Part shown: in pieces, positions 1 through 32,000 of the stretch | How positions within the stretch are numbered: the first letter of the stretch is position 1 | Layout: every line of letters begins with the position of its first letter | Assembly: GCF_000341395.1 (NCBI RefSeq) | Contig: NC_020304.1 | Span: 3,450,001-3,482,000, forward strand | Direction: 5' to 3' | Length of the DNA stretch: 32,000 nucleotides | DNA from: Desulfocapsa sulfexigens DSM 10523 | GTDB lineage: Bacteria; Desulfobacterota; Desulfobulbia; Desulfobulbales; Desulfocapsaceae | Made by a program: the position numbers and the translations under genes | Notes under the pieces: generated by a model | Database searches by the model: none | What the model saw: the letters and a program-made list of their open reading frames with translations, nothing else | What the model was told of the DNA's origin: nothing

Positions 1-661
1 CTTCAATACCGTCAACGTAGGCAATAGCCTGTTGAGCAGTACGAACATTGGATTCAGAAAGATCTATGGCATCACCCTCAGAATCTTTTAAATCATAGTC
101 TAAGGAAAACGTTATGGAAGCGTCATTTCCAGTCAGAACCATATGATAATTGCCACTATCATTCCCATCATTAATAATAGATGCTGAAACGCCTGTGTCT
201 TCTGAAACATTGTTAATGGCTTGCATCAATCCCTGAAGAGAATTGTTGGAATCATCAATCTCTAGACTAACAGCACCGATGGCAAAAGTCCCTGTACCAA
301 AAATATTTTCAGTTTCAGAACTGTATCCACTGCTAACCGTCTTTTGAACCTGCGCGAGCTGGGCCACCGCAATATCATAACTGCCTTCACGAGCACCATT
401 GGAGGTAGCGGTAATAAACTCTTCGGAACTGAGTCTGACACTGGTGGTCTGAACATCACTGGTTATATTGAGATTTCCGGCTGCAGAACGAAGATCTTCC
501 AGTTTGGCATCAAACTGCTCATACGCCTGAAGACGGATGGTCTCATACTCTTTATCAGCCTCCAGACGATCCAACGGTCTTCTTTCTATAGCCATCAGGC
601 TAGAGACCAGGTCTTCTGTGGGCAGACCTGTGGCGAGGCCACCAAAACTTATCTCTGCCAT
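1..661 (-). CDS. fliD: Flagellar filament cap protein FliD (hook-associated protein 2), N-terminal ~220 codons; the 3' end runs off the left edge
   Basis: Absent from the ORF track because there is no stop in the window. I checked the minus-strand frame from ATG 661-659 by hand and found no in-frame stop down to position 2. The translation starts MAEISFGGLATGLPTEDLVSSLMAIERRPLDRLEADKEYETIRLQAYEQFDAKLEDLRSAAGNL, a typical FliD N-terminus. GAGGAG SD at 668-673, 6 nt from the ATG. Order fliC-flaG-fliD is classical. Confidence 0.85.
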   Translation of the reverse strand, partial: MAEISFGGLATGLPTEDLVSSLMAIERRPLDRLEADKEYETIRLQAYEQFDAKLEDLRSAAGNLNITSDVQTTSVRLSSEEFITATSNGAREGSYDIAVAQLAQVQKTVSSGYSSETENIFGTGTFAIGAVSLEIDDSNNSLQGLMQAINNVSEDTGVSASIINDGNDSGNYHMVLTGNDASITFSLDYDLKDSEGDAIDLSESNVRTAQQAIAYVDGIE

Positions 662-719
662 ACCATACTCCTCAGCGGATTTTAGTGACTAACTAACTGA
701 AATATAAAACTAACAAGTA

Positions 720-1082
720 CTACTCTACGGTATCAACAAGCTTCCCGCGAAGATCCTCAAGATTTGCCTGCATACCTAGAATTTCTTCTGCAGGAACCTG
801 ACGAATCACCTCATCGGTCTTGGTGTCCACAACTTTTACGACCAGTTTATTAAACTCCTGGTTATTTTCAAAGCGAACACTATAAAGACCATCTTCGGTG
901 AGCGACTTGATCTGATTCAGGAGCTCTTCCGGCTGTACACCACCACTCTCTGGAGAACTTACCTTCTCCAGATTCACATCTCCCTTCTTCAGATCTTTAC
1001 GTCCGGAATCGACGCCATCTGCTGGCCGCGGCATCTGCTGCAGTGCGGAACCCGTTGCATTCATAGCTTCTATTGACGACAT
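720..1082 (-). CDS. flaG: FlaG family flagellar protein
   Basis: 120-aa ORF between fliC and fliD. The C-terminal half (YSVRFENNQEFNKLVVKVVDTKTDEVIRQVPAEEIL) fits the FlaG family pattern. GAGGAA SD at 1089-1094, 6 nt upstream of the ATG. Confidence 0.8.
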   Translation of the reverse strand: MSSIEAMNATGSALQQMPRPADGVDSGRKDLKKGDVNLEKVSSPESGGVQPEELLNQIKSLTEDGLYSVRFENNQEFNKLVVKVVDTKTDEVIRQVPAEEILGMQANLEDLRGKLVDTVE

Positions 1083-1213
1083 AATGTATTCCTCTAGCGA
1101 AAACCGCTAATGACAGATTATTCATAAATTTAAAAAGCTGCCCTGAAAAATCACCTGCTGTTACTAATCAAAAAAAGTAACAAGAGGACAATTTTCCAGG
1201 GGGCTTTACATGT

Positions 1214-1238
1214 CGGGGGTTGTAACAACCAACCCCCG
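1214..1238 (-). terminator. Perfect 9-bp stem / 7-nt loop hairpin just downstream of the fliC stop (terminator or attenuator/stabiliser)
   Basis: cgggggttg (1214-1222) pairs perfectly with caacccccg (1230-1238). It lies 15 nt after the fliC stop at 1253. No clear U-tract follows on the minus strand, so intrinsic termination is uncertain. Confidence 0.45.
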
Positions 1239-1252
1239 AGTTGAGTTTACGA

Positions 1253-3100
1253 TTAACCTAACAGTGACAAGGCCAACTGTGGTTGCTGATTAGCCTGGGC
1301 CAAAATTGAAACGCCAGCTTGTTGCAGGATATTCATTTTGGTCATCGCCGAAGTTTCCATGGCGATATCAGCATCAAGGATCCGTGAACGTGCAGCAGAA
1401 AGATTCTCTGATACATTGTTCAAGTTGGCAATGGTGGATTCAAAACGATTCTGGATCGCACCCAAGCCACCTCGGATAATATCAACATCCTCAAGGGCTT
1501 TATCAACACTGGCGATAGCTATAACAGCATTTTCACGGGTATCAACTGACATCTGGTCAACTGTTACAGTTGCTGATGTCGCTGCACCAACATCTGCACC
1601 GCCAGCCAAGGTAATTGTGCCGGCAACACTTGCAGCAGTCGTTCCTGAAAAGTCAACCAATGCCTGAGCTGCGAGACCACTGGCAGTTGTCAGAGCCTCA
1701 ACATAACTAGCTATTTCTGCTCCAGTATCCATTGAAGCTGACGTCAATGACGCAGTGATGGTAATTGTCGTATCAGAGACCACGACAGTGCTCGCATCGG
1801 CTGTCCCGCCGGATAAGTCAAGCGAACCGGCCGTAACTGCACTCGCTGATCCTGCAAAGCCAACCAAAGCCTGGGCTGAGATAGCACTGGCGGTTGTCAG
1901 GGCGCTAAGAACAGCAGCTAACTCTGCTCCTGTGTCTGTCGCTGCAGCAGTCAGTGATGCTGTTACAGTAATCGTGGTACTTCCTGCTGTATCCGTTGCA
2001 ACCGCTATAGTAGCGTCATCTAAACCACCAGACAAATCATAGGTGTTGGCGACACTTGCAGCTGTTGATCCTGTGAAATCTATCAAAGCTTGCGCTTCAA
2101 GAGCACTGGCAGTTGTTGCATCAAAAATATCCTGCAGCCCTGCTGTTGTTGAACCGACTGTAGTGCTAAAGTCTGCGGTGATTGTGATAGTAGTACTTCC
2201 AGCAGTTGAAGTGGCAACAGTAATATCACTGCCAGAAGTCGCATCAACCAGGACAAGCGAGATATTATTACCGGCAAGCCCTGTATCATCAGCTACTACA
2301 GAGAAGGCTGTTGTAGCATTAGTTGCAGCAACACTGGTCGCAGTAGTATCAGCGACGACAACCGTAATATCATTACCAGCGGTACCAACACTCACTGCTG
2401 TCACATCTAATGACCCAGTAGTATTGGCAGCAGCAACCGAAGCAACGGAGGCTCCGCCATCAACGAGGACAATCGAGATATCATTACCAGCTGATCCAGC
2501 TGACTGTGCTGTTCCGATCAATGATCCTGCGGTATTTGTTGCTACCGAAGCTGATGTAGTTGCAGCTACTGCAGCCGCAGCTTCTCCTAAATCAGCAGCA
2601 CGGGCACTATCAATGGAAAAGGAGATAGTCTGATCAGCACCAGCGTTGGCACCAACCTGAAATGTTGCATTCGTCATAGAGCCGTCGATAACAGCTTTGC
2701 CGTTAAACTCGGTGGTCTGAGCAATACGGTCAAGTTCAAATTTAAGTTGAGTCACCTCATCGTTGAGAGAACTACGATCACTTTCGGTGTTGGTGTCATT
2801 GGCAGACTGAACGGCCAACTCACGAATACGCTGCAGGATATTAGTACTTTCCTGAAGTGCACCCTCAGCCGTTTGCGCCAGAGAGATACCATCATTAGCG
2901 TTTCTTGCTGCCTGATTCAAACCACGAATCTGAGAAGTCATACGGTCGGAAATAGCAAGACCAGCAGCGTCATCTTTAGCGCTGTTGATACGCAGACCAG
3001 ACGACAAACGCTGCATAGATTTATTTAGTGCAGATTGAGAGTTACCCAGATTACGTTGGGCGTTAAGAGATGCTACGTTGGTGTTAATTGTTAAGGCCAT
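1253..3100 (-). CDS. fliC: Flagellin (615 aa) with conserved D0/D1 termini and a long Ala/Thr/Ser-rich repetitive variable domain
   Basis: N-terminus [55 protein letters not shown]-terminus [69 protein letters not shown]. Both are canonical flagellin N/C domains. GGAGGA SD at 3106-3111. Confidence 0.97.
1583..2206 (-). repeat. Three ~65-72-aa tandem repeats in the flagellin variable domain (aa 299-506)
   Basis: Units begin [14 protein letters not shown]..., [14 protein letters not shown]..., [12 protein letters not shown].... Each contains TTAS-x-x-AQALxxFxGSxAxxV...L[SA]GG. Seen by aligning the translation by eye. Confidence 0.75.
2207..2497 (-). repeat. Three ~25-38-aa tandem units in the flagellin variable domain (aa 202-298), each starting with an AGN[DN]I[ST]-[IVL]V-hydrophobic-D motif
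   Basis: [14 protein letters not shown]... / [14 protein letters not shown]... / [14 protein letters not shown]... read directly from the translation. Confidence 0.7.
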
Positions 3101-3105
3101 GGTGA

Positions 3106-3140
3106 TCCTCCATGAATTGTTAAGTTGGGCGTCCTTGCCC
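3106..3140 (-). promoter_or_regulatory. Candidate CsrA-type sites in the fliC leader: GGA in a hairpin loop plus GGA within the SD
   Basis: The minus-strand RNA reads GGGC-AAGGAC-GCCC (3140-3127; 4-bp stem, AAGGA in the loop). About 25-30 nt downstream comes CAUGGAGGAUCACC-AUG (SD 3111-3106). This layout resembles the two-site CsrA operators described for flagellin mRNAs. No csrA or fliW gene is in the window. Confidence 0.3.
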
Positions 3141-3272
3141 GTTTGAAACTGTATTAATTACTGTTATTCTTCAAACTTGATTTCTTCGATTATCCACCTC
3201 CCCTTTTATTGGTTACTGTTTCGGTTATAACTTTTGTAAAAACACTGTTAAGGGCTCTACTCCTTATAGGAC

Positions 3273-3300
3273 GTATCGGAAGTGGTTCCAGAATACTTTA
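3273..3300 (-). promoter_or_regulatory. Sigma28 (FliA)-type promoter candidate for fliC
   Basis: The minus strand reads TAAAGTAT-N12-TCCGATAC (-35 at 3300-3293, -10 at 3280-3273), against consensus TAAAGTTT-N11-GCCGATAA. The spacer is 1 nt longer than consensus. It would give a leader of about 165 nt. Confidence 0.5.
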
Positions 3301-3885
3301 GTTTTTTTTTATTTAATTTATTTTATTTATTTTGGGGCTGTAGCCGACATGTTCATCGATCTGTTCAATCACCTACTGGCCGAGGGTATACTTCGTTAAA
3401 CAGTATCCTGTAAGTGCGTTCACAAAACATAATTCTTTTTTTTCGAGCGACCTTTTTTCTGTACTTATAGTATCACTAATATCACTGTCTAAATAATAAA
3501 ATAGCGTTTGAGGTACCTTTTGGTCGACAGTCGTATCTTTTTTTCTATAGTGCTGGTCGAAAAAGAATTACGTAACAAAATTATCTATTTCAAAAGATCG
3601 CTCAAACCTGCTATTATAGCAATAGTGTGCAAGATCAATTATTTCTTCAGTATCAGCACATCTCAAAGAAATGAAACTTGACACACCATCATGCCCTTTT
3701 CAGTCAATTGAGGTCTTTAGTACATGCTGCAATTTACCGTTGGTTGGAATATTGTTTTGCCCATAAAGCACTCAAAATTCCGATAGCGTATTTTTCTTTA
3801 GAAGTTTTTCATGTTCAGATCATACTTTCATTATATCTGAACATATATAGTGGTGCAGAAAATAGTTTACAGGATGACAAGTTAG

Positions 3886-6800
3886 ATGAAAAGAACAATA
3901 CAATCGGTAATGGATCCCGAGCTACAGCTCAACACCAAATCCGACTTAGTTTATTACATTACTTTTCCAGATAATTACAACCCAGCAGTCGAATACCCTC
4001 TAATAATTTCCATTGACGGATATGGTGGACACCCTGGGTCTGAATATCAGTCTGAAAAACTGAGACCTTACTTAAGTGAAAAATATGAATCTATTGTTGT
4101 AGGAGTGTCGTATCACGGCATCAACAGGACTGGAAGTGTAGTTGAATTTTCTCCTGAAGCGTGGGAATCTATTTTCGATTTAGAACCAGGTGAATTTACT
4201 AAGAGGTTTGTAGCAGGCAAACCAATGGACAAAATATTTGATGATATTTTTGCCTTTTTGGTTGAACGAAAAATCTCAAGACTTTCTCCCCTATTGGCAG
4301 TTAAAACTACCTTGCCTGACAAATACTCTTCATTTGGTTTTTTACCTGCCATAGAACATTTGAATGTTCTTTACGACATACTCTCAAACTATAAAATAAA
4401 ATTATCAGAAATTAACATCCTGGGGACATCCTATGGTGGATATATTGCCTTATTGATGGGCAAATTCGCTCCCCATACATTCAATTTTATAATTGACAAT
4501 TCTGGCTTTGTCGCCACACAATTTTCTGAAATTCACCCATCACTGGTAACAAGTAGTGCCAGTTATATGCGAATGGTTAATGGAAAAAGATATGAAATTC
4601 CGGCAACCACAAAATCATTATGGGAGAACAACGAATTTTCAGAAAAGTATTTTTCCGACGCCAACAGAATGATACGCAATGTTACTGTGAAAGAGCATAT
4701 GCTTGAGTCTGACACAAAATACTTTTCATACCATTCCAAAAAAGACATTATTGCCTTACTAGCTGAAAAAAAGATGTTTTGTGACAAATTGAAAGAATTC
4801 GCCTATGTCGATTTTTCAGAAATCGGCGACAAAGAAATTGATGGTTCATTGTTTAAAAATCTCAATCACGGCATGAACGCCTCTCTGCGAAAATTATATG
4901 ATGTTACATTCCAGAAGAATGCACTTGTAAACAAACAACATAAATATCAAACTGATTTTCATCTCAAGTCTAAGCATGTCTTTGACTGTTTCAGTAAAAA
5001 ATATGAGTTTACATACTGCCTTGATAAAGGTTTAGAAGTCAAAGTCACCTCACTCAAGATGAATCCATCAGTATCGAACCACAACAACTGTATCGACGAT
5101 AAAGATATTCCGCTAAATTCAACTATGCAAAATGACATGAAGAAACAGCCCACCATCGGTACAAAGACGCTTACACTGACTCACCTCCCCCCTTCATACA
5201 AAAACGATATTTTCAATCAAAACCTTGCATATTTCAAAGCAAAGCATCCGTCACTTTACAACATGGTAATCAATCATAAATGCAATGAGTACTGGCTTTG
5301 CAGTAATCCAGATGGAAGCCCAAATATATATGAGATAAAGAGCAACTCACCCTTATATAAGGTCTATAACAAAAAATCATTATTCGATAATATCAACAAG
5401 AATATTTCAGGACTTTCGGCCAATGCTACAATTGCTGAGGCATTTGTGGGTGGAGGGAATGATCGTTGGAAAATTAATAGTCCTATTCAATGTCAGATGC
5501 TTAATGATTTGTTCGCAAATGGTATATTTAAAAAATTAGGTGTCAATTATGACAACCTTGCACCATTCAACAATTATAAAACTGACTTTATGCCCCTGGT
5601 TCGAGTTTATGGAATAGGTCTGGGATACCACATAACTGAATTACTGAGAACAAGAAATGTTTGCTACATGACCATCTACGAACCACACCTTGATCTTTTT
5701 TACACCTCCCTCTTCACGGTACCGTGGAATCTCCTTTTTAAATATTTTGACACCAACGGCAAGGGGGTTAACCTTGTTATAGGTGACACTGCTGACAAAG
5801 CCGTCCTTAGTAATATTACTTTTATTAAAAACCGATTCATGCCACTTACTAGCTATTTCTACCGTTTAAATCATCTTAATTCTTTGCAATCAAAAGAACT
5901 TATCCAGAAAGAACCTCAATCAGATTCCATTGAAAGATCACAATCAGATGCAGGATGGTACGAAGATCAGAGGACAGGTTTTTATATGAGTGCGAGGAAT
6001 ATAAAGAAAAGAAATAAATTTTACACAGGACGACGAACCAAAAAGACATTTCGCGCTTTTGTTGTTGGAAGTGGCCCTTCACTCAATGATTCGATTTCCT
6101 ATATAGAAAAACATCAAAATGATGCTCTCATTTTCTCATGTGGATCTGCAATAACTCCTTTGCTCAAAGCTGGAATAATTCCTGATTATGAGATTGTTCA
6201 GGAACGAACATGGCATTTCCCCAAACACGAGGAAAAACACGATCTTGCTCTTGTAAAACAGATATCACTTCTTAAGCTCAATGTCGTAAGCCCCAAAATT
6301 GATCACTATTATAAGGAAACTCTTGTTTTTCAGAAATTCAGGGATCCAGGTTCTTCATTTTTAGGAAAGGACTATGCAGTGACTACCGCAGTAAACCCTA
6401 CAGTTACTAATGCCGGAATCGCTATCAGTGCTGCCCTCGGCGCAAAAGAGGTTTATCTTTTTGGTGTGGATTATGGCGCACCTGCAGAGGGTAAGAAAAT
6501 GCATGCTGCAAATACCCTCCATGACCATTCCCCTGTAGATGATAGCGTGGATGCAAAAGCCACATCCGACATTCCAGGAAACTTTGGCTCAACTATACGT
6601 ACTACCTCGGTGCTGTCCTGGTCCTTACAGACAACGGAAATGAAAATTGCCGAATTCCCAAAAATACGTTGGTATAACGTCGGTGAAGGTGCTCGTATTT
6701 CAGGGGCAATTCCAACAAAGGTAGAAAATCTTCCAAAAAAATACTCCGGGAAAACGTCAAAGAAGGATTTACGGAAACAGGTATCAAGTTGTTTCAACAA

Positions 6801-7197
6801 TAATTATTCATCCGATGAAATACTTAACAGGTTAAAAACAGTACAGATGAATCAAATCGAAGAATATCTACAATCTTTGCTTGGGTTCACAACTGCAACG
6901 CCGCAAACCAGAGAGGAGATTATCAACACTCTCCAACTGTTATATTCGGCGGTGAATGTGGGAAAAAATCAAACTAACTTCCTGCCATCCTCCCTCTTGC
7001 CATATGGTTTTATGCAATTTATTACCAGCGTCTTTATTCAGTGCTCGATGGAACCCACTGATGAAGGGGCAGTTCAATTTTTTGAAACATCCAAGAGAAT
7101 TTTGGCTGAATATATAAACAGCATACAAACGGATATACAAAAGATGTTAGACTATATTGAGCGCGACGAAGAGACTGAGTTAATTGAGGCATGGTAA
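3886..7197 (+). CDS. maf: Fusion protein: N-terminal alpha/beta-hydrolase-like domain (aa ~20-345) + motility accessory factor (Maf, DUF115/MAF_flag10) flagellin nonulosonic-acid glycosyltransferase (aa ~436-1103)
   Basis: One uninterrupted 1103-codon ORF. Nucleophile elbow G-T-S-Y-G-G (Ser182, nt 4429-4431), with later candidate acid/base residues in YHSKKDIIA (D287) and NLNHGMN (H328). The Maf part opens with DIFNQNLAYFKAKHPSLY and carries FRAFVVGSGPSLNDS (GSGPSL at 6067-6084) followed by LKAGIIPDYEIVQER, typical of the Maf/DUF115 core. Confidence 0.8.
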   Translation: MKRTIQSVMDPELQLNTKSDLVYYITFPDNYNPAVEYPLIISIDGYGGHPGSEYQSEKLRPYLSEKYESIVVGVSYHGINRTGSVVEFSPEAWESIFDLEPGEFTKRFVAGKPMDKIFDDIFAFLVERKISRLSPLLAVKTTLPDKYSSFGFLPAIEHLNVLYDILSNYKIKLSEINILGTSYGGYIALLMGKFAPHTFNFIIDNSGFVATQFSEIHPSLVTSSASYMRMVNGKRYEIPATTKSLWENNEFSEKYFSDANRMIRNVTVKEHMLESDTKYFSYHSKKDIIALLAEKKMFCDKLKEFAYVDFSEIGDKEIDGSLFKNLNHGMNASLRKLYDVTFQKNALVNKQHKYQTDFHLKSKHVFDCFSKKYEFTYCLDKGLEVKVTSLKMNPSVSNHNNCIDDKDIPLNSTMQNDMKKQPTIGTKTLTLTHLPPSYKNDIFNQNLAYFKAKHPSLYNMVINHKCNEYWLCSNPDGSPNIYEIKSNSPLYKVYNKKSLFDNINKNISGLSANATIAEAFVGGGNDRWKINSPIQCQMLNDLFANGIFKKLGVNYDNLAPFNNYKTDFMPLVRVYGIGLGYHITELLRTRNVCYMTIYEPHLDLFYTSLFTVPWNLLFKYFDTNGKGVNLVIGDTADKAVLSNITFIKNRFMPLTSYFYRLNHLNSLQSKELIQKEPQSDSIERSQSDAGWYEDQRTGFYMSARNIKKRNKFYTGRRTKKTFRAFVVGSGPSLNDSISYIEKHQNDALIFSCGSAITPLLKAGIIPDYEIVQERTWHFPKHEEKHDLALVKQISLLKLNVVSPKIDHYYKETLVFQKFRDPGSSFLGKDYAVTTAVNPTVTNAGIAISAALGAKEVYLFGVDYGAPAEGKKMHAANTLHDHSPVDDSVDAKATSDIPGNFGSTIRTTSVLSWSLQTTEMKIAEFPKIRWYNVGEGARISGAIPTKVENLPKKYSGKTSKKDLRKQVSSCFNNNYSSDEILNRLKTVQMNQIEEYLQSLLGFTTATPQTREEIINTLQLLYSAVNVGKNQTNFLPSSLLPYGFMQFITSVFIQCSMEPTDEGAVQFFETSKRILAEYINSIQTDIQKMLDYIERDEETELIEAW

Positions 7198-7209
7198 AAA
7201 AATAGACGT

Positions 7210-8355
7210 CTACCCGGCGACACCCAATTGGGAAAACATTTGTCCATAGATCTTTAAGGTCCGCTTTTTTGCAAGATCAATACTCTGTCTGTACTTATTT
7301 ACGGATTCTTCAGTTTCATGTAACGTTTTTGAAGCTTTACTCACGAGTTCATCTGAAAAACTGCCAGCGACAGTCACATAACGATCGTTCAGGTTAAGAG
7401 AGTCATACGCATATTGAACTCTGTCTAAGGCTGCCAATCCTACAATTGGTTTTACCATTGCCATATTGCAAACATTTGCATGATATCTCATACCGAGTAC
7501 CAGGCCACTGTTCTTATATATTGAAAAAAGTAAGTTTGCCCCTTTGTCATACTGAATACAAGGTGCGATAGTGACGTGTCGGCGAATCAAGAAATCATCC
7601 ATAGTAACCAGTAAATCAGATATTGCCCTAAGGTCGCTATAAATATGTGGAACTAAGACGACATCGAAATCTTCCTGACTAATTAGATAAGTAAGAGATT
7701 TTGAAAGCTCTTCGTAATAACGTGCAGTATCAATATTACCACGAGAATTACTTTTCATAGTCAACTGATCGCTGGTAATATTAACTGCAACGTATCTCTT
7801 ACCGTTAGTAAATATTGGATCAAGCTCAACTGGTTCGTAAAAATAGCCATTATCTAATATTTCTTCCATGTATTCCAGATAATGCTCTCCAATTTCATCC
7901 TTAAATGAATTCACCGAGCCATCGTTTCTCAAGGCAATCTTGATATTGGGCCGTGCACAAAGCTCATCAAGAAATCTTCTGAACTTAGTAATATTTCCTT
8001 CGGGTACTTCTCTATGAGGGTTACATCCAATGCTAGTTATAAGCATCGGTGTAGTGAGTTTTTTTAACACCCCGGGAAAGAAATCGATTGTCGTTCCGGT
8101 AAAGCTGTCTTTCACCCAATAATCAAGAAACCCTCCACCTCCAATTACCAGCAAATCGAAAGTGTTTGCATAATCTATAAATCCTTCATTAAATTCACAC
8201 TTATCTTTGAGGGTATAACTTTTATAAAATTTCCTGATTTCCATGCGATGGATTTCATACTTACTGAAAAACGAATCGATGATACGCTTAAACCCCATAT
8301 GACTTGCGTTATCACCTATATTGCCAAGAAAAGATGCTACATGTAAAATTCTCAT
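7210..8355 (-). CDS. Polysaccharide pyruvyl transferase family protein (CsaB/WcaK-like)
   Basis: N-terminal MRILHVASFLGNIGDNASHMG and DLLVIGGGGFLDYW, plus C-terminal LVLGMRYHANVCNMAMVKPIVGLA, resemble the conserved blocks of the PS_pyruv_trans family. Its ATG (8355-8353) overlaps the neuA stop by 1 nt (TAATG). Confidence 0.65.
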   Translation of the reverse strand: MRILHVASFLGNIGDNASHMGFKRIIDSFFSKYEIHRMEIRKFYKSYTLKDKCEFNEGFIDYANTFDLLVIGGGGFLDYWVKDSFTGTTIDFFPGVLKKLTTPMLITSIGCNPHREVPEGNITKFRRFLDELCARPNIKIALRNDGSVNSFKDEIGEHYLEYMEEILDNGYFYEPVELDPIFTNGKRYVAVNITSDQLTMKSNSRGNIDTARYYEELSKSLTYLISQEDFDVVLVPHIYSDLRAISDLLVTMDDFLIRRHVTIAPCIQYDKGANLLFSIYKNSGLVLGMRYHANVCNMAMVKPIVGLAALDRVQYAYDSLNLNDRYVTVAGSFSDELVSKASKTLHETEESVNKYRQSIDLAKKRTLKIYGQMFSQLGVAG

Positions 8356-9044
8356 TAAACCTGCCCCTTTTCTATTAAAAACTCAGCATACTGCCAGTCC
8401 TCTTGGTCATCGATATCAAGGTTAGCAACACCAGTCATGATAAAGGCGTATGCCTCTGGAATAGTATAACTTTTAACCCTTTTCAAGAGATCAATTTCTG
8501 CTAGATACAACGCACCATTGTGTTCATATGCCGCTGGCATATCCTGTCGTCTAAGCTGCTGTTGAGTATCCATTAAAGATTCTAGATACTGGCCATTCAA
8601 GCGATACATAAACATCGGATGTTTTTTTAATCTTGCAACAGAAATCATCATTCCACACTCTTCATCGAGACAAGTAGCGATGATGTTATCTATTTGCTGT
8701 GTGGTCCTGAAAGGAGAGGTTGGTTGAAGTAAGAGTAAATAGTCATATTCCTCTTCAATCTGCTCCAATGCATGCATAATGACGTCCATGCTTGATGTTT
8801 CATCTTCTGCAAGATATTTCGGCCGGGTAAACGGTACTTCACAATTTGCCATCTTGGCTATTTCAATAATTTCAAAGTCATCCGAACTGAGAATCAACCG
8901 ATCAATATATTGACTGTGTAATGCCGCCTCTATTGTCCAGCAAATCAGCGGTTTATCACCCAACAATTTGATATTTTTTTTGAGGATTCCTTTTGACCCT
9001 CCTCGAGCAGTAATTAAGGCAAGAATTTTCTTCTGTTTATACAT
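8355..9044 (-). CDS. neuA: Acylneuraminate (nonulosonate) cytidylyltransferase, CMP-sugar synthetase (NeuA/LegF-type, single-domain 229 aa)
   Basis: ILALITARGGSKGILKKNIKLLGDKPLICWTIEAA is the CMP-NeuAc synthetase N-terminal signature. There is no C-terminal esterase domain. Confidence 0.85.
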   Translation of the reverse strand: MYKQKKILALITARGGSKGILKKNIKLLGDKPLICWTIEAALHSQYIDRLILSSDDFEIIEIAKMANCEVPFTRPKYLAEDETSSMDVIMHALEQIEEEYDYLLLLQPTSPFRTTQQIDNIIATCLDEECGMMISVARLKKHPMFMYRLNGQYLESLMDTQQQLRRQDMPAAYEHNGALYLAEIDLLKRVKSYTIPEAYAFIMTGVANLDIDDQEDWQYAEFLIEKGQV

Positions 9045-9051
9045 GACGTTT

Positions 9052-10176
9052 TTACCCTACATCTCTGAAAAGTTTTTGGTTTGATACTTTCCAAACATCT
9101 TCCTTGAGGGCCTGCGTAAACTGTTTAGCGCTATCTCCCAGCCCATAGTAGTTGCATGCTGGATACGATTTTGAAATTTGTGACTGCTTAATCGCTGAGA
9201 GAATAGCTTCTCGATCAAAGGGAACATCAAAAATACTGGGATGTTTAAATCTGTTCTGTTGGCGAGTACCAATGTTTATTGTTGGAACACCATATATTGG
9301 GGCTTCGTGAATACCAGCACTGGAATTCCCGATTAAACAATCAGCATTTCTTAGAAATGTTAAATAATGCTCAAACCTCAAAGAAGGAAAGATTCTGATA
9401 TTGTTCTTTTTTTGTAAACGCTTATATGCAGCAAAGATATACTCCGATCCAGAATCATTATTAGGATAAATTACGATATAATTCCGCTTGCTTTCCAGTA
9501 GAGCATCCGCAAAAAGTGCAGCGTTATCGAACTGGATTTCCAATTCTGTCGTAACCGGGTGCAACATTGCAACCGAATATGAGTCAAAGGTCACTTCATA
9601 TCGCGCTTTGGCTTCTTCGAGGGAAGGCAGTTCATCGGATAGCATGACATCGACATCTGGTGATCCAATGCAATAAATGGCATCTGGATCTTCACCCAAT
9701 TGCTTCAAGCGTTGTTCTGCTTTGTCATTCGCGACAAAGTGAATGTGTGACAACTTCGAAATAGCATGCCTCATCAGCTCATCAACGGTTCCAGAAATTT
9801 CACCACCTTCAATATGTGCAACCAATATATTTCTCAATGCGCCTACCGTTGCACCCGCCAAAGCTTCAACCCTGTCCCCATGGACAACAATCAGGTCAAT
9901 TTTATTCTCAGCAAGATACCGACTTAATCCAATAATTGTATTTGCAAGGACAACTTCCATACTTTCCCCTTCAACCTGATTCATAAAGGTAAAAAGATTG
10001 TCAAATCCTGACCGGGGAATCTCTTTTATGGTACCACCGTATTTGGCAAGCATATGCATACCTGTACCAAATATCTGGTATTCAAACTCATTTGATTCCT
10101 TAACTGCACGAATAAGTGATTTCAATTTTCCAAAATCTGCACGAGTTGCTGTGATGAAAAGAATTCTTTTTTTCAT
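9052..10176 (-). CDS. neuC: UDP-N-acetylglucosamine 2-epimerase (hydrolysing), NeuC/LegG-type
   Basis: MKKRILFITATRADFGKLKSLIRAV...GTGMHMLAKYGGT...VHGDRVEALAGA...AHIEGGEISGTVDELMRHAISKLSHIHF matches the NeuC-type epimerase pattern. Its ATG directly follows the neuB TAA (10179-10174, TAAATG). Confidence 0.85.
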   Translation of the reverse strand: MKKRILFITATRADFGKLKSLIRAVKESNEFEYQIFGTGMHMLAKYGGTIKEIPRSGFDNLFTFMNQVEGESMEVVLANTIIGLSRYLAENKIDLIVVHGDRVEALAGATVGALRNILVAHIEGGEISGTVDELMRHAISKLSHIHFVANDKAEQRLKQLGEDPDAIYCIGSPDVDVMLSDELPSLEEAKARYEVTFDSYSVAMLHPVTTELEIQFDNAALFADALLESKRNYIVIYPNNDSGSEYIFAAYKRLQKKNNIRIFPSLRFEHYLTFLRNADCLIGNSSAGIHEAPIYGVPTINIGTRQQNRFKHPSIFDVPFDREAILSAIKQSQISKSYPACNYYGLGDSAKQFTQALKEDVWKVSNQKLFRDVG

Positions 10177-11223
10177 TTATTGAATATCGCTCCAGTCTAA
10201 GTGAACATTCATTGTAATATCCCTGGCTGCTCTTTTCCCTAGTACGTTATTGTATTCTTCAGCCGATATTTTTCCTGTACCTGGTCTTTTAACCCATATA
10301 TTTTCCTTTGAAAAAACCTCTCCCTCCTTTACAGGCAGAATAGTCACAACAGTGGCAAAGGCAAAATCCCTGGTTACCTGTTCCTCGTCTAAAAGACTTG
10401 TTTTGTCTCCCCCTCTTTCTAATTTTAAAATTTTACTTGAGGCGATGAGTTCATTCAACTCACTTGGAGTCATGGAGCAGACTATATCTGGTCCTTTCCG
10501 ATCCTTTGAGTCAGTAAAATGTCTTTCAAGAATTGACGCTCCAAGAGCAACCGCCCCTAGACAGGCCAAATTATTGGTGGTGTGATCAGAGAGTCCAATC
10601 ACGGCATCGGGAAAAGCTTCTTCCAGATCAAGCAACGCGCCTAAACGTACTAATTCTGGTGGGGTTGGATATAAATTAGTTGTATGTAACAGGGCAAAAG
10701 GGATCGTATGTTTCCGTAATATCTTAACTGCTTTTTTTACACCTACCAAATCATTCATTCCCGTACTGAGAATGATGGGCTTTCCAAATGAGCATATATA
10801 TTCCAATAGAGGATAATTGTTACATTCACCCGAGCCCATTTTAAATGCCGGAACATCAAATTTCACCAAACGGTCGACAGCTGCTCTTGAAAAAGGTGTA
10901 CTGATAAATATTGCTCCTCGAGACTCGGTATATCTTTTAAGTTCCCATTCTTCTTCTTCATTGAGAGAACATCTATCCATAATGTCATAAATAGAGTCAG
11001 GGGAATTACCAGGGATAGTTTTTTTGGCAGCATCGCTCATTTCATCTTCCACTACATGAGTCTGGTGCTTAATTATCTCTGCTCCCGCCGATAGAGCCGC
11101 ATCTACCATTTCAATGGCAGTCTGAAGTATGCCTTCATGGTTGATTCCTATCTCTGCAATAACAAGTGGATCGTGATGATAACCGATCCGTCTATTTGCT
11201 ATTTGAATTTCCGGTTTTTTCAT
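10177..11223 (-). CDS. neuB: N-acetylneuraminate (nonulosonate) synthase, NeuB/LegI-type, with C-terminal SAF domain
   Basis: PLVIAEIGINHEGILQTAIEMVDAALSAGAEIIKHQTH is the NeuB-family signature. The C-terminal VKRPGTGKISAEEYNNVLGKRAARDI segment is SAF-like. Confidence 0.9.
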   Translation of the reverse strand: MKKPEIQIANRRIGYHHDPLVIAEIGINHEGILQTAIEMVDAALSAGAEIIKHQTHVVEDEMSDAAKKTIPGNSPDSIYDIMDRCSLNEEEEWELKRYTESRGAIFISTPFSRAAVDRLVKFDVPAFKMGSGECNNYPLLEYICSFGKPIILSTGMNDLVGVKKAVKILRKHTIPFALLHTTNLYPTPPELVRLGALLDLEEAFPDAVIGLSDHTTNNLACLGAVALGASILERHFTDSKDRKGPDIVCSMTPSELNELIASSKILKLERGGDKTSLLDEEQVTRDFAFATVVTILPVKEGEVFSKENIWVKRPGTGKISAEEYNNVLGKRAARDITMNVHLDWSDIQ

Positions 11224-11262
11224 GTCACCTCGCTCAAAATAATTTTTGATTATTTATTAAAC

Positions 11263-11523
11263 TCAGCCACCTTGAGCTGGCTCTGCGGCAGGAATTGTTA
11301 TATTGGTATATATATCGACAAACGTCACATCTCCCAATAGTTGTCTAATAGTTTTATCATTGTTTGCTGACTCTTGAATACGATCATAATCATATTTAAA
11401 ATTTAAGTGCACGACACCGAAGACAACTATCTCCCATTTCTTCATATCAGTACGTACATTATTATGGTCAGCTCCCGGAGCGTGCACCTTTTCAAAGAAG
11501 AAAAACTCGGCTACGTGGGGCAA
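11263..11523 (-). pseudogene. Possible fragment of an IS5-like transposase N-terminal (DUF772-like) domain; otherwise an orphan 86-aa ORF
   Basis: APGADHNNVRTDMKKWEIVVFGVVHLNFKYDYDRIQESANNDKTIRQLLG loosely follows the G-x-P...R-x-M...LKH-x-YNLSD-E...N...F-x-G pattern of InsH-type N-terminal domains. TTG start with a stop immediately upstream. No DDE domain follows. The resemblance is weak. Confidence 0.25.
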
Positions 11524-11872
11524 GATTAGAACAGTCTATTGTTGCATTTCCAGAACTGCAAAGGCAGCATATCATACCAGTAGTAATGGAAATTTTAGTA
11601 TCAGCACGACAAGTAATTTACTTAAATTTAACTAGATCTTTTTTACTGGTGGCATATGACATCGTTGGCCGAAGATCTTCTGCTCAATGAAAAATCCTGT
11701 GAGATCAGAATACTAACCAAATATTATTAACATATATCATATTTTCGGCGTGGTATGCAAACAACAACAGGATGTTAATTTGTAAAAAAACAACAATTTA
11801 GAAAAATATTCGCTTCGTAACAAAAAAATACCAGATTACCACTATTCCTCAGCCTACCCGTCTGAGGAGGAA

Positions 11873-11971
11873 TTGTTTCGTGTTGATTATATGGGCATCT
11901 GCGGCCTGAACGGCCGCAGCAGAGCCCCCATTGATGGGTTTATGGAGTCCCATGTAATCGACACGGAACAA
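11873..11971. repeat. 99-bp imperfect palindrome: 23-bp outer arms enclosing a GC-rich 8-bp hairpin (candidate structured RNA, MITE-like or REP-like element)
   Basis: 11873-11895 pairs with 11971-11949 at 23/23 positions if the 3 T:G positions count as G-U (20 Watson-Crick + 3 G-U, all wobble only in plus-sense RNA). Inner hairpin ctgcggcc-tgaac-ggccgcag at 11899-11919. Verified base by base. Confidence 0.6.
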
Positions 11972-12393
11972 CTCAGGGTTGCAAAGCTGAGCTTCGATGG
12001 TAATCAGGAAAAAATATGTTACAGACATTTGGTAGTTATTATTATCTCGTTCAAGCCCTAATTAGCCATATCAGATTTGAGGGTTTTATAAGTTTGTTGG
12101 GATATACTTTCACCTTCCCTAGAGGTATAGAGACAATGATGGTACATCACAACTGGTTCAACAACTTGAAAAACCTCCCAGCCAGATTAACATCTTACAT
12201 TCACAGAAAGGCAAATTGAAGCCAGGAAATATTTTCTTTAAAGTGCGCATACCAAAGTATACTTTCTAATTCCCAAACAATGACAGGTGAAAATTGTTGA
12301 GTTTTGAACTGAATTAGATAATTTATTGATACAAAATTTGATAGATGATAAAGTGTGTGATTGTAAAAAAAAATCTCGTTATATCTTGTATTA

Positions 12394-12422
12394 TTAACTA
12401 AAATAATGGGAAACGATATAAT
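12394..12422 (+). promoter_or_regulatory. Sigma70-like promoter candidate upstream of the PilZ genes
   Basis: TTAACT (12394-12399) - 17 nt - TATAAT (12417-12422), about 90 nt upstream of the GTG start at 12510. AT-rich context, so the false-positive risk is high. Confidence 0.25.
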
Positions 12423-12509
12423 GTAGTGTTTTGGAAATCGTTATACTTTCTTCTGAAGATAATCAGGCTCAGAGTATTGACTCTCTATAAATTTGACTAA
12501 GGATATCAA

Positions 12510-13199
12510 GTGACAGAGCAGAATGAATTGTTATCGAAAACATACAGTGACAAACCTGTCAGGCTTTTTCTGCCGATGCTCAACAGTGACGACAGACTGT
12601 TGGTCCACTGCATCCTTCAAAAGGGAACCGGTAAGCACTTCAATTTGTTGTTTAAACAGGGGACACTTCCTGTAGACAATATAGACACAAACACCTCATG
12701 CCTCATCAGCCTGGATGATGCTGGCCAGAGTATCTCTCTGGAGAGTAACATCACCAAAATTATAAACGATCAGACCCTGGAGATGGTTCTGCAAAAAACC
12801 ATCAGCCATGAACAGATGCGCGAATACTTCAGGGTTGATTGTACAGTCCCAATTATCATAAAATCTGTTATCCCTCCTGGATTTGGAAACCCTGAGGAAC
12901 AATGGAAAATTTCCGGTACTACAGCTGATCTCAGTGGATCAGGACTTCGCGCCAGCTTTACCGAAGCACCTCCTGCCAACACTCAGGTTCGATTGGAACT
13001 GGCGTTGCCAACAACTGAACCGACCGTTATCAAAACCCTTGCCTCCCCCGTACGTATTTCCCAACTCACCGAAAAACTCTGGGATGCAGCCTATCGCTTT
13101 GATGAAATAGAAGATGAGGATCAGGATGCTATTATCGGATGTTGTCTTGTTGCCCAGAGGCGGCTGCTTCGACTGAAAGTTAAAGTAAAGGGAAATTGA
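12510..13199 (+). CDS. YcgR-like PilZ domain protein (c-di-GMP receptor / flagellar brake-type architecture), paralogue 1
   Basis: RxxxR motif in M-REYFR-VD (R104-R108) and D-L-S-G-S-G (D140-G145) form the PilZ c-di-GMP binding signature. An N-terminal domain of about 100 aa precedes it, as in YcgR. GTG start with AAGGA SD at 12499-12503. Confidence 0.8.
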   Translation: MTEQNELLSKTYSDKPVRLFLPMLNSDDRLLVHCILQKGTGKHFNLLFKQGTLPVDNIDTNTSCLISLDDAGQSISLESNITKIINDQTLEMVLQKTISHEQMREYFRVDCTVPIIIKSVIPPGFGNPEEQWKISGTTADLSGSGLRASFTEAPPANTQVRLELALPTTEPTVIKTLASPVRISQLTEKLWDAAYRFDEIEDEDQDAIIGCCLVAQRRLLRLKVKVKGN

Positions 13200-13211
13200 A
13201 AGGAATTCACG

Positions 13212-13889
13212 GTGACTGCTTCAATATCAGAGACGATCAAGAAAATAGCCGACAGCGAAACGGCTAAAATTGATATACCAACCAAAAATAATCAGACAAT
13301 CCGTCTCGATTGTATCTATAAGGAGTCCATTTCTCCGAATTTTTTCCTGGTCTTCCCTCCCAAAAAACTTCCCGAAGCTATTGACCTGGAAAAACATTGT
13401 CCCGTATCTATCAAACACGGTCAAACATCCTTGACGGTGACAGCTAAAATAACGGCGATAAACGGTGACAGAACCCTTGAGCTCACAGCCAAAAACAGTG
13501 TACGACCTGAAAGTTTGAGAGAATATTTCAGAGTTGGTGCCAATGTTTCCATAACTGCCCGGTACGATCCGGAATCGATGGAAAGTAAAATCCCATCATG
13601 GAACATGGATGGGCATACCCTTGATATGTCCGGCAGTGGTGTTCTGGCGATATTCCCTGAAGATCCCAAAAGCAGGCACAAGATATCACTGCAGATCCAC
13701 CTTGCAGGCAACCGGAATCCGGTACACTGCATTGGACATGTTGTCAGGAGCAGGAGACTTCGAAGGGACAGTTATCAGGTAGCATTCCATTTTGATTCCA
13801 TTAATGCCAAAGACAAAGACTCAATCATCTCCTACTGTCTTCGCGAACAACGTAACCAGTTGCGAAAAAAAGTCCAAACCGCCGGATAA
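13212..13889 (+). CDS. YcgR-like PilZ domain protein, paralogue 2
   Basis: L-REYFR-VG (R103-R107) and D-M-S-G-S-G (D138-G143). Same two-domain layout as paralogue 1. GTG start preceded by AAGGAA at 13200-13205. Confidence 0.8.
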   Translation: MTASISETIKKIADSETAKIDIPTKNNQTIRLDCIYKESISPNFFLVFPPKKLPEAIDLEKHCPVSIKHGQTSLTVTAKITAINGDRTLELTAKNSVRPESLREYFRVGANVSITARYDPESMESKIPSWNMDGHTLDMSGSGVLAIFPEDPKSRHKISLQIHLAGNRNPVHCIGHVVRSRRLRRDSYQVAFHFDSINAKDKDSIISYCLREQRNQLRKKVQTAG

Positions 13890-13959
13890 GTGCAATTGGT
13901 ACTTTGTGCCGCATTGCATTATCCATTAAGATAGTGTCTCCCTTTGCCGAAAGAGTACT

Positions 13960-15003
13960 ATGACTCCTATCAACGCACTTTCGCCTATTAAGGCTGTGGG
14001 AACGGCGACATCAGACGGCAGCGGCAGGCAGCAGTCCCAGCAGCAGGCAAGACCCGGCCAGACCCTTTCGGCCACTGTCCTTGAATCAGCAGGAAGCAAT
14101 CGCTTTTACCTCGATATTCTTGGTGATAAAATACTTGCTCAAAGCGATAAAGTCCGTTTAAGTCCCGGCACTAAACTCGATCTGGAAGTCCTGTCAACCA
14201 AACCCCTTCTCGAACTCAGAATTATCTCCAGGACACCTGAACTTTTTTTCGGCAAAACCTTGACCCTGCTAGGTAAAAACATTGATATCGGTGGATTATT
14301 CCAATCCTTAAACAAATCACCATCCCCCTTTTTAGACCAGCTCAGCCTGACATCCCAGCAGGGACTAAAAGAGTTTCACAGCCTTCAACAACAACCCATT
14401 GACAGCAAGGACGGAGGCACACTGTTACAGCAACTGCTCGGCCGACTTGGCCTGTCTCTTGAGGCCATCCTGGGCGGTGGCAACAAGACCCCGGCCGCAT
14501 TCACGCTGAAGGCTGCCCTGCTGGAAATTGCCTCTCTGATGAAAGGTGGAGAAGAGCTTGCCGATACGACAAACAGGCTTCTTGGTACTCTGGAACTCTA
14601 TCAACTGGCCCAGTTGCGTCTAGCTTCGGAAAATTTGCTGATTTTCCCGCTTCCTCTCCCTTTTCTCGATAACGGGTATCTTCTTGTCGAGAAGTACGAT
14701 CTCCAGAAAGATGAAGAAACAACCACTCAAACACTTCGTTTTTCCCTGCACCTCTCTTTGCAGCCTTTAGGAGATATAGAGGTTATGTTTCTTCAAATGA
14801 AAGAAGGTCTGTACATTCGTTTTGCCTGCGACTCGGAAGAGAAAAAGGATTTTGCCAATAGCCAGAGAGAGACCTTAATAGAGATGATCAGTTCGACGGA
14901 TCTTCTCGGGCTCAGCTTTACTGATGGGGCCGGTAATCCAGCTAATGAACTGATACAACAGCTGGCTCCAGCCGGTAAATCCATACTTGATACCAAGATA
15001 TAA
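13960..15003 (+). CDS. FliK-like protein (flagellar hook-length control C-terminal Flg_hook-type domain), short form, 347 aa
   Basis: The C-terminal region TLRFSLHLSLQPLGDIEVMFLQMKEGLYIRFACDSEEKKDFANSQRETLIEMISS follows the FliK C-terminal pattern (L.L.P..LG.v.v.......l.v.f.a......l......L...L). Gln/Ser-rich N-terminus. Confidence 0.6.
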   Translation: MTPINALSPIKAVGTATSDGSGRQQSQQQARPGQTLSATVLESAGSNRFYLDILGDKILAQSDKVRLSPGTKLDLEVLSTKPLLELRIISRTPELFFGKTLTLLGKNIDIGGLFQSLNKSPSPFLDQLSLTSQQGLKEFHSLQQQPIDSKDGGTLLQQLLGRLGLSLEAILGGGNKTPAAFTLKAALLEIASLMKGGEELADTTNRLLGTLELYQLAQLRLASENLLIFPLPLPFLDNGYLLVEKYDLQKDEETTTQTLRFSLHLSLQPLGDIEVMFLQMKEGLYIRFACDSEEKKDFANSQRETLIEMISSTDLLGLSFTDGAGNPANELIQQLAPAGKSILDTKI

Positions 15004-15011
15004 TAATAACC

Positions 15012-15296
15012 ATGAAAAAAAAAGAACTGGAAAAAGCCGTTGCTATCCTCTACGATGCCCAGACTTCAGCATCCCCTCGGGTTGTCGCCTCTGGACAGGG
15101 AGAAGTTGCCAGACGTATCATTGAAACTGCTCGGGAAGCTGGTGTTCATATTCAGGAGGACGCAAACCTGGTTGAACTACTCTCTAAAATTGATCTTGGT
15201 GCCGAAATTCCAACCGAACTGTATCAAACGGTTGCAGAAGTTCTGGCATTTGTCTACAAGGTAAATGAGAAATTTAAAAATAAAATTGTATCCTAG
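15012..15296 (+). CDS. Free-standing FlhB C-terminal (FlhB_CC / EscU-YscU-HrcU family) domain protein, 94 aa, without TM region or NPTH site
   Basis: KAVAILYDAQTSASPRVVASGQGEVARRIIETAREAGVHIQEDANLVELLSKIDLGAEIPTELYQTVAEVLAFVYKV aligns with the part of FlhB just after the NPTH autocleavage site (AVAL.Y....aPkvvAkG.g..A..I...A.e.gvp......L...L.....g.eIP.ElY.aVAevLa.vy). Confidence 0.8.
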   Translation: MKKKELEKAVAILYDAQTSASPRVVASGQGEVARRIIETAREAGVHIQEDANLVELLSKIDLGAEIPTELYQTVAEVLAFVYKVNEKFKNKIVS

Positions 15297-15304
15297 GAGC
15301 AGGA

Positions 15305-16165
15305 ATGCTTTGGAAAAATGGTCGTAGAAGTTCCAACGTTGAAGATAGACGGAGAATACGAATACCCGGAGGAACCAAGAAGGGGGGTGGTATTGGCATA
15401 CTTGTACTCGCTCTGGTGGGGATGTATTTTGGCATAGATCCCGGCATCATTATGAATATGGCTGACGGTTTACAGCAGGGTTCCCCTTCTCAAACCAGTA
15501 CAGCACAGCCAAGTGCTGCAGAACAGGAACTTGCTGACTTTATTTCAGTTGTTCTGGCAGACACCGAAGACACCTGGACAAAGATATTTTCTGACAAGGG
15601 AGGAACCTACAGAGAGCCAAAACTTGTCCTTTTCAGTGGACAGGTTGAATCTGCCTGCGGTTTTGCCCAGGCTGCCATGGGCCCCTTCTACTGCCCTGCC
15701 GACCACCAGGTCTATATAGACTTATCCTTTTATCAGGATCTTAAAAATAAGCTCGATGCGCCAGGCGACTTTGCCCAGGCCTATGTTATTGCCCATGAGG
15801 TTGGGCACCATGTGCAGAAACTGGTCGGAATCAGCGACAAGGTTCAGGAGCTACGACCACAGATTTCCGCGAAGGAGTATAATAAACTTTCAGTCAAAGT
15901 TGAGCTTCAAGCCGACTGTTTTGCTGGTATCTGGGCTCACCACGCAGATAAGGTTCGTAATATCGTTGAGCCTGGAGATATCAAGGAAGCTCTGAATGCC
16001 GCCAGTCATATTGGTGATGACCGCCTCCAACAACAGTCTCGGGGATATATCACCCCCGACTCATTCACCCATGGTTCTTCATCCCAGAGGGTGCGCTGGT
16101 TTAAGACAGGCTACAGCGCAGGAACCATGGAAGCCTGCGACACATTCAGCAGCAGTAGTTTGTAA
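15305..16165 (+). CDS. ypfJ: YpfJ-family membrane-anchored neutral zinc metallopeptidase
   Basis: N-terminal RRSSNVEDRR plus a TM segment, ACGFAQAAMGPFYCPADHQVYIDLSFY, and the HExxH motif in YVIAHEVGHHVQ. The start lies 8 nt after the flhB-like stop. Confidence 0.85.
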   Translation: MLWKNGRRSSNVEDRRRIRIPGGTKKGGGIGILVLALVGMYFGIDPGIIMNMADGLQQGSPSQTSTAQPSAAEQELADFISVVLADTEDTWTKIFSDKGGTYREPKLVLFSGQVESACGFAQAAMGPFYCPADHQVYIDLSFYQDLKNKLDAPGDFAQAYVIAHEVGHHVQKLVGISDKVQELRPQISAKEYNKLSVKVELQADCFAGIWAHHADKVRNIVEPGDIKEALNAASHIGDDRLQQQSRGYITPDSFTHGSSSQRVRWFKTGYSAGTMEACDTFSSSSL

Positions 16166-16185
16166 AACAGATTTTCCGAATGACG

Positions 16186-16217
16186 TCCAGGACTCCCACC
16201 TGCACGGGAATCCTGGA
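16186..16217. terminator. Hairpin between convergent ypfJ and pepA (candidate bidirectional terminator)
   Basis: tccagga-c-tccc / ggga-a-tcctgga: 7 bp + one mismatch + 4 bp, with an 8-nt loop. Located between the stops at 16165 and 16226. No U-tract. Confidence 0.4.
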
Positions 16218-16225
16218 CAACCAGG

Positions 16226-17782
16226 TCAGGAAAGTTTCTTCCAGTTTCTAATGAACTCAACAAGGGTTCTGACCCCGGTTCCAGACGGACCCTTGGGAAT
16301 GTACGATTTTTCGGTAAAATCCCAGGCAGTCCCGGCAATATCAAGATGAGCCCATGGAGTGTCACCGACAAACTTCTCCAGATAGGCTGCAGCTGTGATG
16401 GTTCCGGCTGGACGTCCCCCGGTATTTTTAATATCCGCCACATCCGAATCTATCTGTTTCGAGTATTCAACGTCCAGAGGCAACTGCCAGAGTGGTTCTC
16501 CACATCGCTCACCGGCACCAATAATGCGGTCTATCACCTTCTGGTTATTACCTAAAATCCCTGTCCGGTGATGCCCAAGTCCTAAAATAACAGCACCGGT
16601 CAGTGTTGCCAGATCAATAACACAGGTGGGCTTAAATTTTTTAATACCATAGGCCAGCGCATCGGCAAGTATCAGTCTTCCTTCTGCGTCCGTATTGACG
16701 ATTTCAGAAGTTATCCCGCCAAAGTGACGTATAATATCTCCCGGTTTCAGCGCGCGGCTGCCACTCATATTATCGGTAGCAGGTACCATGGCTACCACAT
16801 TGATGTCAGGCTTTTCCTTACCCACAACGGCCATTGCAGAGAGCACAGCAGCACCTCCACACATATCATACTTCATATCCTCCATCCCGGATGCTGGTTT
16901 CAGGCTTACTCCACCGGAATCAAAGGTAAGCCCTTTGCCGACAAGGAGGATGGTCTCGGCCCCTTTTTTCGGGGATGTATATTCGAGGATTACCAGTTTA
17001 GGCGGTTCTGCGGAGCCCTGATTGACAGCAAGTAAACCTCCCATTGCTAAACGTTGCATACTGTTCTTTCCAAGAACCGTACACTTCATTTTATATTCTT
17101 TGGCAAGGGCTTTTCCATAGGCTGCGAAATGACTGGCTGTCCATCCGTTGCCGGGTTCGTTTGCCATGTCCCGTGCAGTACAGGCAGCATTTGCAGACGC
17201 ATGGGCTTTAGACATACCACGACGCATCCCGCTGATTCCGGACGCGGAATAGAGTGAAAGCTGTTCTATCCCTTTGAACACCTCTTTTTTCCCCTTTTCA
17301 GGAGCTGCTTTATACTTTACAAAACGATAGTCACCCAGCAATATCCCTTCAACCAGGCACTGGGTTACATTTTCAACGGTCAATCCCTTGATTTCAGGCA
17401 GATTAAGACAGAGCCGTGTACTCTTCGCTCCTTTGGCCCTGGCGGCAATCAGTCCACCGGTTTTTCGGCATATTTCCCGTAATTCAGCAGCATTCTTTCC
17501 TTTCAACTGCCCAAGACTCAGGAATAACAGACGTCTCGGTGAATCATCTCCTTGCTCCTCAACCTGCGGATAGACAAGAAGTGAATCGCCCTGTTCACCG
17601 GTAAAATCCCCAAACTTGATTGCATTCTTTAATTCTCTTGAGGATGGAACGGTATCGGTAATTACCTTGTCTTTGCTGTCCAATTCGAGACAATAAACAA
17701 GCATATCACCATTGAAGGTTTCCGGGTTTTTGCTTCTACGAATAAGTTTTGTTGATATCACTGTAATTTCTCCATTTAGCAC
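16226..17782 (-). CDS. pepA: Leucyl aminopeptidase (M17 family)
   Basis: NTDAEGRLILADAL is the M17 signature. VGKGLTFDSGG and DMKYDMCGGAA are metal-site blocks. GTG start at 17782. Confidence 0.95.
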   Translation of the reverse strand: MLNGEITVISTKLIRRSKNPETFNGDMLVYCLELDSKDKVITDTVPSSRELKNAIKFGDFTGEQGDSLLVYPQVEEQGDDSPRRLLFLSLGQLKGKNAAELREICRKTGGLIAARAKGAKSTRLCLNLPEIKGLTVENVTQCLVEGILLGDYRFVKYKAAPEKGKKEVFKGIEQLSLYSASGISGMRRGMSKAHASANAACTARDMANEPGNGWTASHFAAYGKALAKEYKMKCTVLGKNSMQRLAMGGLLAVNQGSAEPPKLVILEYTSPKKGAETILLVGKGLTFDSGGVSLKPASGMEDMKYDMCGGAAVLSAMAVVGKEKPDINVVAMVPATDNMSGSRALKPGDIIRHFGGITSEIVNTDAEGRLILADALAYGIKKFKPTCVIDLATLTGAVILGLGHHRTGILGNNQKVIDRIIGAGERCGEPLWQLPLDVEYSKQIDSDVADIKNTGGRPAGTITAAAYLEKFVGDTPWAHLDIAGTAWDFTEKSYIPKGPSGTGVRTLVEFIRNWKKLS

Positions 17783-17822
17783 ATTTTTTCTTGACTAATA
17801 ACTATAGTGCTTTCACATCTGT

Positions 17823-17851
17823 TTGGCAAAGAAGTTAAAGCCTTGTATACT
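17823..17851 (+). promoter_or_regulatory. Sigma70-like promoter candidate for the CNNM/DUF21 gene
   Basis: TTGGCA (17823-17828) - 17 nt - TATACT (17846-17851), about 50 nt upstream of the start at 17902. Confidence 0.3.
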
Positions 17852-17901
17852 GATAACTGAAAAAAAACACGGATCTTCCTTGTCCGACAACAATACATCT
17901 T

Positions 17902-18969
17902 TTGGAGCATATCTTGACAAGCACACTTATCGTAACTGTTTTTTTAGCCGTTGCTGTTTCTGCCTTCTGTTCTATTCTGGAAGCGGTTCTTTATTCAATT
18001 TCAACAAGTCAGGTTGAGATGCTGAAGAAGCAGGGGCATAAATCAGGCCCTATTCTCCAGGAGCTCCGAGAAGATATTGATGAACCGATCACTGCCATTC
18101 TCACCCTGAATACCATAGCCAACACTCTCGGGGCCGCTGTCGCTGGAGCCGCTGCTGCCGTTGTCTTTGGTGAAGAAAATCTTTTCCTGTTTTCAGCTGT
18201 CTTCACTCTTATTATCCTGCTCTTCTCAGAAATACTTCCTAAGACATTCGGTGTCAGCTACACGGTGCTGCTTGCCCCCTATATTGCCCTTCCTCTTCGC
18301 TGGATGGTCATTATTCTGAAACCCATCATTCGGCTTTGCCAACTGATGACAAAAGTCATCCCGCAGGCCGAAAACAATGATACAATTTCCGCTGAAGAAC
18401 TTCAGGCCATTGCCGCCCTGTCCAAGCAATCTGGAGAAATAGGCGCAGATCAGGAACGGGTAATTTTTAATATTTTAGAGCTTGGTAATCGCGTTGTGCG
18501 TGATGTTATGACCCCACGTACCGTTACCTTTTCTCTCGATGAAACAATGACTGTGGCAGATGTTATGGCTAATGAAGCCAGACTTTCAAGCCACAGCCGA
18601 ATCCCCGTCTACAAGAATGAACCTGACAATGTAAGCGGTATCATCATGCGCCGTGATGTCCTGCGAGCAGTTGCTGAACAGCGCAACGATACTAAACTTT
18701 CTGAACTGACGACCCAGGTTCATTTTGTAGCGGAAATGTCTCCTTTAAATCATATTCTCGTCGAATTCTTTGAGATTCATCAACATCTCTTTGTGGTGGT
18801 TGATGAGTATGGTGCCGTAACAGGTGTTATTTCAATGGAGGACGTTCTTGAAGAAATCGTTGGTCGAGAAATTGTCGATGAATCAGATAAAACGCATGAT
18901 ATGCGAGAACTCGCTAGGAAATTAAACAGAAAAATCCCTGGAAAGCTCAAAAAAAATGCTAGTCACTAA
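17902..18969 (+). CDS. CNNM/CorB-type DUF21 + CBS-pair membrane protein (putative Mg2+/divalent cation efflux; hemolysin-like), lacking the CorC_HlyC C-terminal domain
   Basis: N-terminal TM region with EAVLYSISTSQVEMLKKQG...ITAILTLNTIANTLGA (DUF21 pattern). Two CBS motifs follow (VRDVMTPRT...; ...VVVDEYGAVTGVISMEDVLEEIVG). The protein ends about 25 aa after CBS2. The TTG start in the track is uncertain. Confidence 0.8.
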   Translation: MEHILTSTLIVTVFLAVAVSAFCSILEAVLYSISTSQVEMLKKQGHKSGPILQELREDIDEPITAILTLNTIANTLGAAVAGAAAAVVFGEENLFLFSAVFTLIILLFSEILPKTFGVSYTVLLAPYIALPLRWMVIILKPIIRLCQLMTKVIPQAENNDTISAEELQAIAALSKQSGEIGADQERVIFNILELGNRVVRDVMTPRTVTFSLDETMTVADVMANEARLSSHSRIPVYKNEPDNVSGIIMRRDVLRAVAEQRNDTKLSELTTQVHFVAEMSPLNHILVEFFEIHQHLFVVVDEYGAVTGVISMEDVLEEIVGREIVDESDKTHDMRELARKLNRKIPGKLKKNASH

Positions 18970-20071
18970 GGACCGAAAGGCGTAATCTGAGATCAATGGA
19001 CTTCCCATCACGAAGAATAGTAACAACAACTTCGTCGCCCACGGCATGGCGTTCAAGTTCAGTTCTTATATCATCGTAGGATTGCACTTTTTTCCCACCT
19101 ATATCAGTAATAATATCGCCCAATACTACTTCATTACCATACTGTTTTGTGGGACGGATTCCCGCCTGATGTGCAGGCCCTCCCTGTTCAACCCCAAGTA
19201 CAAGCACTCCATCTATTCCCAGGCGTTTGACAAGACGTGCATCAGCAAGAGATGCACCAATTCCCGGCCGGACCAGTCTTCCCTTACTGATCAACTGAGG
19301 AACAACCCGGTTCACCTCACTGACAGGCACGGCAAAACCAATCCCGGCATAAGCTCCGGATGGTGAAAAAATGGCAGTATTGACGCCAATAAGACGTCCT
19401 GCACTATCAAGAAGAGGGCCTCCTGAATTTCCTGGATTGATGGCGGCGTCTGTCTGAATCATATCACGGATTGTTCTACCGGTGATCGCTTTGATTTCAC
19501 GGCCAAGGGCGGATATAATCCCTGATGTGATGGTTTGATCCAGGCCGAAGGGATTGCCGACGGCAAAAACTTTTTGACCTACCTGAAGATCGGTTGATTC
19601 GCCAACGGGAATGGGACGTAACAAATGGGCCGGAGCATCAATCTGCAACACAGCTAGATCCTTATCGGGAGCAGCTCCGATAAGAACTGCCTTCCAGGTG
19701 CTGTGACCAGCCATGGTAACCTCAATCCGATTGGCATCGCTTATTACATGATAGTTGGTGACCACCCTGCCACTCCCATCCCATATAAATCCAGATCCTG
19801 TACCCTGTGGGATCTCAACAGCATTCAATGAAAACATGTTTCTCCGAACCGCAATGGTCGTAATATAGACAACGGAAGGAGAAATATTTTTAAAGAGTTC
19901 TATGGTGTTTTTTTCATCTTCGGCAAGATCACCGCGGGCTGTCACGGCACGCGGCTCAGCGGCAGGGCGAAAAACTCTGTTTTGAATTGGTTGAAAGAGC
20001 AGCCAGAGTCCAACAAGAATAAGGACAAGAATAGCAAGCGGTGAAACTTTTCCGGATGAAGATTTAAGCAT
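18959..20071 (-). CDS. HtrA/DegP-family (S1C) serine protease with one PDZ domain and an N-terminal membrane anchor
   Basis: Catalytic blocks TNYHVI (His), DLAVLQID (Asp) and GNSGGPLLD (Ser). C-terminal PDZ-like region. Its 3' end overlaps the convergent CNNM gene by 11 nt. Confidence 0.9.
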   Translation of the reverse strand: MLKSSSGKVSPLAILVLILVGLWLLFQPIQNRVFRPAAEPRAVTARGDLAEDEKNTIELFKNISPSVVYITTIAVRRNMFSLNAVEIPQGTGSGFIWDGSGRVVTNYHVISDANRIEVTMAGHSTWKAVLIGAAPDKDLAVLQIDAPAHLLRPIPVGESTDLQVGQKVFAVGNPFGLDQTITSGIISALGREIKAITGRTIRDMIQTDAAINPGNSGGPLLDSAGRLIGVNTAIFSPSGAYAGIGFAVPVSEVNRVVPQLISKGRLVRPGIGASLADARLVKRLGIDGVLVLGVEQGGPAHQAGIRPTKQYGNEVVLGDIITDIGGKKVQSYDDIRTELERHAVGDEVVVTILRDGKSIDLRLRLSVLSD

Positions 20072-20090
20072 AATAACTAGTTACTACAAT

Positions 20091-21485
20091 TCAAAGATTC
20101 AGGAAAAATTTAGCAATCATAAAATAACCGAGAACTCCAAGTATATCAATTGCTGTGGTTACAAAAGGACCTGTGGCAATGGCAGCGTCAATATCAAAAC
20201 GTTTTAAAATAAGTGGAATAACAGTACCAATTGTTGCAGCCATGGCCATAGAAAAGAATATTGAAAGTCCTACAACCAGGCCAAGAAGTTTTGGTTCCGC
20301 ATATCCAAAATAGGCGAGTACCCCTAAGAAACCACCATAAAGGATCCCCAGAATAACACCCACTCGCATCTCTTTAAAAATTATTTTATGGAAATCTTCC
20401 ATATTAATGCGGCCTGTGGCGATGCCGCGGACAACGATGGTGGAGGACTGGGTTGCAATATTGCCGCCCATTCCCATGATAATGGGGATAAAGGCTGCGA
20501 GTGCAAGAACCTTGGTAAGCTCTTCTTCAAAGGCGCCAATAATGAACAATGCCATAACACCTCCGATCCAGGAAGCAAATAACCAGGGAGCACGAAGAAC
20601 GACATTTTCCGAAGTGGATTTTAGAAGAATTTCTCTATCTTTACCGGCACCGGCCATCTGTAAAAAAGCCTCGGTGGCTTCTTCCCGCATAACATCAATA
20701 ATATCATCCACTGTTACGATACCAACAAGCGTGTAGCTTGCATCGACAACAGGAACCGCGAGGAGATTATACTGGGAGATCACATGGGCAACTTCTTCCC
20801 TGTCGGTATCAGTACTTACTGACAACACATTCTTCTTCATGATATTTTTCAGTTGCCTGTGGGGCGGATTGGTAAGAAGTTCACGAAGTGAAACAACACC
20901 GGCAAGTTTACCATCGCCGAAGGTTATGTAGAGATAAAAGACCATCTCTTTTTCTTCACTTCTTTTCTGTACCTTGGCAATAGCTTCACCAACGCTTAAC
21001 TCCTCATCCAGATACATAAAATCTGGAGACATCAGGCCACCCGCACTTTCTGGATGATACTGAAGCAGTTCATCAACCTCTTCCCGATCAGCCTGTTCCA
21101 TTTGAGAGCGTATTTCAGCCCCAAAATCATCGTCCAATGCTTCTATAATATCAGCAGCATCATCCGAAGCCATCTCACTGATAACGTCGGCCATGAATTT
21201 CGGGCTGAGATTTTCAACAAGAGGCACCATGACTGATTCATCAAGTTCACTTATAAAATCACCCACCTGATCGGTCTGGGCCAGAATATCAAAGACTTCC
21301 TTGCGCTCAAGTTCCGAGAGATGTCTGAACACCCAGGCTGTATCAGCAGGATGGGTCTTAGTGATAAGTTTCAGGAGGTTTTCTGTGGCACCACGACGAT
21401 TCAATCTGCGGATCATATCGAGCAGCAGTTTCCCCTCGGTACCAATAAGTTCTTTTTTTTCGTTTTTTTCCATTACTATCACCAT
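20091..21485 (-). CDS. mgtE: Magnesium transporter MgtE
   Basis: MgtE N-domain, CBS pair (VGIVTVDDIIDVM) and TM domain with MGMGGNIATQSSTIVVRGIATG. An alternative start is ATG 21473 (MEKNEKK), which has GGTGA 5 nt upstream. Confidence 0.93.
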   Translation of the reverse strand: MVIVMEKNEKKELIGTEGKLLLDMIRRLNRRGATENLLKLITKTHPADTAWVFRHLSELERKEVFDILAQTDQVGDFISELDESVMVPLVENLSPKFMADVISEMASDDAADIIEALDDDFGAEIRSQMEQADREEVDELLQYHPESAGGLMSPDFMYLDEELSVGEAIAKVQKRSEEKEMVFYLYITFGDGKLAGVVSLRELLTNPPHRQLKNIMKKNVLSVSTDTDREEVAHVISQYNLLAVPVVDASYTLVGIVTVDDIIDVMREEATEAFLQMAGAGKDREILLKSTSENVVLRAPWLFASWIGGVMALFIIGAFEEELTKVLALAAFIPIIMGMGGNIATQSSTIVVRGIATGRINMEDFHKIIFKEMRVGVILGILYGGFLGVLAYFGYAEPKLLGLVVGLSIFFSMAMAATIGTVIPLILKRFDIDAAIATGPFVTTAIDILGVLGYFMIAKFFLNL

Positions 21486-21551
21486 GTTAACAATAGCCTT
21501 AAAGAGCTATGCCGGGTTCAAGGCCTTGACTTACATCCAGATGAACGTTAC

Positions 21552-22859
21552 ATGATACATCCAGTATACCAATTCCGTCAATTTGATTTAGCCATTTCTC
21601 TTATTTTCCAGACTTTACCCATGTGTGAAATTTCCAGAACAGAAAATCCGAGCCACCGTGACATTGAAAATCTCTTTGCTCAGGCCTGTCAACTCCACCA
21701 AGACGGCAAGTTGGAAAAGGCTCTTAAGCTTTACAGACAACTCTTAAAAAAACTTCCTGGCTTATCATTACTTCACTTTAACTGCGGTCTGGTTCTCTTT
21801 GAACTCGGGTTGTTTCAGGACGCTGAAAACCATTACCGGAAAGCTGCAGGTTTGCAGGAAGACGATCCCGATATTCATTACAATCGTGGGCTTAACTTTA
21901 GAAGGTTATATAAGTTTTCAGAAGCTGCACAGTCTTTTGGATATGCCATCAAAGCAGGTGACACAACGGTTGACACATTCTACAACCTTGCACTCTGCCA
22001 CCAGGATATGGAAGATTATGCAGTAGCAGAGCGCTTGTATATGCGTATTCTTAAAGAAACACCAGACCACCTCTCAAGCCTCAACAATTACGCCTATCTC
22101 TGTCATAAATCAGGAAACATTAAAAAGGCAGAGCAACTCTACAGGCAACTGTTGTTGTATAACCCGCAGCATCAAGGCGCAAAACACATGCTTGACTCAC
22201 TCTCAGGAGAAACCCCTGACACGGCCCCACTGGAGTACGTGGAAGCTGTTTTTGACAATTATGCAACCGAATTTGAACAGAGTTTAATTGACAATCTTGA
22301 GTATAGAACCCCTACAACCTTACACACCCTTTACAACAATTTATTCCCAGACTCTTCAAGGATTCTTGCCCTTGATCTCGGGTGCGGAACCGGGTTGGCA
22401 GGACAGGAGTTTAACGATTGCTGCAGGGAAATTATCGGTGTTGATATCTCAGAAAAAATGCTGCATGTTGCGGCTGAGAAAAAGATATACAAAAAACTGA
22501 TCAAAGACGACATCCTTCACTTTCTCCAAAACAGCAGTGACGTCTTTGACTTGATTGTGGCAGTCGATGTCTTCACATATATGGGGTGTCTTGAACAGGT
22601 TTTCGCATCATGTTCGGACAGCAGTAGTGATAAGGGCCTCTTTCTTTTTTCGGTGGAAGTTTCACACAGTGAAACTTTTGAACTGAAGACAACAGGACGT
22701 TTTGGACACTCCCACGACTATATCAATATGGTATCCCAAAAAACAGGCTGGACTATTCTGAAAAGTGTCCATAGCAGATTAAGAAAGGATGGAGGAGAGT
22801 GGATAGAAGGATTTATTTTTATTCTCGAAAAACACGCAGATCCGCCAGGAAAATTCTAA
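21552..22859 (+). CDS. TPR-repeat + class I SAM-dependent methyltransferase (COG4976-like)
   Basis: TPR-like repeats (LEKALKLYRQLLKKLP, AENHYRKAAGL, AERLYMRILKETP, AEQLYRQLLLYNP) followed by ILALDLGCGTGLAGQEF...IIGVDISEKML (SAM motif I and post-I). The track start at 21321 overlaps mgtE and is rejected. Start 21552 or 21621; neither has a good SD. Confidence 0.75.
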   Translation: MIHPVYQFRQFDLAISLIFQTLPMCEISRTENPSHRDIENLFAQACQLHQDGKLEKALKLYRQLLKKLPGLSLLHFNCGLVLFELGLFQDAENHYRKAAGLQEDDPDIHYNRGLNFRRLYKFSEAAQSFGYAIKAGDTTVDTFYNLALCHQDMEDYAVAERLYMRILKETPDHLSSLNNYAYLCHKSGNIKKAEQLYRQLLLYNPQHQGAKHMLDSLSGETPDTAPLEYVEAVFDNYATEFEQSLIDNLEYRTPTTLHTLYNNLFPDSSRILALDLGCGTGLAGQEFNDCCREIIGVDISEKMLHVAAEKKIYKKLIKDDILHFLQNSSDVFDLIVAVDVFTYMGCLEQVFASCSDSSSDKGLFLFSVEVSHSETFELKTTGRFGHSHDYINMVSQKTGWTILKSVHSRLRKDGGEWIEGFIFILEKHADPPGKF

Positions 22860-22917
22860 CAACAGAAAAAGGTCAAAAATCGATATCAACGCAGTCTTCA
22901 AAAAACTTCCCAAGGTT

Positions 22918-23115
22918 CTAAAAGTAGCCGCTACGCTGTACAAACCAGCAGATCAGCAAGCCTGAAGACATTGAAAAAAGACCCAGTATGCGAAGATGTT
23001 CTGCCTTCATCTCACTTATTTTTTTCAACCATTCACGCATGGATTCCGGGGATGCAACATAGGGTATACCTTCTACTATTAAGACCATGCCTACCAATAA
23101 AATTAAAATTTTCAT
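22918..23115 (-). CDS. DUF2065-family small membrane protein
   Basis: 65 aa with two TM segments. LIVEGIPYVASPESMREWLKKISEMKAEHLRILGL fits the DUF2065 pattern as I recall it. Confidence 0.6.
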   Translation of the reverse strand: MKILILLVGMVLIVEGIPYVASPESMREWLKKISEMKAEHLRILGLFSMSSGLLICWFVQRSGYF

Positions 23116-23183
23116 AACTATTTCCCATGCAATTTGATATCATCAGCAAATGACAAGATGCTCCTAGATGGTTTGGAGATTCC

Positions 23184-23212
23184 TTGCAATTTCACAAAAC
23201 TCTTACTAATAT
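23184..23212 (+). promoter_or_regulatory. Sigma70-like promoter candidate for purM
   Basis: TTGCAA (23184-23189) - 17 nt - TAATAT (23207-23212), 45 nt upstream of the purM ATG. Confidence 0.35.
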
Positions 23213-23257
23213 GCATAAGTTTTCTCAATCCTTAACGATAACTAATATAATAGAAAA

Positions 23258-24322
23258 ATGAGCGACGTAAAACAATCTAAATACAGTGAAGCCGGAGTCG
23301 ATATTGACAAGGGCAATGCATTTGTTCATGGAATTAAAGACATTGTCAAATCAACGCATCAGCGCGGTGTTTTAAACGATATAGGTGGTTTTTCAAGCCT
23401 TTTTGCCATAGACACTGACAAATATAAACAGCCAGTGCTGGTAACCTCAACCGACGGTGTCGGTACAAAACTTGAGATTGCCAAGCGATGCAATAAGCAC
23501 GACACCATAGGCATTGACCTTGTCGCAATGTGCGTGAATGACATCATCGTTGGTGGCGCCAAGCCCCTCTGTTTCCTTGACTATTACTCAGTAGGAAAAC
23601 TCGAACTTGACGTTGCCACCGAAGTCGTAAGAGGTATTGCTGAAGGCTGCATCCAGTCTCAGTGCTCCCTCGTTGGTGGAGAGACTGCCGAGATGCCAGG
23701 TCTTTACAAGGCAGGAGACTACGACCTCGCAGGATTTGTTGTGGGAATTGGTGACCGTGACAAATTGATCGATGGTTCTGAGATACGGGTTGGCAACAAA
23801 ATAATCGGACTCAGATCATCCGGTCTTCACTCCAATGGTTTCTCCCTGGTTCGTAAAATATGCTTTAGCGACAATGATTTCAGCGTGGATCAGTACATGG
23901 AAGAACTCGGCTGCACCCTTGGCGAAGAACTTCTCAAGCCAACTAAAATCTATGTTCAGTCGGTTCTTGGAGTACTCAAAAGCTTTAAACTAAACGGTAT
24001 CGTTCACAACACGGGTGGTGGTTTTATAGACAACATTCCACGAATACTGCCTGCAGGGTGCAAAGCTGACATCAACTGCGGATGCTGGCAACCACAACCC
24101 ATCTTCGATTTCCTGGCGGAGAATGGTAAGGTTCCGAAAGAGGAAATGTACCGTACTTTTAATATGGGTATCGGCCTAATGATTGCTGTGGATGATGATG
24201 CCGTGGAAGAAATCATTCTTCGCTTCCAGGCCCATGGTGAAGAGGCCTTTGTTATTGGTGATATCACAGCTTTAAAAGAGGGTGATGAACAGGTTAACCT
24301 GACTTTTGAAAGACGCAAGTAG
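23258..24322 (+). CDS. purM: Phosphoribosylformylglycinamidine cyclo-ligase (AIR synthetase)
   Basis: YSEAGVDIDKGNAFV, IGGFSSLF, PVLVTSTDGVGTKLEIA and HDTIGIDLVAMCVNDIIVGGAKPLCFLDY are canonical PurM blocks. Confidence 0.96.
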   Translation: MSDVKQSKYSEAGVDIDKGNAFVHGIKDIVKSTHQRGVLNDIGGFSSLFAIDTDKYKQPVLVTSTDGVGTKLEIAKRCNKHDTIGIDLVAMCVNDIIVGGAKPLCFLDYYSVGKLELDVATEVVRGIAEGCIQSQCSLVGGETAEMPGLYKAGDYDLAGFVVGIGDRDKLIDGSEIRVGNKIIGLRSSGLHSNGFSLVRKICFSDNDFSVDQYMEELGCTLGEELLKPTKIYVQSVLGVLKSFKLNGIVHNTGGGFIDNIPRILPAGCKADINCGCWQPQPIFDFLAENGKVPKEEMYRTFNMGIGLMIAVDDDAVEEIILRFQAHGEEAFVIGDITALKEGDEQVNLTFERRK

Positions 24323-24377
24323 AGACAAAAAACGTGTGTAACCTTCCGAACTGCCTCAGATAAGCTGTCGCTCGCGG

Positions 24378-24887
24378 TTACCCCACTCCGCAGTCACTGG
24401 TTCCCCCCTTGATCTTATCCAGGGCGTGGGCCAGTGAGGGCAGCAGTACTGCAATATTTTCCCGAGCAGCCTTTTCACTCCCGGGTAAATTAATAATCAA
24501 AGAGTTTCCGCGAATACCAGCTATCCCCCTTGAGAGTACTGCATGAGGCGTTTTCTTCAGGCTTTCAGCCCGCATGGCTTCAGCCATTCCAGGGATCTCC
24601 TTCTCTATGACATCGGCCATTGCCTCAGGAGTTACATCCGTTGGCGCAACCCCTGTCCCACCCGTCGTCAGAATAAGATCGACTTTCTGCTCATCCACCC
24701 ATGAAATAAGGGTCTCAGTAATCCCTTTGGCCTTGTCGGGAATCACAGCGTAGGCCTTCTGCTGATACCCCAAATCATTTAAGGTCTTCAGTAGATACGG
24801 CCCACTGGTATCTTCTCGTTCTCCACGTGATCCCTTGTCACTCATGGTAAGAACCCCGAAGGTAAATCTGCCAGTATCAATCTTCAT
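24378..24887 (-). CDS. mog: MogA/MoaB-type molybdopterin adenylyltransferase (molybdenum cofactor biosynthesis)
   Basis: FGVLTMSDKGSRGEREDTSG and DLILTTGGTGVAPTDVTPEA are MoCF_biosynth-domain signatures. It lies 15 nt downstream of the EF-G paralogue. Confidence 0.88.
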   Translation of the reverse strand: MKIDTGRFTFGVLTMSDKGSRGEREDTSGPYLLKTLNDLGYQQKAYAVIPDKAKGITETLISWVDEQKVDLILTTGGTGVAPTDVTPEAMADVIEKEIPGMAEAMRAESLKKTPHAVLSRGIAGIRGNSLIINLPGSEKAARENIAVLLPSLAHALDKIKGGTSDCGVG

Positions 24888-24902
24888 TTCTTTACAATTT
24901 TC

Positions 24903-26960
24903 CTATTCTGCCTGGTTCGCCGCAACAACCTTCTCTGCGATCATAGCCGGAACTTCCTCATAATGAGAGAAACTAACGGTAAATGTTCCAAGTCCTCCTG
25001 TCATCGCTGTAAGATCTGCTGCATACAATAGAACCTCTGCCTGCGGAACCTGGGCCTTTATGATTTCACGCCCCTGATCCGCATCCATTCCCATAACCTT
25101 TCCGCGACGGGAATTCAAATCTCCCATGATATCCCCAACATGTTCCTTACCTACCACGATGGTCATATTCATAAAGGGTTCAAGAAGTACAAGTCCAGCC
25201 TCCTGGGCCCCTTTTTTAAATGCAAGAGAACCTGCAATCTTGAACGCCATCTCCGAGGAATCCACGTTATGGTAGGACCCATCTATCAGGCTGACCTTAA
25301 TGTCAACTACCGGATATCCAGCCATGACACCCTTCTCCATGGCTTCAAGGATGCCTTTTTCAACTGCAGGACGATACTGCTGTGGAATAACCCCACCAAC
25401 TATTTTATCTTCAAACTCAAAACCTTTTCCGCTATTTGGACCGATTTCAACGGTGCAGTCACCAAATTGGCCCCGGCCACCACTCTGTTTTTTATGTTTT
25501 CCCTGTACCGTTGCAGTTCCACGAATAGTTTCCTTGTAAGGAACCTTTGGCAAGGAAAGTTCCATCTCCACACCGAACTTGCGTTTAATCTTGGCCCCGA
25601 CCACATCGAGATGAACTTTTCCCACACCGGAAATGAGAACTTCACCGGTCTGCGGCTCCCTGGAAAGTCTGAGGGTAAGATCTTCATCAAGCATTCTGGT
25701 AATGGAGGAGAAAAGTTTTTCTTCATCACCTTTACTTGCACGAATAGCATAGGAAATAACGGGTTCCATAACATCCAGATCATCATAAATGATTGGTGCA
25801 GAGGCATCGCAAAGAGTATCTCCAGTGGTCGTTTCCTTAAGTTTGGCCACCGCAACAATCATTCCCGGTCCGGCACTCTCCACGGCCCTCTGTTCCTTTC
25901 CTTCTGGAATAAAAAGCTGGCCAAAACGCTCATCTGTTTCCTTGCTGCTGTTATAAAAGGTATCGCCCGAGAGGGTTCCAGAATAAATTCTAAAAATGGT
26001 TAAACGGCCAGCATAGGGGTCAGCCATGGTTTTAAATACCTGAGCTGAAAATTTTTCATCCGCTGCTGCCTTGCGTTCGACTGGTTCTCCATTTTTATCA
26101 ACGCCGATGAAATTTGGACGATCTGCTGGGGACGGCATAATATCATTAATGACATCAAGCAATGCTGACGTTCCAAAATTACTGGTTGCGGCGCCCAAAC
26201 ATACGGGTACGATAGCACCACTTGCAACCCCACCCTTTAATCCAGACTGCAGATCTTCCTGAGAAAGTTCACCATCTTCCAGGAACTTTTCAATCAGGTC
26301 ATCATCTGTTTCTGCAACCTGCTCCATCAGGCTTTCACGATAGAGGGCGACATCGTCTGCCATATCATCAGGAATATCGGTTTCCACAAGAGTACCTTTT
26401 CCACTTTCATCAAACAGGTAGGCCTTCTGACTCACCAGATCGACAAGACCACGGAATGAATCTTCTTCCCCAATAGGCAGGTGCAAAATAACGGGGGTAA
26501 CTGGAAGGGACTCCTTTATCTGATCAATGGTTCTTGTAAAATCTGCCCGCTCACGATCAAGCTTGTTAATCATGATGAGCGATGGCAGTTTTCTACTTGC
26601 TATAAAGTCAGCAAATTTAATAGTCTGCCCTTTAACGCCAAGAACAGCTCCAATGATAAAAACGGCCCCATCAACGACCTGGGTTGCCACGTAAGCTTCA
26701 TTGAGAAAATTATCATCACCCGGAGTATCCATAAAGTAAACATCATGCTTCTTCCATGAGTAATTATGAAATGAGTTATTAATGGAAACATTCCGCTTGA
26801 TTTCTTCATCTTCAAAATCGAGGGCCGAAGTTCCCTCATCAACCTTACCGAGACGTTTGATCTTACCGGCTGTGTACAGCATGGCTTCAGCCAAAGAGGT
26901 TTTTCCACAACTTCCGTGTCCAATGATCGCGATGTTTCTTATCTTACTGATATCCTGCAT
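24903..26960 (-). CDS. Elongation factor G paralogue (EF-G2-like translational GTPase)
   Basis: G1 IIGHGSCGKTS, G3 MDTPGDDNF, G4 INKLDRE, plus EF-G domains II-V (for example HKKQSGGRGQFGD). I chose the start at ATG 26960 (MQDISKIRNIAIIGH) because GGAGG (26970-26966) lies 5 nt upstream. The track's 27020 start adds 20 unsupported residues. Confidence 0.88.
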   Translation of the reverse strand: MQDISKIRNIAIIGHGSCGKTSLAEAMLYTAGKIKRLGKVDEGTSALDFEDEEIKRNVSINNSFHNYSWKKHDVYFMDTPGDDNFLNEAYVATQVVDGAVFIIGAVLGVKGQTIKFADFIASRKLPSLIMINKLDRERADFTRTIDQIKESLPVTPVILHLPIGEEDSFRGLVDLVSQKAYLFDESGKGTLVETDIPDDMADDVALYRESLMEQVAETDDDLIEKFLEDGELSQEDLQSGLKGGVASGAIVPVCLGAATSNFGTSALLDVINDIMPSPADRPNFIGVDKNGEPVERKAAADEKFSAQVFKTMADPYAGRLTIFRIYSGTLSGDTFYNSSKETDERFGQLFIPEGKEQRAVESAGPGMIVAVAKLKETTTGDTLCDASAPIIYDDLDVMEPVISYAIRASKGDEEKLFSSITRMLDEDLTLRLSREPQTGEVLISGVGKVHLDVVGAKIKRKFGVEMELSLPKVPYKETIRGTATVQGKHKKQSGGRGQFGDCTVEIGPNSGKGFEFEDKIVGGVIPQQYRPAVEKGILEAMEKGVMAGYPVVDIKVSLIDGSYHNVDSSEMAFKIAGSLAFKKGAQEAGLVLLEPFMNMTIVVGKEHVGDIMGDLNSRRGKVMGMDADQGREIIKAQVPQAEVLLYAADLTAMTGGLGTFTVSFSHYEEVPAMIAEKVVAANQAE

Positions 26961-27152
26961 GCAAACCTCCTTGAAAATAACAGTTGTGCCATCGTCTCGT
27001 CGATGGAATACAAGGATCAATCCTCAGACAAGCAAAAGCCCTTGATCAACTCCGAATAGGTAGAATATTTCTCTATCCATATATTCAATATTTTCAATGA
27101 AAGTCAAGGATGTTCGCTAATTCCCTATTCATTCACCATAAATAATGAAAAG

Positions 27153-28847
27153 GTGAAAAATGAGAGGACTTTATCTGGCAATGCACTGCAAAAGCCTGTA
27201 TACATACAGGGTTTATATTTATTAATTCTTTGTATTTACTCTACCTCCCGACCATACGTGAAAAAAGAAGCAAAACAGAGTGGAAAAATCGCCCGATCTG
27301 CCGGAACCGTGTCCATTGCAGTTATGTGCAGTCGAGTACTCGGACTTGTCAGAGAGCAGATTTTTGCCGGAATGTTTGGCGCAGGATTCGCCTACGATGC
27401 CTTTGTGGTCGCCTTCCGCATACCAAATCTCCTGCGTGATCTTTTTGCAGAGGGAGCATTGTCTGCTGCTTTTATTACGGTTTTCACTGATTATGACACA
27501 AACCGTTCCAAGCAGGAAACATGGCAGCTTGCTTCAAACGTTCTCGTCTTTTTCGCCATACTTCTTTCTGCCATCACTCTTCTGGGAATTTACTTTTCCG
27601 AACCTCTGGTAAACCTTCTTGCCTCGGATTTTTCAACAGTTACTGGAAAGCAAGAACTCACCATCCTCCTTACCAGAATCATGCTCCCCTTCCTCGTTTT
27701 TATTTCACTCGCTGCTGTAGTGATGGGGATACTGAACTCCAGAGGGAAATTTTTCATTCCTGCCATGGCTTCCGCCTTCTTCAATCTTGGTTCCATCGTT
27801 GGTGGCGTGAGTCTCGCATTTATTCTTCCAAAATTTGGTCAACCTGCAATTGTTGGAATGGCCATCGGAACACTTCTTGGTGGTTTGTTACAACTTTCTA
27901 TCCAGTTTCCTGCCCTGCTGAAATGCGGTTTCCGGTTTACTCCACGGCTTCCCTTTAAAGACCCCGGCCTTAAACGGATTATCACCCTGATGATTCCTGC
28001 TGTTATTGGCCTTTCCCCCACCCAGATTAATATCTTTATCAATACCAACTTTGCCTCCTCCTGCGTTGAAGGATCGGTTTCCTGGCTTAACTACGCATTT
28101 CGCCTGGTACAGCTTCCTATTGGAATTTTTGGAGTGGCACTCTCCATTGCCGCAATGCCCGTTCTTGCAAGACATGCCGCAAAGAAGGACATCGGCGGGA
28201 TGAAGGAAACCATGGTATCTTCGCTGACCATGGTCTTTGGCCTTACTATCCCGGCTTCCATTGGTCTTATGATGCTTGCTCAACCAATAATTCACATTAT
28301 CTTTGAAAGAGGTGCTTTTACAGCTTTTGATACGATAGCCACCGCTAATACCCTCACATTGTACGCTGTCGGACTTTTTGCTTATTCCTCAAACAAAATT
28401 CTCGTTCCGGTTTTTTATGCCTTGGAAGACACAAAATACCCACTTATTGCATCATTTATTGCGGTGGGTGCAAACCTGCTCATTATCAACCTGACCATAG
28501 ACTCCTACCAACATCTGGCAATTGCCCTTTCAACATCCTGTTCAATGATTCTTAATTTCTTCTTTTTAAGTGTGGTTCTTTACCTGAAAACAGGAGGATA
28601 TTCTGTAGGCTATCTCATAAAGGCGTTAGGGAAAATCATTGTTGCCGGAACCGTAATGGCCGGCTTTCTCCACTGGAGCAGAAGCCTTTTCACAACACAG
28701 TTAAATGGCTCATTTCTTCAGGCATCTTTTGTCCTCCTTATACTTATTATTGTTGCCGCTTCACTGTACGGCCTTCTCCTTCACCTCATGAAGCTGCGGG
28801 AACTCACGTCTGTAACAAGTAAAATATACGAAAAATTCGGACGATAA
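27153..28847 (+). CDS. murJ: Lipid II flippase MurJ (MviN)
   Basis: SRVLGLVREQIFAGMFGAGFAYDAFVVAFRIPNLLRDLFAEGALSAAFITVF is the MurJ N-terminal signature. About 14 TM segments. A more typical length (529 aa) would result from the in-frame GTG at 27258; the start is unresolved. Confidence 0.9.
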   Translation: MKNERTLSGNALQKPVYIQGLYLLILCIYSTSRPYVKKEAKQSGKIARSAGTVSIAVMCSRVLGLVREQIFAGMFGAGFAYDAFVVAFRIPNLLRDLFAEGALSAAFITVFTDYDTNRSKQETWQLASNVLVFFAILLSAITLLGIYFSEPLVNLLASDFSTVTGKQELTILLTRIMLPFLVFISLAAVVMGILNSRGKFFIPAMASAFFNLGSIVGGVSLAFILPKFGQPAIVGMAIGTLLGGLLQLSIQFPALLKCGFRFTPRLPFKDPGLKRIITLMIPAVIGLSPTQINIFINTNFASSCVEGSVSWLNYAFRLVQLPIGIFGVALSIAAMPVLARHAAKKDIGGMKETMVSSLTMVFGLTIPASIGLMMLAQPIIHIIFERGAFTAFDTIATANTLTLYAVGLFAYSSNKILVPVFYALEDTKYPLIASFIAVGANLLIINLTIDSYQHLAIALSTSCSMILNFFFLSVVLYLKTGGYSVGYLIKALGKIIVAGTVMAGFLHWSRSLFTTQLNGSFLQASFVLLILIIVAASLYGLLLHLMKLRELTSVTSKIYEKFGR

Positions 28848-29033
28848 ATAGTTCTGCTTCTTTCTAAAAGAGTAAAATAGCACTTGCTTTATTCGTTATA
28901 CACCCTAGAGTAGAGCCTGAGCTAGAGATTCAACTCAATCTCATGAAAACCCCGTAACCGCTGTGCACCCTTCCTGGTTAGGATTCCGCAGTTTTTTCTA
29001 TTTCAGAGTATCGTTAATCAGGATAAAAATATT

Positions 29034-30749
29034 ATGAAAACTTTTAAAGAATTAGGCATTGATGAAAACATCCTGAAGGGTCTTGAAGCTCTAGGATTTG
29101 AAACTCCCACAGCTGTCCAGGAACAGGTAATCCCACTGATGATTGAAAAACAGGTCGATCTTGTCAGCCTGGCTCAGACTGGAACAGGAAAGACAGCAGC
29201 TTTTGGAATTCCCCTGATCCAGTGGACCAATCCTTCAAAACGGCACACTCAGAGTCTTGTCCTGTGTCCCACCCGGGAACTCTGCATTCAAGTCGCCAAA
29301 GACCTTGAATCATTCTCAAAATTCGTACCCAAAATAAACATTCTTGCCGTCTATGGCGGTGCCCGTATTGACCAGCAGATAAACAGCCTTCAAAAGGGTG
29401 TTCAAATTATTATCGCAACACCGGGCCGCCTTAAGGATCTCCTTAACCGCAAGGCCGTTAATCTTTCTAAGATTAATTATGTGGTTTTTGATGAAGCTGA
29501 TGAAATGCTGCAGATGGGGTTCCAGGATGAGCTTACAGCTATCCTCGCTCACACTCCGAAGGAAAAAAACACCCTTCTTTTCTCTGCAACCATGCCACAA
29601 GAAGTCGCCAGGATTTCACAGAAATATATGTCAAATCCCATTGAACTCACGATTGGTACCAAGAATGCCGGTGCTGAAAATGTTCGTCACGAATTTTATC
29701 TGGTTCACCCCAAAAATCGCTACCTGGCTTTAAAACGGATTGTCGATAATTCACCCGACATTTATTCTATTGTTTTCTGTAGAACCCGTAAAGAAACCAA
29801 TGATATTGCTCATAAATTAATCCAGGATGGTTACAATGCGGATGCGTTACATGGGGATCTCTCTCAGGCCCAGCGTGATCAGGTCATGGGTAGATTTCGC
29901 TGTAGAAACATTCAGATCCTTGTAGCAACGGATGTTGCGGCAAGGGGTCTTGATGTGAACGACCTCACCCATGTGGTCAACTATAACCTGCCCGATGAAA
30001 CATCGGGATACACCCATCGCAGTGGCCGAACAGGAAGAGCCGGGCGCAAAGGGATATCCATCGCCATCATCGCTTCAAATGAACAGTACCGCCTTCGATT
30101 GATCGAAAATAAAATACAGAAAAAATTTATTCAGTGCAGAATCCCGACTGGAGAGGAAATCTGCAGAAAACAATTAATCAACCAGATCGATACCGTCATG
30201 GATGTAAAGGTAAACCATGACCAGATTGCGCCTTTGTATGAAGAAATTGCTGAGAAACTAGCCCACCTCGATCGTGAAGCCCTGATTAAACAATTTGTTT
30301 CACTCGAATTCAACCGCTTTCTCGAATACTACAAAAATGCAACCGATTTGAATATTAGTTCAACCCAAAAAGACGGTCGAGGCAGAACGGAAAGAGCTCC
30401 TGGAGAATTACAGAAGGACCTACTGCACCCCAAAAACAAATTCACCACTTTCAGTATAAATGTTGGGAGGCGCCAGGGTATAATGCCACAGGGGGTGATT
30501 GGGAAAATAAATGCAATTCAGGATGTTGGTAGGATAAAGATTGGAAAGATAGAAATATTGAGAAACTCAGCGACCATTGAAGCGGACAGTCGTTACACCG
30601 CTCAGATACTCGCAGCCTTTCAGCGTTCTGAAATAAACGGAAAGACGATCTCTATAGAAATCACAAAATCCAAAGGTCCTTCAAAAGCCTATGCAGGAAA
30701 ACGTAAGGGCAATTTTCACCGTAGAGAGCGAAAGCCACAAGCCGCCTAA
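29034..30749 (+). CDS. DEAD-box ATP-dependent RNA helicase with C-terminal DbpA-type RNA-binding domain and basic tail
   Basis: Q motif (FKELGI...GFETPTAVQ), AQTGTGKT, PTRELC, DEAD, SAT, HRSGRTGRAG. The C-terminal FSINVGRRQGIMPQGVIGKI is DbpA-like. Confidence 0.93.
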   Translation: MKTFKELGIDENILKGLEALGFETPTAVQEQVIPLMIEKQVDLVSLAQTGTGKTAAFGIPLIQWTNPSKRHTQSLVLCPTRELCIQVAKDLESFSKFVPKINILAVYGGARIDQQINSLQKGVQIIIATPGRLKDLLNRKAVNLSKINYVVFDEADEMLQMGFQDELTAILAHTPKEKNTLLFSATMPQEVARISQKYMSNPIELTIGTKNAGAENVRHEFYLVHPKNRYLALKRIVDNSPDIYSIVFCRTRKETNDIAHKLIQDGYNADALHGDLSQAQRDQVMGRFRCRNIQILVATDVAARGLDVNDLTHVVNYNLPDETSGYTHRSGRTGRAGRKGISIAIIASNEQYRLRLIENKIQKKFIQCRIPTGEEICRKQLINQIDTVMDVKVNHDQIAPLYEEIAEKLAHLDREALIKQFVSLEFNRFLEYYKNATDLNISSTQKDGRGRTERAPGELQKDLLHPKNKFTTFSINVGRRQGIMPQGVIGKINAIQDVGRIKIGKIEILRNSATIEADSRYTAQILAAFQRSEINGKTISIEITKSKGPSKAYAGKRKGNFHRRERKPQAA

Positions 30750-30768
30750 GCATTCAGCGACAGAGAAT

Positions 30769-30807
30769 CTGCAACAGGGTTCACCAACCACTTGATCCCT
30801 GTTGCAG
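30769..30807. terminator. Perfect 11-bp stem hairpin between the convergent helicase and phasin-like genes (candidate bidirectional terminator)
   Basis: ctgcaacaggg (30769-30779) pairs with ccctgttgcag (30797-30807). 17-nt loop. Flanks are only weakly T-rich. Confidence 0.5.
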
Positions 30808-30821
30808 TAAAAACTCTGCTT

Positions 30822-31127
30822 TTATGACTCCCTGGATTTTAGAGCCTCACGTAGCTCCGCTATCTCTTGTTTCAGCACATTCATTTCACTTTTTTTGGCA
30901 AGATCCATTTTTTTCAGAATTTCCTCTACTTTTTCCCCTATCTGTTTCTGGAGTTCCTGTCGTGACTCTTCGGAGCGAGTGACAAGGTCTTTGACCAGAT
31001 CCTTCCCTTCCTGTTCCGTCATTTTTCCTTTTTCAACAAAATCCTTGGCAACTTCTTCCAGTTTCTCTTTGGTTAGGGCAGCTACCCCGACACCTGCCAA
31101 TAATGTTTTCTTTACCAATTCAATCAT
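30822..31127 (-). CDS. Phasin-like coiled-coil protein (PHA granule-associated / COG3937-like)
   Basis: MIELVKKTLLAGVGVAALTKEKLEEVAKDFVEKGKMTEQEGKDLVKDLV fits the phasin-family pattern. I chose the start at ATG 31127 because of the AAAGGAGAAGGGA SD directly upstream. This ATG overlaps the dus stop (ATGATTGA). Confidence 0.65.
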   Translation of the reverse strand: MIELVKKTLLAGVGVAALTKEKLEEVAKDFVEKGKMTEQEGKDLVKDLVTRSEESRQELQKQIGEKVEEILKKMDLAKKSEMNVLKQEIAELREALKSRES

Positions 31128-32000
31128 TCCCTTCTCCTTTAACGGTTTCAAAAAACTTTGCTGCGATTTCGGCCGCCTCGACAACAGATCTGCAGTTCTG
31201 CACTCCTGTGGCCAAGTGATGGCCGAAGGAAAAATTTGAACTATAATAATGAGTAAACTGTTTTAAACGCCCGAGACACCGTTCCGGTAAAAAACGATCC
31301 TGCAACAACTCAATAAAACGAAAATATATATTTTTTACATTGTGTTCAGTTGAGATATTAAAATTGTATACCTCTTTGGCGATATTTGCAAACAGCCAGG
31401 GCCTGCATACTGCCCCCCTGCCTATCATCAGTCCATCTGCACCCGACTGTTCCAGACAGTTTCTGGCATCATTGACAGAAAAGATCCCTCCATTTGCAAT
31501 CACAGGTATTTTTACTGTTTTCTTTACCTTTCCAATCCAATCCCAACGTGGTCGTCTGCAAAACTTCTCTCCCTGCAAACGTCCATGAACCGTTAACAGA
31601 TCAACACCTTCGGCCTCAAGCATTTGACAAAATCGCAACAATCTCTTTTCATCCAGCTGTGCTCCAAGCCGTATTTTCGCACTGATGGGAAGATGGGTAA
31701 CTGCCCTTAGAGAACGTACGGTCTGCTGAGCAACATCGGGAGGCGTGAAGGAGCCAGCCCCTAATTTGCGGAGGGCAGGAGCGGGACACCCTAAATTTAA
31801 ATCAATCCCTTGAGCATTGAGGAGATGAAGCCTCTCCACTGCAGGAACTATGTCCTGATCTGGTCCTGCAAATATCTGATAAAAAAAAGGGGTCTCTTCT
31901 TGAGTACGGCATAGAAATGGAGAGACTGTTTCATTCTCGAAAGGAAGTCTTTGAACCGAAAGCATTTCACTGAAAAACAGGCCAATTCCACCTAACTCCA
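31120..32000 (-). CDS. dus: tRNA-dihydrouridine synthase (Dus family); the N-terminus runs off the right edge
   Basis: GIDLNLGCPAPALRKLGAGS, ISAKIRLG, LLTVHGRL and PVIANGGI are Dus TIM-barrel blocks. The frame stays open upstream of the track's Met (..ELGGIGLFFSE-MLSVQ) to the window end. Confidence 0.88.
   Translation of the reverse strand, partial: ELGGIGLFFSEMLSVQRLPFENETVSPFLCRTQEETPFFYQIFAGPDQDIVPAVERLHLLNAQGIDLNLGCPAPALRKLGAGSFTPPDVAQQTVRSLRAVTHLPISAKIRLGAQLDEKRLLRFCQMLEAEGVDLLTVHGRLQGEKFCRRPRWDWIGKVKKTVKIPVIANGGIFSVNDARNCLEQSGADGLMIGRGAVCRPWLFANIAKEVYNFNISTEHNVKNIYFRFIELLQDRFLPERCLGRLKQFTHYYSSNFSFGHHLATGVQNCRSVVEAAEIAAKFFETVKGEGND

Follow-up and report, generated by a model that had tools for sequence, protein, structure and literature searches.

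The locus described here raises the question of whether a Maf flagellin glycosyltransferase can be joined in a single gene to a hydrolase of the DUF2920 family, and of what such an enzyme would do. The window, by which we mean the whole stretch of 32,000 nucleotides that was analysed, is from Desulfocapsa sulfexigens DSM 10523.

The fusion gene and its neighbours

The genes that concern us are as follows.

720..1082, minus strand: FlaG
1253..3100, minus strand: flagellin, 615 aa, divergently transcribed from the fusion gene
3886..7197, plus strand: the whole fusion gene, 1103 aa plus stop (UWK_03116 / WP_015405329.1)
7210..8355, minus strand: PS_pyruv_trans-like protein, 381 aa
8355..9044, minus strand: nonulosonic-acid cytidylyltransferase (CTP_transf_3, NeuA/LegF-like), 229 aa, without an esterase domain
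9052..10176, minus strand: NeuC-type hydrolysing UDP-GlcNAc 2-epimerase (Pfam; TIGR03568, 406 bits against a cut-off of 236)
10177..11223, minus strand: NeuB-type nonulosonic acid synthase (Pfam; TIGR03569, 377 bits with a cut-off of 400, against 216 bits for PseI)

Maf is flanked upstream by the flagellin and FlaG, and downstream by the NeuA-, NeuC- and NeuB-type genes. The sugar pathway in the window is of the NeuC/NeuB type and not of the Pse type, and the minimal glycosylation island encodes no further acyltransferase. The central domain of the flagellin is Ser/Thr-rich and contains three repeats of ~71 aa; this protein is likely to be the acceptor substrate of the fusion Maf. It may be added that a PS_pyruv_trans-like gene adjoins Maf in the clade-A loci, whether DUF2920 is present or not.

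Positions 3886..7197 (plus strand) form one open reading frame of 1103 aa, running from an ATG to a stop with no internal stops, as a preliminary description made from the sequence had stated. The product is identical to RefSeq WP_015405329.1, and the source genome is closed (3.99 Mb). The same description had one gene covalently linking the two parts, and this is upheld by the recurrence of the intact fusion in nine independent assemblies (58–81% identity), drawn from ENA, JGI, Logan and NCBI. The DUF2920-Maf fusion is confirmed as a genuine conserved gene, neither a chance open reading frame nor an assembly artefact. There is next to no prospect that it is an artefact or functionless accident, produced by mis-assembly or by recent loss of a stop codon between neighbouring genes, and that explanation is effectively refuted: although disrupted forms do occur (a TGA inside the linker in L006, a frameshift in L004, and a form without the N-domain in L003), the gene sits in a closed isolate genome, the nine assemblies are intact down to 58% identity with the frame kept across a variable, indel-rich linker, L006 differs from the intact P0211 by one codon in 491, the L004 frameshift comes from a contig at 4x coverage, and a second, independent fusion clade is known.

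The hydrolase domain, the linker and the Maf domains

The following features were assigned within the gene, all on the plus strand.

3886..5052, plus strand: DUF2920 (PF11144) alpha/beta-hydrolase domain, aa 1–389 (Pfam, AF2 model, Foldseek)
4429..4431, plus strand: codon of Ser182, candidate nucleophile in GTSYGG, between strand 171–181 and helix 183–194
4744..4746, plus strand: codon of Asp287, candidate triad acid, after strand 278–284
4867..4869, plus strand: codon of His328, candidate triad base, in the loop after strand 307–313
5053..5190, plus strand: variable inter-domain linker, predicted disordered, aa 390–435 (pLDDT 29–52, low identity, in-frame indels)
5212..5865, plus strand: Maf_flag10_N (PF20157), aa 443–660 (Pfam E 2e-27)
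6001..6480, plus strand: MptE-like / Maf_flag10 glycosyltransferase domain (PF01973), aa 706–865 (Pfam E 4e-26)
6760..7194, plus strand: Maf C-terminal alpha-helical bundle, aa ~959–1103 (model; aligned full length with Maf-only orthologues)

The N-terminal domain matches PF11144 in Pfam over aa 5–377 (E 1e-40; 140.6 bits against a cut-off of 24.7; positions 5–391 of the 400 in the profile). Its AF2 model has a pLDDT of 92.2 and a pTM of 0.91, and Foldseek matches the model to alpha/beta-hydrolases with a probability of 1.00. The matches include acetyl, feruloyl and carbohydrate esterases as well as S9 catalytic domains, the best by E-value being the catalytic domains of S9 peptidases. The modelled fold does not discriminate between an esterase, an acyltransferase and a peptidase-like hydrolase. 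The identity of a GlfM/TPR-type adaptor was considered for this domain and rejected: the fold is that of a 390-aa alpha/beta-hydrolase, and Pfam found no TPR.

The DUF2920 family has been described as an alpha/beta-hydrolase core with an extra sub-domain that arises from segments inserted behind strands 4 and 6 (PMC11878206). In the AF2 model an insertion of helices plus a strand at ~76–150 and a beta-hairpin at 225–243 occupy the places expected for DUF2920. The hydrolase module had been placed at ~20–345 and a linker at ~345–435. The former does not stand: the domain comprises aa 1–389, and residues 345–389, confidently modelled as a helix plus beta-meander (pLDDT 95–98), belong to it. A variable linker is indeed present, but it runs from about 390 to 435, the boundary having been misplaced by ~45 residues.

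The GTSYGG motif occupies aa 180–185, from nt 4423. It had been suggested together with Ser182, Asp287 and His328, in Ser-Asp-His order, as a catalytic centre, and all of these lie where they were said to; structure prediction finds the alpha/beta-hydrolase fold and puts the three residues at the canonical positions after strands. In the alignment, G180, S182, G184, D287 and H328 are kept in 45/45 fused proteins. Standalone DUF2920 proteins retain Ser182 in 81/85, Asp287 in 83/85, His328 in 81/85, and G180 and G184 in 83–84/85, and the Ser-Asp-His pattern is also seen in a separate 47-sequence DUF2920 alignment. The Pfam match, the modelled fold and this family-wide pattern bear out the earlier comparison of the module with DUF2920, or '617-family', alpha/beta-hydrolases.

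The remainder (aa 436–1103) is a complete Maf, as had been proposed; it has three domains and homology to 5MU5. The motifs DIFNQNLAYFKAKHPSLY (aa 441), GSGPSL (aa 728, nt 6067) and IIPDY (aa 764, nt 6175) are all found at the positions previously quoted for them. The two halves have separate Pfam identities above the cut-offs, as the earlier division of the protein supposed: PF11144 in the N-terminal part, and in the C-terminal part PF20157 (96.5 bits, cut-off 23.5) and PF01973 (92.2 bits, cut-off 34.6). The Maf part matches 5mu5_A, the Magnetospirillum Maf structure, with an E-value of 3e-33 over chain residues 127–526. Modelled helices at 959–1102 form the Maf C-terminal bundle, in agreement with the description of Maf as a three-domain protein (PMC11339370). 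PseD, the pseudaminic-acid-specific Maf (NCBIfam NF050051), was rejected as an identity, at 60 bits against a cut-off of 670.

Between the two halves, residues 393–426 have a pLDDT below 50. Identity among relatives is 22–44% in the linker, against 59–81% in the N-domain and 57–85% in Maf; as judged from such comparison, purifying constraint is evidently equal on the DUF2920 and Maf domains. The model of the full-length fusion has a pTM of 0.50, which together with the disordered linker fits two tethered modules.

The fusion has all three Maf domains (N-terminal Rossmann-like, central Maf_flag10/MptE-like and C-terminal helical bundle), like the Mafs of Magnetospirillum magneticum (5MU5), Aeromonas caviae (Maf1), Clostridium botulinum (CbMaf) and C. 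jejuni (PseD/PseE/Maf4), and as with known Mafs its gene adjoins flagellin and CMP-nonulosonic-acid synthesis genes. Unlike the characterised Mafs, which are ~600–820 aa long with no extension or a C-terminal TPR, it adds an N-terminal 390-aa serine-hydrolase domain and a tether. It resembles the Campylobacter '617 family' (Cj0617, Cj1305c, Cj1306c, Cj1310c; PF11144) in its full-length profile match, fold and Ser-Asp-His, and in residing in a flagellar glycosylation island. However, in Campylobacter the DUF2920 proteins are encoded by separate genes of ~400 aa, often phase-variable, whereas here DUF2920 is covalently attached to Maf, and the host is a sulfur disproportionator of the Desulfobulbales.

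Recurrence and distribution

The preliminary description implied that this architecture is singular. The survey shows otherwise, with at least two unrelated clades and at least 30 protein clusters. The second clade is Campylobacterota-like, with ~25 protein clusters of the same DUF2920-Maf architecture, ~28% identical, and a wide distance separates it from the first clade whether the tree is built on DUF2920 or on Maf. Either tree points to no fewer than two separate origins of the DUF2920-Maf fusion, with repeated loss or splitting. Close Maf relatives without a DUF2920 domain are found (P0007–P0009, L001), which implies that the domain is accessory and not essential for transfer. There are also proteins of ~600 aa in which DUF2920 is joined to only part of the Maf N-domain, and other sugar enzymes are found fused to Maf.

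Standalone DUF2920 genes adjoin Maf or nonulosonic-acid genes in several phyla, and DUF2920 lies within 6 kb of such genes in at least 18–19 of the 42 species genomes. In one locus (L049) the fusion is accompanied by a second Maf, two flagellins and nonulosonic-acid genes, and in two more (L050 and L016) DUF2920 lies inside nonulosonic-acid operons. Other standalone genes are in settings unrelated to glycosylation (L005, L029, L033). The family occurs in Bacillota, Nitrospirota, Thermodesulfobacteriota and several Pseudomonadota, a range well beyond Campylobacter, so that a recent published statement (PMC11878206) needs correcting. A literature search found no paper describing a DUF2920-Maf fusion, nor a function for any DUF2920 protein, and the earlier view that the fusion is undescribed has so far held.

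Possible functions of the hydrolase domain

We consider it on balance probable that UWK_03116 is a bifunctional cytoplasmic flagellin-glycosylation enzyme, combining sugar transfer by Maf with acyl-ester chemistry by the tethered hydrolase on the same sugar. We infer here the catalytic activity and substrate of the fusion enzyme, the direction of the reaction, and its timing relative to transfer onto flagellin. The Maf part (aa 436–1103) would transfer a CMP-activated nonulosonic acid to Ser/Thr of the adjacent flagellin prior to export, the sugar being presumably of the sialic/legionaminic (Neu/Leg) type and the product of the adjacent NeuC/NeuB/NeuA-like genes. The DUF2920 domain (aa 1–389), on its flexible tether of ~45 residues, would act on the sugar that Maf transfers, using putative Ser182-Asp287-His328 catalysis by way of an acyl-Ser182 intermediate. 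It may install an O-acyl group, like OatC and CsaC, or remove one, like the bifunctional NeuA esterase. The tether would keep the two activities at 1:1 stoichiometry and locally concentrated, coupling each transfer to modification. The coupling of transfer with editing that the preliminary description put forward would thus be a reasonable reading.

We lean slightly towards acyl transfer over acyl removal, because the minimal island has no other acyltransferase and because Campylobacter DUF2920 genes adjoin acyl carrier protein and HAD/FkbH-type genes. The one phenotype noted for a DUF2920 gene is that a Cj1305c mutant is still motile and its glycan charge is unchanged (PMC11980577); since gain or loss of a neutral O-acyl group leaves the charge unaltered, this phenotype is weak evidence either way.

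There are precedents for both reactions. In E. coli K1 and group B Streptococcus, NeuA combines a CMP-sialic acid synthetase and a sialate O-acetylesterase in one fused protein (PMC8319020). The present fusion is similar in that a sialic-acid-type sugar step is covalently joined to a serine esterase tuning O-acylation, this role being putative for the hydrolase here; the NeuA esterase sits on the activating enzyme, whereas the hydrolase of the fusion sits on the transferase. The esterase domain of NeuA is not known to be a DUF2920-type alpha/beta-hydrolase. OatC and CsaC are glycan O-acetyltransferases with an alpha/beta-hydrolase fold and a Ser-His-Asp triad (PMC3046976; PMC7501274). These meningococcal enzymes (OatC for the polysialic acid of serogroup C, CsaC for the capsule of serogroup A) share fold and triad with the DUF2920 domain, and OatC acts on sialic acid. 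They are, however, standalone, act on capsule polymers and have a proven dependence on acetyl-CoA, whereas DUF2920 is here fused to Maf and its activity only predicted. When the DUF2920 profile was compared with all PDB sequences (E ≤ 0.1), neither CsaC nor any other solved acyltransferase was specifically related.

A rather unlikely alternative is that the hydrolase acts upstream, on the free or CMP-activated sugar or on the acyl donor, the fusion serving only co-expression and stoichiometry and being uncoupled from glycosylated flagellin. This would suit the nonulosonic-acid operons of L050 and L016, in which start and stop codons overlap and Maf is not adjacent, the large number of standalone DUF2920 genes, and the full-length pTM of 0.50, with no sign of a fixed inter-domain interface; moreover, NeuA of group B Streptococcus removes O-acetyl groups from monomeric sialic acid, either ahead of its activation with CMP or afterwards (PMC8319020). 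Both independent fusions, however, link DUF2920 to the transferase and not to a biosynthetic enzyme, and the ~600-aa proteins with a partial Maf N-domain suggest a module directed at Maf or flagellin.

Accessory modules of Maf and FlmG systems switch between separate genes and fusions, as in Maf-1 (C-terminal TPR), Maf-2 with GlfM, and FlmG (N-terminal TPR), and flagellin-binding modules of this kind occur separate or fused (bioRxiv 10.1101/2023.12.03.569772). DUF2920 follows the same pattern, being fused, split or absent in close relatives. The N-domain could by analogy be a hydrolase scaffold that has given up catalysis and now serves as an adaptor or docking module, recruiting flagellin or a partner. 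Its absence from close Maf-only relatives would agree with this, as would the inactive S9-like proteins DPP6 and DPP10 among the structural matches. We nevertheless regard it as improbable: the TPR and GlfM modules are non-enzymatic, and GlfM is a small four-helix bundle of a different fold, whereas the N-module has an enzyme fold with an intact triad, whose Ser, Asp and His, with the GxSxG elbow, are kept in 45/45 proteins across clades ~28% identical, when pseudo-enzymes normally lose them.

It is more doubtful again that the N-domain is an S9-like serine peptidase that processes flagellin or some other flagellar-pathway protein. In Foldseek the catalytic domains of FAP, DPP4 and prolyl tripeptidyl peptidase rank highest, Pfam Peptidase_S9 (PF00326) is detected at 27.6 bits, and JGI names one homologue 'predicted peptidase'. 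That profile match, however, covers only the nucleophile-to-His core (56–192 of 213) and lies beneath the far stronger DUF2920 match; aa 1–389 are wholly DUF2920 fold, and neither a beta-propeller nor any other domain that gates substrate in S9 enzymes is present; the family is tied to sugar-biosynthesis operons; and Maf-type flagellin glycosylation is not known to involve a processing step.

The advance is incremental, in that both families were known, and known as neighbours; what matters is their covalent and recurrent fusion, which links DUF2920 directly to flagellin glycosylation. That such fusions originated at least twice is, on genomic grounds, strong evidence that DUF2920 and Maf would share both their substrate and the step at which they act. 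The fusion is also a handy experimental system, comprising a single polypeptide, a single flagellin and a sialic-acid-type pathway of three genes; CbMaf has been reconstituted in E. coli strains already making CMP-Neu5Ac (PMC11339370).

The DUF2920 ('617') family has been without a function for the 25 years since the first Campylobacter jejuni genome. Strains with different glycans and phage-protein binding have flagellar glycosylation loci that differ mainly in DUF2920/maf content (PMC7099621). We suggest, tentatively and with some doubt, that DUF2920 proteins are the missing enzymes that add or remove acyl esters on flagellin nonulosonic acids, in physical partnership with a cognate Maf. If this is true, each separate DUF2920 gene of the Campylobacter islands would pair with a particular Maf, and such pairing would explain much of the strain-to-strain diversity of flagellar glycans. 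DUF2920 and Maf would then make up a 'transfer-and-edit' machine for protein glycosylation, for which the two fusions would be the Rosetta stones.

Domain structure of the fusion protein

The open reading frame at window 3886-7197 (+) runs uninterrupted for 1103 codons from an ATG start, and its product (UWK_03116) matches WP_015405329.1 / AGF79645.1 of Desulfocapsa sulfexigens DSM 10523 at every residue. The chromosome of this strain is closed, at 3,986,761 bp. The only annotations attached to WP_015405329.1 are 'hypothetical', 'DUF2920 family protein' or 'DUF115 domain-containing protein'. Pfam gives three strong matches, none of them overlapping:

Residues 5-377, DUF2920 (PF11144), E 1e-40, covering profile positions 5-391 of 400
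Residues 443-660, Maf_flag10_N (PF20157), E 2e-27
Residues 706-865, MptE-like / Maf_flag10 (PF01973), E 4e-26

The first match bears out the comparison of the N-terminal domain with the '617 family' of Campylobacter in the preliminary description. The other two, together with homology to 5MU5, the sole solved Maf structure (E 3e-33), confirm the C-terminal part as Maf, and both domain assignments are correct. The motifs also lie where they had been described: GTSYGG at residues 180-185, with Ser182 at nt 4429-4431, then Asp287 and His328, and in the Maf part DIFNQNLAYFKAKHPSLY at residue 441, GSGPSL at nt 6067 and IIPDY at nt 6175. The protein failed the PseD equivalog test, with 60 bits against a cut-off of 670.

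A structure for the hydrolase domain was predicted from an alignment of 47 DUF2920 sequences. The model is confident (pLDDT 92.2, pTM 0.91), and Foldseek matches it with probability 1.00 to alpha/beta-hydrolases, including S9 peptidase catalytic domains, feruloyl and acetyl esterases, and thermostable esterases. In the predicted model Ser182 lies between strand 171-181 and helix 183-194, forming the nucleophile elbow, with Asp287 following strand 278-284 and His328 following strand 307-313. These three are candidate catalytic residues, placed by the model at the canonical positions. A search of the PDB with the DUF2920 profile gave matches confined to the nucleophile elbow, and no solved member of the family.

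The linker had been placed at residues 345-435. The hydrolase fold extends to residue 389, so that the linker is shorter, at approximately 390-435. Over residues 393-426 the full-length model drops below pLDDT 50, and its overall pTM of 0.50 fits two modules on a flexible tether. The same model has a helical bundle at residues 959-1102 as the third, C-terminal Maf domain, in agreement with the published three-domain description of Maf (PMC11339370).

Conservation of the fusion and disrupted relatives

Two separate genes, or a join made in assembly, can be ruled out, given the closed genome, the recurrence of intact fusions and the conservation of the domains. Intact fusions of 1095-1133 aa, with 58-81% identity, are present in ENA, JGI, Logan and NCBI assemblies (proteins P0001-P0005, P0211 and P0212, and the Desulfocapsaceae MAG L007); as these assemblies are of separate source, the original reading of a single covalent reading frame stands. 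Identities across the hydrolase domain (59-81%) and the Maf domain (57-85%) indicate an equal rate of divergence. The linker is just 22-44% identical among relatives, its indels being in-frame. All 45 of the fused proteins examined keep Ser182, Asp287 and His328, as do 81-83 of the 85 standalone members of DUF2920. R264, K324 and R335 are conserved too, and if they lie along the pocket they would suit binding of the carboxylate of the sugar. Judged by these comparisons, the fusion gene is real, conserved and under selection. Promoter and terminator scans of window 3000-7400 gave counts at or below those for shuffled sequence, with no internal terminator and no convincing internal promoter, and none of the linker Met codons (392, 414 and 418) is preceded by a Shine-Dalgarno-like sequence.

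Some relatives appear as split genes, which might be taken as a sign of a two-gene ancestor. This is mostly illusory. P0011, of metagenomic origin (L006), departs from intact P0211 at a single codon of 491, which reads TGA in place of the Cys codon of relatives. It falls in the linker (L006:8690-8692), where the window has TGT, encoding Cys402. The TGA could be a gene-splitting nonsense polymorphism or a sequencing error; selenocysteine, in a lineage that uses it, is a remote third explanation. P0010, in locus L004, is frameshifted at a T-run, and its contig has 4x coverage. In P0006, from locus L003, the Maf part is 80% identical and the hydrolase domain is absent, except for an in-frame relic of its last ~20 residues (HVFDCFSNKYEFTYSMDRGL). 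The upstream DNA (L003:1-330) does not align with the window promoter region and is unrelated to it; it contains a hairpin-like sequence, CCGGGTCAAGCCCGG. A deletion, a rearrangement and a chimeric contig are equally compatible with this loss, and deletion by a mobile element could be one route.

Genomic setting and recurrence of the architecture

The fusion gene is divergent from the genes for a 615-aa flagellin and FlaG. The surrounding features are as follows:

1565-2206 (-), flagellin residues 299-512, three tandem repeats of ~71 aa
7210-8355 (-), PS_pyruv_trans-like gene, downstream of the fusion gene
Downstream, cytidylyltransferase of 229 aa
Downstream, NeuC-type hydrolysing 2-epimerase, 406 bits against a cut-off of 236
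Downstream, NeuB-type synthase, 377 bits as NeuB against 216 as PseI
11224-12509, 1.3 kb between the NeuB-type gene and the first PilZ gene, longest ORF no more than 86 aa
12510-13889 (+), two paralogous PilZ-domain genes flanking the island

The scores of the NeuC- and NeuB-type genes point to a sugar of the sialic or legionaminic type, not pseudaminic acid. At 35-40%, the island (window ~3000-13000) is poorer in GC than its flanks (43-50%), as would fit an island that is horizontally mobile or evolves fast. The PS_pyruv_trans-like gene adjoins Maf in the window and in L001, L003, L004 and L007, with or without DUF2920. It matches no NCBIfam model, and its product may add another substituent to the flagellin glycan. 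An Rfam scan of the whole window, the 1.3-kb gap included, gave zero matches. In the syntenic locus L004 just ~370 nt lie at the position of this gap, and the PilZ genes are in the same place.

Identity between the flagellin repeats is 52-60%; their alignments score 142-177, where shuffled sequence gives 46 +/- 7. These repeats are detectable at the protein level only, Tandem Repeats Finder reporting none in the flagellin DNA. The central domain is 29% Ser/Thr and 23% Ala, and the repeats suggest, from their sequence, a repeated glycan-acceptor module. An apparent sigma-28 motif upstream of the flagellin gene lacks the canonical spacing and was rejected.

Elsewhere, loci L001 and L002, which hold a Maf-only relative, have the same synteny minus DUF2920, plus a CE4 polysaccharide deacetylase and a formyltransferase. 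These two genes end the sugar operon (L001:11229-12961), are absent from DUF2920-containing loci, and may provide an alternative re-decoration of the sugar; a search of the 11.2-12.5 kb gap in the window found no remnants of them. Of 42 GTDB species genomes that carry this DUF2920 subfamily, the fusion is intact in one; a separate Maf lies no more than 6 kb away in 12, and in at least 18-19 DUF2920 is within 6 kb of Maf or nonulosonic-acid genes. A few DUF2920 genes are in contexts unrelated to glycosylation.

The architecture is not confined to one clade. Searched exhaustively with HMMER, 1.84 billion representative proteins gave 3006 hits, and among the best 150 of these 3006 the Desulfocapsaceae-type fusions form one cluster at 50% identity. 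A second, Campylobacterota-like clade is represented by P0191 (1071 aa), which has the same three Pfam domains at ~28% identity. With P0191 as query, about 25 more clusters of the same architecture (1028-1085 aa) were found, together with about 14 clusters of ~600-aa proteins (P0243-P0256) that have DUF2920 and the C-terminal half of Maf_flag10_N and no glycosyltransferase domain. A locus of the second clade, L049, contains nonulosonic-acid genes, the fusion, a second plain Maf and two flagellins. One of the ~600-aa proteins is from a Sulfurimonas genome; in Sulfurimonas locus L050 a 601-aa DUF2920 protein (9001-10806) is translationally coupled between NeuB-type and Epimerase_2 genes, in a legionaminic-acid-type operon adjoining FliD and FliS.

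Neighbour-joining trees were made for each domain. The Maf tree comprises 153 sequences (122 Maf-only), and only at its root do the two fusion clades meet; in the DUF2920 tree dozens of standalone lineages lie between the two clades. Maf-only proteins are also nested within both fusion clades. Read most simply, the trees imply that DUF2920 and Maf were joined independently at least twice and that the fusions were repeatedly lost or split afterwards; this is provisional because these are distance trees without support values. The DUF2920-Maf architecture is real, conserved and recurrent, yet rare and uncharacterised.

Other combinations were seen. P0171 (1067 aa) has an N-terminal UDP-GlcNAc 2-epimerase (Epimerase_2) fused to Maf. 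P0195 (WP_217874736.1, Pseudoalteromonas, 957 aa) is a Maf with a C-terminal sulfotransferase, which hints at sulfated flagellin glycans. In P0260 (844 aa; 247 member sequences) two DUF2920 domains stand in tandem, and PF11144 matches it over two stretches with 787 bits. Among Bacillota (Paenibacillus, Brevibacillus, Gottfriedia), many DUF2920 proteins have a C-terminal extension of ~130-150 aa (L009, L018, L019, L021, L022, L027, L046; P0027, P0029), annotated as PF26154 in two.

A recent classification of alpha/beta-hydrolases describes the DUF2920 fold, calls the family Campylobacter-specific, and lists acyl carrier protein, HAD-type hydrolase, PseF and PseG genes as its neighbours (PMC11878206, 2024). 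The statement on specificity is outdated, given homologues of 28-45% identity in Clostridium, Paenibacillus, Brevibacillus, Nitrospirota, Rhodospirillales, Methylophilaceae, Thiomargarita, Oceanospirillum and Thermodesulfobacteriota.

Possible function of the fused hydrolase

The best-supported reading is that the fusion is a bifunctional enzyme, combining Maf transfer with DUF2920 acyl-ester chemistry. Maf would move the CMP-activated sugar onto flagellin Ser/Thr in the cytoplasm, and Ser182 of the tethered DUF2920 domain would form an acyl-enzyme, adding or removing an ester-linked acyl group on the same sugar. There are precedents for both directions. OatC and CsaC are O-acetyltransferases of surface glycans with an alpha/beta-hydrolase fold and a Ser-His-Asp triad, while NeuA of E. 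coli K1 and GBS is a CMP-sialate synthetase fused to an O-acetylesterase. We infer, leaning only slightly, that acyl transfer is favoured over removal, because the minimal island has no other acyltransferase to create an esterase substrate, and because DUF2920 genes in Campylobacter neighbour acyl carrier protein and FkbH-type genes. The ~600-aa proteins suggest that the hydrolase docks via a Maf-type module, which makes it slightly more likely that the domain acts during or close to transfer than in biosynthesis alone.

In C. jejuni, the flagellar glycosylation loci of strains with different glycans differ mainly in their complement of DUF2920 and maf genes (PMC7099621), and a Cj1305c mutant is still motile with unaltered glycan charge (PMC11980577). 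The known Maf accessory modules, TPR and GlfM, may be fused or separate and are adaptors, not enzymes (bioRxiv 10.1101/2023.12.03.569772). Among the papers searched, none deals with the fusion, with PF11144 in the context of flagellar glycosylation, or with UWK_03116.

The protein is a Maf with a fused accessory enzyme and not a new category, since DUF2920 and Maf, and their occurrence as neighbours, had been described before. Its value lies in linking the two in Rosetta-stone fashion, and in offering a tractable system in which to test the old DUF2920 family.

Follow-up and report, generated by a model that had tools for sequence, protein, structure and literature searches.

A fliK2-flhX accessory pair with a predicted sigma-28 promoter beside tandem PilZ genes in Desulfocapsa sulfexigens

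The fliK2-flhX pair (ylqG-ylqH in Bacillus) is a widespread accessory gene pair that has already been named in the literature. In Pseudomonas putida, fliK2-flhX (PP_4328-PP_4329) is a FliA-dependent operon within the flagellar cluster: a gene for a protein with a FliK C-terminal domain is followed by a gene for an FlhB_CC-only protein, and a FliA (sigma-28)-type promoter lies directly upstream. We found the same order, and a predicted promoter of the same type, in Desulfocapsa. In P. putida, flgZ lies at the opposite end of the cluster, whereas here, one or two genes for YcgR-type PilZ proteins are directly upstream of fliK2-flhX. Going by the description of the Helicobacter pylori work, FlhX (HP1575) is a stand-alone homolog of the FlhB C-terminal subdomain, as is the Desulfocapsa protein, and it is reported to partially replace FlhB function. 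Its gene context is unlike that of the Desulfocapsa flhX. In Bacillus, the pair lies among housekeeping genes (rnhB-ylqG-ylqH-sucC) and has neither a PilZ neighbor nor a sigma-28 box at the start codon; YlqH, with 50% identity to Desulfocapsa FlhX, comes after a large partner ORF, and the two reading frames overlap by 4 nt. The first-pass annotation had stated that such pairs are annotated in several proteobacteria but have no assigned function. The pair does have a name, and H. pylori FlhX is described as a partial substitute for FlhB.

The two domain types of the pair, T3S4 and FlhB_CC, are also those of the FliK(C)-FlhB(C) switch of Salmonella, where the gate-recognition motif of early subunits docks into a hydrophobic pocket on the surface of FlhBc. 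The described relatives of the neighboring PilZ proteins are YcgR from Escherichia coli, MotI/DgrA from Bacillus subtilis, and FlgZ/PP4397 from Pseudomonas. These have two beta-barrels (an N-terminal PilZN-like barrel and a PilZ barrel), contain the RxxxR and DxSxxG motifs, and are encoded with flagellar genes.

We analyzed a 32,000-nt stretch (the window) of the genome of Desulfocapsa sulfexigens DSM 10523 (NC_020304.1). In the list of ORFs, five genes on the + strand (pilZ1, pilZ2, fliK2, flhX, and ypfJ) are separated by gaps of 12, 70, 8, and 8 nt, exactly as first described, and the five-gene block was also found on independent assemblies. The identities originally proposed for all five genes were right (as judged from Pfam, TIGR, and NF profiles and from folds), with a sub-cutoff Flg_hook score for the FliK call. 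FliD, FlaG, and flagellin genes are at 2-3100 on the - strand of the window, and a DUF2920-Maf fusion and a NeuB/NeuC/CMP-transferase island are at 3886-11223. We found no core flagellar export gene within the 32-kb window, so the block does lie beside filament and glycosylation genes and apart from a core export operon. The region is probably the distal end of the late flagellar cluster, in a Desulfocapsa-like member of the Desulfobulbales.

The FliK2 and FlhX proteins

fliK2 (13960 to 15003, + strand) encodes a FliK-like T3S4 protein of 347 amino acids. Its match to Flg_hook (the FliK C-terminus) scored 17.8 bits, which is below the cutoff of 29.8, and 13 of 14 members of the FliK2 family matched Flg_hook with E < 0.01. 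The protein has a disordered, conserved N-terminus, a small beta-barrel (approximately residues 34-104), a poorly-modelled helical middle, and a T3S4-like C-terminal domain (approximately residues 226-335). The AF2 model had a pLDDT of 54 overall and of about 70-75 in both domains. Its best match in PDB was the switch domain of PscP (5cuk; E = 1.4e-3, rmsd 1.3 Å over 68 columns). Homologs carry 1-3 copies of the N-terminal domain. Compared to FliK2 from P. putida, the Desulfocapsa protein is short, and its N-terminal domain is a beta-barrel. A profile comparison between FliK2 and YlqG from B. velezensis gave no significant match; in Firmicutes-type metagenome loci, 13 of the 22 partner ORFs of FlhX matched Flg_hook.

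flhX (15012 to 15296, + strand) encodes a soluble protein of 94 amino acids. It matches positions 262-335 of the 335 positions of Bac_export_2, can be aligned with two chains of FlhB_CC, 3b0z_B (over residues 5-81) and 3b1s_B, and scores 105 bits against TIGR00789 (flhB_rel), below the cutoff of 117. A check of hydropathy and motifs found neither NPTH nor a membrane segment. In other words, compared to FlhB from Salmonella, FlhX lacks the membrane domain, FlhB_CN, and the NPTH cleavage site, and it corresponds exactly to the post-cleavage FlhB_CC part, which bears out its description as a membrane-less copy of this subdomain. P22, A75, and L78 of FlhX align to P287, A341, and L344 of Salmonella FlhB, with the residues retained; these are the residue numbers that we take to belong to the hydrophobic pocket of FlhBc. 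We also considered whether FlhX could be a fragment of a split flhB and rejected this, as it matches precisely the post-cleavage part and lacks NPTH and membrane segments. The start codon of flhX is 8 nt past the stop codon of fliK2, and the junction contains no Shine-Dalgarno sequence, so translational coupling is likely.

A predicted sigma-28 promoter at the fliK2 start codon

A predicted sigma-28 (FliA) promoter for fliK2-flhX is at 13927 to 13953 on the + strand (TAAG, a 15-nt spacer, and GCCGAAAG), and just 6 nt separate it from the ATG at 13960. The flagellin gene, our internal control for what a sigma-28 box looks like in this organism, has the same type of box (TAAA, a 16-nt spacer, and TCCGATAC, at 3273 to 3300 on the - strand); it precedes the fliC start codon (at 3100) by about 170 nt. 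The distance between the fliK2 box and the ATG is constant in 29 of 31 genome loci, and of 68 distinct upstream regions from relatives in two orders, 51 have the box 6 nt upstream of the ATG. The box also occurs in the Desulfuromonadales loci L125, L126, and L129. (The background frequency of this box is 0.06 per kb.) In the fliC promoter of P. aeruginosa, GCCGATAA spans -15 to -8. With the box 6 nt from the ATG, transcription is predicted to begin at the A of the start codon or beside it, which implies a leaderless mRNA, and only 4 of the 51 upstream regions with the box contain a Shine-Dalgarno-like tetramer. Thus, we predict from the sequence that the fliK2-flhX transcript is late-class and leaderless; leaderless transcripts are not mentioned in the P. 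putida paper. If so, then the pair would be made only after the hook-basal body is complete, whereas fliK and flhB of Salmonella are class II genes.

Could FliK2 nevertheless be the sole, ordinary hook-length control protein, with FlhX as a mere accessory copy, so that this locus is the normal switch? FliK2-type partners in the Desulfuromonadales are 577-666 amino acids long, which is typical for canonical FliK. Also, a study of Campylobacterota gives an "flhX-fliK" pair outside the main flagellar cluster of Nitratiruptor. However, a primary FliK made solely from a sigma-28 promoter would be caught in a deadlock, as we infer from the established hierarchy, because the export of FlgM needs the switch. 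Furthermore, FliK2 of Desulfocapsa is short and has a folded beta-barrel where the ruler region is expected. To our knowledge, the TIGR00789 family note confines FlhX to species that also have FlhB, and Bacillus has a separate FliK besides YlqG. Finally, FliK2 occurs alongside FliK in P. putida. Overall, we view the ordinary-switch explanation as improbable, and we regard FliK2 and FlhX as an accessory pair.

The PilZ genes and their link to the pair

pilZ1 (12510 to 13199, + strand) and its tandem paralog pilZ2 (13212 to 13889, + strand) encode two-barrel proteins of 229 and 225 amino acids that are 30% identical over their full length (BLASTP E = 6e-34). Both match PilZ in Pfam (27.4 bits for PilZ1 and 49.0 bits for PilZ2, with a cutoff of 22.5), and the c-di-GMP motifs are invariant across 52 orthologs of PilZ1 (RxxxR at 104-108 and DxSxxG at 140-145) and across 46 orthologs of PilZ2 (RxxxR at 103-107 and DxSxxG at 138-143). 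Some relatives lack pilZ2. Neither protein matches PilZN from Pfam, and a sequence search of PDB also misses this family, so the label "YcgR-like" is due to the fold: the AF2 model of PilZ1 (pLDDT 82) had full-length Foldseek matches to MotI (5vx6, E = 1e-10), YcgR (5y6f, E = 2.5e-8), MrkH, PP4397, and VCA0042. The earlier view of these proteins as c-di-GMP receptors of the flagellar-brake type thus agrees with the profile, the motifs, and the fold. Relative to YcgR, MotI/DgrA, and FlgZ/PP4397 (Foldseek E = 1e-10 to 4e-7), these genes differ in being tandemly duplicated and beyond detection by PilZN. By analogy to their structural relatives, PilZ1 and PilZ2 are most likely c-di-GMP-dependent motor brakes or clutches.

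A promoter scan predicted a sigma-70-type promoter upstream of pilZ1 (12326 to 12354, + strand; TTGATA, a 17-nt spacer, and an extended -10 element, TGaTAAAGT). When compared to L050 and L052 by blastn, this was the sole part of the 1.29-kb upstream region that was common to relatives. Of 25 relatives, 21 have the pattern TTGnnn-N14-16-TGnTAnnnT in the 260 nt that precede pilZ1, while about 0.02 would be expected. So, pilZ1-pilZ2 are predicted to have their own conserved promoter.

The PilZ genes are nevertheless tightly linked to the pair. Of the 53 Desulfobulbales-type loci with sufficient flanking sequence, 52 have one or more PilZ genes immediately upstream of the pair, and the pilZ-fliK2-flhX block has not been broken up where the fliC block is inverted and the glycosylation island is inserted. 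In the Desulfuromonadales, PilZ is beside fliK2-flhX in 5 of 6 loci, with a GGDEF cyclase gene in between (REC-like, GGEEF with an intact I-site, and divergent from fliK2). In L050 and L052, a third PilZ gene lies past flhX. Along with the invariant c-di-GMP motifs, these observations favor the possibility that PilZ1 and PilZ2 act directly on FliK2, FlhX, or the export gate, so that the four conserved genes form a c-di-GMP-controlled accessory export switch. In contrast, the pilZ and fliK2 units have separate predicted promoters of different classes, and in some relatives toxin-antitoxin genes are inserted between pilZ2 and fliK2 while the sigma-28 box stays beside fliK2. Also, pairs of the fliK2-flhX type occur without a PilZ link in Firmicutes-type loci and in Pseudomonas, L127 has PilZ without fliK2-flhX, and we found no fusions of PilZ to FliK2 or FlhX in the top 150 of the 814 representatives of the family. 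The solved relatives found by Foldseek are annotated as motor, transcription, or other effectors, and none as a binder of the export gate. We therefore consider such a switch unlikely. The modules do occur apart, which is contrary to an obligate coupling, and given the lack of fusions and the tolerated insertions, the link from c-di-GMP to export is one of gene neighborhood. A decoy or adaptor role for FliK2 and FlhX under c-di-GMP control is a hypothesis drawn from that neighborhood.

Relatives show an ancestral order on one strand, fliC-flaG-fliD-fliS-orfA-(orfB)-pilZ...fliK2-flhX, and orfA is homologous between the two orders. We propose that the PilZ genes are beside fliK2-flhX because both derive from an ancestral late flagellar cluster of the Desulfobacterota. 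As a counterpoint, the tight synteny of PilZ and fliK2 over two orders, with the GGDEF gene, exceeds what a model of a mere shared cluster strictly requires.

The peptidase gene and the makeup of the locus

ypfJ (15305 to 16165, + strand) encodes a membrane-anchored HExxH zinc peptidase of 286 amino acids (PF04228, Zn_peptidase, 406 bits; NF050010, 391 bits with a cutoff of 250), with one hydrophobic N-terminal segment (transmembrane-like, residues 32-50); its HExxH sequence is HEVGH, at residue 164. The first-pass annotation had placed all five genes in one module. Its expectation of a conserved neighborhood holds for PilZ with fliK2-flhX, but ypfJ adjoins flhX in just 8 of 61 loci, and in each of these eight, FlhX is at least 84% identical. 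This implies that ypfJ is a recent neighbor and lies outside the conserved module. A single functional operon, in which YpfJ processes FliK2, FlhX, or a flagellar substrate, would fit with the gap of just 8 nt between flhX and ypfJ, with a terminator scan that found none between them, and with the persistence of this arrangement in the closest clade. But the other 53 loci, which include some Desulfocapsa MAGs, lack ypfJ downstream of flhX, and at other loci, the gene after flhX is convergent and unrelated (Lon, FBPase, or dnaX, for example). Furthermore, ypfJ has its own ribosome-binding site (AGGAG), and the YpfJ family is a housekeeping family with a broad distribution. The predicted promoters of pilZ1 and fliK2 and the toxin-antitoxin insertions also contradict a single operon, and we think that this explanation is very improbable. 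Instead, YpfJ would be a housekeeping peptidase whose gene arrived lately downstream of flhX, and the locus probably comprises three separable units: pilZ1-pilZ2, fliK2-flhX, and the unrelated ypfJ.

Most likely, FliK2 and FlhX would form a complex like that of FliK_C and FlhB_C, which would supplement or stabilize the export gate once it has switched to filament mode. This role as a "spare part" at the gate is inferred by extrapolation from what is described of the H. pylori work. What is new here is the predicted sigma-28 box at the fliK2 ATG, the predicted separate pilZ promoter, and the counts for the PilZ neighborhood and for the adjacency of ypfJ. The link of PilZ to fliK2-flhX is a lineage-specific twist on a known pair.

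Gene layout and the fliK2-flhX pair

The five + strand genes pilZ1 (12510-13199), pilZ2 (13212-13889), fliK2 (13960-15003), flhX (15012-15296), and ypfJ (15305-16165) are separated by 12, 70, 8, and 8 nt in the ORF listing. FliD, FlaG, and a 615-aa flagellin are encoded on the - strand at 2-3100 (by domain annotation), a flagellin glycosylation island occupies 3886-11223, and ypfJ is followed by a convergent pepA with housekeeping genes beyond. There are no core export genes within the window. The first-pass annotation had described this layout accurately, as judged from the ORF listing, Pfam, and NCBIfam, and the identical five-gene block is present on independent assemblies. Named homologs point to Desulfocapsa/Desulfobulbales as the source. 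That annotation also joined all five genes into one accessory export switch linked to c-di-GMP. The best-supported reading is instead that they form three units: the receptors, the fliK2-flhX accessory pair, and a passenger peptidase.

The fliC-flaG-fliD block of the window runs inverted relative to most relatives and is split from pilZ1 by the island, which encodes a 1103-aa DUF2920 (hydrolase)-Maf fusion, a pyruvyl transferase, a CMP-sugar transferase, NeuC, and NeuB; the flagellin itself is large. Between neuB and pilZ1 lie 1.29 kb of AT-rich sequence (11224-12509) with no convincing ORF and no Pfam match on its small ORFs, and this stretch is common to relatives only at 12316-12354, around the predicted pilZ1 promoter. 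An Rfam search across the window gave no match. Elsewhere, mechanical ORF calling gave a TPR-methyltransferase (20091-21485, - strand) that overlaps mgtE (21321-22859, + strand) by 165 nt. Gene calls for the identical contig give the TPR-methyltransferase a later start (412 aa), so the mechanical ORF was probably just extended to the first possible start and the overlap is probably artefactual.

FlhX is a protein of 94 aa whose match to the FlhB family model (Bac_export_2) covers positions 262-335 of 335, that is, the last 74. TIGR00789 (flhB_rel) is by far its best model, although FlhX misses the curated cut-off (105.4 vs. 117.35 bits), and it is 50% identical to YlqH from Bacillus. FlhX aligns to the FlhB_CC chains from Salmonella (3b0z_B; residues 5-81) and Aquifex (3b1s_B), and its N-terminus coincides with the start of FlhB_CC, directly behind the NPTH cleavage site. 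It has neither an NP[TE]H motif nor a hydrophobic segment (the maximum 19-residue hydropathy is 0.81). FlhX is a short protein made up of the C-terminal subdomain of FlhB only, and its earlier description as a membrane-less copy of exactly FlhB_CC was correct.

We ruled out that FlhX is a piece of a split or fragmented flhB, as neither an N-terminal nor a membrane part of FlhB is encoded nearby. Furthermore, FlhX belongs to its own group of short proteins, and in the 80 loci from a metagenome scan, the matching ORF was always short and stand-alone, so FlhX is not a remnant of a broken flhB. No flhB was present in the fetched Desulfobulbales and Desulfuromonadales loci. When we compared FlhX to plasmids with tblastn, most matches were to full-length flhB (Cupriavidus, Acetobacter), and ylqH from Bacillus was the only informative one.

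In the window, the gene that directly precedes flhX, in the same orientation, is fliK2, and a FliK-like gene is upstream of flhX in all related loci with enough sequence. FliK2 from the window misses the gathering score for the FliK C-terminal domain (Flg_hook, PF02120; 17.8 vs. 29.8 bits). The domain is found at E < 0.01 in 13 of 14 aligned members of the FliK2 family (best E = 1.8e-7), and about a third of FliK2 homologs have a precomputed PF02120 match. The AF2 model of FliK2 has low confidence overall (mean pLDDT 54) with two better-predicted domains. For the C-terminal one, whose pLDDT is only about 70, the top PDB match in Foldseek is the switch (T3S4) domain of PscP (5cuk; E = 1.4e-3, TM 0.61 relative to the target, rmsd 1.3 Å over 68 columns). 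The N-terminal domain is modelled as a small OB/SH3-like beta-barrel.

In the alignment of FliK2 homologs, this barrel (about 90 aa) occurs in one, two, or three tandem copies. The variation involves homologs P0083 (440 aa) and P0075 (534 aa) and those at the related loci L029, L034-L036, and L083-L088, and copy number does not cleanly track the loss of pilZ2. In a subclade with long FliK2 (L086 5551-8775; L088 5391-9322), the same strand continues past flhX with genes for a Roadblock/LC7 protein and a Ras-like small GTPase, which resemble the MglB/MglA pair, and then for an 894-aa protein with no Pfam match.

The fliK2-flhX pair is already known and named; what we add is its predicted sigma-28/leaderless arrangement and its linkage to PilZ genes. 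PP_4328-PP_4329 of P. putida is a fliK2-flhX operon and is FliA-dependent. The definition of FlhX goes back to Pallen et al. (2005), and HP1575 of H. pylori is reported to partly replace FlhB function. Comparative studies also use FlhX as a standard flagellar marker. In distant metagenome loci of a Firmicutes type, the genes run ylqF, rnhB, a large ORF, flhX, and then sucC or UPF0102. Pfam finds Flg_hook on 13 of 22 distant partner ORFs upstream of flhX, which implies that the pairing of a FliK-like protein with FlhB_CC is ancient and widespread. At L093, L097, L099, L106, L109, L123, and L044, ylqF and rnhB precede a FliK-like ORF of 368-724 aa and flhX amid housekeeping genes. The Firmicutes-type gene order suggests that YlqG from Bacillus is the counterpart of FliK2; a comparison of the FliK2 profile with a B. 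velezensis YlqG profile was not significant.

The PilZ proteins and the conserved gene order

PilZ1 and PilZ2 are full-length paralogs (30% identity, E = 6e-34). Both exceed the Pfam cut-off for PilZ (27.4 and 49.0 bits vs. 22.5) and contain RxxxR and D/NxSxxG; RxxxR and DxSxxG are invariant across 52 orthologs of PilZ1 and 46 of PilZ2. Sequence searches of the PDB with the PilZ1 and FliK2 profiles gave no match, and we therefore compared folds. The AF2 model of PilZ1 is confident (pLDDT 82), and both of its barrels align in Foldseek to solved two-domain receptors, including MotI/DgrA from B. subtilis (5vx6, E = 1e-10) and YcgR from E. coli (5y6f, E = 2.5e-8). Further full-length fold matches are MrkH, PP4397/FlgZ, VCA0042, and PlzA. 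An N-terminal PilZN-type beta-barrel precedes the PilZ domain in the PilZ1 model and, by full-length identity to PilZ1, probably also in PilZ2; Pfam's PilZN models match neither protein. Thus, the original label of "YcgR-like" is justified by the fold and not by Pfam PilZN. PilZ1 and PilZ2 are probably c-di-GMP receptors of the YcgR/MotI type that act as motor brakes. Two metagenome loci have a third PilZ-domain gene directly after flhX (L050 3683-4255; L052 5852-6427), and its product is shorter (190 aa).

The order pilZ1-(pilZ2)-fliK2-flhX is nearly universal in a sample of 36 genome loci from Desulfobulbales and 44 related loci from metagenomes (the relatives are nearly all MAGs). Of the Desulfobulbales-type loci, 53 extend 1.7 kb or more upstream of fliK2; in 52 of these, fliK2 is directly preceded by one or more PilZ genes, and 40 have two. 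The commonest layout, on a single strand, is fliC-flaG-fliD-fliS-orfA-orfB-pilZ1-pilZ2-fliK2-flhX, followed by unrelated convergent genes. In the clade of the window, the block from pilZ to flhX is intact despite the inverted fliC block and the inserted glycosylation island.

ypfJ follows flhX in just 8 of the 61 loci with enough downstream sequence, and the FlhX proteins of all eight are at least 84% identical. It encodes a full-length YpfJ zinc peptidase (NF050010/PF04228; NF050010 score 391 bits, cut-off 250) with HEVGH at residue 164 and, as its membrane anchor, a hydrophobic N-terminal stretch (residues 32-50, mean hydropathy 2.03). The best-supported reading of ypfJ is as a passenger. 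Gene neighborhoods thus uphold the association of PilZ with fliK2-flhX but not that of YpfJ. Along with toxin-antitoxin insertions between pilZ2 and fliK2, this speaks against a single co-conserved module of five genes.

A distant member of the PilZ family pointed to loci in the Desulfuromonadales. In five of six of these, including Desulfuromusa kysingii, the order is fliC-flaG-fliD-fliS-orf133-PilZ, a GGDEF gene on the opposite strand, and then genes for a FliK-like protein (577-666 aa) and FlhX, and dnaX. The five loci were scored by tblastn as being without an adjacent PilZ; their gene calls do contain a PilZ gene, which the GGDEF gene separates from fliK2. The GGDEF gene is conserved between PilZ and fliK2 and is divergent from fliK2 (L125-L126 and L128-L130, at about 7760-9000, opposite strand), and it encodes a protein of 322-346 aa whose N-terminus is REC-like and which carries GGEEF and an RxxD I-site. 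In a Malonomonas-like locus, flgM-PilZ-dnaX is present and the fliK2-flhX pair is absent. orf133 is homologous to orfA of the Desulfobulbales (E = 1e-17).

In both the Desulfobulbales and the Desulfuromonadales, one or two such small, fast-evolving ORFs (orfA/orfB, 106-146 aa) occupy the interval from fliS to pilZ1 (L013 5718-6454; L026 5463-6309; L125 6558-6956). They have no Pfam match. Their position suggests FliT-like or chaperone-like proteins, which is only a guess.

Predicted transcription units

The assignment of transcription units is new here, and both the promoters and the leaderless start are predictions. We recognised the sigma-28 site of fliK2 only after aligning the fliK2 upstream regions of relatives, which share the consensus TAA(n), a 15-16-nt spacer, and (G/A)(C/T)CGA(T/A)A. 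In the window, the predicted promoter (+ strand) consists of TAAG at 13927-13930 and GCCGAAAG at 13946-13953, and the 3' end of the box sits 6 nt ahead of the fliK2 ATG at 13960. Of 31 genome loci, 29 have the box before fliK2 (27 of them at identical spacing), as do 3 of 5 Desulfuromonadales loci; over all distinct upstream sequences, the count is 51 of 68. The strict pattern has a background frequency of 0.06 per kb. Just 4 of those 51 sequences contain a Shine-Dalgarno-like tetramer. The flagellin gene of the window has the same type of box and a normal long leader.

In the open complex of P. aeruginosa fliC, GCCGATAA spans -15 to -8. This register places the predicted start of the fliK2 transcript within one nucleotide of the A of the ATG, and the fliK2 mRNA would be leaderless. 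flhX lacks a Shine-Dalgarno sequence and starts 8 nt past the fliK2 stop, which suggests that it is translationally coupled to fliK2.

For pilZ1, a promoter scan and conservation point to a sigma-70-type promoter with an extended -10 at 12326-12354, whose motif is kept in 21 of 25 relatives (vs. about 0.02 expected). Another candidate from the scan (12394-12422) was dropped, as 12326-12354 is the one that is conserved in relatives. Searches of the window with sigma-54 and generic sigma-28 patterns found nothing upstream of pilZ1.

In three relatives, small genes of the toxin-antitoxin type sit between pilZ2 and fliK2: a nucleotidyltransferase/HEPN pair (L019 6897-8001; L025 842-1703) or a PIN toxin gene (L080 1899-2657). 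The sigma-28 box remains adjacent to fliK2 in all three, so the pilZ and fliK2-flhX units are separable. Read-through from the pilZ promoter into fliK2 may occur. The idea that one promoter serves all five genes did not hold up, given that a sigma-28 promoter is predicted inside the block, ahead of fliK2, and that pilZ1 has a separate predicted promoter.

c-di-GMP and flagellar export

In the three-unit reading, fliK2-flhX would be made late, from the sigma-28 promoter, as a leaderless and co-translated message, and FliK2 and FlhX would probably form a complex like that of FliK_C and FlhB_C which supplements the switched gate or makes it more stable. In FlhBc, the gate-recognition motif of early subunits docks into a hydrophobic pocket. 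FlhX retains the residues that align with P287, A341, and L344 of Salmonella FlhB, which we take to be the pocket residues as numbered by Evans et al. 2013. Because these residues are kept and the pocket docks early subunits, FlhX that is made late and is soluble could also sequester early-type substrates, but this is speculation.

The first-pass annotation proposed instead that c-di-GMP controls the accessory export switch. The synteny of PilZ with fliK2-flhX in two bacterial orders lends it real support, as does the GGDEF cyclase between PilZ and fliK2 in the Desulfuromonadales. However, the predicted promoters of pilZ and fliK2-flhX are separate, toxin-antitoxin insertions are tolerated between pilZ2 and fliK2, and the PilZ module and the fliK2-flhX pair occur independently in other lineages. 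Also, we searched the PilZ1 profile against 1.84 billion representatives, which gave 814 relatives, and examined the best 150 of these for Rosetta-stone fusions. All 150 were stand-alone proteins of about 220-230 aa, with no fusion to FliK2 or FlhX among them. We consider such a switch unlikely.

A broader form of this proposal is that Desulfobacterota keep c-di-GMP components beside the late, soluble FliK_C/FlhB_CC pair because these components act on it, with receptor-bound c-di-GMP gating the pair; this seems improbable to us. The components would be one or two YcgR-type receptors, to which Desulfuromonadales would add a dedicated GGDEF cyclase. Depending on receptor-bound c-di-GMP, FlhX/FliK2 would either engage the export gate or sequester substrates with the gate-recognition motif.

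The sigma-28 box that is fused to the start codon, and is conserved in two bacterial orders, would delay the pair until the hook is complete and predicts that its message is leaderless and tightly co-translated. FlhX and FliK2 range from the Firmicutes to Pseudomonas and Campylobacterota, and the only known functional hint is partial substitution for FlhB_CC in H. pylori. If the coupling to c-di-GMP is not real, then the locus is the tail of an ordinary late flagellar cluster; if it is real, then it would be a new c-di-GMP input into flagellar export. The known targets of c-di-GMP input are the motor, transcription factors, and FliI. Genes for c-di-GMP receptors consistently lie beside the pair in Desulfobacterota, joined in one order by a cyclase gene, which makes for a concrete and falsifiable hypothesis. 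If true, it would mean second-messenger control of the specificity of flagellar type III export, and it would give a function to the FlhX family, which was first named in 2005.
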